Of a DNA stretch of 64,000 bases, positions 1 through 64,000 are shown one piece after another. This DNA is from Neocallimastix sp. 'constans'. Taxonomy: Eukaryota. The stretch covers positions 1,240,001 to 1,304,000 of the forward strand of contig JBODTK010000012.1 in the NCBI GenBank assembly GCA_050613775.1. Direction: 5' to 3'. Both the position numbers and the translations under genes were made by a program. How positions within the stretch are numbered: the first letter of the stretch is position 1; the number at the start of each line of letters is the position of its first letter. Below the pieces are notes generated by a model. That model searched no databases, was not told the origin of the DNA, and saw only the letters and a list, made by a program, of their open reading frames with translations.

Positions 1-1379
1 AATAAACTATAAAATAAAAAAAAAATTCAAATTTATATAAAATATTTTAATTTAAATAATAAATAAATAAATAATATGTAAATATGTAAATAAATAAAAA
101 GTAAATAAGTATATAAATATTAATAACAGATATATAATAAATAGTATAATATTTAATAAATAATAAATGAATATTATAATAAATGAATATTAAAATAAAT
201 AAATGCATATGATTATTAATAAATAAATAAATAAATAAATAATATATGTTTTAAAAATGAAATTTTTTTTAAACATATTTGGAAATAATATTATATATAT
301 ATTATACAATGTTATGTTATATATATTTAATATTTCATAATTTTATTATAATTTAATTAGTATTAATTTTTATTATATTTAATATTATATTTATATTATA
401 TAAGTTCTATAATAATATATATTAGAAATAGATAAACTAATTAATTATTTAATTATTTAATATTAGATAAAAGTTTAATTATTATTATTATTATGATTAT
501 TATGATGATGATTATTATGATTTATTATTAATTATTATTTATTATTATTATTATTAATTATTATTATTATTTATTATTTATTATTATTTATTTATTAGTA
601 ATTATTAATTATTATTATTAATTATTAATTATTCTAAATTATTCAATTTAATTTCAACAAACTACTAAATTAATTTGAAATATATGGAAAATATATGGAA
701 TAATAGTTTAACCAATATATTCTATTATATATAAAAGTAATTAGTATTTGAAAAGATTAAATGAAACTAAAAAAAAAAAAAAACTATTGGAGAATAATAA
801 GTAAATTGGAAAATTTTTTAATTCTTTATTATAAAAATCCAAAATATTTAATTAATATAAAATTTTAATTAGAAAATAATTTATTTTATTAATTAACTTT
901 AATATTTTTAATTTAATATTTCCTTTTGAAATTTGATTTCTCTAATTGAAATGGAATATCAACAGGATTAGGTAAATTGAGAATATGGAGGATGTTGTGT
1001 GCTTATGAATCTTTTAATGATAGTTTTTTAAGCTCTTTAATAAAAAATAAAAATCATAGATTAAAAAAATTATAATAGATAGTAGTGTAAGTCAATCTAT
1101 AAATATTTATATAAGTAAATATTATTAAATAATTTATATAATTAAAACTATTATTTAGATAATTTATAATAGATATCATATTTAATAATAATAATTAAAT
1201 ATTCTTATTTGAATATAGAAAATATAGAAATATATAATATAATATTATAATATTATAATAGTACTATATGATATTTTATTTTTTATCTAAATATTTTTTA
1301 TTTAAATTTTAATTATTTTAATAAATAAATAAATTAATTTGATAATTTCCATATTCAGTAAATATTAAATTGAAAAAAA

Positions 1380-1410
<31 letters not shown>

Positions 1411-2909
1411 GAAATAAAATAAGGAAAAATAAAGCAAGAAGAAAAAATAAAAAAAAGTATAAATTTACTAATTAACTATAAGATGATAATAACATTTAAA
1501 TCAAATATTATTTATGTTATCTGTCAAAATATTCGACCATTATTACCATTATCTTTTAACTGCATTAAATTTTATTATTTTTCTGAATTTTTTTTTTTAT
1601 GGTTTATATGAAAATTTTCAATTCTAATAAATTGATGCCATCCATTTTCAGTATTCTCGTAATAATTGTAATCTTTAGTTAAATAATACACAATACATAA
1701 AACTTTATTTATTTAAAAATTGTCATACATTTTTTGTTTTCCTAAAAAAAAAATAATAATAAATAATTGAAAGTTTTTTTTTTTTGTTAATTTATTTATT
1801 AATTAAATATATATTTATAATTATCATCTATTATAATAAATAAATTAATTATTCATTATTATTATTATTTATTATTCAATTATTTATTATTTAATTATTA
1901 TTTATTATTTATTACAAATTATTTGTAATTTAAAGTTAAAATGTCATTATACTTTCATTTATTATTATTTAATATTATTTATTATTTATTTATTATTTAT
2001 TATTTATTATTTATTATTTATTATTTATTATTTATTATTTCTTATTTCTTATTTATTATTTATTATTTATTATTTAATTCTTTATTATTTAATTCTTTAT
2101 TATTTATTATTTAATTATTTATTATTTATTATTTAATTATTTTATAATTTATTATTCAATTATTTATTATTCAATTATTTATTATTCAATTATTTATTAT
2201 TTATTATTTATTATTTATTATTTATTATACAATATTTTTTTTTTATTATTATTAATTCTTTATTATTTAATTCCTTATTATTTATTATTTAATTATTTAT
2301 TATTTATTATTTAATTATTTTTTTTTAAAAAATTGTTTGTTAATAAAAAAAAATATAATAAAAACATGTTCTATATTTTATTTAATTAATTAACTGTTGT
2401 AAAAATTTATAAATTTAATTAATTTACAAATTTGAAATTTATTTATTAGCAATATAAAATAAAACAAAAAGTCCTTAATTGAAACATAGGAAAGTCTCTT
2501 TATCTTATTAATAATTAATAAATAATGATTTATATATATTTAGAAAAAAAAAAGAATTCTTTTTTTATTATTTAATGATCTCAATTAATTTCTGTTTTAT
2601 ATATATATATATACATCTTATACATCATGTTGTATTTTTTCTAAATAACAATTTATTAATTTAAAGAACCATTTCTTCTATATGTATATATATGTCTTGT
2701 ATCAATTATTAATTCAAAATGATTTAAAATGAAAGAAAAAGCTTATAATAATAATAAGAAAAAAACAAAAAAGAAGTCATCGTTTTTTATATAATTATAA
2801 TTATAATTATTATAGTAGAAAAAAAAAAAGGCTTCATAAAAAATGATTTTATTTATTTATTTATTTATTTATTCAATTTTCTTTAAAATAATATAAAAAT
2901 ATACTTTAC

Positions 2910-2942
<33 letters not shown>

Positions 2943-4587
2943 CCATATTTTTAATGCATTATCATAAAAATTCAATCTTTATTTAAATTACGTATATTCT
3001 AATATATAACTATTCTAATGAATTTTATTAGATAATAAATTTATAAACTATAGCTAAATTTCGTAAAATATAATTAATCCATCTATATAATAAATAAACA
3101 TAAATAAACTAATTAAATAAATAAAATTAATAAATTAAATAAAAATATATATAAATTGAATAAATAATTTAAATAAACAAAATAAATAAAAAAGCCAACA
3201 ATAATATTAAAATAGACTTTACTATATATTTTAAATATTTAATTAAGAAGCAATAAGTAAAGGAATATATTCATATATTTAATAAAAATACATATTTATT
3301 TTTATTTTCTTTTATTTTAAAAATTAAATTTATTAATAATACATATAATATATGATTTATATTGCTTTTATTAAATTATTTATTATTTATTATTTATTAT
3401 TTATTATTTATTATTATTTATTTATTTCATTATTTATTATTTATTATTTATTATTTATTATTATTTATTTATTTCATTATTTATTATTTATTATTTATTT
3501 TTTATTATTAATAAATACTCTTTTTATTATTATTAATATTATGATTTATTTATTTATTATTTATTTATTTATTATTATTGTTATTATTATTTAATTATTT
3601 ATTATTTATTTATTATTATTAATATTATTATTTATTTATTTATTTATTTATTATTCAATTATTTATTATTTTCGTTATTATTTAATTATTTATTATTTAT
3701 TATTATTAATATTACTATTTATTTATTATTATTATTCATATTATTATTTATTATTTATTATTTATTATTTATTTATTATTATTAATATTATTATTTATTA
3801 TTTATTATTTATTATTTATTTATTTATTTATTATTTATTATTTATTTATTTATTATTTATTATTTATTTATTTATTATTTATTATTTATTTATTTATTAT
3901 TTATTATTTATTTATTATTATTATTGTTATTGTTATTATTATTTAATTATTTATTATTTATTATTTATTATTCAATTATTTAATATAAAAAATGCATTAT
4001 TAAATATATCTACGTAAAATTAAAACTTAAATGGGAAAGTTTTGATGTTGCAATATTAGATCAAAACTTATTTAAGTGTTTTAATATTTATATTTACATA
4101 AAATGTTGAAACATCATTTATAAATAATGAAAATGTAACTCCATTGGTTTCAATACTTTTATAATTTTTATTTTCTTTAATATAAAATCATATGTATATA
4201 TTTTTTATTATATTTTATTCTTTTTTTTTTTTAATAAAAAAAGGAAAAAAGGAATCAAAAATAAAAAGTAGAATGACATAGAATTATAATAATAATAATA
4301 AAGAAATAAATATTTTTAAATATAGGAAGAAGAAAAAAAAAAAAGAAAAAGACAATAGTTAATATAATATTTTGAATATTTTGAATTTAATAAAATTAAT
4401 AAACAAAAGAAAAAAAAATTTTTTATTTTTTTTTTTTGTTTACATAATATTTTTATGCTATTTAAAGTTTACTAAACAAATAAGTACCGAATAATTTTAA
4501 TTACTTTATAAAGTATATTTAACCTATATGTTGAATTGATAATTAAAAAACAAAAGAAAAAAAAAAATTTAAAATAAAAAAATTTAG

Positions 4588-4588
<1 letters not shown>

Positions 4589-4631
<43 letters not shown>

Positions 4632-4648
4632 TAATAATAATAATAATA

Positions 4649-4730
<82 letters not shown>
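4589..4730. repeat. (AAT)n microsatellite
   Basis: Near-perfect ATAATAAT... run in intergenic DNA upstream of UNC119. Confidence 0.95.
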
Positions 4731-4733
<3 letters not shown>

Positions 4734-4963
4734 GAGGTTCATATTTTTGATAATTTTATCTTAAATACTTATTTATATATAAATTTATATATTAATATTT
4801 AAAAGATATATAATTTTTATTATTTAAAATTACAAATAAGAATTTTTATATATTATTTTCAAATCAAAAAAAAAAAAAAAGTATATAATGAAAATAAAAA
4901 ATTAAAATTTTATAGTTTTATAATTCTTGCAGAAAAAAAAAATAGTGTAAACAAATAATAATG

Positions 4964-5008
<45 letters not shown>

Positions 5009-5485
5009 CGAAAAATTAAAATTTTAAGAAAAATAAAAATAAATAGATATATTAAAATATTAAAATAAAAATTAACTTATTACCATAAGTTGAAAATTAA
5101 TAATTTTTTTTCTGTTTTTTAAAAAAAAAAAATTTTTTTTTTTTATTTATTTATTTATTTTTAGTTAAAATTTTTATATAAATCTATTTTATTCAAAATT
5201 ATTATTATTTTCTATTGAACTTTGAAATTGGTTTGAATTTTAAATTTTCAATTTGATAAAAAAATAGAAAAAAAGTATTGAAATATATTCTTTGTTTGAC
5301 TATATCATTACTATCATAATTAGTTATTAAAACTTTTTTTTCTTCTAATATTTCTTTTAACCAACATTAAAATTATATACAATAGCATTATTTTTTTTTA
5401 AAAAAATAAAAATAAAAATAAAAATAAAAATAAAAATAATAATCATTAATCATTAATCATTAATAATTACTATAAAATAAAAAAA

Positions 5486-6793
5486 ATGATTAGTCAAGGG
5501 GAAACAAAAAAAGTTAGAAGTACTAAAAAACTTTTTTTTAAAAAAAAATCAACCAATTCATCTACAACATCAGAAGATTTATCTGATCAATTACAAAAAA
5601 TGAGTCTCACCTCTACTATTACACCAGAGTTTGTTTCATCATTAAAAGCACCAACATCTTCTTTCTTATGTCCCATTGATAAAAATAAATATATTCAGTT
5701 TAAAGGATTTAAAATTCGTGATGTTGAATCGGGTGAAGTTTTCTATAATGTACATGATCCAACTGAACCTGAAAATTTTGATACCTTTATGAATGGAATG
5801 AATGATTCCTATCGTACCTTACATTATACTTTCTCTAAAAATTATTTAAAAGCTAAACATATTGGTACAACGTAAGTCTTTTTATTTATTTATTATTTTG
5901 TGTCGTTCTTTCTATCTTTTATTATTATTTTTTTATTTTTTTATTATTATTATTTTTTTTTTTATGTATTTATATTTAAATTTCATTTTATACCTATTTT
6001 CATTAAAATAAATTAATATATTAATGATTTTTTATGTATTGTGATTATGTTTCATCTTAATTTTTTTTTTTTTTTTGTTTTTTTTTTTTTAAAAAAAAAG
6101 TGTTGAATTTGCAACTTGTCCAGAAGCTATTCCAAACTTTAGGATGATTGAACGTCATTACTTCAAAAATAAATTAATAAAATCCTTTGACTTTAGCTTT
6201 GGTTTTTGTGTAAATAAAAGAAAAATTTTTTTTAAACCTTTTTACATAAATTAATAAAAAAAAGTTTATCATTATTATTATTATCATTATTATTATTTAT
6301 CTATAATTTATCTAAATTTTATAATAATAATTATATATATATATATATAATATTTAATCATTTATATATAGATTCCAAATAGTAAGAATACTTGGGAAAA
6401 TGTATATGAGGTAAATTGAAATATTAATTAATTATACTTTTCTAATTTATAATATCTATATTAAAAAAAAATAAAATAATAATAATAATAATAATTTTTA
6501 TATATTGATCAATATTTATTTATTTATTTCATTGAATTATTTTAAAATACAAAATAGGTTCCAAAGATTTCTCCAGGTTTATGTAAGTTTTTTAAATGAT
6601 TTTAAGACCCTTTATACTCATATTTAATATAAATAAGATGTAATAATATTAAATTATATTATATTATTATTTATAAAAAAAATATATAGATAAGGAAATG
6701 ATACAAAATCCAGAAGCAACCTGTTCTGATAGTTTCTACTTTATTGATGATAAACTATTTATGCATAATAAAGCTTACTTTACCTTTAAATAA
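5486..6793 (+). CDS. UNC119: UNC119-family lipid-binding ciliary trafficking chaperone (PDE-delta fold), 5 exons (5486-5871, 6101-6209, 6372-6410, 6559-6582, 6690-6793)
   Basis: Spliced translation gives FLCP..N.YIQF..FKIRD.ESG, then [38 protein letters not shown] and [26 protein letters not shown], which are hallmark UNC119 motifs. All introns are GT-AG with consistent phase. Confidence 0.95.
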
Positions 6794-6996
6794 ATTAAAA
6801 TTTATTAATTATTAATTAAATATTTTTAAATTTTACAGAAGATTTTTTTTTTTTTTTATTTTCTTTTTGATTTCTCCTTTTTTACTTTTTTTTTTTAACA
6901 AAATCATAAAATGCAATTAATATTTTTTTTTTAAAATAAAAAAATAATAATAATAATAAAATTAAATAACTAAATAAATAAATTAAATAAATGTAA

Positions 6997-7028
<32 letters not shown>

Positions 7029-7820
7029 AAACATTAAAAAATGAAAATGAAAATAAAAATAAAATAAAATAAAAAAAATAAAATAAAAATTATGCAAATA
7101 ATGGATGATCCAACTTTTTTTTTTTTAATTAACTAATAAAATTAAATTTTTATTAAAATAATCATGTAATATTAATTTAAAATTTTTCATTTTATGATAT
7201 TTAAAAAAGTGTTATATATATATATTGATTGATTGATTGATTGATCATATATATATCTTTTATATACAATTGTTAAAGTTTGAAATAAAGATTGATAATA
7301 AAAAGTTTTGGAATGAGTAATAATAATAAAAAATAAAAATAAAATAAAATAGAATAAAATAAATTTTATAAAATTTAGAAAGAGAAATAGAAAAAGAAAA
7401 AAGAATAAAAGTATAGAAAAGAAAAAAAGAGAAAAAAAAAGGTATAAAATGTGGAATTACAGAGAAAAAAAAATAGTAATACTAATGATTAATATATTAA
7501 CTTGAAAAAAAAGTAATAATAATATAATAAAACCAAATCATTTACAACTAAAAATAATATATTAATATAAATTGAATTCTTGTTTTAATATAGTGAAACA
7601 AATAAATGATGAAAAAAAAAAAAAAATAAAAATAAAAAATAAAAATATGAAAAAAAAAAAAAAAATAAATATATATATATATATATATTTATATAATATA
7701 ATGATATATATATATCAATATTTTAATAAAAAATTTTCCCCCTTTATAATGAAAAATTATTGATTATTATTATTATTACTAGTAGTAGTAGTAGAGTAAT
7801 TATTTGTTATATATATATTA

Positions 7821-8182
7821 TTAATTTTTTAAATTTAATTTTGATTTCGATTTTGATGTGCTTTTAGTTTCATTCAAATTATTTAGACTCTTTCCTATAA
7901 TTTTTCGATTAAGGAGTGGTGGTTTTTTCTTTTTTTGCGCTTGATTTAATGATGGGGTTGAATACGCTGGCTTCAGATTAGATATTAAATTATATTTTTT
8001 GGGGAATAATTCAGGTGTTTTCGATTTCATATTTAACTCATGTTTATATTCTAAATTAGTAATTTTAGTATCAATATCATTATCATTACTGTTATTGTTA
8101 GGCATATTTTTCTTATGTTCATTATTAGATTCATTGTTTTTACCTATTGCATCATTAGTATCATTAGTACTACTAATATTGA

Positions 8183-8219
<37 letters not shown>

Positions 8220-8722
8220 ATTAATGCTATCATTCATTTTATCCATAATATCAGATTTATCAATGATATTAGATTTATCAATGATATTAGATTTATCAAT
8301 AATACTATATTTATCCATGATATTAGATTTATCAATGATATTAGATTTATCAATAATACTATATTTATCCATGATATTAGATTTATCAATGATATTAGAT
8401 TCATTGGTATTACTAACATTGCTAATAGTATTAATATTATAAATAATATTTCCATTCGTTGAATTTAATATACTAAATTCTTTTAGATCAATCTCAGATT
8501 TCATTGTATCCTCTAAAATATTTTTATAGCTTATTTTATTTGTACTGCTATTATTCTTTAGAGGCTCTTCACTAATAATAATGAATTGACTATTAGGATC
8601 TTCAGAACTATTTAAGGAAAAATTGCTATAACTATTACTGTTACTTTTAATATTAATATTACTACTACTATTATTATTATTACTATTAATATTACTATTA
8701 TTAGTAGTATTACTATTATTAC

Positions 8723-8754
<32 letters not shown>

Positions 8755-9271
8755 GTAGTAGTAGTAGTAGTAGTAGTTGATGTTGTTATTGGATTTTCAT
8801 TATCATTGTTTTGTTGTTGACTGTTGGATCTTTTATCTTTATCATTTATAATTTTTATGGTATCATTTTTGATGCATTTCTCTTTAGCTTTAGTGGAAAG
8901 AATTCTTGCTGTTTCAGGAGATACTACTAAAATATTATTGTTCTTAAAGGTATCAATACTATTCTTTCCTACTTCCTTACATTCTAAATCTCTTAAGGCA
9001 CTTTCAGAGTAGTATATTGTAATTCCCTTATTTTTTTTCGGTTGATTTAATTCATTATCTGATTGACAAAATTCATATTTTCTTTCTTTACCTATCAATG
9101 GTTTCGTCTCACAAATTGATTTTGAAATTTCATTCTCATTATTAAATTTATCTGGGCCGACGATTGAAAAGAACTCATGATTATTACAATGATAATTCAC
9201 CATTACTTTATTTGAATTTATTTTATTCTCTTCAGAATATTGTTCACTTGGTGTGACTTCACACTTGTTAA

Positions 9272-9329
<58 letters not shown>

Positions 9330-9896
9330 TTTAGTATTCATGGAGCATACAATACATTTATGACAATTTGGACACTTATAATGTACATTCAATGAAGTAT
9401 CTAACTTTATATCTTCTCCCATTTTTTTAGTCGTTTCTTGATTTTTCAACGTAGTATTACATGAATCTGAGGATGATTTAATTTCATTTACATTGCTTTT
9501 GGAAATAACATCCAATTGAATTTCTTGTGATTTTACTTCAATATTATTATTTATATTAATATTAATAATATTATTAATATTATTAATATTATTATTATTA
9601 TTAATATTATTAATATTAATATTATTATTATTATTATTATTATTAGTATTAGTATTACCATTATCCTTATTATTATCCTTATTATTATTATTATTAATAG
9701 TAGTAGTAGTTGTAGTAGTAATATTATTTATGTTATTGCTATTATTATCATTTTCTGAGCTTATAATATTAACAGTACTATGACCATTATAATTACGGTA
9801 GATAGTCTGAATACATTCATCAATATGGTTTCTAATACTGTTGTCATCCGTTTGAGTTTGAGTAGAAACTGTCGGTACAAACCTAGAAATTTTCAA
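7821..9896 (-). CDS. Asn/Thr-rich low-complexity hypothetical protein; 5' end uncertain (frame stays open to ~9936, probable upstream exon)
   Basis: 691-codon ORF with coding-like composition. Contains a CPNCHKCIVC cysteine cluster, a 9x6-aa repeat and a basic C-terminus. The TTG start in the ORF track is not a credible eukaryotic start. Confidence 0.7.
8238..8399 (-). repeat. Coding 18-bp tandem repeat (9 units, SNIIDK/SNIMDK/YSIIDK)
   Basis: Directly visible in DNA and in the translation, with a higher-order 54-bp period. Confidence 0.9.
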
Positions 9897-10347
9897 CTTC
9901 TCATCACCATTGGCATATTCTCGATTAAATATTTTACTATTAAATTTTCATTTTTTTTATTTTTTATTAATTTTATTTTTATTTGATTTAAATATATATT
10001 TTTTTTATTTTTTATTTTTTTTTTTTTTATTATTATCATTTTTTTTTTTTTTTAATTTCAATTTCATTTCATTTCAATTTTTTTATAAATATATATTATT
10101 ATTAAAATTATAATTATTAACCATTTTATTATATTATTTCAATAATATTTATATTTAGTTTAAAAATTAAATTATTTATTAATTATATATTTTTATTATA
10201 TAATCATAAATTTATTTATATATATATATTTTTTATTTTTATTTTTATTTTTTTTTTTTTTATGTAATTATTTTCAGGTACAAATTTATTTATCATTGAT
10301 AAATGATAAGAATTTAATATTAAAAAATTTTTTATATAATTAAAAGG

Positions 10348-10387
<40 letters not shown>

Positions 10388-11049
10388 TTGAACTTTTTAA
10401 TTATATTATTCTATAATTTAAATAAATAAATTTTTTTTTCTATGCTTAATTAATTTTAATTTATGTTATATTTAATATTATTTCATCATTATAATTAATT
10501 GCTTTTTTTTATTATTATTATAATAATAATATTATTATTATTCTTAATTCTCAATTCATACTGATTTTATTTATTTTATTTTTTCATATAACAATTCATA
10601 ATTTATAATAAAATTATTATTATATATATATATTGATATATATATATATATAATTTTTTTTTTCTTAAAAAAAAAACTATTTTCTAATTTAAATATTATT
10701 TATTATTTTTAAATTATTATCAATATATATAAAAAATATATATTTTAATATTAAATTCTTCTTATTATTTTTTTTATTTTTTATTTTTTTTTTTAAAAAA
10801 AAAAATAAATAATAAAAATTTTTAAAAATATTGATGAATGAATAAAAAAAAAAAAAAAAAAAAAAAGATATTTACTTATATTCCTTAATGAGAAACAAGT
10901 ATTTACTCTCCTATAATATTAAATAAAAAAAAAGTTATTAATTAAATTAAATAAAATAAAATAATATTAATATAAAAATTAATAGATATATTAAAATTAT
11001 ATAAATAAATATATGATATTATATATTAATAAAGTATAATAAGAAGCTA

Positions 11050-11483
11050 TTAAGCTATGGAATTTACTTTATCTTTTAATTCTTTTTCTAAATTCGCTAC
11101 TTTTACTGATTGTTCTCTTAAACTTAGCTCATATTCTTTATTTTCTAGCTTTAAATTTTTTAATATATCCTTTTTTTTTTATTTTAATTTAAATATAATT
11201 TTTAAATAATTATTAATTATTATTATACTTTTTTTTTTTTTTTATTACTATATATATATTTTTTTTAAAAATTAAATAATAACAAAAATATATATTATCT
11301 TATACATACTTCAGAACTTTTCAATATATGTTCTAATTCTTCTTTTTCTTTTTTAGGTACCATACGTTTTTGAAGTTCTTTTAATTCCTTTATTTCATTA
11401 TTTTGACCTGAAATCTAAAAATTATAAATAAAATTTTTATAAAAGATAAATATATATATATTTATAAATAAAAACAAAATGAA

Positions 11484-11536
<53 letters not shown>

Positions 11537-13107
11537 ACTTCAGATTCTAATTTTTCTATTCTCTTTTCATATTCTTTTATTAAATCTGCATTTTCTTGAT
11601 TGACTTCTGGACCTTCCAGTTCTTCATTTTCTTTCAATAAGAATCGTTCAAATGCATCTCTTTTTTCATTTAAATAATAACTTAAACTTTTTTTTTTTTT
11701 TTTAATTTTATGATAATATTATATATATATTAAATAAAATATAGTTTTTAAATATTTGGACAATAGAAGAACAAAAAGAAAAACAATAAATAAAAATATT
11801 TACCTTTTATTTTCAGCTATTTTTTGTAATAATAAATAATATAAATATTATTTTAATTTTAATAATATATTTTATATATATTATATATATATTAATTTTA
11901 AATATATTTTTTTTCTTTTAATTTTTTTATTTTTAATTTATAAAATTCAAATTCAAATATATATATAAATAAATTTAAATTTAAATAAAAATTAAAAATG
12001 AAAAATAAAAATGAAAAATTGTCATAATTTACTTATTAATTCATCTAATTGAGATTCTAATTCTTTATTCCTTTGCGTTTCATATTTTAATAATAATCTG
12101 TTTTCATTCTGTGCTAATAATCTTTGAATTTTCATTTTTAAAAAATTTATTTCATTTTGATCTACTTTAATATTTTTGATGATTTTATCATATTCATTCT
12201 TTCATTTTAATTATATTGAAGTGGTAATTATAATAAAATATATATATATGATATTTTTTAATTATTATTATTATTATTATTATTAATAACTCTCTATATA
12301 TTTAAATATTTAAATATTTATAAATATGTATATATATATATATATGTTTTACCTTGATTTCTGATAATAAAGTACCAAAGGTTGGAAATTCTTCACATAT
12401 CATATCCATACAATGACTATAAATTTCTAATCGTCTCATGTCACCATTTTCATCATCTTTTTTTAATTTTAATAAATTTAATTCCTATTAAATTATATAT
12501 GCAAAAAAAATTTATTATTTAATAATAAAATATATTTTAAATCATATTTGTTAATAAATATATATATAAACATATTTATTAACATAATATATTTTATAAA
12601 AAAAAGTATATAAATTACAAATAAAAAATAAAAAATAATATAAAAAAAATTATTATTATATATATATCTTTATTATCATTATCATTATCATTATCATTAA
12701 TATTATTATTTACTTTATCGATATAGTTTTGAATTTTCTCCGCTTTATCATTTTTATAAAAATTTTTAAATTTTTTTGTATTATCGGTGACTTTGAATTT
12801 TTTGGTATTTTCGAGACTTAATACTTTTTCTTGAAATGAAACATCCTTCGCATTATACATTTTTGATTTAAAAATTGGAAGGGCTGGTTTAAATATTGAA
12901 ATATGGGATGAATCATTATTTTCATTTTTAATATCATTTTTACTATCATTTTTAGTAGTGTCCTTATTCATATTTTCCTTATCATTCGGATTACCATTGA
13001 AACTAACTTTATTATTGTCTGTGGAATTTGATATTTGTTGTAGAGTATTTGAATTTTCTGAAATGGTTTTATTTTTATTTTGACTATCATTATCATTATT
13101 ATTATTA

Positions 13108-13148
<41 letters not shown>

Positions 13149-13576
13149 TTCTGTAGTTTCTGTTGAATGTGATGACGATATTGAGGTATTATTATTATTA
13201 ATCATTGGAATTTTCAATGAATTTGTTGATGATGCTGAATTAAGATTTTCTTTTTCTTTGTCCTTCTCTTCTTTGGTATCAAGGGAACTAACTGATTTAT
13301 TAGAGGAATTATTTTTTCCTGTAATGGAATGTGATGAATTTATTATGGGTTCTAAAGGTTCTAAAGGTTTTAATGAAATATTGGAAGGTATGGAATTTTG
13401 TGGATAAGAATTTAAAGGTTTGGTATTATCATTATGATTTCGCTTTGAAATACTTTCTTCAGGAAGTACTTTTGAACATGAATTATTCTTTCCACTATTA
13501 CTATTACTATTATTATTATCAGTATTATTATTATCATTATTTTTATTACTATTATTATTACCATTAGTATTACTAC

Positions 13577-13612
<36 letters not shown>

Positions 13613-14669
13613 TGTGTGTACTATGATTAATTTGATTTTCTAATGATGGTACAATATTTAAATTTTTTGGAATAGATCCATTATCAGTTTCTGTTATTGA
13701 ATATGGAGATGGTATAAAGATATTATCCTCATTCATATCTCTCAAATATTTAATATAATCATATTTTTCTATTATATCATGTATATCTGTATTTGATTTT
13801 GTAATGACACTGAAATCTATACCTTCATCACTTTCAAATCTTAACATTCTACTTTTATTTTCATAATCTTTTCTAGTATTATTATTATCCTTATTATTAG
13901 TATTATCTTTATTATTATCCTTATTATTAGTATTATCTTTATTATTATTATTATTATTCTCTTTTTTATTATCTTCATTTTTAATGGAAATATCTTTTTT
14001 TGGTAATATTAATCTATCTTGTACCTTCTTTTTAACTTTCATCTCTGATTTTTTCTTTAATCCATTTTTTGCTTTTTGATTTTTAATTATTTCTTGATAT
14101 CGTTCGTTCAATTCCTTTACACGATCTTGTAATTTTTGATTATTCAAAAGTATTTCTGTTTCCCCTTCATCCATTATTCCTCCTAAATTTTTAATTGTGT
14201 TCGGTGAATCTAACATAAAAAATTTATTGCTATTATTAGTATTATTATTATCATTGTTATTATTGGTAGTACTAACGTTGTTGCTGGATTTTTTAATGGA
14301 AGAGGAGGTTGAAGGATTATTAAGTACTGGTTTATTCATTTGTATTTGACTCCATTGATCTAATGTCTTAGTAAGGGTTCTCGTTACCTTTTTATCATAT
14401 TCAGAATTTAAATTATCAGTATGAAGATATCCTCCCATCATTAATTTAGCAATATTTTTTTGATAATCTTTATTAATCGTATCAGCCAATGGACATATTG
14501 TCTGTTTTTTAGTATTTAATTTTGGTGATATTGGTATGGATGATTTATTATTTGATAAATGACTTTTAATTTTATGGGTTCTTTTAATTGGTACTAAATT
14601 AACTTTTGAACTCAATGAGGTTTCCTCACTCCTCCATCGATTAATTTCATCTGAAATATTAAAAGACAT
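11050..14669 (-). CDS. Coiled-coil protein with TSNAXIP1_N/C6orf118-like domain after a long Asn-rich N-terminal region; about 7 exons including a 13-nt microexon
   Basis: Exon 1 ends at 12714 (GATAAA|GTAAAT). The spliced product reads IQNYIDK|ELNLLKLKKDDENGDMRRLEIYSHCMDMICEEFPTFGTLLSEIK|NEYDKII, resembling the RL..Y/F...I......G.LL..IK.EY pattern of TSNAXIP1/C6orf118/CLHC1. Coiled-coil exons follow, ending ...KDKVNSIA*. Confidence 0.7.
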
Positions 14670-15611
14670 TATATATTTTATATATTTTATATATTTATTT
14701 TATTTTTATTTTATTTTTTTTTTTTTTTTTATTTTTTTGTTTTGTTTTGTTTTATTTTAAATTTGATTTTGATATTAATAATAAATAAATATAATTACAT
14801 ATATATATTAATATTATATTTATATGAAATAAGAATGACTATGAATTTAATGTAAAGGTTATATTTTTTTTTTTAATTTTTTTTTTTTTTTGTATTATTA
14901 ATTTTATTTTTATTATTAAAATAAAAAAAAAAAAAAAAGAGATATACGGATCGTCTAATTTAAAAATGAACTAAAAATAAAATTGGAGAATTTTTTATAA
15001 TAAAATATTATAAATAAAATTCTAAAAAGAAAAAAACTAAATTTAATATATTTCTATTTTTTTTTTTTTTTTTTTATTAAATTTTATATTTGCTTTGATA
15101 TAAAAATAAATTAATATTTTTTTTTTTTTTTTTTTTTATCCTAAAATATATTTAAAATTTATAATATGGAAAAATATATATATATATATTATATTAAAAA
15201 AAAAAAAAAAAAAAAGAATAAAATAAAATAAAATAAAAATAAATAATAAAAAGAAAGAAAATAATATAAAAAAAAGTTTTTAAAAAGTTGAGATATTTAA
15301 ACATTATTATATTAAATCTAAATATAAAAAACTTTATTCAAAATTTTAAACGATTAATCAATACTCTAAAAAAATAAAATATATATATATATAATTTTAT
15401 TATAATTTTTTCATTCGTAAAAAAATTTTTATATACATTTACTTTTTTATTTTTATTTAATTCTTTTATTTTTTTTTTTTTTATTTTTTTTTTTTTTTTA
15501 ATTTTTTTTTATAAAATTTAAAAATAAAATAACATTTGATCATGGTTTGCCATTGAACATGTTTATAAAATATAGTTTGGTTTATAACTGGAAATAGAAT
15601 GTATATTTATA

Positions 15612-15645
<34 letters not shown>

Positions 15646-15858
15646 TTAATTATTAATTATGATTTGATATATATTTTTAATAGATTAATTAATGTTAACC
15701 TTTTTTTTTTATGGTATTTTGAAACTTTTCAAATAATATATTATTATCAGACCTAACTATTAAATATAAAAAATTATCATCAATTATATTAATAAATAAA
15801 TAAATAAATAAAATATATTGTTTTTAAATATATATCAACCAAAAAAAATACCATTTTC

Positions 15859-16029
<171 letters not shown>

Positions 16030-17050
16030 GAAGAAACTATATATAAATAATACAGTTTCTTCATCTATAATTAAAACATCATTATTTACCATTTACCATT
16101 AATCCATTAATATTAATAATACAATTATGACATAAACTACATTTAATATATATATATATACTTATTATATTTTATTTTATTTTATTATAATTAGAAGTGA
16201 ATAACACTTTTTCTATATATTTATATACGATATATATAATATATAATATTATTAAATTTATTAAATATATATAATGAAAATATATATTTAGAAAAAAAAA
16301 AATTTTTTTTATGGTTATTAATGATATGAATTTGGTAATTTAAGTGTTACTGTGTCCATTTAATATTCTATTTTGTACTGAGTAAGAGAGAAATATTTAA
16401 TTTATCAGAAAATTAAACGTAGAACTCTTTTTTTTTTTATTAATAGAAGTTCTTATTTTTTTTTTTTTATTTTTTTTTTTTTTAATTAATAGAAGTTCTT
16501 TTTTTTTTTTTTTTTTTATTATTATTATTATTATTTTTAAATAAATGTCTTTTTGTTCCTCACTATTGAACTGGTTGCTAGCTTCTCTAAAAAGCTAAAA
16601 ATTTTTCACAAATCTAAATTATATTCAATAATTTTTTTTTTTTTTTTCACAATCAAAAATAAAAAAATAAAAAAAATAAAAAAAAAAAAAAGATAAATTT
16701 ATAAGAAAAAATAGAAATAAAGGTAAAAGGCAATTTTTCCTTATTATTATTATTAATTATTAATTATTATTTACATTCAAAATAAAATAAAAATAAAAAA
16801 AAAATTAAAAAAATAAAAATAAAAAAAAAAAATTAAAAAAATCAAATGAATAAAAAAAAAAAAAAAAAAAGGTTATTTGACATTAATGAAAACCGATAAT
16901 TTTAAGTTTAACATTAGAAAAATATAATAAATTTTAATAAAATAAAATAAAATAAAATAAAATAAAATAAAATAAAATTTTTTATTATATATATATATAT
17001 ATATAATAAAAAATATTAAAAAAATATTTAATGAAAAAAAAAAAAAAAAA

Positions 17051-17084
<34 letters not shown>

Positions 17085-17223
17085 TATAATAAATAGATAA
17101 ATAGATAAATGTTTGTTTATAATTTATTTATTTTTATTTATATATTAAATAAAATATACATATGAACTTTAAAAAAATATTATAATAGATTCTCGACTTT
17201 ATATTTTATTATATATATATTAG

Positions 17224-17268
<45 letters not shown>

Positions 17269-17393
17269 AATTAGAAAAGGATGAAATATTATATATAAAT
17301 AATATTTTTTAAATTATATCTTATTAAAATATAATAAATATATATGTAATATATTTAAATATAAATTTTATTTTATATATATATTTAGTATAT

Positions 17394-18797
17394 TTAATTT
17401 ATATTTAAAAATGGACATCTATATTGAATTGAATTATGATGTTGTCTATGAACAGAATCAATACTATCATAATTTGTAAACCATCCTGCATAACTTGTAC
17501 CACAAAAACTACATTTTACTCTATCATTTAATAATTTTCCTGTTTCATCTTCAATTGGTTTATATTCAAAACCTCTTTGAGATAACTTTTTTTTTTTTTT
17601 TTTTTTGATAAAAAATTACAAATAAATTTAAAGATGAAAATATTTTTATTAATAATATTATTTATTTATTTATTTAAAATATTAATTAATAATATAGGAA
17701 TGAATTTTTTTAAAAAAAAAAGTAGTATATTTAATATATTATAAAACTTACAGCTATAAAGAGATCTTGATTTTTATATGGATATTGACAAACTTTATTT
17801 ACAGGATGATCTTGATAATTTAATACAGGTTGTTCATTTATAAAAGTATTATATCTTTTTTGACAACCTATGTAATATAATTCATTACATGCTTTATCAA
17901 AAGCTTCCATAAATCTTTTTAAATCTTTATTATTATTAAAAAATATAAAAAATAAAAACAAATATATTATTAATTTATAATTTAAATATTAAAAATGAAT
18001 ACTGAATACTGAAAAAAATGATTAAAGCAAATGATAATATATATATATAAACAAAAACTTGCACTAAAAAAAACTATTTTATTATTACCTTCTGTTGCTT
18101 TAAAATAAAAAACAATATTTGAAGAATCTTCTTCAGGATATGGTATAACAGTAGAATTACATATATTAACTTTTTTATTTTGTATTAAACTTAATTCGTA
18201 TTCATTTAAACGTGATGTATCAATAACATCCTTTAAATAAGCAATTGAAGTATTTATTAAAACTTTGTTCTTAAAATTTCTTCCAAATGAACTTATTAAT
18301 ATTTTATGATCATCATTTTTACTATATTTACTCATAAATTCCCATACTTTGAAATAAAAATTAAATAAATAAATAAATAAATAAAATCAGTAATGTTAAA
18401 GTACTAATTTTTATATTTTAAAAAATTTCATATCTAATTTATATAAATATATATACATTTAATATTTAATGAGGGTGCTTGTTGTCCGTATAAATTATAG
18501 GTAACTAATCGAAATTGTTTCTTTAATAAAAAAATTACAACAGGTCCTTTTTTAACCCATCTTTGTTTTTCTTCATTAAATTTATACATATTAGATATAC
18601 TATATTATCAGTTGAAAAAGAAGTTTTTTTATTTAAAAGTTTATGAACATAAATATATATATATATAATAGTAATAATAATTCAAAATATAATACAAAAA
18701 AAAAGTTAAAAATAAAATAAATTAACTTATTAAATATAAAAATATAAAAATAATAAATAAATATATAAATAATTCAAAAAAAAAAAAAAAAATAATA

Positions 18798-18840
<43 letters not shown>

Positions 18841-19783
18841 AAAAGGAAATTTATTATTAAATTACTTATAAATATTATTTACAATGCATTATCTACATCA
18901 AGTTCATCCCTCCATGGAGCTGACATATTTTCAGTTAAATCTCTAAATATTTTTAAAGCACGGGTCTGATACTTTTTACGCTTTTGTTCTATTTTAATTT
19001 TTGAAGTACCTTCACCAATTGTATCATCTGGATCACTTGGATAAAAATCACTAGCTATTTAAATTAACATTTTTTTTAAAAAAAAATAAATATTTTAGTT
19101 TTTTAAAATTAGAACAGTTAAATTTCTTTACAAATAAATATACTTATAGATAAAGTATATATATTTACCGTCATCTTCACATTCCTGATTAAAATTTCTT
19201 TGTTCAAAAATATTTTCTGTTTCCATATCAGTAACGTTGAAATTCATTTGATATTGTTTTTCAAAGCTTGTAAAAGCTATAAAAATTAAATACAAATTAT
19301 TAATTTTAAAATAAATATATTAAAATATGAATTGAATTAAAACATATAATAAATATATATTTATTATATTTGCTTAAAACAAATCATAATATATATATAT
19401 ATATATAATATAAAAATCAAATAGAATAATAAAAAGAAAAATATAATTTTTTCTTTATATATATATATAAAGATATATTTATATATATTTATAAATTTAC
19501 CAGTATTAAGTTCAGTATAACCACTATCATTTTCATCTTGGTTTGAAAATTTCGCATCTATTACAATATTATTTTAATTAAATTATTTAATTTATATAAA
19601 TTTTAGAATCATCCTTATAAATGAAATAATTTAAAAAAATTATTTAAAAAATAATAATAAAAAGTAAAAGGAAAAAACTAAAAAGTGAAAACTAAAAACA
19701 AAATAAAAAAAATAATAAATTTAATTTATTTTAATAAAAAATTTACAGTCCATGCTTGAAAAGTTTACTTGAGCAGTATTCAT
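17394..19783 (-). CDS. Multi-exon protein with acidic N-terminus, putative PH-like (RanBD/WH1-type) domain and a single C-terminal BIR (IAP-type zinc) domain
   Basis: The last two exons give KRYNTF...FIA|LSQRGFEYKP...DRVKCSFCGTSYAGWFTNYDSIDSVHRQHHNSIQYRCPFL*, matching the BIR pattern R..TF / L...GF.Y / D.V.C..C / W / H / CPF. Upstream, MYKFNEEKQRWVKKG and EDLKRFMEAFDKA resemble the first strands and terminal helix of PH-like folds. ATG at 19783. Confidence 0.75.
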
Positions 19784-22700
19784 TTTATTTCAAATTATTA
19801 TTTATAAAGAATTTTAATAAAAAAGCATAATAATTTATAAAAATTGAATTAAAATTTAATTAAAATATATATATATATATATATATTATTTTTTAATTAA
19901 TTTTAATTAAAAAAAAAAAATTACAGAAAGTTAATAATTGTTATTAAAAAGTGCACTTCATAGTAAAAAGTGAAAATTTAAAAAAAAAAATATTATTTAA
20001 ATATATATATTCTATAAAATTGATTCAATATAATTATAATATATATTTAATATATTATTTAATTAATGAAATTTAATTATTAAATTCTATAATAAATTAT
20101 TCAACAAATGAAACTTTGGCCCTAATAGTTCTATATCCATTAATTTATTATTTAATATCTGAAAAAGTAATGAAACATTTATCTGTAAAATATAGTTAGA
20201 TTAGTAAAATACTGTTGAATATAAAAAAACATAAAAATATACTACAAGTTTAAAAGTTTTCATTTTCATTTTAAATTTTATAATGAATGTAATATATATT
20301 TTCAATTCCAAAAAAAAAAAAAAGAGTAATGAAAAAAGATAAAAGAATAAATAACTGTGATATGAATTATAAAAATTAATTATATAAACTTTTCTTCTTT
20401 ATACGTACTTTTATTTGACACTTTCATTTGACTAGCACTTGTATAATAAAGTTAATAAGAATGAAGATAAATTAAATTTAAATTTTATTTAATTATTTTA
20501 TATATAAATAATATTTATTTATTTATTTATTTATTTATTATTTAATTATTAATTAATTATTTTTTTATTTAATTATATATTATTCATTTATTTATTTATT
20601 ATTTTTTTATTTATTTTTTTATTATGAATTATTTATTTTTTTATTTAATCATATATTATTCATTTATTTATTTTTTATTTTTTTATTTATTTTTTTATTA
20701 TTCATATATTTATTTATTTACTTATTATATATTTACTATTTATTTATTTATTATTTATTTACAAATTCACTTATTTATAAATATCTCTATTTTATTTAGT
20801 TCATTAATAATTGAATATTATGTAATTTTAATTTTATATATAATATTAATATTTATTAATTTACAATTTATTTATTTATTTTTATTTATTTTTATTTAAT
20901 TTTATTTATTTTTATTTATTTTTATTTATTTTTATTTATTTTTATTTATAATAATTTTTAAAGTTTTAAAGTTTTAATATTAATTAAAATTATATGATAT
21001 TCATATATTGAAGTATATTAAGCTTGTAAGTAATATGACCAATTTAAGAAATATATCTATAATTAAATAATATATTATTAGAAATATTAAAATAAATTTT
21101 AAATTTAAATTCAACTATATTATATATTAGTTTATATAGTAATATATGTAATTTATCATAAATTGTTTTATATTTAATTTTATGTTTTTTTAATATTACA
21201 ATTTTTAAAAATATATATTAACATATATATTATAATATAAATATATAAATGTATTTATATATTTATTTATTGATATTATTAATCAAATAATATTCATATA
21301 TAAAGTGTAATTTTCATCCTTTAATAATTTTTGATAATAAGATTCTTAAATAATAAATAATAATAATTATTAATGAACACGTTAATTATTTATATATATA
21401 TATATTTATATACATATACAGTAATCTGTAATTAAACAAATTATAGGTATAAAACCAAAAATTAATTAATAAGGGGTTAGAATATATAAAATATTTTTAC
21501 TTTTAAATAGTTTAATAATTTTATAGCTGATATTTATATTTAAAACATGATGATATTTATATTTAAAACATGATTATTTGATTTCTTTTTTTTATTAATT
21601 TTAATATATTTATATTATTAAAACCTATTATTGACTATTAATTAATGATGAAGTTTTTTTTTTTATTATTTAATTATATAGTTTATTTTTAAGTTTTAAT
21701 TTGCTTAATATACTTAGTGCTATTAACTTTATCGTACATATAATGTTCAAAAAATAACAATAGTAGCAATTTATATAAAAAGTCTTTCATTAAAATGTTT
21801 TAGTGATATTATTAATATTATCCTGTAATACTAATTATAATGATTTTTTTTATTTTTATTTTGATATTTATTCTTTTTTTTTTTTTTTTTTTTATTTTAT
21901 TTTATTTCTAATTCTAATTCTAATTTATTATATTTATTCAGAGGAAAAATAATTGAAAAGAAGTTATTAATAAAATCTATATTATAGAAAAAATTTTATA
22001 TAAAATAAAATATTTTCTATGGAGTGTCTATTATAAATAATAAAAAAGAAAAAAAAAATTTAATATATATAATATTATATTTATCAAATAATAAAAAATA
22101 ATATTTAATTATTACATATTATATATTAATATCTATAAATATTTTAATATTAACTATTAAAACATATTAATTAGCGAAATTTTTTTTAAGGGTCATATTA
22201 TGATGATAAATTAATGTACAAAGATATTATTATTATTTTAATTTTTTAAATCATTAATTGCTTTTTATATATATATGTTTTTTCTTTTTTTTTTTTTTTT
22301 AATTTATTCAATAAAATAGCTGTTCATGTTACTATTATTATCAATTATAGGTAGATATAGATACACTATTATATTACAATATATAATATATAATATTTAA
22401 TAATAGTAATTTTAATTTTTTCATTTTTTTTTTTAATAAAGCATGATAATTCAATTGTATTAATTTTTTTTTCTTTAATTATAGAATAAGATCATAGTAG
22501 ACTTTATATAAAAATATGAATAATTTTTTTTTTTATTTTTAATGGAATAATGTATTAAAAGAAAAATATATATTTTATTTAATAAAATAAAAATAAAAAA
22601 TATATATTTCATTTAATAAAATAAAAAAAATAAAAATAATTATTTATATATAATTTTTTAAAAATATTTAAAGTTATAATATATATATAAATATATAAAA

Positions 22701-23184
22701 TTTTTTATTAAAAAATTTTAAATATAGAGAAAAAATATATATGTAATTTTAATAAATAATAAAAATCAATAATCAAATTTTATATAAAAGTATAATAAAA
22801 ATTTTTTTTATAATGTTAATAATAGATGATGAAATACTAATATAATAAGACATTATATATATCGAGAATTCAGTAAGAATTAGAAAAATATAAAAGTGAT
22901 AATAAAAATTAATAATATTCAAATATAATAGAATTAGTAATCCAAAAGTCATATATATATAATCGTGTGTTGTTAATAATATTATATTTAAATAAATCAA
23001 TAATTACATCATTATTCATATAATATATAATATTATTACAAAAGAAGAAAAAAAATTTTTTTTTTCTAATTTTTATCGGAATTATTAAATAATATTTAAA
23101 TAGTAATATCTATTAATAATAGCATTATTAATTATAAAAGGAATAATTAAAATTAAATATTTATATTATAATATCAATATCAAG

Positions 23185-24644
23185 ATGAATGATAATATGG
23201 ATGTTGATCTTCAAGGAATATTGAAAAAAAGGACAAATGGATATAATGAGGACTCTCACAGTATTAAAAAATCAACGAAAAGAGTTCGAATTGAACTACC
23301 TATAGGTGAAGATTCTGATAGTGATGATTCTTCAAAAATTAGTAGTCCAAAAAAAAGAAGAGGAATAAATAATCAGTAAGACAAAAAAAATCTTAATATA
23401 TAATTGTTTTTTTTTTTTTTTAGTATTTTCATATAAATAATTAATAATTTTTTTTATACATATATTCATATTATTTTTAATATCATAATCGAAATAATAA
23501 TATTATTTTTAATATAAAAATTATTATATATATTATAAAAAAAAAAAAAAAAAAAAGAAATGAAATATTACCTTTTAATATACCCTTAAAGAACCAAAAT
23601 AATATAAGTTCAAATAATCAACAACAATTACTGTCTCAATCAAATAATAATGATGAATACAATAAAAAGAACAGAATTGTCATAACTCCTAAATCATCAC
23701 TAATATCTCAAAAATTGAAAACTATGAAATATAATTCAAAATATAATAATGGAAACAATATTAATAAAAATGGTTTTTCAATTGGTAATTCTTTAAGTTC
23801 TCAAAATGATAGTAATACCTCTAAAGAACTGAATAATCAATTTTCATTTTCAAATAGAACCCCTCCTTTATCAATAAATTTTTTTAATAATAATAATAAT
23901 AAATTCAAAAATTCCTTATCAGCATCGTTATCACCTTCTGTTAATTTAAGTTCATCATTAAATTCCCCAATTTCATTTTCTTTTCCATTTTCTTCATCTT
24001 TACCTACTTCTTTTACATTTCATTCATCTTACAAATCAAATAATAATTCATTTTCAAGTAACACTTGTAATGACAGTAATGGTTTTAGTTTTAACTATAC
24101 TCCCAATAATTTAATTTCAAACACAATTCAAGAATCAGATGAAAATAATAGCAAAGATATATTAAATAATTATAGAAGTAATAATTCTTTAAATCAAATA
24201 AATATGTCCAATTCATCCCTAAGTTCAAATTCAAATGGTATAATATTTTATTATTATATATATAATATTATTATTATATTATTAATATTAATAATATAAA
24301 ATAACAATCATAGCAGTAATTAAAAATCATTAAAAACTAACTCTATATATTTTTATTTAATATAATATTAAATATAAAAGAAGAAAACGAAAACAAAAAT
24401 AATTTAGATATTGATGATGATGATGATGATGATACTGATGTTGAAAAGCAAAAAAATTCCCTTTTAAGTAAAATAGCAAGGCAAAGCTTTGAAGCTGAAA
24501 AAGTAATTATAACCCTTATAATTAATAAATAAATAGATATAATTTAAAAATATAAAAAAAAATTATTAATTAAAATATATATATATATATATATATATTT
24601 AATAAATATAGAAAAGATACATGCAACATCATAAAGATAAATAG
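23185..24644 (+). CDS. Ser/Asn-rich, largely disordered hypothetical protein, 4 exons (23185-23375, 23558-24237, 24381-24502, 24612-24644)
   Basis: GT-AG introns join in frame. N-terminal GILKKR...KRVRI and SPKKRR basic motifs; poly-Asp tract. Confidence 0.75.
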
Positions 24645-24797
24645 AATAATCTTTAATACATTGATAATTTTTATAATTTTAATCCATAAAAAAAAAAAAA
24701 AAGAATTATTATTTAAAAGTAGTTGTCTCAAAAAATTAATTTTCAAGAATTAATTAAAGAAATATTTATTTATTTTTGAAAAGTTTTTATAATTTTA

Positions 24798-24848
<51 letters not shown>

Positions 24849-25056
24849 AAATATAAATTATAATATTAAACAACTTTTCAATTATTTATACATTAAGAAA
24901 AAGGATAAAAAAAAATATTAATATATTTTTTATTTATAGAGAAACATTTTTCAAATGTATGATATTTCAATGTAAAATAATTTATTAATGATATATAATA
25001 TTTAATTATAATATAAAAAATATATTTAAATATATTACTATCGATTTATTAGTATA

Positions 25057-25106
<50 letters not shown>

Positions 25107-26019
25107 AAATAAAACTAAAAATAACAAATAAATAAAAAAATATTTTATCTTAATATATTAAATGCATCTTTTTTTTATTTTCTTCTATAATATCTGCCTA
25201 TGAGAGAGCATATCGATGTATTGTGACTACTTTAATATTTCCATGCCTCGAGGGGTCCAAAGGACGGTACACACCGGAAATAAGAAAAAAAATATTTTTT
25301 TTTCCTATTCTCATTCATTTTTGGAATAATAATAATTCATAATCAAATCATTTAAGAAATTGGAATATTATTATCTATTCTTTTAATAAATTATTTTTTT
25401 TTTTTTTTTTTTTTTTTTTTTATCATATTAATTAAACGACAGGCTTAAAATGCACCACATAAATTTAAATTTTAAGTTAGAACTATAAAAAAAAAAAAAT
25501 TAGTTAAAATTTTAGTTTTCTTTTTTTTTTTTTTTTATTGAATAAAATTTTTATTCATAAAAATCTTTTTTTCTTATAATAAAAATTACTAGATAAAGAT
25601 TATTGATTAATACATCGTAGAAATAGTTAGACATTTAAATTTTTATATTAATATTTTATAAATGTTTTATAAATAAAAATAAAAATAAAAACGAAAAATA
25701 AATAAAAAATTTTTTTTTATTTAATAATTATTAAATTAGAATAAAAATTTTGTGTATTAATTATTAAAATAAAAAAACCTTTATTGTTTTATTAATCATC
25801 TAGGTATATTTAATATTGCTTAGATCTATATTATTTAATTTATTATATGAATTATATAAATTATAGTATTATATTTCATTATTACCAAGAATCTATAGTA
25901 TTTTATACAAATAATTTTTTTTTTTTTTTTTTTTGTTAAAAAAAAATGTTAAATACTATATAAAATAATGATAAAAAAAATTAAAGATATTTTCACCATT
26001 GATAATTCCTATACTAATC

Positions 26020-26760
26020 AATTATGATACACAATTGTTCTAGATACTTACATATGTTCTATTCAATCTTCATGCTTACTTTAGCTCTGGACATGATGAA
26101 AATGATGAAGATGATATTAATCTCTTTTCTGTTACTTAAAAGACTTCTAAATCTGATAATTACTTTTGTTCTACTAAATATGATAATTACTTCAAAAAAA
26201 ATTAGTTTACTGTATTAGATTTCAACAATATGTCATTGTTCATAGTATGAATTTTAGTACTTTATCTTTTCTCCTGGTACTTCACCCAAGATGGAGGTAA
26301 CTGGGTATGAAGATCTAGTTGGTTCATTCCACACTCATAGTGGATTATCAGTGACTTTTATTTTTCATTAGTTGCTTGAATTATTTCTACTCAATCTGAA
26401 TTTATGATTTCCAATGATTTTATTTTCTATTTACAACATATCTAATGGAAATAACACAAATTCAAACTCATATCCATTTGGAATATATAGTCATCTTCTT
26501 TTTATTTCTTCTTAAAATTATAAATACCATTCTGTTAATTGTCAAGTGGTATATGATGATTTTAATTGTAATTGAATTGGGATGTGAAAATAATCTTTGA
26601 GATGAAAAATCTCTTTCAACTAAATACCAGTTTATTAGTTAATTACTTACTGGTTGAGGTCATTAGTGCTATTCTTCAGGCTCCTCTGTTTAATATAACG
26701 ATCTTGACGATGACTAAGGTATTTAAAACTATGACTTGTATGATATCTCACTCAACTATT
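26020..26760. pseudogene. Degenerate coding-like relic (possibly a decayed transposon fragment)
   Basis: About 740 bp of higher sequence complexity and GC than the flanks, with only short stop-interrupted frames (e.g. YFSSGHDENDEDDINLFSVT*, PKMEVTGYEDLVGSF). No recognisable intact domain. Confidence 0.3.
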
Positions 26761-27683
26761 AAATATTTACAAAATAAAAATTTTATATATAATTAGTTTT
26801 GACATTAAATTATATATAAAAAATACTTATATAAATAGTTTTAAATTTTAAACTATGATAATAATATATATAATAAAATTAAAATTGAAAATTTAATTAG
26901 TTATAATTAAATCGATGTAAAAAATATATATATATATATTTTTATATTTTTACAAAAATAAAAATAATAAATAAATATTGATTATTTATTATTTTTTTTT
27001 TTAAAAAAAAAAAAATTCAATATTAAAATGTGTAATATTTGTACTTTAATAAAAAATATTTTTATTAAATATCAAATATTGATATTATGTTAGCATTAAT
27101 ATATAATGAAAGCTTTGTATCATTACTTATACCAAAAAAAAAAAAAGAAAGATAATATTAATATAAATATAGAATATTAATTATTGATATAAAATAAAAA
27201 GATAAAAAAAAAAACATAATTGATAATTGATTATATATAATAAATAATAATTAATATTCAAGTATATATGATTAATTACAAATTTATTTGAAAAAATATA
27301 TACTGTTTATTTAGTATATAATTAAACAAAAAATATTATTATTTTTAAAAATAGATTTTTTTTTATTTAAATATATGAATTTTTCATTATTAAAAACACA
27401 AGACCTTTAATCAAAAAAAAAAATTTTTTTTTATTTTATTATTTTTTTTATTAATTTAAATAATATTTTATTGTATTTATATTGAATTATTATAATATAT
27501 ATTATTTTTTTTTTGGAAAGTTATGTATATTGCAATTTGTATTATTCTGACTTTAATATATATTTAAAAATATAGTACAAAATTATAATAATAATAATAT
27601 TTATTTTTTTTTTATATAATTTATTTTATAATTTTTTAATATTTTTTTTTTATTTAAAAATAAAGTACATTACATATTTTATT

Positions 27684-30600
27684 CTAACATTTTCCATTTG
27701 AATCTGGTGTTTTCGTTGGATCATAGCAAGCTACACATCCATTTTCATTACATTCTGCACAACTTTCATCACAAATGAAACATATACCATTCTTTTGCAT
27801 ATAACTATATTGGCAAACACATTTACCATCACTAATAATAGCTCTCTTATCTTTACAAGTAGTACATGAACCACTTCTATTACATGTAGCACATTCAACA
27901 TCACAAGCTTTACATGATTCATCAATATCTTCATAATAACCATCCTTACATTTACATTTTCCTTTCTTATCTGGATTTCTAAATTCACTCGTACATTCTA
28001 TACATTTTTCACTTGTACATTTAGAACATCCTTCATCACATTCAAGACATTCATTATTACTTTCATAGTAATGAACATCACATTCACATTTGTGGTTCTT
28101 CAATACTCTGTGATCTTCACATGCTGTACAACCATAATAATCACATTCTGTACAACCATTTTCACAAATAAGTTCTTGACTAATAACACATTTTTGAACT
28201 GTTCTAACAACGTTTTTGTAGAATAATTCAACCATTTTTTCACTTTGCCCTGAGGTAAATTCCTTCATATTAAAAGCACGACAGAAACCTCCATTTAATA
28301 AGATTTGACCTTGTAAACTCTTTTCTTGTTTTCTCGTAACTAATTTATCATAAATTTCCTCTCTCTCGAATTCTTGTTTCGCAATACTATCTAATAATGG
28401 GTTACCATATTGAGAAGTAATAGTGGATGAATCATCAGTGTCGGATAATCTGTTGTTAACCCATAATGGATTTGAACTACTAAATTGTGAATTAGAAACA
28501 TCACTTCCTTGAGAATCGAATAAATCATCATTCAATAACAAAAAGAGTTGAATACTATCCTTTATAATTAATTGTGCAGTCTCATCAACTTCCTTTTGAT
28601 AGGCTTCACTTAATATAATTGGTTGTCCATTTCGGTAGAAAGTGTATACACCATCAACAGAAGTTAAAATAGCTGGACTAAATGATGGCTCGAAAAATAC
28701 ATCAGCTCCATATTCTGGCAAATTATTTTTGCTAAGGTAGTATGGAAAACCAACAAAGCTTTCAACATCTTTTTTATCAACATCTTTTCCATCAAATTCC
28801 TCTAAATTAATAACATTTGTAAGATTTTCAATTTGTAAGGTATTTCTGTTTTCTTTATAAATTGGAAGATCAGAATCTTCATCTGTTAAAAGAATAATAG
28901 TCTTTGTACTTCCTTCTCTCCATTTAATCTCATTAATATCGCTGAAATTATCAATACCATAATTATTACCAGTCCAATCAACAAAATAGTCTACATTATT
29001 AAGGAACATTCTAATTGCTTCTAAACCTGATTCTTGTCCACTTTGTTGACAATTTAATTTACTGAATGCTTCTTCTACAACTTTTTCTTCCTTTGTAAAT
29101 GATGCATATAGACGTGGCTTACCACCAAAACCAATAATAGCATATCTAGCATTAGCATTAACCTTATATAATTCATCAATTAAGATATTTAATTTGTTTC
29201 TCATGGCGTCAATGTATTTACACATAGATGCACTTTCATCAATAATAAATACAATATCTGCATTAATTTCTCTATTTTCAACTTCTTCATCATTACAAAC
29301 GGTAATATTTTTGTATGGCACTGGTGGTAATACAGTTGGTTCGATAGTATAAAGTGTAGCAAAGGTTGATGTAGTCGTAGTACCGGGTATTTCAATATTA
29401 TTAACTTCTTCTTCTTCTTCTTCTGTATATGGTACTTGTTTGGTAGTACACGTTTCAACAGCTTTAACAACATTTCTGTAGAATAATTCTACTATACTAT
29501 CACTTTGTTCAGAGGTAAAATCTTTTAAATTGAAAGCACGACAAAAACCTCCCATATTTAAAACTTGACCTTGTAAACTTTTTTCTTGATTCTTATCCTT
29601 TAATTTGGAATAGATTTCTTCTGCTCTAAGATCAATTGTTCTAATACTATCTAATAATGGATTACCATATTGAGCATTAATAGTTGATGATTCATCACTT
29701 TCAGTAAAATGATTATTGGCCCAGTAAGGATTGCGATTATTGAATTGAGAATTGGAAACATCAACACCTTGTGATTCAATTAAATTATCACTTAATAACA
29801 TGAAAAGCTGAATATTATTATTGATAATTAATTGAGCTGTTTCGTCAACTTCTTTTTGATAAGAATCACTTAAGACCAGTGGAGTGCCTGAACGATAAAG
29901 AGTATATATTCCATTTACTGATGTTAAAATAGCTGGACTAAATGATGGTTCAAAGAAAACATCTGAATTATAGTTTGGCATGTATTCCTTATTTAAGTAG
30001 TATGGGAAACCCATAAATTTTTCAATATCATTTTGACTAATATCTTTATCTTCATACATTGAAATATCAACATCACTTTTCTTTACTATATTTTCTATTT
30101 GTAAATCATTTCTGTTTTCTTCATATATTGGAAGATCAGAATCTTCATCAGTGACAAGAATAATAGTTCTTGTACTTTTTTCTCTCCATTCCAATTTATC
30201 AATATCAACAAAATTTTTTTCACTATTAACTTTTTCAATTCTATTAATGAAATTTTTTGATTTATTAAGGAACATTCTAATTGCTTCCAAACCAGATTCT
30301 TGACCACTTTCATCACAATCAAGATTATAGAATGATTCTTGAATTACTTCAATATCATCTGTAAATGCACTATAAATACGGGGTTTACCACCAAAACCAA
30401 TAATAGCAAATCTAGCGTTAGCTTTAACCTTTTTTAATTCTTCTATTAAGCTGCTTAACTTTTTTCTCAATGGATCAATGTATTTACACATAGAACCACT
30501 TTCATCAATAATAAATACAATATCGGAGTTAATTTCTTTAGTTTCAACAAGGTCATCATCACAAACAGTAACATTTTTATATCTAATATATGAAATTGGT

Positions 30601-32224
30601 GTTTCTTCCCCTGATATTATTGGTGTAGTTGTTGGTGTAGTTGCTGGTGTGGTTGTTGCTTCTTCATTAAAAATTGTTTTTGTTGTACTTTCATCACTTA
30701 TGCTCGTACTAAATGAGATATTATCTTTTTTATATTTATCCCTTTTTTCTTTTTTTTCTAAGTTTTTTAATTCTTCTTCTTCTTCGTTCAGTTTATTAAT
30801 TTCATATGATTTAACAGATGAAACTATATTCTTGTAAAATAATTTTATCATATTTTCATTATCAATTATTCCATCAATTTTAAATGCACGACAGAATCCT
30901 TCATTAGATAAAATTTGTCCCTGTAAACTCTTTTCTTGTTTTTTTTCAACTAATTTAACGTATATTTCATCACGTTCTAAACTTGTTTTTTTGATATCAT
31001 CTAATCCTGGATTACCATATTGAGCAGTAATAGTAGAAGAATCATCACTCTCGTGTTTTGTTATAATTAATGACAACCATGAACCATATTCCTTCTGCCA
31101 ATATGGATTGTTTTTATTAAATTGAGAATTAGATACAAATGGTCCTTGAGCATTCATTAAATTATCACTTAATAACATAATTAATTGAACATTTTCCGCA
31201 ATTATTAAATTGGCTGTTTCATCGACTTCTTTTTGATATGATTTACTTAAAACAAGTGGTGATCCACTACGATAGAAAGTATATACATTATTAACAGACG
31301 TTAAAATAGCTGGACTAAATGCTGGTTCAATATAGTACTTAAATGAATATTCTGATGCTTGATCTTTATCTAAATGATATGGGAATCCCACAAATTTATT
31401 AACATCATTTGAATTAATTTGTTTACCATCATATATCTTAATATCCAATTCATTATTGCTGTTTTTAATTTGTAATTTGTTTCTATTTTCTTCATAATAA
31501 GGAATATCTGAATCTTCATCAGTAATAAGTACTATAGTTCTAGAACTATTTCTTCTCCAATTTAATTTATTAGTTTCAATAAAGTTATCGGAACCATCAA
31601 TATCTTCGATTTTATTAATAAATTTTTTAGATTTTTTGAGGAACATTCTAATTGTTTCTAAACCAGATTCATGATCTCCATGAATACAATTCAATTTATT
31701 AAATGCATCATTAATAGCTTTAGTATCATCAGTAAATGCACTATAAATACGTGGTTTTCCACCAAAACCAATCACTGAAAATCTGGCATTAATTTTTTCT
31801 TTACTGAGTTCATCCAATAAATCCTGTACCTTACTTTTTAAAGTATTAATATATTTGCACATTGATTTGCTTTCATCAACAAGAAATACTATATCAGAAT
31901 TTATTCCTTCATTTTTACTATCACCTTTAATTTCGTTGTTACTATCATTTTTTAAAAAATTTTGTCCTTGTGAAGATATATCTTCACAGTACTAATTTTA
32001 AATAGTATATTTTAATAAATAAATTAATATCAAAATGTAATATTAAAATCAAATTAATAAACTATAAATCCCTTTTAATTTTAATCTAGGGATACTTTTT
32101 TTTTTTTAAATATTAAAATATTTACCATAAATCCATCTTCACCTTCTGTACATTTACTTGTACTATTTACAAATGTAAAAAAAGCAAAAAATATTAAAGT
32201 TAAATATAGTAAATACCTCCTCAT
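27684..32224 (-). CDS. Secreted protein with three tandem extended von Willebrand A (VWA) repeats and C-terminal furin-like/EGF-like Cys-rich repeats; 2 exons
   Basis: Exon 1 (32224-32126) encodes MRRYLLYLTLIFFAFFTFVNS, a signal peptide. Exon 2 has three ~360-aa repeats, each with DIVF..DESxS (MIDAS), FAIIGFGG, ESGLEAI and IILxTDED. Thr-rich linkers separate them, followed by a C..C..C-rich tail. Confidence 0.9.
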
Positions 32225-32470
32225 TTATTATTTATTTTATTATATTTATTTATTTTATTTTATTTCACTTTTTTTTTTTTTTTTTGTTTTGTTTTTTTTT
32301 TTGTTTTGTTTTTGTTTTTGTTTTTGTTTTTGAACTTTTTTTAATATTAAAAATAAATTATTGAATTAATATATAAATGATATCAATTTCAGTTAATTTT
32401 TTATTTATGTTATAAAAAAAGACTTAAATATCTATTAAATTATTATTAAAGGGTATAAAATTAATAACAA

Positions 32471-32506
<36 letters not shown>

Positions 32507-34750
32507 TTTTTATTTAATAAACTATTTTATTTATTTATTTTATTTATTTATTTCATTTTTTTTATAGAAAAAAAAATTTTTTTTCTTTCTTTTTTTTTTT
32601 TTCTAATTATTATTTTAATTTATTCTTATTAAAATTTAAAAAAAAAATAAAAAAATTACTTCCTTTAAATAAATATTATTAAAATTTATGAATTATGAAA
32701 AAACAAAAAATTATTTAAGTATACTGTTTTTAAAAAATTTAATATACTAAATAAAAAAATTATATTTATAAATTTTAAAAAGTTTAAGTCATTTACAATT
32801 TATTATACTGGATAACTAATATTAAACAAAAATTAAATCTAAACTTATTTTAATTTTAAAAATTATAACTAAAAATATAAATTTATAAATTTTAATTAGT
32901 TGTTTTATAATTGTAAATAAATATATATATTATAACTAATAATTTTTAGAGCAAATGTAAATATATACATTTATAATTAATATTATAACATATCTTATAT
33001 ATATTTATTTTATTTTTAATAAAAAAAAAGCAACTATATAATATATTTGTAATAATTATATCCCAATTCTAAAAATTACTTAACATGTTGGTTTCTAAAT
33101 TCAAAATAAAAAAAAAATTTTTTTTTAATCTAAAGGTATATTAAATTTTTATTTTTATTATTTAAAAGTCAAAACATTACAATATGATTAATAAATATTA
33201 ATAATTTTTAATTTGATATAAAAGCAACCTTAATAATAGATAATGATATTTATAATAATAATTGTATACATTATTTCTTTCTTTTTATAAATATATAAAA
33301 ATATTTGGAATATAAAAAAAAAATGCAAAAATATTTTATATAAAAAAAAAAAATGCAAAGTACATTATTTTTATTATATAATTACAATTTTTTTAATATT
33401 TTAATTTATATTAATTTTTATTGGTTAAATTCTTATGATAAAAATAATATATTAAAAATATATATATGATATATATATATAAATTTAAAAAAATATAATT
33501 ATTATGAAGTATTTATCTAAAAAATGTATTTTTATTTTTATAAAATATCTTTAGGTTAATTCTATATTTATAAAAAAAATATATATATATATACATAATT
33601 ATAATATATATTTTTTATATATAATAAAAATACATTTTTTAAAATTTTTTAAATTTAATATTATTAACTTTTTATTTAACTTTATATTTTTTTTTAAATA
33701 TTAATATTATTATTTATAAAAAGAAATCATTAGATTAATTATTTTTTTTTATTTTTTTTATGAACCAACATTTATTCATATTCACTTATATTGTTATATA
33801 TATTTATATAATATTTATATTAATTAAATATAAATTTAAAATATCTTTAAACAAATTTCTACTACTAATTCATTTTATAAAATGAACAAATTATAATCAA
33901 TTTTAATAATCTTTATTATAATTAAATAATTTTATAGCAATAATATTAAATTATGAAAAATTTAAATTATAAATCAAAAAATTAAAATATAAATCAAAAA
34001 ATTAAAATATTTTATCTTTTTAAAGTTTAAAATTAAAAATATATTATTATTTATTAATGTATAAAACTTTTGAATTTATTTTATAACTTAAAAATTAAAA
34101 ATTTATAATTATTTAACTTTATTATGTGTAAATATGAAAGAAATAAATATTTTCTTATTACAATACGTACAAAATATATTGAAATTTTTTAATATATTCT
34201 TTAAAATTTATGTTTATATATAATAAATAATAGTGATTAATGTTTAATTTAAATAATTTATTATAAAAAATATAATAATCTATTATTATTTCGATACCTG
34301 AAAATATAAAAACATAACAATGCTTTTGTTTTTTATAAAGTATATAGTTTCATATTACTTTATTATATGAAATTATATACTTCATTATAGAAAATCATAG
34401 CTTCAACAGTATCAAAAAACAAAAACAAAACAAAAAAAAAAAAAGAAATTAAATAGTATATATTTTATTAGTGTAAATAAATATTTTTGTAATTATAATA
34501 TTTAAATTTTAAATAAAAATTTAGCATAAAAATAAAACCAGTATAAATCTGAATAAATTTGTTTTATTTTATTATTTTATACTTTTATGATTTTATTTAA
34601 AAATTATATATAAATATATAATATCTTTAATACATCTATTATATAAAATAAAATTTCAACAAATAAATAATTAATATCTTTCAATATTTAGTATTTCATT
34701 AAAAAAATATCCTAAATTTTTTTGTAATTTTATTTATATTTTCTATATTT

Positions 34751-34798
<48 letters not shown>

Positions 34799-35380
34799 TT
34801 TAATATTATTAAAATAAATAAATAAATAAAAAATTAGAAAAAAAATAAAATAAAACTAAAATTTATTAGTTATTATGCATTGCTATTTCTTATTATAAAT
34901 TATTAGTTATTTTTATATATTAAAAAATAATTTATATTGTATTTTAAAACACAATATAAAAAGACTTGTTGATAATGTACTTCTATAGTTCCATCTACAA
35001 ATTTAAAAACTAATGCAAATAACAATAAAATACTATCAACTTCATTGACCATCCAAATCGTTTATTTAATTTACTTACTTAATTATTTATAATGTGTTAT
35101 ATATAAGATTAGTATTTCAATAAATATTATGTACTTTTTTATTTTTTTTAATGCAAGATTCTTTAATCAATTATTATTATTGTTGTTTTAATTAATTAAA
35201 TCATTATTTATTTATTTATTATTAAATAAATATATTTAAAACTGAACAATAACATTATATATAATTACACTATATTATTATTTATTATTTATATATCATT
35301 TTTTTGTAAATATTATATTTCTATATTGCAATAGATTTTCTCACTAAAAATAAAAATATTTTCAATATATTCTTAATGTC

Positions 35381-35419
<39 letters not shown>

Positions 35420-35697
35420 TTCACATTAAAATATAAATGTAAAAATTTATATATTATAATCAATTTTCATAATGAAAAAAATGAATAATTTTTTATTTAT
35501 TAAATGTTATTTATTTTTTTTAAATCAAGATTTTTTTTATTACAAAATATTTGTAATATAAATTTCAAGTAAATTTAAAATTATTAAAATTATAATATAT
35601 ATATTTTAAATAACTAAAATATGCATATATATATATAATTTTTATTAAATTATTTAATAATAAAATAAAGTTAATATATATATATATATAAATGAAC

Positions 35698-38600
35698 TTA
35701 ATCTTTTTTAAATTTAGATAGTTTTATATTTTCAAAATTAATCATTCTAATATCATTAATATTTAATAATTGATTAATAATATATTTTAGAGTAACAGAA
35801 TTTCCGTTTTGGTTTGCTGATACCATAATTTTATTAAAATTTATACTATTTATATCAAAAGATCTATAATTAAATCTTTCTTGAATAAATATATTTTCAA
35901 TAATAAATTCAATTAATGATATCTTTTTCATTTCACTAATAGCTAATAATATTTTTTCAATATTATTATAATTTAATTCTAAAAATTTATTACTCATTAT
36001 AGTTTCAATATAAAATCTAGATATTTCTTCATCGTTTAATTTATCTGCTATTAATAATATTTTCTTAATTTTCATATTATTTTTATTAAATGTCTTATGG
36101 TTTACCAATTTTTCAATAATAAACTTCATAAAATCATTATCTTCTATTTTAGAAGCAGTTAATAATATAGTTTCAAAAACCTCATAACTTATTAAAAATT
36201 GTTTACATTTGAACAATTCTTTAATAAAATACTCTAATACAAGAATATTATCATCTAGTTGCCTTAAAATTAATAAATCTCTTCCAATTTTAATTTTATT
36301 AAGTACAAAGGTTTCATGATTAATTATCTTTTCAATAATTAATATCATTAATTCTGAATCATTAAACTGACTAACAATTAGTAGAATATCATCAAAATTA
36401 ATTTTATTAAAATCAAATGTTTCATGACTTAATGACTTTTTTATATAAATTTGCATTAATTCAACATTTTTTTTTACCATTAAATAATGAAAAGTTTTTT
36501 CAATATTTATATTATTTAAATTAAATGTTTTATGTTTTAATGATTCATTAATAAAAAATTCAATTAGTTGTACATTATCCATTTCTAATATAATATTAAA
36601 AAAATGTTCAAAACTAATAATAATATTAAAATCAAAAGCTTTATGACTCAAAAGTTTCTTGATGAATAATTTCATTAGTTCATAATTTTGGAATCGAGAT
36701 AAATCAACTAGTATAAAATCGCATCTAATATTTTTTAAATTAAAATTTTTATTTGAGAATAGTTTTTTCAAAAAGAAAAAAATAAAATCTATATTAACAT
36801 TTCCAAATATTACAGACATGTATATTTGCCCTAAAAACATTTCAATAATGTTATTGAAATGAAAGATTTTAGATTTAAATAATCTTTCAATAAAGATATA
36901 ATTATTTTTTTCCGCTGCCTTATGTAATAATTCATTGATTTCTATGTCATCTAAATAAACTTTTGGTTCATTACGAATATGATTAAAAAACCAATTTATT
37001 GCATTATTATTATTATTACATAAAGCTTCATAATAGCATTTATATGAAATAGAGATTTTATTCGTCTTATACATAACTAAAGCTTGTAATTGTTGATTCG
37101 ATAATGAAAGCTTGTATTTATAAAAAGATAATAAGTTTAAAATAAAACCATTATCAAGTGTGTAATATTTTGAAATATTATTTATAATATCATTATTATA
37201 ATTTTCTGAAAAATTATTGATATTTCTATTCATTAATGCTTCAATTAATTCAGATGTTAATTCAAATCCATGATTTAATATGTATATTAAATTTGTGCTA
37301 TTAAGCCTACGATAATAATATAACTGATAAATAATATCTTTATTATGTATTTTATAATTAATGGATGCACCATATTTTATTAAAATATCTGCAACTGCGA
37401 AGTTATTAACAGAAAGTGCACAAAAAAGAGGAGATTTATAAGATCGGTGAGTATGTATATAATAATCTAAAGTTCTATAATAAGGAATAATAAATTTAAT
37501 CATTTCTAAAGAAACGTTAATAGTTATAGCATATATTAATAGATCATACTCTTCGTTATTAAAAAAGGAAAAGGATAGATGATTTTCTTCCATATAATTT
37601 TTTAATTCTAAGATTTTTTTCATTTTAATATATTCAACTACAATTTTTCTTTTATCCTCTAAAGTTTCTAAATTATTTAAAAACTTTTTATCAATTGGTA
37701 AGTTTAATTCGTTACTATTAATTTTTTCTAAAAAAATAAATTTTTTAATACTATGATTATTTTTTTGGTCTTCTTTTAATAAAAAAAACAAATCATCGAA
37801 GATAATATCTTTTTCTCTCCAATCCATTTTATAAAGAAAATTTAGTATATCATAATTATCATTTTTAAATGCAGCCTCATAGATAGATTTATCGAATTCA
37901 ATTTTATTTTTTTCTTTATTCAATATTTTATGTATCTGTCGACTAGAAATTGATGTTTTATTTTTATAGATAGTAAGTAATTTCAAAATAAAAAAGTCAT
38001 TATAAATATATTGTTTAATTATGTTTTTCAACAACCTGTTTTGATGATCAGAAATTAACTGGTTAATAAATATTACTTTTAATTTAAAATTATTATTCAA
38101 TATGTATTTTAAATTTTTAGTATTAATAATTTTATCTTCATATAAACAAGTTAAAATAGCTCCATAATTAATATCAGCACCTTTTTTTATGAAAAAATCA
38201 AAATATTTATATTGATTTTTTAATAAAAAAGAATATAACAAAGTTGAGGATTTCCCATTAACATTCATATAGAAATTATAATTGAAACTTGTATAATTAC
38301 AATATTTAATTAAGAAATTTATCATTGAAAGTGAGACATTATTTTCAATACAATATTTTATAATGTGATTTTGGTTTTCAATGTTTTCATCTTGAATATT
38401 TAAATGAATATTATATTTTTCTAAGTATTCTTTTAACTCATTTATATTATTATTTTTAATTAATGAAAAAATATGTTCTTTTTTTTCATTGTCAGTTACA
38501 ATATTTTCCAAATCATCTAAAAATTTTTTATTAACTTGTATTTTCAATTCTGGATTTTTAAGTTTGTTAATAAATTCTGTTTTATTAATACTACTATGTG

Positions 38601-39312
38601 TAAATATGTAACAAAAATCATTTATTATTAAGTTATGTTCTCGTGGGTCATTATCATATAAGATAGCAATAGCTTCATAATTATTATAATATATAGCTGT
38701 TTCGTAAATATATCTATTAAATTCTATTTCCTTAATTCTATTATTCAATAAACCTTCCAATTTCTTATTTGTTAAAACAATTCTTTTTTTATAATGTTTT
38801 AGAAATTTTAAAATATAATCATTACTATAAATAAAGTAATTAAAAATATAAAATAAAAAATAATTTTCATTATTCATTATAAATTCATTAATTAAAAATG
38901 ATAAATTCATACCTTTATATAATACATATTTTACATTTTTATAAATATTTAAAATTTGTTTGCGTTCATCATTAACAATATAATTAATATCTGCTCCATA
39001 CTCAATCAAATAATTTGCAACTTTAAAATTACTTCTTCCAATAGCAGATAACAAAGGTGTTTTCCTTTTATATTCAGGGTATTCATTTACTATATAATTT
39101 AGAGTTTTATATTTGCATTTACATATTATATATTCTATTATATTAATTGAAGCATCATTTTCAATTGAAAAAACTAAAATATCAAAATTTTCATTATTTA
39201 AATCTTTTATTTGTAAATTATTATTCCTTATAAATTGTCTAAATTCATTAATGTCATTGTCTCTAAATATTTCTCTTATTCTTTTATTTATTTCTACACT
39301 ATTAATAGGCAT
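35698..39312 (-). CDS. Large intronless ankyrin-repeat protein
   Basis: About 1200-aa ORF (first in-frame ATG at 39312). Ankyrin motifs KTPLLSAIGRSNFKVANYLIEYGADINY and KSPLFCALSVNNFAVADILIKYGASINY sit within three ~270-aa internal repeats, followed by helical ~38-aa repeats. Confidence 0.85.
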   Translation of the reverse strand: MPINSVEINKRIREIFRDNDINEFRQFIRNNNLQIKDLNNENFDILVFSIENDASINIIEYIICKCKYKTLNYIVNEYPEYKRKTPLLSAIGRSNFKVANYLIEYGADINYIVNDERKQILNIYKNVKYVLYKGMNLSFLINEFIMNNENYFLFYIFNYFIYSNDYILKFLKHYKKRIVLTNKKLEGLLNNRIKEIEFNRYIYETAIYYNNYEAIAILYDNDPREHNLIINDFCYIFTHSSINKTEFINKLKNPELKIQVNKKFLDDLENIVTDNEKKEHIFSLIKNNNINELKEYLEKYNIHLNIQDENIENQNHIIKYCIENNVSLSMINFLIKYCNYTSFNYNFYMNVNGKSSTLLYSFLLKNQYKYFDFFIKKGADINYGAILTCLYEDKIINTKNLKYILNNNFKLKVIFINQLISDHQNRLLKNIIKQYIYNDFFILKLLTIYKNKTSISSRQIHKILNKEKNKIEFDKSIYEAAFKNDNYDILNFLYKMDWREKDIIFDDLFFLLKEDQKNNHSIKKFIFLEKINSNELNLPIDKKFLNNLETLEDKRKIVVEYIKMKKILELKNYMEENHLSFSFFNNEEYDLLIYAITINVSLEMIKFIIPYYRTLDYYIHTHRSYKSPLFCALSVNNFAVADILIKYGASINYKIHNKDIIYQLYYYRRLNSTNLIYILNHGFELTSELIEALMNRNINNFSENYNNDIINNISKYYTLDNGFILNLLSFYKYKLSLSNQQLQALVMYKTNKISISYKCYYEALCNNNNNAINWFFNHIRNEPKVYLDDIEINELLHKAAEKNNYIFIERLFKSKIFHFNNIIEMFLGQIYMSVIFGNVNIDFIFFFLKKLFSNKNFNLKNIRCDFILVDLSRFQNYELMKLFIKKLLSHKAFDFNIIISFEHFFNIILEMDNVQLIEFFINESLKHKTFNLNNINIEKTFHYLMVKKNVELMQIYIKKSLSHETFDFNKINFDDILLIVSQFNDSELMILIIEKIINHETFVLNKIKIGRDLLILRQLDDNILVLEYFIKELFKCKQFLISYEVFETILLTASKIEDNDFMKFIIEKLVNHKTFNKNNMKIKKILLIADKLNDEEISRFYIETIMSNKFLELNYNNIEKILLAISEMKKISLIEFIIENIFIQERFNYRSFDINSINFNKIMVSANQNGNSVTLKYIINQLLNINDIRMINFENIKLSKFKKD

Positions 39313-39659
39313 AACTATATTATTTAATAACACTTTTATAATTACACAATCAAAGAAATGTATTATGTAATAATATCCATTTTTTAATTTATTTATTTAT
39401 TATTTATTCATTTATTATATTATTTATTCATTTATTATTTATTATTTAATTATTATTTATTTAATGTTTATTTATTATTTATTTATTTATTATTTATTTA
39501 TTTGTTTATTTATTTAAAGTTAATATAATATAAAATATTTTACTTCTTTTAAGAAGTGTTAAGTAAAATAAAAAATAATAAAAATAAAAAAAAATTTTTT
39601 TTTAATTAATCATAGAAAATTTAATGTAATAAAGAATAAAAATAAGTTCAAAAGTTAAA

Positions 39660-40112
39660 AAAATTTCGGTATGACGTATACTATGTGTAGTAGCATGATC
39701 ACCATTAAAATTTAAATTAATAAAACAAAGTGTGGTATCCACTAAACTCTCACTTGAGCCACAAGAAAGATCATCAAAAATTAAATTACTTACTATAGGT
39801 TTTGTGTTCAGAACTGTAAATGTGTATTGATAAGAATTAACAGGACTACTAATTGCACTATTCCTTTGCCATATCGGTACTATGTCGACACTCTTGGTAA
39901 TGAAAGTGTTTTTGCTAAACCTCTCAAAAAGTAACTTAAAAGAACAACTGATGATTGTTATTGTATTAGCAAGATATTCTGAAAGCCCCACAATATACGG
40001 AACCCTAAATCCCTGTGAACTTTTTAGGAGTTGTTCACTTAAATGTCTCTATTCCCCAATATCGAATTGTAGCTTATCTAAAGCTGAAATTCCACCAAGA
40101 AGGAATATATAA
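39660..40112 (-). pseudogene. Isolated coding-like fragment with an internal stop, origin unknown
   Basis: About 450 bp with markedly higher GC than the flanks. The minus frame reads YIFLLGGISALDKLQFDIGE*RHLSEQLLKSSQGFRVPYIVGLSEYL...; no ATG or splice context found. Confidence 0.3.
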
Positions 40113-40990
40113 AAAAACTGCTTATGAAATTTTCATATTCTAAAATATTAGAATAAGAAGGAAGTAAGGAAAAATTCCTTAAAAAATATTAATATAAATT
40201 TAATACGTTTAAATGTAAAAATATATTATAAATATATTAAGATTAAAAAAAATATATAATAAATGTATTAAAAAAAAAATTAAAAAAAAAAAAAATTAAA
40301 AAAGATAATATAAATAAAGAGAAATTTTTCAACCGCATTATTAAATTATTATTCATACAACAGTTTTACAATTATACAACAATAATTTCAAACATTCTTT
40401 TTCAACATAAACTCAGATTACACTCTAACAAAATTTCACATAAGTTTTAGAGGTTTAAAAAATCTTTTATGATTTTTTTACATGATTATTCTTGATCAAT
40501 TTATATTCAAAAAAATGATTGAATCCAAAATGATTAATTGGTTAAAAAAGAATTACTAAAAACTTATTTGATAAACAAAATCATAAAAATATATATAATT
40601 TTAATAATTAATATAGCTTTAATTTATTTTATTTTATTATATTTTTTTATATTAGTATTCTACATTATCTCATTTTTTCACTATTAATTGTTATTTAATT
40701 TTATTTTACTATTAGTTTACTGTCTTATTATACTCAATAATTTATTTAATAGTTCATATATTATTTTATTTTATTTTTATTAAAACTTTATGATTTTTTA
40801 TTTAAAATATATAAAACCAAAAATAATATTTTTCAAAATAAAAATATATCATGATAATTATTAAATCAGTAACTAATACTGCTATATATTGATATTTAAT
40901 AAACAATTAAAATCTTATATATAACTATTAAAATTAAAATATAAAATATTAATTTAATATTATTATAATTAATAATTATAATATTTATAC

Positions 40991-41022
<32 letters not shown>

Positions 41023-41071
41023 GTTATTATTATTATTATTGTTGTTGTTGTTGTTGTTATTATTATTATTA

Positions 41072-41168
<97 letters not shown>
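40991..41168. repeat. (TTA)n/(TTG)n microsatellite
   Basis: Trinucleotide run downstream of the J-domain gene. Confidence 0.95.
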
Positions 41169-41424
41169 CAAATTTCAAATATAGAAAAATATTAATTCAT
41201 ATTATATTATTCTAACCCTAATTCCACATTTCAAAGGAAAGGTAGAACTACTTTAATACTTTTTGCGTTATAAATTTCATAATTTACTATATCTACATTA
41301 TAGATATATCATATATAAACATATTTATATATAATATATATAATTTAATAATTTTTATTTTTTTTAAAAAAAAATTCATATTTAAATATTTTTTACCTTA
41401 ATAAAAATTAAGTCATTAAATGAT

Positions 41425-44400
41425 TTAATTTTTATATTTTAGTAGTACTTCATATGCAATATTTATCTCTTTCATTTTTTCCGTATATTCTTCTTTTTGA
41501 TTTTCATTTTGACATTTATCCGGATGAAATTTGCGTGCTAAATTACGATATGCTTTTTTAATATTTGCTAGAGTTGGATTATTACTTTCATCTAAACCAA
41601 GAATTCTATAGCATTCTGATTTATTTGGAGATTTTGAATTGAAAGATCTAGTACGCTCTCTCTCTTTTTTTTCATAATTATTATTATAATTATATGATCC
41701 ATTAGAACTTGAAGAACTTGAATAACTTGAAGAGCTTGAAGAGCTTGAATAACTTGAATAACTTGAAGAACTTGAAGAACTCCAAGAATGTGAATAATTT
41801 GAAAATTCACTGTGTAATTTCGCTTTTCTTAAATTGGTTAATATTTCTATATTTATTTATAAATTTGTTTTTATTGTATAAAACCAATTATTATAAGAAA
41901 ATTTATTATAAAAATATTAGTAATTAATTCTTTTAGCATATAAGATATTTTTTTATAAGAAAATGAATCAAAAGTATTAAACATATTTAAAAAGAATCCA
42001 TTTCAAAGTAATATTTACCATAGTCATATGGACAAAAATCATTCAACAATGTATAATCTTTAACAGCATCATCAAAGAATTTTCCTTCTAAAAAGCATTC
42101 CGCCCTAATTTTTAATAATTCAATAAAATATTCCTTAAATATAGATTTTTTATATTCATTCATAATATATTCTTTCTTGTCTTTTAATACAAATTGATTT
42201 AATATATTAATTGACCGGTTTACATTCATAATACTCTTATTATAATTTTTCATCTATTAAAACAATATTTATGAAATTATCAATTATTTAATTTTTGAAA
42301 TATTTTTGGAATTTATCTTATACTTTTATTATAATTTTATTTTCTTTTAAAAAAAATTACATACTTTTTTATATAATTTAGCTATCTCTTTATATATTAA
42401 TATTTCAATATATCCTGTAATACAATATTCTTTATATTTTTTGAGTAATAACTTATAATTACTAATTTTCATTTCATAATTTTCATAAATATAATTGGTT
42501 TCTTCAGTCTTTTCTTTAAGTTCACTTAAATTCTCAGCTTTATTTAACTAATATGATAAATATAATATAATATATTATATTATATTAATTAAATGTAATT
42601 ATTTTGTTTATTTATACATAAATAAATAAAAAGAAATAAAAACAAATGATATAATATAATATATAAAAATATAAAAATAGATAACCATTTTTTTTAATTC
42701 TTCTAATTTTTCATTAAGAATACAAGAAGAAAGTCCTTTTTTAATATATATAATAGCTTGATTAGGTTCATTTAATTGTAAATAACAAGTTGCTAATCTT
42801 ATATATCCAAGAATAGATTGTTTATCATTATTAATAGCCGTAATACAATCTTTAATTGCTTCTTTATAATTTAATGTCATCATATATGCTGCAGCTCTAT
42901 TTGTATAATATTTAGAATTACAATGTGGGCATTTATCTATATTTTATATATATATTATTTTTTTATTAATTCTAATTTTTGAATTTATATTTATTGTATA
43001 TTTATAGAGATATATATTATTTAATTAATTAAAAGATTAATTGTCTTAAATTTACCGATTGCTTTAGTATAAAAATTGATGGCGTCCTCATAATTTTTAT
43101 TCTTATATAATTCATTTCCTTTCTTTTTATAGTTTTCAGCATCTTCGGTACTTATTTTAAATTTATTATATTTATATATTTAATAAAATATAAATCACTT
43201 TCATATAAAATAACATTATTTATTCTAATAAAATGTTATCTAATTAAATATGATATTTTATATATAAAGTTTATTAATTACTCTTTTATATATCTTTTTG
43301 CTCTATTCAACAACAAACAATAGGGATTACTAACTATATATATTTATATAAATTATATTGTTATTTAGTTTTATTTTTATTTTTTAATTTTATTTTTTAA
43401 TATTCTATTATATTTGTAATAATTATAATCAAATTAATAAAAATACCATATAGATTATTATTATTCTTTAATTTGACTAATATTTCATAGTCATTTACAG
43501 CTTTATGATATGATTTTGACTCCATATAACACTCCGCTCTAGATTTATATAATTTTTCATAAATGCTTCTATGAGAATTATTAATATTGTCATAATTATG
43601 AATAGTTATTTTCAATAATTTATCAAGATTATTAATAGCCTCAGTACAATATTGAATGCGAAGTTCTTTGTTCTATTAACATTTAAAATAAAAATAAAAA
43701 AAATTTTTATTATTAAAAAATAATAATGTATAATATAATATATTTTATTTATTATTACTAATTATTAATTAATAATAAATATGTAATAATAATAAAAATC
43801 CTTGTTCTTTTTTTTTTTACTTACACTTGTATTAATTGCCATCTTTTCTAAAATGATAACTTCAACATATTTGTAATCTTGTTTTTCCCTATAAATATTT
43901 AAAATTTGATCATAATCTGTATTTCCCATAAAATTTGAATTGACACCCTTTATTTTTTTTGCTGTTTCTAGCTAATAAAGATTTTTAATTATAATTAAAT
44001 TAATAAATTTTATTGAATATTAGTTATTATTATATATTATATATATTAAAAATGTGTGTATATATGTAAAATATTACCTCTTCATTATATTCACCGTAAT
44101 ATTCATTATTTGAATCAATATGAATCTTACTAAGTTCCTCTATGGCATTATCAGGCTTAAATAATTGAAGGTAGCATTTTGCAATATTTATAACTGCTTT
44201 ATAATATTTATTATCAAATCTATAGGCATCTTTAAAATCATCTATTGCAGAATTATAACAATAAAGTTTCATGTTCGCTAATCCACGATTAAAATAGCAT
44301 TTATAATTTTCTTTGTACAGTTCTATTTAATTTTTTATGAAATTAATATAGAATTTATTATATATAAATAAATATATAAATAACTATATAAATATGCATA

Positions 44401-47400
44401 TTTATATATTTATATATATGATTTAATATTTTAACATAACAATATACCTATTGCTTCAGTATAATATGATTTTGAAAGTTCATAATTTCCATTTTTAAAT
44501 TCGTTATTACCTTTGTTTTTTTTATTTACTGAAAGTATGGCTCTGTTATTATTATTTAAATGTAGAATAAATAATTAATATTCAAAATTTAACTTATACT
44601 GTATATTAATATATTTCAAGAATTTATTAAATATTACTTATCCATTTTATTACATAAATTCTTGAATTCTATTAATTATAGTTTTGAATTTACATTAGTA
44701 TTATTTTATACATATATATTTTTATAAATCAAATATTTTATTAATATGTAGTGAAAAAAGTAAAAAAATTTCTTAGCTACATACTTTCATCATAAGGTTC
44801 TAAAACCATTAATATTTCAATATCTTTTTTAGCATCTTCAAATTTTTCAATTTTTATTAAACTTTCTGATCTTTTTTTATATAATTCCTTAAAAAGTATT
44901 TTTTGCTTACAATCTTCATAGATTTTATTGGATGATGGTTCATCTTTTTTAAAAATAATTCTTTTTAAAATAAATAAAGCTTTACTAGTACAATCAACGG
45001 ATTCTGTGTATCTTTTTAGCTTATATATTGAATATTATTTATATTTTCATTTTTAAATTAATAGTAATATTTATTTACATATTTTAACAAATAACAAAGT
45101 ATCGAATAATCATATATTGAATAATCATATTGAATAATCATATATCCAATAATCATATATTGAATAATCATATTGAATAATCATATATTGAATAATCATA
45201 TTGAATAATCATATATTGAATAATCATATTGAATAATCATATATTGAATAATCATGTATTGAATAATCATGTATACAATAGCCATATAAAAAAAGAATAA
45301 AAACCATAACAAAAAAGATAATATAAAAAGAATAAAAAAAAATAAATAAAATAGCAACGAAATGCAATAAAAGAGAAAAACATTAACAAAATTAAATAAG
45401 ATAAATAGTGAAGAATTATAATAAAAATAATGTGTTAATAAAACGAAACTTATAAAATAAAATAAAAAAATGATTACCTCCATCAAACAAGTAGATTTAT
45501 TTCTTAATAAAATAATCAAAACTGTACCAGTCAAATATAAGTTTGTGCATTCTTCTATCAATATATCATATTGTTTAATTGCTTCTTCGAAATTTTTCTT
45601 TTTGAAATAATTATCATTAATTAATTTTTTTTGTTCATCTATCTCCTTAATCTTATTAATCAATAATTTAGCCTTTTCATTTTTATTATAATATTCCAAT
45701 GATCTACGCAAATGGCGAACTGCATTTTCAATATTACTTTTTCCCGTGATATATATTAATTTTGTTTTTAATGCATAAGCTTCAGAATTTTTTGAATTTC
45801 CAGGAGAATTTAATATAATTTCTGCGACTTTCATGGCTTCATCATAATCGTTGTTCATAAGAAGAATTTCACCTCTTAAAATTCTCCATTGAATTGGAAT
45901 ACCTTTTAAATCTTCACTTTTAAGTTTACTTATTTTTTCTTCAGATGGGCTGATAAATTGAAGACTGTTATCACATAATAACATTGCATTTTCCAATTTT
46001 CGAAGCGCTTCTTCATATTTTCTTAGTTTCATCAAACTTTCAACTTCTTTCATTGAATTCTCAAGATTAGAAACATTCTTAATCTTTAATAATTTAAATT
46101 ATATAAAATGACGTCATTATTTTATTATATATAATAGATTATATAATAATTATCAAATAATATATAACAAAAAGTTTCTATAATTAATAATATGTATTTA
46201 TAATTATTATATATAACATGCCTCATTTTCAAATTTTTGAATTAAGTATTTCGTATTATCTGTTTCCTTCGTTATTTCTAATCCTTTATTAAGCAATTCA
46301 TGTGCCTTTTCTAGATTTCCTCGATGAATACTACAACAAGCGTTAATTAAATATGCTTTTACACATCTACGATTTCTTCTAATAGCCTCTCTACAATCAT
46401 TTATAGCATCTTTATATCTATGCATTTTTAAAAAGGTATTTGCTCTGTGACAAAAATTATCACTATCTGGATATTTTTCTAATATTAAACATAAATTTAA
46501 AAACATTATAATAATTTGTTATATAACGTTATTATTAATGTATAACCAAAATATAAATTATTTTTAGATTTACTATTATAGGGTTTCTATAATAATAATT
46601 GAAATATAATAATGTTCTAAGTAATTAAACTAGTATTATAAAATAATTAAAATACCGATTAAGCCACTAAATTTTGAAAGTGCTTCATTAAATTTTTCTC
46701 CTTCTAATAAATCAATGCCTTCATTTCTAATATTAATTTGATTCATAATTCTATATGAGATTTTAAAATAATAAAAAATATTTATTAATTATTGAAAATT
46801 ACATAAATTTAAACATTTTAATTTAAATATTGTCATATATACTTATAAGTATGATATTCTTTTATTTGATCAAACTTATTTCTTAATTTTTCTTCATCAG
46901 TTAGTAAACTATTATATACTATATAATATATATATTTTAATTTTTTAATTAATTTAGTATATAACTAAATATACTTTTCTTTATTATATCTACCGTTAAT
47001 TATAATTTTCTTATTTGTTAAATCAATTAAAGGAAGTGAAGTATAAGTTTTGAACATTAAATTTTTGTTAGAGAAACTATCAATTTTTGGATAAAATCGT
47101 TTGACATCTTCTAAATTATAAAACTATGATTGTTTCAAAAATAAGTTAAGATTAATTATTTATTATATAAAATACTTATTTTTTATTTTATAATATAATT
47201 AATTTTATATAAAAAATTTCTTAGTTGAAAAAAAAAAAACTTATATACATTTCTATAAGAACTTGGAAGAAGATCAGAGCTTTCATATGGTAAAATTGTT
47301 AACATATGTTCAAAAGGACTAAGTGGTTCACCTTTTTCAAACTGAAAATATTCATTTTCTTTAAAATTACAAAGCTCTAATTGTTTATTAAATAAATTAT

Positions 47401-49261
47401 TAATAAACCTTTAAAAATAATTCTTTTTTATATAATAATTAAATAAAAACTGTTAGAATATAATTATACCAGATATAAACGGTCCGTAACTATTGCATTT
47501 ATCCCTCCAGTAACGGGGTTCGAAATTCCAACTCCATGATGGAATATCATCATAAATTGCTTTAAGAATCCACTTTATACCCTCAATGTATTGATTAACA
47601 AAATGGTATATATTACAATTTGGAATATTTCTCTTATATAATAAATATTTATTATTAATAATTAATTAATAGATGAAATAGATATTAAAAATATAATAAT
47701 AACAATAATATTTAATTTAATATTTTTAATATAAATAATATACTTCATAATAGCTCTTTTTTTGTTCTTCAAATAATTTGTTTTTTTCATTGGTATTTAA
47801 ACTTAGTTTCATATTATTAAAGTTATTTACGTAGTCTTCTTCATATTTTGGGTTCTTTTTAATTGAAATATATTTTTCTTTATTATATTTTATTTTAAAT
47901 TCCTTACATTTTAATTTAAAACTATATTCCTTATCTGAATCTAAATCTACAAGATTATCTAAATCCAAATTATTTTTATTACAGTAGTCTTTAAAATTCC
48001 AATAATCATTTTCCTTGTATGTTTTCTTCTTATTATTAACATCAATGATTTTTATTTGAAATTTTCCATCAATAAATTCCAAATTTAGTTTAGTACAAAG
48101 ATATTTTAAAAATTCAATAGTAGAACTATTGTAATTAAAATTTTTATATTTTAATTCTGGATCATTACATAATCTTTGGATATTAATAAAAATATCTTTT
48201 TTAGCACTATAATTATTTACTAATTCTATATTTTTATTTAAATAAAATTTTGTTAAATAATTTATGATATTTATAATATTTATTTATTTAAAATATTTAT
48301 ATATGTATATTAATAATATAATTACCAAATTTAATAATACTATTATTATTATCAAGAAATTCATCATTATAAACTTTATTACTACTATTTGATTCATTAT
48401 CTAAAAGAAAAATCATCTTATTGATTATATTAATATTTTCATTTAAGATAGAAAAATATTTTTTGAGATGTTTTTCATTTAATTTTCCATTACAATTAAT
48501 AAAACCAATATTAGTATAATTTTCTACATAGTTTGTAATTAAATCATTAATTAAAACATCATGGATTCCAGGTAAATAATTATTTTCTGTGATAAGCATT
48601 ATACAAATAAAGTCATCAATAACTTTATTTTGATCTTCTCTAGGTAAATCTTTAAACATATTGAGTATATGTTTTCGTAAGAAATCAATGCTAAAATATG
48701 TATTATTTTCTTTTTCATTAATAATACTATTGTATATAAAAAAAGAGCGGCGATGTAATGATAAAAGATAAAGATAAAAATCACTATCTGTAGTGTAAAC
48801 ACACGTTTTTTCTTGATAATTTTCTTTGATATGTTTCATGATTTTATTTTCTGCTTCCCCTGCTACATTAGGACCTGAAAATACCACTTTAATATTTTTC
48901 CATATATAATCATTATTCTTTTCTTGCTGAATTAAATCTTGAAATTTTTTTGAAAGTTTTTCCATAAATTCAGATCCAGAAGAAATAGAATTAAATTTAA
49001 AATTACATTTATTATGGTACTTATAGAATTCACGAATTCGACGTTGTCTTTGAATATTCATCTTTGCTTTCGGAGGAACACCATCAATAAAAATACCTAA
49101 TAATTTTCGTGGTTTAAGTTGATGAATAATAATATCAATCTTTTCAAATACAAATTTAATTAATTTATCATCATCAATTTTATCAATTAAGTTGTCAGTT
49201 TCTAATTCATGTAATTTATCACTAATAAGACCATTCATGTCAAAGTATAGAGAATCTAATT

Positions 49262-49327
<66 letters not shown>

Positions 49328-49593
49328 TATGAAATAATATGAAATAATGTTAACTTTGATAAAAAAAAACTATTTTATTATATCTTTTTTTTTATTTATT
49401 AAAATAAATTATTACTAATTTTTAAATTTTATATATTTACCAAAATCTGGTTTATCGATTTTATATTTGCATTTATTTTTAATACTAAAATATAAAAAAA
49501 AAATATAATTACTAATAATAATTTTATTATTCATAATTTATATTTATAATAAAGTATTTACTTATTCCACTTATTTAATTCACGTAAAACCAT
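41425..49593 (-). CDS. Predicted fusion protein: XRN-family 5'-3' exoribonuclease core + three DNAJC7-like TPR modules + C-terminal J-domain (about 23 exons)
   Basis: XRN motifs in order: FDSLYFDMNG, DGVPPKAKMNIQRQRR, GSEFM, GEAENKIM, DSD, IDDF, YIEGIKWIL...SWSW...GPFIS, GEPLSPFEHMLTILP, FYP, LPLID, LTDEEKLRN. TPR motifs: KNKGNNEFKNGNY..YYTEAI and KKKGNELYKNKNYEDAINFYTKAI..YTNRAAA. J-domain: YRILGL...IKKAYRNLARKFHPDK...INIAYEVL*. All exon junctions I traced are phase-compatible. Confidence 0.8.
45104..45270. repeat. Intronic minisatellite, unit GAATAATCATAT(AT)T (13-15 bp)
   Basis: About 11-12 tandem copies inside the intron at 45020-45477. Confidence 0.9.
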
Positions 49594-50139
49594 TTTTAAT
49601 TCAATTCTCTTCAAATAATGATATGAATCTCTTATATTATTAATATATTTAAAAAACTGTTTTAAAATAATTAAAATAGTATGTATAATTTTATAACATC
49701 AAAAAAAAAAAAAAAAAAAAAAAAAATTTATAGTGAATAAAAAATATAATTTACCAAATTTAATTTAATCATAATAAGAAATAAAAATGTTACACAATTT
49801 AATAAATTAAATACTCTTGAAATTATATGGCTTATCCATTAATTGATGTCCAAAAACTGGTTTAATATGAATGATATGTCCATTTTTTTTTTTTTTTTTT
49901 TTTGTTATCATTAATAATCTTTAGTTTTCATAATTTAATTTTTTCAAGCTTTTAGTATTAATCTGTTTGTTAGCTGATAAAGAAATACAAGCAAAAAAAT
50001 AAAAATAAAGCATTCTACTCCTTCTATATCTGCCTTAAAAGAAAAGAAGTACTGAAATTTTTGTAAAACTTTTATATTATATTTATTATTTATCATTTAA
50101 TTATTTATAATTTATTTATTATTTTTTATTATATTTATT

Positions 50140-50660
50140 ATTATTATTATTTATTATTTATTATTTATTATTTATTATTTATTATTTATTATTTATTATT
50201 TATTATTTATTATTTATTATTTATTATTTATTATTTATTATTTATTATTTATTATTTATTATTTATTATTTATTATTTATTATTTATTATTTATTATTTA
50301 TTATTTATTATTTATTATTTATTATTTATTATTTATTATTTATTATTTATTATTTATTATTTATTATTTATTATTTATTATTTATTATTTATTATTTATT
50401 ATTTATTATTTATTATTTATTATTTATTATTTATTATTTATTATTTATTATTTATTATTTATTATTTATTATTTATTATTTATTATTTATTATTTATTAT
50501 TTATTATTTATTATTTATTATTTATTATTTATTATTTATTATTTATTATTTATTATTTATTATTTATTATTTATTATTATTATTTATTATTTATTATTTA
50601 TTATTTATTATTTATTATTTATTATTTATTATTTATTATTTATTATTTATTATTTATTAT
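50140..50660. repeat. (TTATTTA)n 7-bp tandem repeat
   Basis: About 500 bp near-perfect heptamer array. Degenerate versions of the same unit occur at ~1960-2320 and ~3370-3980. Confidence 0.95.
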
Positions 50661-51000
50661 AAACAATGAATTATTTAATATATTAATTTAATTTTCATAA
50701 TATTTATATTATTAAATTATTGTTAATAAAATAGAAATTAGAGTTTTATTTTTTGACAATAACTGCTAATAAATTTCTATTAATTTAAATAATGTTATAA
50801 TTCTTTGGTGATATAGAAAAAACAATTGTTCTATCAGTTTTAAATAAATAAATTAACAAATCTTTATTTAATATTTTTTATATTTTAAATCTTTTAAACT
50901 TAACTTTATATCCTTTAATATTAAATATAAAGACCATTTGTATAAATTTAATAAAGATATTCAATATTAATATTAATTATGAGTAAATTAAAATTAAAAA

Positions 51001-51045
<45 letters not shown>

Positions 51046-51703
51046 AAAAGTAATATGAATATAAAAAAATCAATAAATTCCTTTGAAAAATATATTATCA
51101 TTCTTAATAATAGTTATGTTTAATAAGCCTTCCATTTTTCACTTAGTTCAAAAAACTTTAACTAAAAAAATTATTTGTATATAACAATGATAAGGTTCAA
51201 TTATTTAATTTTGAATGAAGAAATTGAATAAAAACATGAAATTTATGGTTAACTATACTACAAGTAATGGTAAAAAAGAATGTTGGATGTTATATTTGAC
51301 GGTCTTAACAATGTCATTATTTATTATGATAAATAAAAGAAGGAGGTAATTTAATATGTTCAAAGGAAAAGTTTGATACATTTAAAGATTATATTATAAT
51401 TAAGATAGCTGCCGAATATGATGTAGCTTTTATTTTAATAATAGCTTTATTTTCCTTTAAATTAATGTAAATAATTGTTTTATTTATTATTAAATTTATT
51501 TAATTAATAGGTTAAAATGATAATAGATTTTTAATAAACTATACAAATATTATAGTTTTATTTTTTTTTTATATTTTTATTATCAAATTAAATTTTGATA
51601 TTTGAGAATATCTTCATTAAATATCTTTATAGTATAATAAATATATAATTATTTCATTTATTTATTTGAATAATATTATATTTCTATAATTAATTTATAC
51701 TTT

Positions 51704-51742
<39 letters not shown>

Positions 51743-51867
51743 TTTTTTATATTTGCTTGATTAAAAAAAAAAATCTATAAATTAAATATTAATAAAATAT
51801 AGAACTGATAATAATAATAATAATATAATAATAATATAATTTTGTATTTTATTAAAAATGAATTATC

Positions 51868-51898
<31 letters not shown>

Positions 51899-52035
51899 TT
51901 ATTACTGCGAATCCCTTAAAAAAATAAAATAATAATTATTATTAAATATTAAAAAAAAATTTTTTTTTTATCTTGTCATATTACTTCATTAATTAAATGC
52001 AAAGTGTTCTAAATTATAATTTTAATTTTATCTTT

Positions 52036-52188
<153 letters not shown>

Positions 52189-54388
52189 TTTTTTTTTTTT
52201 TTTTTTTTTTTTTTGTATAAAACAAATATATTATATAATAAATTAGATTTAATGATTTGATAATGTTAAATTTTAAAATTGTACCAAAGATTTTTTTATT
52301 AATAATTATTTCAAATTAAAAATTATATTAATTTTTATCCACATAATTAATAGTATATAATATTAATTTTTTTTTCTTTATTAATTAAAAATTAAAAATG
52401 AAAATTTAATCATTAAAATTAATATAGAAATATTATCCAAAATAAATACAATATATAAAAAAATTAATATATCTTCTAAAGTTAATCAATCACAGAATAA
52501 ATTATATTAAAATCTCTCTTCAAATAATATATAGAATATAATAATTTTATAATAAATATAATATTAACAATAATAAATTATAATAAACAATAATTAATGA
52601 TTATAATAAGATTGGTGTTAGAAAAAATCAAAGATAAATAATTAAAATTATAATCATAATATATTATTATAATGGTAATGATTATTATTTAAAAACTGTA
52701 ATTATTTATTTATAATAATAATTTATTTTTTTTTTACTTTTTTTCTAAAAACTAAATAAAAATTAATATATAAATAAATGCTTGTTAATGATAGAATAAT
52801 ATTAAAAATTATTTTTCATATATCATTTGATAATAAATTTTTAAAAAACATATCTTTTATAATACTAAAAGTAATAATGAAGTATAATTGATTATATATA
52901 TTTATATTATTAGAAAAGAAAAAAAAAATATTGTAGCATAATATTAATATTTTTTTTTTTGAAATATTATCACTTGTTTTTCTTTTTCATATATAATATA
53001 TTGTTTCATTATTTTTATTCTATATTATAATTTATTTTTAAATATTATTATTTTATTCATAAAAATAAAATAATAATATATCTGTACATAATTATAAAAT
53101 TCAATATTCTATCTCAATTATTCTTATAAACATTAATAATAGGATTAAAAGATATGAACTTGATTATTATTAAAAAGTTTCACAGATAAAGAATTAAAAA
53201 TAATAAAAATAACAACTTTAAATTTTCTAATAGCATGTTTAAACTTGGGTTTATATTTCTGTGAATATAAATAATTAAATTTTATTACTAATTATTACCA
53301 TTTAATGATTAAACAAATTAATCTTTCTATTCATTATTATTATTATAATTAATTATAATATTCTTTCAACTTTCATAAAATATATTAGTATTAAATATAA
53401 CAAAAACAAATACTATATTATTTGTATTTGTTTTGCTCCATAATTTTAGATAGATTTATATGTTTATTTACAAATAAGAAATTACCTTATTTTTATTTAT
53501 ATAAAAATTATTTTATTACACCAGTATTCTAAATGAGATTAAAACAATAATAATTAAAATTTAGTGGATATATTAAATATTGAATTTATAGCAAATAGAA
53601 TTTATTTGAAAAATTATTATTAATAAATAAATAGTATAAATACGGTTTATTAAAATTTTAATTTTTAAAATTATTTTATTATTATTAATTTTAATATATA
53701 TTAAAAAAATGAATTTTATAATATTATCTTTTAATATAATATATTAAAAATTAATATTATATTTTTTCTTCAAATTATTAAAATTTTTCATATATAAATA
53801 TATCAATAGAATGAAATATTTCTTTTTTTTATACACAAAAAATTTTATTTTTTATAATAAAAAAAATATTAGTAAAAATACAGTTATAAGTAGAAGTAAA
53901 TGCTGTGCATTTAAAAATAAAAAATAAAAAAAGTACTATTTATATTACATAAAATTTATTAATATTTTTATTATAAAAAATAAAAAAAATTATAAATTAT
54001 AAAATATAAAAAAATAAAGAAAAATTATAAAAACAATAAAAATTAAAAATTAAAAATTAAATAGAAAATATTATAAAATAAAAATTAAATAGAAAATATA
54101 AGAAAATAACAAATAGAAAATAGAAAAAAATAAATATTACAATAGAAAATAGAAAAAAATAAATATTACAATAGAAAATAGAAAAAAAATAAAATAGAAA
54201 AAAAAATAAAAATAAAATATTAGTTAAAATAAAAATAAAGAAAAGTAAAAATAAATAAAATAAAAATAAAAATAAAATATATAAAGAAAAATAAAGAAAG
54301 TAAAATAATATAAAATAAAAAAAAAAAGTAAAATAGAAATAAAACAGAAATAAAATAAATTATTATCAATATTAAAAAAATATCAAAA

Positions 54389-56738
54389 ATGAAATTAAAT
54401 TTTCTTAAATCAATTTCAATAGGTCTACCTATAGTAATTGGTATATATATTATAATTATTATTATTAATCCAACTATCTTAATACAATTTAAAAAATAAT
54501 AATAAAAACTATATTAATATTCATGTTTATAAATATATTAAAATTTAATATTTAGTCAATTTGAAAAAGGTAATTGCTTTAGACAATTTCTTTGGAAATA
54601 TTAGTCGTGTTGAACTTTTTGAAAATATTGATTTTAAAGTTCCAACTATTAGAATTCAATTAGATGAAACTGATTACAAAAATTTATTCTGGGGTTATGA
54701 ATGTTATAAAGATGAAACTCCAGGATTCTTGAAAAGAAATGAACATTGCTTCACTGCACCATATGTAGATTTAAATTATGCAGTAAGAAGAACTTTTCAA
54801 GATAAAGAATTCATTAAAATGAGTGCAATAACAAATTCAACTGACTTAGAATTAATTCAAAATACTATTGATGAAAAGTATAACATTACTTTAAATGAAT
54901 TTGAATCCATTATTACCAATTATTCCAACTTTACTTTAGAAGAATTATTTTCCCATCCATATAAAATTGCAATTCCATCAGAAAAATATTTTGAAGCTAG
55001 TAATAAGGTTTCTATGACCTTTGAATTAGATGAGTAAGTGAAATCATAAATATTATTAAATTATAAGTATTAAACATAAAATATATGAATTAAATTATTA
55101 ATTTAATTTGATATTAATTTTTTTATTCTTTACTTAACATATAACAGTGAAGTTAAAAAATTCTCAAAAGTTAAATTTAAAATTGGTGGTAGATCAACTA
55201 CTTTCTTTTCTAAAGTAGGCTATAACATTAATATTAAGAATGATCTATTATACGGTGCCAAGGATTTACGTTTACGTGCTGTTACTGTTGATCCATCATT
55301 CTTAAGAGATAAACTTGCGTATGATTTACATAATAAAATTGAATTACCATGTATAAGCGCAAATTATGCTAAACTGTACATTAATGATACATTTATGGGT
55401 TTATACCTTTTAAGAGATGCCTATAAAGCTAGATGGGTTGAAAATACTTTTGGAGAAAAATCAACAAAACATTTATATACTTGTAGTAATGCATATGAGA
55501 GTGAAGGAAATGATTTCTTCAAATGTATAAATGATGATGAAGATATCACAGATGATCAAGATATAAAAATTTTCTTAAAAAAATTAGAAAATTCAAAAAA
55601 TCGTAAGGACTTAGAAAAATTCTTTGATGTAAAAAGTTTCATAAGACTACAAGCTGCTAGATATTTATTCGGTTCATTAGATCATATTACTGGCGAAAAT
55701 AATAATATGCTTTATATGTATCACGATGTTTCTTCTGGTAACGATTTATGGATTCCACTTATTTATGATTTTGATATGAACTTTGGTAATTTTGGAAAGC
55801 CTAACACCAATCGTACATTTGATGAAGAAATTTTTGAAAAGAAAAATCCATTATATACAATGCTTAATATTAATGATAAAAGTGAAGAATTAATTTCTAT
55901 TATGGATGAAATTATGCGTAACGCTTTCAATCCAAATATTCTTCTTCCACGTATTGATCAATTGAGAAACTTCATTGCTCCATATGTTAAAGAAGACCGT
56001 ACTCCAGGTGAAAACGGCCGTTTTCCAGGAAGATTTGATATTGGTGTAGGTAGACCACATGATCAATTCACTTATGAAGATTTTATTAACAACAGTGAAT
56101 TCACTACAATTAAAGCTCGTCAGTACTACAACAACTTCACTGACATTTATGAAGAAAATACTGCTTTAGGTCTTAAACAGTGGGTTATTGAACGTTTTAA
56201 GTTTGCATGTGATCATTATAAAATAGATTGTTCCTATGCTGATGATATTTTAAGTAGTCCATATGCTAGTGGCTACGAAATAACCAAAACCATTCATGAG
56301 CAAAGAAATGAAGGTTGCAAAGGTACTGGTTATGCTTGTTGTATATTCAAGAATACTATAGTTGAAACTGTTGATGAGAGTGGCCAATGGGGACATGAAG
56401 GAAATGATTGGTGCCTAATGAACTTTGATGATGAAGAAGAAGAAGAACCAATTTACGACGAAAAATGTTGGTCGCTTTCACAAGGTTACCCATGTTGTAA
56501 GAAAGAAACCACTGCTATAAACTATACTAGTAGTAGTACCGGTGCGGAATGGGGTATAGAAAATGGTAATTGGTGTGGTATCACTGATAAACAACGTAAT
56601 CGTCAAAAAAATTGTCCAATAAATGAAGGATATACTTGTTGTAAAGGATGTGATGTAATATATACTGATGACTTTAAATGGGGTTTTGAAGCTGGTGACT
56701 GGTGTATTACTCCATATTCTTGCGATGAACAAAAGTAA
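54389..56738 (+). CDS. cotH: Secreted CotH-kinase-family protein with three C-terminal fungal dockerin (CBM10-like) domains; 3 exons (54389-54440, 54556-55033, 55148-56738)
   Basis: Signal peptide MKLNFLKSISIGLPIVIVNLKKVIA. CotH motifs KIGGRST, K.GYNI, LRLRA...DPSFLRDKLAYD, LYINDTFMGLYLL.D, GSLDH...NN and WIPLIYDFDMNFG. Three GY.CC...WG.E...WC modules at the C-terminus. Confidence 0.93.
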
Positions 56739-56739
56739 C

Positions 56740-56951
56740 AAATTAAAATTAAATAAAAAAAATAATAAAGTACAAAAGAATAGCCACCATAATAATGTTA
56801 TCATAAACTATGTAAACTCAAAAAAAAAAAAAAAAATAGAAACAAATTTAAATTAAATAAAAAAAATAATAATAAAGTACAAAAAAATAGCCACCATAAT
56901 ATGATATCATAAACTACATAAACTCAAAAAAAAAAAAAAATAGAAACAAAT
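56740..56951 (+). repeat. ~105-bp direct tandem duplication in the cotH 3' region
   Basis: Two diverged copies of ...AATAAAGTACAAAA.AATAGCCACCATAAT...TATCATAAACTA..TAAACTCAAAA...TAGAAACAAAT. Confidence 0.85.
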
Positions 56952-57324
56952 AAACAAATAAGCAAATAAGAAATAGATAAATATATTATTTATTATAGTT
57001 AAAAAAAAAAATAAAAAAAATAAAAAAATACAACAATAAATTATATTAAAAATAATAAAATAAATATATTATATAATAATATTAAAATAAAAAATAATTA
57101 CTTTAAAAATATTTATTAATACCAAAACAAATATATTATAATTTATATAACAAAAAATATTAATAATTATATTTAATTATAAATATATAATATTATTATC
57201 AAATCTTTAATAATCATATTTAATTATTAAAGATAAATTGTAAAATGAAATAATCATAATAAAATATATAATCTAAATTTAATCTAAAATAAAATTTTTC
57301 TTATAAAATTAATTTAAATTTTTC

Positions 57325-57358
<34 letters not shown>

Positions 57359-57406
57359 TATTTTAATATAATTTTAATATATATTTAATATATTTTTTAA
57401 TAATAT

Positions 57407-57645
57407 TGTTAGAAATTAAGTTTAATATTACACAAGTATAAATAATATAAATAATATAATGTATATAGTATAACATAGATATATGAGCTAGCGTACGTAA
57501 TAGTGGCGTAAAATAAGCCATATGATATATGTAATAAATGTATGTGAATCATGTGTAAATGTAATAGTATAAAATACATGTAAAATTAAAATTTAATATA
57601 TGTACACCTTTGATATTTATTAATAAAGTTATATATTTCACAACA
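57407..57645 (+). repeat. 5' LTR
   Basis: TG...CA termini; identical by eye to 62957-63195. Confidence 0.97.
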
Positions 57646-57659
57646 GATTAAGAGTCTCA
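57646..57659 (+). promoter_or_regulatory. Primer-binding site complementary to the tRNA-Lys(CUU) anticodon arm (half-tRNA type)
   Basis: GATTAAGAGTCTCA directly follows the LTR. Its reverse complement TGAGACTCTTAATC matches positions 27-40 of the conserved eukaryotic tRNA-Lys(CTT) as recalled. Confidence 0.8.
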
Positions 57660-57755
57660 ATGACTCTAAGTGTACTAGAAGAGTTATAGTAAAGTTTAAA
57701 GAGGTTTTAATTTTGATTAATTTTAAATAAAAAAAAAAAAAATAAAAAAAAAAAA

Positions 57756-58745
57756 ATGTCCGAAGTCTTAAAAACAAAAGATCAGCTAAATAGCTCTAAT
57801 TTTAAGTTGTGGAAACAACAATTGTATTTATTATTAAGGAGATTTAATTTAACGGATTATCTTAATAGTGTCAAAATTGAAAAAGTGGATGGTTCCACTT
57901 TAAAGGAAGAAGAAAAACAAAATTTAATTCTAGTGGATGACACTATAAACACTTATTATAAAAAAGGAACAAAAAGTGAGGTCCTCAAAAATGATGCTAA
58001 GGTCAAGGAAATTATTTTAAATAGTATTAATGAAGAACTAGCATCCAGTATAGATTTCATATCTGGTACAGCATATGAAATCTATAGGATGATAGTAAAC
58101 CTAAATTTAAGTGATGAAAAGGATAGAATTGAGGAAATTAAAGATTCCCTTAATCACTCAAAATACGACCCAGAAAGTGATCCATCGTTGTCCATATTTA
58201 TCTCTAATATGAATTTAAAGTTTAAGGAACTTGAAAATCTCGGAGAAAAACTAGAATTTAAGGAAAAATTTATTTATCTGTTTAATGCTATGCCAGAAGA
58301 ATTAACTATAAAAACAAATTTAATAGACCTACAAACGGACTGGGAAGATACTACCAAAAAGTTAATTGAAAGGGTACAGCTACTAAAAAGAGTAAAAGAA
58401 AAGAAAGAAAAATCGGAAAATATTGTTTCAAATCTTAATACGCCAAATGTTCAAAGTAATTATACCAATAAAAACTATAGTAATAATAATAATAAATATA
58501 ATAATAAAAATTATAAAAATAATATTGAATGTTGGAGTTGTGGTAAAAAAGGTCACTATCAAAGTGAATGTAATAATAGAAAGAATTTTAATAAAAATAA
58601 TAATAACAATTATTACAAATATAATAAAAATAAATTTAATAATAATAGAAATAATAATAAAAATTATAATAATAATAAATATTACAAAAATGATAAAAAC
58701 TATGATGGGAGGCGAAACGCGTTGCCTAAACAGCACAGTAAATGA
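57756..58745 (+). CDS. gag: Copia Gag
   Basis: N-terminal LNSSNFKLWK motif; zinc knuckle CWSCGKKGHYQSEC. Confidence 0.93.
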   Translation: MSEVLKTKDQLNSSNFKLWKQQLYLLLRRFNLTDYLNSVKIEKVDGSTLKEEEKQNLILVDDTINTYYKKGTKSEVLKNDAKVKEIILNSINEELASSIDFISGTAYEIYRMIVNLNLSDEKDRIEEIKDSLNHSKYDPESDPSLSIFISNMNLKFKELENLGEKLEFKEKFIYLFNAMPEELTIKTNLIDLQTDWEDTTKKLIERVQLLKRVKEKKEKSENIVSNLNTPNVQSNYTNKNYSNNNNKYNNKNYKNNIECWSCGKKGHYQSECNNRKNFNKNNNNNYYKYNKNKFNNNRNNNKNYNNNKYYKNDKNYDGRRNALPKQHSK

Positions 58746-61700
58746 AGTAAATAAACAAGATAAACACAGAGAATACTTTTTCAAAGACTATAATGATGCG
58801 TATAATATTGAAACAGGTAATGCATCAAGAAGTATTCTCCCATTCAACAAACCATCTTATTTTAAAGAAAATAAAAATAAACAAAATAAAAAATTAAATG
58901 ATAATAATAAAAATAAATTAACCAAAAATATTAGTACATGGACACTAGATTCTGGCACCACATACCATATGATATGTGATCCAAATCTATTATCAAATTA
59001 TAAAAAACACAATCGGAGAATTTATTTCGCCAATGGTGAATACGTTAAGTGCAGAGGAATAGGTACTTACATAGGTTATATAAATGACAACAAAATTACT
59101 CTTAAAAATGTATTGTATGTTCCCTCATTCAAGAAAAATTTACTCTCAGTAGACTGTTTATCCGAACAAGGATACAAAACTGTTTTTTGTAAAGGAAATA
59201 ATAAAAATTGTGTAATATTATTTAATAGTAAAAATAATAGAATCTGTACAACATATTCAAATTATTCCAGAACTTATATTATTTGGACTTCCAAGAATAA
59301 AATAAATTTTTATAATAATGATATCAATTGTAATAATGCCAATAGTGAAGAAGAGGAAAGTCTCTACGTATGGCATAGACGTTTGGGACATTATAATCTA
59401 GGAACACTTAGGAAAACATTAAAAAGAATATATATAAAATGTAAATGCAAGACGTGTGCGAAAACAAAATTAAAAAGTTTCCCACATTACCCCTCAGATA
59501 GTCGCGCTACTGAACCATTTGAATTGGTTCATATGGACACTGTTACTATTAATAGTAGGTCCATGTATGGAAATAAATACTTTGTTTCTATTTTAGATGA
59601 TTACACTCGTTTTGGTTGGGTCTTATTTATCAAATCCAAACGTGATGTTTTTAACGCCTTTTTAAATTGGTATAATAACATTAAAAACATATTTAATAAA
59701 AATATTAAAAGATTACGGACTGACAATGGAACAGAGTTTACTAACAATAAAATTATAGAGTTTTGTAATATTAATGGAATTACACATGAGTTTTCTGTCC
59801 CTTACGAACCTCAACAAAATGGACGTATCGAAAGGTTACACGGTTCTCTCCTTCCAAATGCTAGAGCGATGTTAGAGGATGCCCGCCTTAATCATGTTTT
59901 CTGGGAGGATGCCATTAGGACAGCTAACTATATCCACAATAGGATGCCACATAGAGGTATTGATAATAATGTTCCGTATGAACTTCTTTATAATGAAAAA
60001 GTCGATTATTCAAGGTTTAGAGTCTTTGGTTGTCAAGTCTTTTTCCTTGTCCCTAAACAGTTTAGAAATAAATTAACTAACTCTTCCCTCCCAGGTATCT
60101 TTCTTGGATACGATACCAACCCAACTGCTTATAGGATTTTTGATATCACTAATAATAAAGTTGTTATTTCTCGTTCTGTTGTATTTTTTGAAGATATTCC
60201 TGGTAATGGTTCTGCTCCTCCTTCTCCTCCGGATTTAATAAATTTCACTCCTTATTATGAAATCGGGGGAAGTAATGATGGTGAAGACGTTGTAGACTTT
60301 GAGGACAATAACGTAAATGATAAAAGTATAAATGAAAATAATAACAATATGGAAAATAGTACAAACAATAATGTAGATAATAATAATAATATGAACAACA
60401 ACATAAATGATAATATAAATGGGTACACAAACTATTACTACAATAATTTAGATTATCCACCTCCTAATAATTTATATTATTATAATCCATATGCATTTGT
60501 AAATTATCCAAATAATTTCCAAAATCATTATGCTCCAAATCAATATAATTTAAATCCATATAATAATTTAAATTATTGTATTCCTCCAAATTATTATAAT
60601 TATACAGCACAAAACTTTCCCTCTCCTGTTTTAAATTCTCAGAATGGACATCCCATAAATTACCAAAATCTAAACGTTTCTAATAATTCAAATATTAATC
60701 AAAATAATTTAAATCAATTAAATTCAAATGATGTAGACCATTTAAATCAAAATAATTTAAACAATAATTCAAATCAAAATAATTCAGACAATAATGATCA
60801 ATTTAACTCGAACAATTTAAATCAAGGTAATTTAAATAATTTAAATCAAGTTATTTCGAACAACAATTTAAAACAAGGCAGTCCAAATGACAACTTAAAT
60901 CAAGCAATTCAAAATGATAATGTTAACAAGAATAATAGAAACAACTTAAATGACCAAACTAATTCAATTAATAATGTAAATAATATCAATAATGTAAACC
61001 AGTTAACTCAAAATAATTCGAAATATAATAATACTAGGGTAGAAGAAATAATCAGTAAAATACCAAGAGTTACAGATAATGGAGATTATAATAAGCGTGA
61101 TGGAAAATCAATTGATTTAAATAATTTAACGAATAGAAATAATAATTCAAGCTCAACATCTGGAAATTCTAATGCGGAAATTAACCAAAATATAAACAAA
61201 CAAAACATAAATAAACCATATGCAAGTAAATCAAATGTAAGTACTTCGGATAATATGAATAAAGATAAAGAAAGTATTTTATCTAAAAGAAAACATGTTG
61301 AAGAAATGAATGAAGAAGAATTAAATGATAGGAATGAAAGTAATAATTATAAGAAAAGGAGAGCAAGTAATTATTATAATTTAGTTGCATTAAATTGTAG
61401 TGAAATGGAATTACCGTTACCAAACTCGTATAAAGATATATTTGATAGACCTGATAAAGAGGAATGGTTAAAGGCAATTGAAACTGAATTAAATAACATG
61501 AAGGATATGGAAGTGTACACACTTGTTAAAGAAATTCCAAAAGGAAAGAATATAATTTCAGCTAAGTGGGTATTTAGCTATAAGAGAAATGACGTAGGTA
61601 TAATTATAAGATTTAAGGCGAGGTTAGTTGCTCGCGGTTTTACTCAAATTTATGGAATAGACTATATAGAAACATTCTCACCTACTTTAAAGCAAGATTC

Positions 61701-62943
61701 GTTAAGAGTCATTATAGCAATTTCAATTTATTATGGTTTTGAAATTTATCAAATTGATATTAAAGCGGCATATTTAAATGCTGACTTAGAGGAAGAATTA
61801 TATATGGAAATACCTGAAGGTAGTGAAGATTATGGTAAAGGCTATTGGAAGTTGAACAAAGCGATTTATGGCTTAAAACAAGCTGGTCGTATGTGGAATA
61901 ATAAATTAGATAGTGTTCTTACTGAAATAGGTTTTGAAAGATTAAAGAGCGAACCATGTGTTTATATATTGAAAGATAAGAATAAGAATATTATTTGTAT
62001 AATTGCTATTTATGTTGATGATATCCTAATTTCTGGAAAGAAAAGTGTTATAGATAGAATTAAATTAGAAATTAAAGACAAATTCAATTTAAGTGACTTA
62101 GGAATGGTTGATTTCATAATAGGAATCAAATTTATTAAATGCAAGGATGGTTATATTATGCATCAAATACAATATTTAAATGATATCTTAGATAGATTTG
62201 ACATTGATAAATACAATGCGATATCAAATATGATGTATACTGAAAATGAGAAATTAAGAGAAACAAAGTTTGATAAAACTACATATATGCAGGCTGTAGG
62301 ATGCTTACTATATTTAGCTATGGGAACAAGACCAGATATTATGTATGCGACAAGTAAAGCTACTAGAAAGAATCAAGATCCTACTCTCGAAGATTGGATG
62401 AATGTTATCAAGATTTTTAGATACTTAAAAGGTACAAAACATTATGGTTTAAAGATTACTAAAGACATTAATATAAGAGTATATGTAGACGCAGATCTAG
62501 GTGGTGATAGAGAGACAAAAAGATCAACTACTGGTTTCGTAATATTTATGGGTTCAGCTCCTGTGACATGGTATTCAAAGTTGCAACACTGCGTAGCTAT
62601 ATCTACCGCTGAAAGTGAATATTATAGTCTGAATGAATGTGCTTTGAAATGTATGTGGTTAAGAAATTTACTGAATGAATTAGGCATAAAAATTGATTGT
62701 ATAACAATTAACATTGATAATAGAGCTGCAATTTATAATAGTAAGAATGAAACAATTAATCCAAAATCAAGACACATAGATTTGAGATATCATAAAATAA
62801 GAGAATTGATAAAAGAAGATAAAATAGACCTCAAGTATATCAAATCACAATACAATATTGCAGACGGTTTTACCAAATACCTTAATGGTACTTTAACGAA
62901 AAAATTCAAGAACTCTTTACTATACAAAATTTATGAATATTAA
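58708..62943 (+). CDS. pol: Copia Pol (protease, integrase, RT, RNase H) in the +1 frame relative to gag; true entry point inferred near 58708
   Basis: PR WTLDSGTTYHM; WHRRLGH...CKTC; IN HMDT / RTDNGTEF / QQNGRIER; RT KARLVARGF, YGLKQAGRMW, YVDD; RH YVDAD, AESEY, IDN, ADGFTK. Pol-frame translation upstream of ~58700 is off-frame Ile/Lys noise. Confidence 0.95.
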   Translation, partial: GGETRCLNSTVNEVNKQDKHREYFFKDYNDAYNIETGNASRSILPFNKPSYFKENKNKQNKKLNDNNKNKLTKNISTWTLDSGTTYHMICDPNLLSNYKKHNRRIYFANGEYVKCRGIGTYIGYINDNKITLKNVLYVPSFKKNLLSVDCLSEQGYKTVFCKGNNKNCVILFNSKNNRICTTYSNYSRTYIIWTSKNKINFYNNDINCNNANSEEEESLYVWHRRLGHYNLGTLRKTLKRIYIKCKCKTCAKTKLKSFPHYPSDSRATEPFELVHMDTVTINSRSMYGNKYFVSILDDYTRFGWVLFIKSKRDVFNAFLNWYNNIKNIFNKNIKRLRTDNGTEFTNNKIIEFCNINGITHEFSVPYEPQQNGRIERLHGSLLPNARAMLEDARLNHVFWEDAIRTANYIHNRMPHRGIDNNVPYELLYNEKVDYSRFRVFGCQVFFLVPKQFRNKLTNSSLPGIFLGYDTNPTAYRIFDITNNKVVISRSVVFFEDIPGNGSAPPSPPDLINFTPYYEIGGSNDGEDVVDFEDNNVNDKSINENNNNMENSTNNNVDNNNNMNNNINDNINGYTNYYYNNLDYPPPNNLYYYNPYAFVNYPNNFQNHYAPNQYNLNPYNNLNYCIPPNYYNYTAQNFPSPVLNSQNGHPINYQNLNVSNNSNINQNNLNQLNSNDVDHLNQNNLNNNSNQNNSDNNDQFNSNNLNQGNLNNLNQVISNNNLKQGSPNDNLNQAIQNDNVNKNNRNNLNDQTNSINNVNNINNVNQLTQNNSKYNNTRVEEIISKIPRVTDNGDYNKRDGKSIDLNNLTNRNNNSSSTSGNSNAEINQNINKQNINKPYASKSNVSTSDNMNKDKESILSKRKHVEEMNEEELNDRNESNNYKKRRASNYYNLVALNCSEMELPLPNSYKDIFDRPDKEEWLKAIETELNNMKDMEVYTLVKEIPKGKNIISAKWVFSYKRNDVGIIIRFKARLVARGFTQIYGIDYIETFSPTLKQDSLRVIIAISIYYGFEIYQIDIKAAYLNADLEEELYMEIPEGSEDYGKGYWKLNKAIYGLKQAGRMWNNKLDSVLTEIGFERLKSEPCVYILKDKNKNIICIIAIYVDDILISGKKSVIDRIKLEIKDKFNLSDLGMVDFIIGIKFIKCKDGYIMHQIQYLNDILDRFDIDKYNAISNMMYTENEKLRETKFDKTTYMQAVGCLLYLAMGTRPDIMYATSKATRKNQDPTLEDWMNVIKIFRYLKGTKHYGLKITKDINIRVYVDADLGGDRETKRSTTGFVIFMGSAPVTWYSKLQHCVAISTAESEYYSLNECALKCMWLRNLLNELGIKIDCITINIDNRAAIYNSKNETINPKSRHIDLRYHKIRELIKEDKIDLKYIKSQYNIADGFTKYLNGTLTKKFKNSLLYKIYEY

Positions 62944-62947
62944 ACTT

Positions 62948-62956
62948 ACGGGGGAA
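62948..62956 (+). promoter_or_regulatory. Polypurine tract
   Basis: ACGGGGGAA immediately before the 3' LTR. Confidence 0.85.
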
Positions 62957-63195
62957 TGTTAGAAATTAAGTTTAATATTACACAAGTATAAATAATATAA
63001 ATAATATAATGTATATAGTATAACATAGATATATGAGCTAGCGTACGTAATAGTGGCGTAAAATAAGCCATATGATATATGTAATAAATGTATGTGAATC
63101 ATGTGTAAATGTAATAGTATAAAATACATGTAAAATTAAAATTTAATATATGTACACCTTTGATATTTATTAATAAAGTTATATATTTCACAACA
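62957..63195 (+). repeat. 3' LTR
   Basis: Identical to the 5' LTR; followed by the TSD AATAT. Confidence 0.97.
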
Positions 63196-64000
63196 AATAT
63201 TAATAAATAAAGTATTGTTTTTTTTTTTTTTTTTAATTAATAAAAAAATTAAGTAAACTATTAAAATTATTTTAATTTAAATATAATAATAAAAATATTA
63301 AAACTCAAAATGGTTATATTAATATGTTCATTAGCTGTTTCTTATTATTTTTATTATTATATTTAATATGTAATTTTAAATTAATTTCTTATATTTTATA
63401 ATTATTTAATTTTTAAACATTCTTATTTTCAAAATAAATTAAAAATATTATATTTTAGTTTTTAATTAGAACAAACTTAATAATAATAATATATATTTGA
63501 ATGATATAGTTAATTTTAATTAATATAAAAAATTATTATTTTCTAAAAAATAATACTAACGCTTGAATCAAGTGTAAATTTTAATAAATATAAAAATAAT
63601 TAAAATAAAATCAATAAAATAAAATTAAAATTGTTAATTCCCCTTTAAAGTTTTATAATAGTAAAGATTAATAAAAAAAAAAAAAAAAAAAAAAACTAAT
63701 CAATACACACCTTTATATGTTTAGGAAATATATATAAATAATATAAAAGCAAAATTTTGATTTTATATTATTATTTTTTTAAATTGCTAATTTAATTCAT
63801 TCTATTAAAAAGAAAATTAAAACTATCAGTAACGACAAAAGAAAAAAAGCCAAAAAAGAAAATATTAAATCTATAATTGAAAATTTGGTAAATAATTTTT
63901 AATATATTACATTGTATCATTATTTTTTATTATTTATTCATCAAAATTGCTTTTTTAAGTAGGATTCTTCCAAACTTTATCATCATGTAAATATTAGTGT

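What the first reader, a model, noticed from the sequence alone, without database searches (positions are those of the whole stretch)
41425..49593. XRN exoribonuclease - multi-TPR - J-domain fusion: a possible chaperone-coupled RNase system
Seen: a full XRN catalytic core, with both conserved regions in order, ends at LTDEEKLRNKFDQIKEYHTY AA|GTATAT (46843). After a 92-nt AT-rich intron (46751-46842), TAG|A ATT ATG continues in frame into a TPR exon; the TPR exons then run in phase to an HPD-containing J-domain. Known: canonical Xrn1 and Xrn2/Rat1 have no TPR or J domains, while DNAJC7 (TPR+J) is an Hsp70/Hsp90 co-chaperone. Inference: this is a divergent extra XRN paralogue wired to Hsp70. It could serve RNP disassembly-coupled decay, or act as an effector/TPR-sensor defence protein against RNA viruses or transposons. 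I know of no described protein with this architecture.
Basis: partly seen in the sequence, partly recalled or inferred. Interest (0 to 1): 0.9.

Follow-up and report, generated by a model that had tools for sequence, protein, structure and literature searches.

The report
RNA-shredding enzyme fused to chaperone adaptor
Anaerobic gut fungi splice an RNA-degrading XRN enzyme and an Hsp70 co-chaperone (TPR repeats plus J-domain) into one transcript, usually annotated as two genes, and the fused protein likely uses the chaperone to open up protein-covered RNA targets and then degrade them.

Summary
The fusion is real. A 23-exon model (49593-41425, minus strand) gives one ORF of about 1,719 aa: XRN core, TPR array, C-terminal HPD J-domain. 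RNA contigs from 4 of 4 runs laid (4 studies) skip exactly 46751-46842, and none covers the intron. A 50%-identical gut-fungal-like ORF crosses the same junction. Both halves are joined or adjacent in Neocallimastix, Piromyces and Anaeromyces records, mostly annotated as two genes. None of 267 canonical-type XRN proteins held has TPR or J. The XRN core folds like Xrn1 (Z 32) and keeps 6 of 7 catalytic acids and the 5'-phosphate pocket. It has subfamily-wide His41->Ser, Asp292->Asn and Trp540->Phe changes and lacks Xrn1's C-terminal domains, so it is likely a slower, retargeted nuclease. Unresolved: its substrate, whether it is active, whether canonical Xrn1 coexists, DNAJC7 orthology, and its origin within the Xrn1 side of the tree. 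No paper describing it was found.

The parts
41425..49593 (-). Whole gene, 23 exons, one ORF of 1,719 aa (1,708 aa with a shorter exon 18)
   Evidence: Phase-consistent model, 21 GT and 1 GC donors, all AG acceptors, no internal stop; agrees over most of its length with named Neocallimastix models P0009 and P0012 (97%)
49441..49593 (-). Exons 1-2 (49562-49593, 49441-49484): start codon and altered XRN first helix
   Evidence: same N-terminus in P0001/P0009
48326..49255 (-). Exon 3: XRN conserved region 1 with D31, D83, E159, E161, D182, D184, K90/Q94/R97/R98; S37 for His41; N251 for Asp292
   Evidence: Pfam XRN_N E 1.9e-35; site table
47744..48225 (-). Exon 4: subfamily-specific folded insert (aa 336-490) of two alpha/beta units
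   Evidence: pLDDT mostly 85-97 in the model; weak internal repeat, 24% over 68 aa, E 0.002
46843..47632 (-). Exons 5-8 (47470-47632, 47249-47376, 46994-47123, 46843-46918): XRN conserved region 2, F617 for Trp540, ending LTDEEKLRN
   Evidence: Pfam XRN_M; alignments to solved Xrn1/Rat1
46751..46842 (-). Intron 8, 92 nt, joins XRN to TPR; holds the read-through stop
   Evidence: Skipped in contigs of 4 of 4 runs laid, depth 0 inside
45478..46750 (-). Exons 9-11 (46656-46750, 46222-46478 with GC donor, 45478-46083): first TPR triplet (degenerate clamp) and conserved TPR core
   Evidence: Pfam TPR; exon 9-10 join seen as loose end; 53-59% identical across genera
44078..45019 (-). Exons 12-15: helical repeats and second TPR triplet (K8, N12, N43, K73 kept; R77 lost)
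   Evidence: clamp numbering recalled from HOP TPR1
42019..43971 (-). Exons 16-22 (exon 18 = 43282-43333): extra TPR module with third triplet (K8, N12, N43, R77 kept; K73->L) and closing helical repeats
41425..41846 (-). Exon 23: serine-rich linker, J-domain with HPD (about 41440-41613), stop codon
   Evidence: Pfam DnaJ E 2e-15

Best explanation
The locus is one spliced gene joining an XRN nuclease core to a long TPR array and a C-terminal J-domain, and the protein likely acts as a targeted, Hsp70-assisted 5'->3' RNase: the TPR arm would bind a protein or RNP target and tether Hsp70, the J-domain would trigger Hsp70 to loosen that complex, and the XRN core would then degrade the exposed 5'-monophosphate RNA, probably more slowly and less processively than Xrn1. 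Shown: the splice, the single ORF, the domains, conservation across genera, the residue pattern. Predicted: the XRN fold. Inferred: nuclease activity, Hsp70 binding, target recognition by the TPRs and the order of steps.
For: Splice in 4 of 4 runs laid. The X1 contig runs 3,138 nt beyond exon 9, against 3,047-3,080 nt of modelled exons 10-23, and 562 nt upstream (inference from length only). P0016, a 642-aa ORF filling a 1,929-nt JGI contig, crosses from the XRN tail into the TPRs at 50% identity. Six catalytic acids and K93/Q97/R100/R101 are kept wherever the subfamily rows cover them, except one Asp206 at the truncated end of P0031, although the clade sits on a stem of 2-3.5 changes per site: this points to selection on catalysis. 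The changed residues are the more tolerant ones: yeast Xrn1 H41A still degrades 5'P RNA and loses only deNADding (PMC8850482, passages); the matching seventh carboxylate of FEN1, D233N, costs 16-fold against 530-fold for D86N (PMC5490271, passages; the equivalence to Xrn1 D292 follows from the seven-acid lists in PMC5499597, and is my inference). Model pLDDT 86, best match human XRN1 Z 32.3, rmsd 2.9, 466 aligned. TPR core and J-domain are as conserved as the nuclease (53-59% and 59-65% against 46-54%). DNAJC7 binds Hsc70 through both TPR-EEVD and J-domain and holds clients by its TPRs (PMC13278355, passages); class C J-proteins take complexes apart (PMC13254874, passages).
Against: No activity, substrate or partner was measured. 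The conserved MG(V/I)P start of the first helix, which matters for translocation (PMC9512700, passages), is replaced; with three further substitutions the enzyme could be weak or dead. No TPR triplet keeps all five clamp residues (best 4 of 5). The P. finnis model has HLD, not HPD (1 of 3 genera with a J-domain record). Only junctions 8/9 and 9/10 were seen directly, in contigs rather than raw reads, so minor unspliced or separate transcripts are not excluded.
Confidence: 0.45

Rival explanations
1. Chaperone-gated defence effector: the TPR array senses a viral or transposon protein and holds or releases an N-terminal RNase, with Hsp70 resetting or activating it, in the effector-plus-repeat-sensor style of fungal immune receptors (style recalled).
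For: Lineage-restricted, very long stem; TPR module number differs between genera and the P. finnis model carries a near-identical repeat; two XRN copies 80% identical on one Anaeromyces contig; Xrn1 acts against viruses (PMC5499597 table); gut fungi lack RdRP (PMC5796279, passages).
Against: No NACHT/NB-ARC switch among the Pfam hits; no PADLOC family for 5 of 5 proteins (a bacterial library, weak evidence); apparently one copy in each of the three Neocallimastix records seen; transcript present in all four runs laid; selection on the TPRs was not tested.
Confidence: 0.25
2. Pseudo-nuclease sensor: the XRN domain binds 5'-monophosphate RNA ends without cutting and delivers the TPR-J co-chaperone and Hsp70 to RNPs.
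For: D292->N in 9 of 9 subfamily rows covering it and H41->S in 6 of 6, against D and H in 11 of 11 canonical rows; GND in 140 of 147 canonical-type proteins, 6 unreadable by the pattern; phosphate pocket intact; first helix altered.
Against: Six metal-binding acids are kept across genera about 50% apart; the equivalent single mutants in yeast Xrn1 and FEN1 stay active.
Confidence: 0.15
3. This is the gut fungi's main cytoplasmic Xrn1, remodelled: the TPR-J arm replaced the C-terminal domains and general mRNA decay depends on it.
For: Falls on the Xrn1 side in all three careful trees; no canonical gut-fungal Xrn1 was seen.
Against: Those lists show 8, 150 of 6,908 and 120 of 7,802 hits, most without names, so absence is not shown; a clade with chytrid and blastoclad Xrn1 is rejected (p-AU 0.021); the extreme stem and active-site changes are unlike a housekeeping decay enzyme.
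Confidence: 0.1
4. Two neighbouring genes (XRN and a TPR-J co-chaperone) with occasional read-through splicing.
For: Split annotation in N. constans, N. lanati, P. finnis and A. robustus; an ATG sits just inside exon 9; only contigs were laid.
Against: Only 92 nt between the halves, an ordinary intron (median 122 nt); spliced form in 4 of 4 runs with no intron-covering contig; the exon 9 Met is not conserved in P0016 or P0020; the annotators' breakpoints differ from each other and fall inside domains.
Confidence: 0.04

Closest known systems
Xrn1 (5'-3' exoribonuclease 1; PDB 3pie, 2y35, 6q8y, 9e70)
   Same: Fold (Z 30-32), best sequence hits (E 7e-42), six acids, basic 5'-phosphate pocket, short N-terminus and SG motif before GEGEH (G in 102 of 109 Xrn1-type proteins).
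   Different: No D1 domain hit, TPR-J in place of the C-terminal domains, H41S, D292N, W540F, altered first helix, about 30% identity in region 1.
Xrn2/Rat1
   Same: Shared catalytic core (Z 27.9); also lacks Xrn1's C-terminal domains.
   Different: Outside the Xrn2 clade (100/99-100); SG not SD motif. Grouping with Xrn2 is not rejected by AU (p 0.19).
DNAJC7/TPR2 and DNAJC3/P58IPK (TPR + J co-chaperones)
   Same: TPR array followed by a J-domain with HPD; best natural PDB match of the TPR-J profile is DNAJC3 (E 1e-23), then SPAG1, STIP1.
   Different: About 900 aa of repeats rather than three TPR domains in 56 kDa, degenerate clamps, J-domain at the very end with no tail, and a nuclease in front. 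Orthology to DNAJC7 not tested.
Sacsin and sacsin-like proteins (ATPase repeats + J + HEPN)
   Same: A J-domain and an RNase-type domain in one chain (bioRxiv 10.64898/2026.09.30.754977, passage).
   Different: Unrelated nuclease fold, no TPR array of this kind, no XRN.
Stand-alone XRN nucleases of giant viruses
   Same: Catalytic core only; good fold matches (E 7e-19); weak tree attraction (80/88, long-branch warning).
   Different: Lower identity (18-19% against 21-22% for yeast Xrn1); no subfamily relative in viral contigs; this gene has 22 spliceosomal introns.

Membership tests
XRN family | XRN_N and XRN_M domains above Pfam cut-off, in order | tested here: met
   P0009: 135.7 and 58 bits against 22.9 and 23.8
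XRN family | XRN fold | tested here: met
   Predicted model, Z 32.3, rmsd 2.9, 466 aligned to 9e70
XRN family | Seven acidic metal ligands (D35, D86, E176, E178, D206, D208, D292; list from PMC5499597) | tested here: not met
   6 of 7; D292 is N in 9 of 9 subfamily rows
XRN family | Basic 5'-phosphate pocket K93, Q97, R100, R101 | tested here: met
   4 of 4 in all 9 subfamily rows covering them
XRN family | His41/Trp540 base stack | tested here: not met
   Ser (6 of 6) and Phe (4 of 4); Phe also in canonical P0123
XRN family | Processive 5'->3' decay of 5'-monophosphate RNA | not testable with these tools
   needs an assay
Xrn1 orthologues | C-terminal D1-D4 domains | tested here: not met
   No D1 profile hit on the model; no such Pfam family on the exons or on P0012
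Xrn1 orthologues | Nests within fungal Xrn1 | tested here: inconclusive
   Inside opisthokont Xrn1 96/99 but drawn to long viral-like rows 80/88; AU: all fungal Xrn1 p 0.089, chytrid/blastoclad p 0.021, viral-like p 0.245, Xrn2 p 0.19
Xrn2/Rat1 orthologues | Within the Xrn2 clade; SD motif and longer N-terminus | tested here: not met
   AU does not reject a sister position
Class C J-domain proteins | J-domain with HPD | tested here: met
   Pfam DnaJ 57 bits; HPD in Neocallimastix and Anaeromyces, HLD in the P. finnis model
Class C J-domain proteins | Stimulates Hsp70 ATPase | not testable with these tools
   needs an assay
DNAJC7/TPR2 | Three TPR domains then J, about 56 kDa, no catalytic domain | tested here: not met
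   TPR region about 900 aa plus XRN; DNAJC7 layout from PMC13278355
DNAJC7/TPR2 | Intact EEVD-binding carboxylate clamp (K8, N12, N43, K73, R77; numbering recalled) | tested here: inconclusive
   Best triplets keep 4 of 5; first triplet degenerate
DNAJC7/TPR2 | Sequence orthology of the TPR-J part | not tested
   No DNAJC7 sequence was returned by any search

The most novel reading that the evidence does not exclude
A gut-fungus-wide, catalytically active 5'->3' RNase with its own Hsp70 disassembly arm: a single-chain machine that recognises a target (possibly viral or retrotransposon RNPs) through variable TPR modules, strips it with Hsp70 and destroys the RNA, a form of RNA surveillance or innate immunity not described in fungi.
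Probability: 0.3. Interest if true: 0.88.

Novelty: new variant of a known kind. Interest (0 to 1): 0.68.

Why it matters
XRN enzymes are among the most conserved RNA-decay proteins, and their known helpers (Rai1, PAXT-1, decapping factors, the ribosome) are separate partners. Here an XRN core has been permanently joined to an Hsp70 co-chaperone and kept for the span of several genera, hidden because annotations split it. It offers a direct, single-protein test of whether chaperone-driven RNP remodelling can be coupled to 5'->3' decay, a natural H41S/D292N/W540F variant for XRN mechanism, and a candidate RNA defence or surveillance factor in a biotechnologically used fungal group.

Tried and rejected
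No whole genome is held, so canonical Xrn1, Xrn2 and DNAJC7 could not be sought in this organism. One search (canonical-type Xrn1 query) listed 120 of 7,802 hits, none named as a gut fungus: inconclusive. Only the 263-nt junction region was laid, so other junctions, 5' and 3' ends and a DNA control are untested. Single-sequence fold failed (pLDDT 35); the aligned fold worked but covers P0009, whose linker skips exon 8, so the XRN-TPR geometry is not modelled. Complex prediction of XRN 1-638 with TPR core 1-355: no answer, score 0.00, no evidence either way. ESM Atlas gave no usable hit for the whole protein or the insert. No subfamily locus in viral contigs or JGI metagenome contigs; one search found no usable pattern. 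P0023 (1,248 aa) looked like a new architecture but is a tandem Xrn2-like model. The exon 4 insert has no Pfam match; an R3H-like reading rests on a sub-threshold hit in one fungal Xrn1 (E 0.22) and is not claimed. The 57-row tree finished only in quick mode. A 13-nt mini-exon at 46574-46586 was rejected: the RNA loose end goes from exon 9 straight to exon 10. Earlier scan findings: none. Paper searches for this architecture found nothing relevant; three gut-fungal or early-fungal papers read by passage have no XRN or exoribonuclease mention. The library lacks most subscription journals and no supplements were read; domain tables in genome-paper supplements could list the architecture. No paper giving the effect of Xrn1 D292 mutation itself was found.
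Full report
Observation. The region lies in a very AT-rich, intron-rich genome; its proteins are near-identical to named Neocallimastix records. Donor and acceptor phases give a 23-exon model from ATG 49593 to TAA 41425 with one open frame of 1,708 aa, or 1,719 aa with the TAG acceptor at 43334, which the public model P0012 also uses. Residue numbers below follow the 1,708-aa model. Pfam on 19 exon pieces places XRN_N, XRN_M, TPR and DnaJ in that order.

The fusion is transcribed and spliced. One search listed 24 runs holding the stretch; I laid 4 (three on record as RNA, one guessed) on 46650-46912. In 4 of 4, one contig skips exactly 46751-46842 with GT-AG ends, no contig covers the intron, and the sequence beyond exon 9 is exon 10. 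By record coordinates the contigs extend 562-765 nt upstream, which on the spliced model reaches exon 4, and 991-3,138 nt downstream; the longest passes the modelled stop (inferred from lengths, not aligned). These are contigs: they show presence of the spliced form, not its share, and no DNA run was laid.

The fusion is conserved. XRN halves were found in three Neocallimastix records, Piromyces finnis, Piromyces sp. E2, Anaeromyces robustus (two copies, 80% identical) and Pecoramyces, plus unnamed metagenome proteins. TPR-J halves have consecutive or near-consecutive accessions on contigs of the same length. Two public models already join XRN and TPR, by skipping exons (P0004, P0009), and A. 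robustus P0020 runs from the XRN tail into the first TPR helices. Gene models are predictions, not independent proof. More telling are P0015 and P0016, ORFs that fill JGI contigs of 1,386 and 1,929 nt, span many exon equivalents without a break and cross the junction at 50% identity: most simply a spliced transcript of another gut fungus (inference). For Pecoramyces only an XRN fragment was seen. Profiles of the J-domain and TPR triplets hit 0 of 267 canonical-type XRN proteins held, and none of the 120 listed carries those Pfam families; these are samples of several thousand XRNs, so other fusions are not excluded.

The nuclease. With a 48-row alignment the XRN part folds confidently (pLDDT 86, pTM 0.80) and matches Xrn1 structures best (Z 30-32 against 27.9 for Rat1). 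Of the seven acids listed for XRN1 (PMC5499597, passages) six are kept; the seventh is Asn in 9 of 9 subfamily rows. The four pocket residues are kept in 9 of 9. His41 is Ser in 6 of 6 and Trp540 is Phe in 4 of 4. The first helix keeps Trp9 but not MG(V/I)P. H41A yeast Xrn1 still degrades 5'P RNA (PMC8850482, passages), and FEN1 D233N is 16-fold slower against 530-fold for D86N (PMC5490271, passages). I infer a working but slower, less processive enzyme; a dead sensor remains possible, given the role of the first helix and base stack (PMC9512700, passages). Xrn1's C-terminal domains are absent. Exon 4 encodes a well-folded insert with a weak internal repeat and no family match.

Origin. Three careful trees (28, 26 and 30 rows, chosen from those held) put the gut-fungal clade (100/100, stem 2.1-3.5) outside Xrn2 and on the Xrn1 side. 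Finer placement is unstable: inside opisthokont Xrn1 at 96/99, but beside long stand-alone XRNs at 80/88 when those are added; one of those has a relative in a viral contig. AU tests do not reject fungal Xrn1 (p 0.089), the viral-like trio (p 0.245) or Xrn2 (p 0.19), and reject chytrid plus blastoclad Xrn1 (p 0.021). Motifs, sequence ranks and fold scores favour a duplicated cellular Xrn1. Whether canonical Xrn1 persists in these fungi is open.

The co-chaperone arm. Three clamp-type TPR triplets (aa 664-765, 1073-1176, 1317-1417) alternate with other helical repeats (the profile was built from these units). The second and third keep 4 of 5 clamp residues, the first is degenerate (numbering recalled). 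Module number varies: Anaeromyces P0014 has one module fewer, P. finnis P0013 a near-identical repeat. The J-domain ends the protein and has HPD, except HLD in the P. finnis model. The best natural solved match is DNAJC3. DNAJC7 uses both TPR-EEVD and J contacts with Hsc70 and binds clients by its TPRs (PMC13278355, passages; PMC13254874, passages), so the arm works like a DNAJC7-type adaptor by inference; membership was not tested and the size criterion is not met.

Mechanism. Most likely (0.45) a targeted, Hsp70-assisted 5'->3' RNase: TPR capture, J-triggered remodelling, decay of the exposed 5'P end. Rivals: chaperone-gated defence effector (0.25), RNA-end sensor without catalysis (0.15), replacement of general Xrn1 (0.10), two genes (0.04). 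I put the reality of the fusion at about 0.95.

Novelty. Searches for the architecture (listings and abstracts) found no description; passages of three papers on gut or early fungi do not mention XRN or exoribonucleases (PMC8778642, PMC5796279, bioRxiv 10.1101/2021.12.02.471044). The nearest precedent seen is sacsin, with J and HEPN in one chain (bioRxiv 10.64898/2026.09.30.754977, passages). Supplements and most subscription journals were not searched. All parts are known domains; their union and the active-site signature appear undescribed, hence a new variant of a known kind, interest 0.68.

Noticed in passing
P0003, P0014, P0020 (A. robustus ORX83882, ORX83884, ORX83885): Two XRN copies, 80% identical, flank a TPR-J model on one contig: a local duplication of the fusion gene.
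   Followed up: partly
P0013 (P. finnis): Near-identical tandem TPR module and HLD in place of HPD; could be real J-domain inactivation or a model or sequence error.
   Followed up: no
window 47744-48225 (-): Exon 4 encodes a confidently folded 150-aa insert of two alpha/beta units with no family match; a candidate RNA-binding module.
   Followed up: partly
window 46221 (-): Intron 10 has a GC donor; N. lanati model P0009 stops just after it and P0012 starts after it, which likely explains the split annotation.
   Followed up: partly
window 45100-45288: Tandem repeat (13-15 nt unit, about 12 copies) inside the longest intron (458 nt).
   Followed up: no
window 35698-39396 (-): Intronless ankyrin-repeat ORF of about 1,200 aa, 2 kb downstream of the J-domain end.
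   Followed up: no
window 27684-31991 (-): ORF of 1,435 aa with three von Willebrand A domains and a cysteine-rich tail.
   Followed up: no
window 54549-56738 (+): CotH kinase with three CBM_10 (dockerin-type) repeats.
   Followed up: no
window 57717-62943 (+): Copia-type retrotransposon (integrase before RVT_2) whose gag-like ORF and pol ORF overlap in different frames, suggesting a frameshift.
   Followed up: no
window 5450-5875 (+): Exon of a GMP-PDE delta family gene.
   Followed up: no
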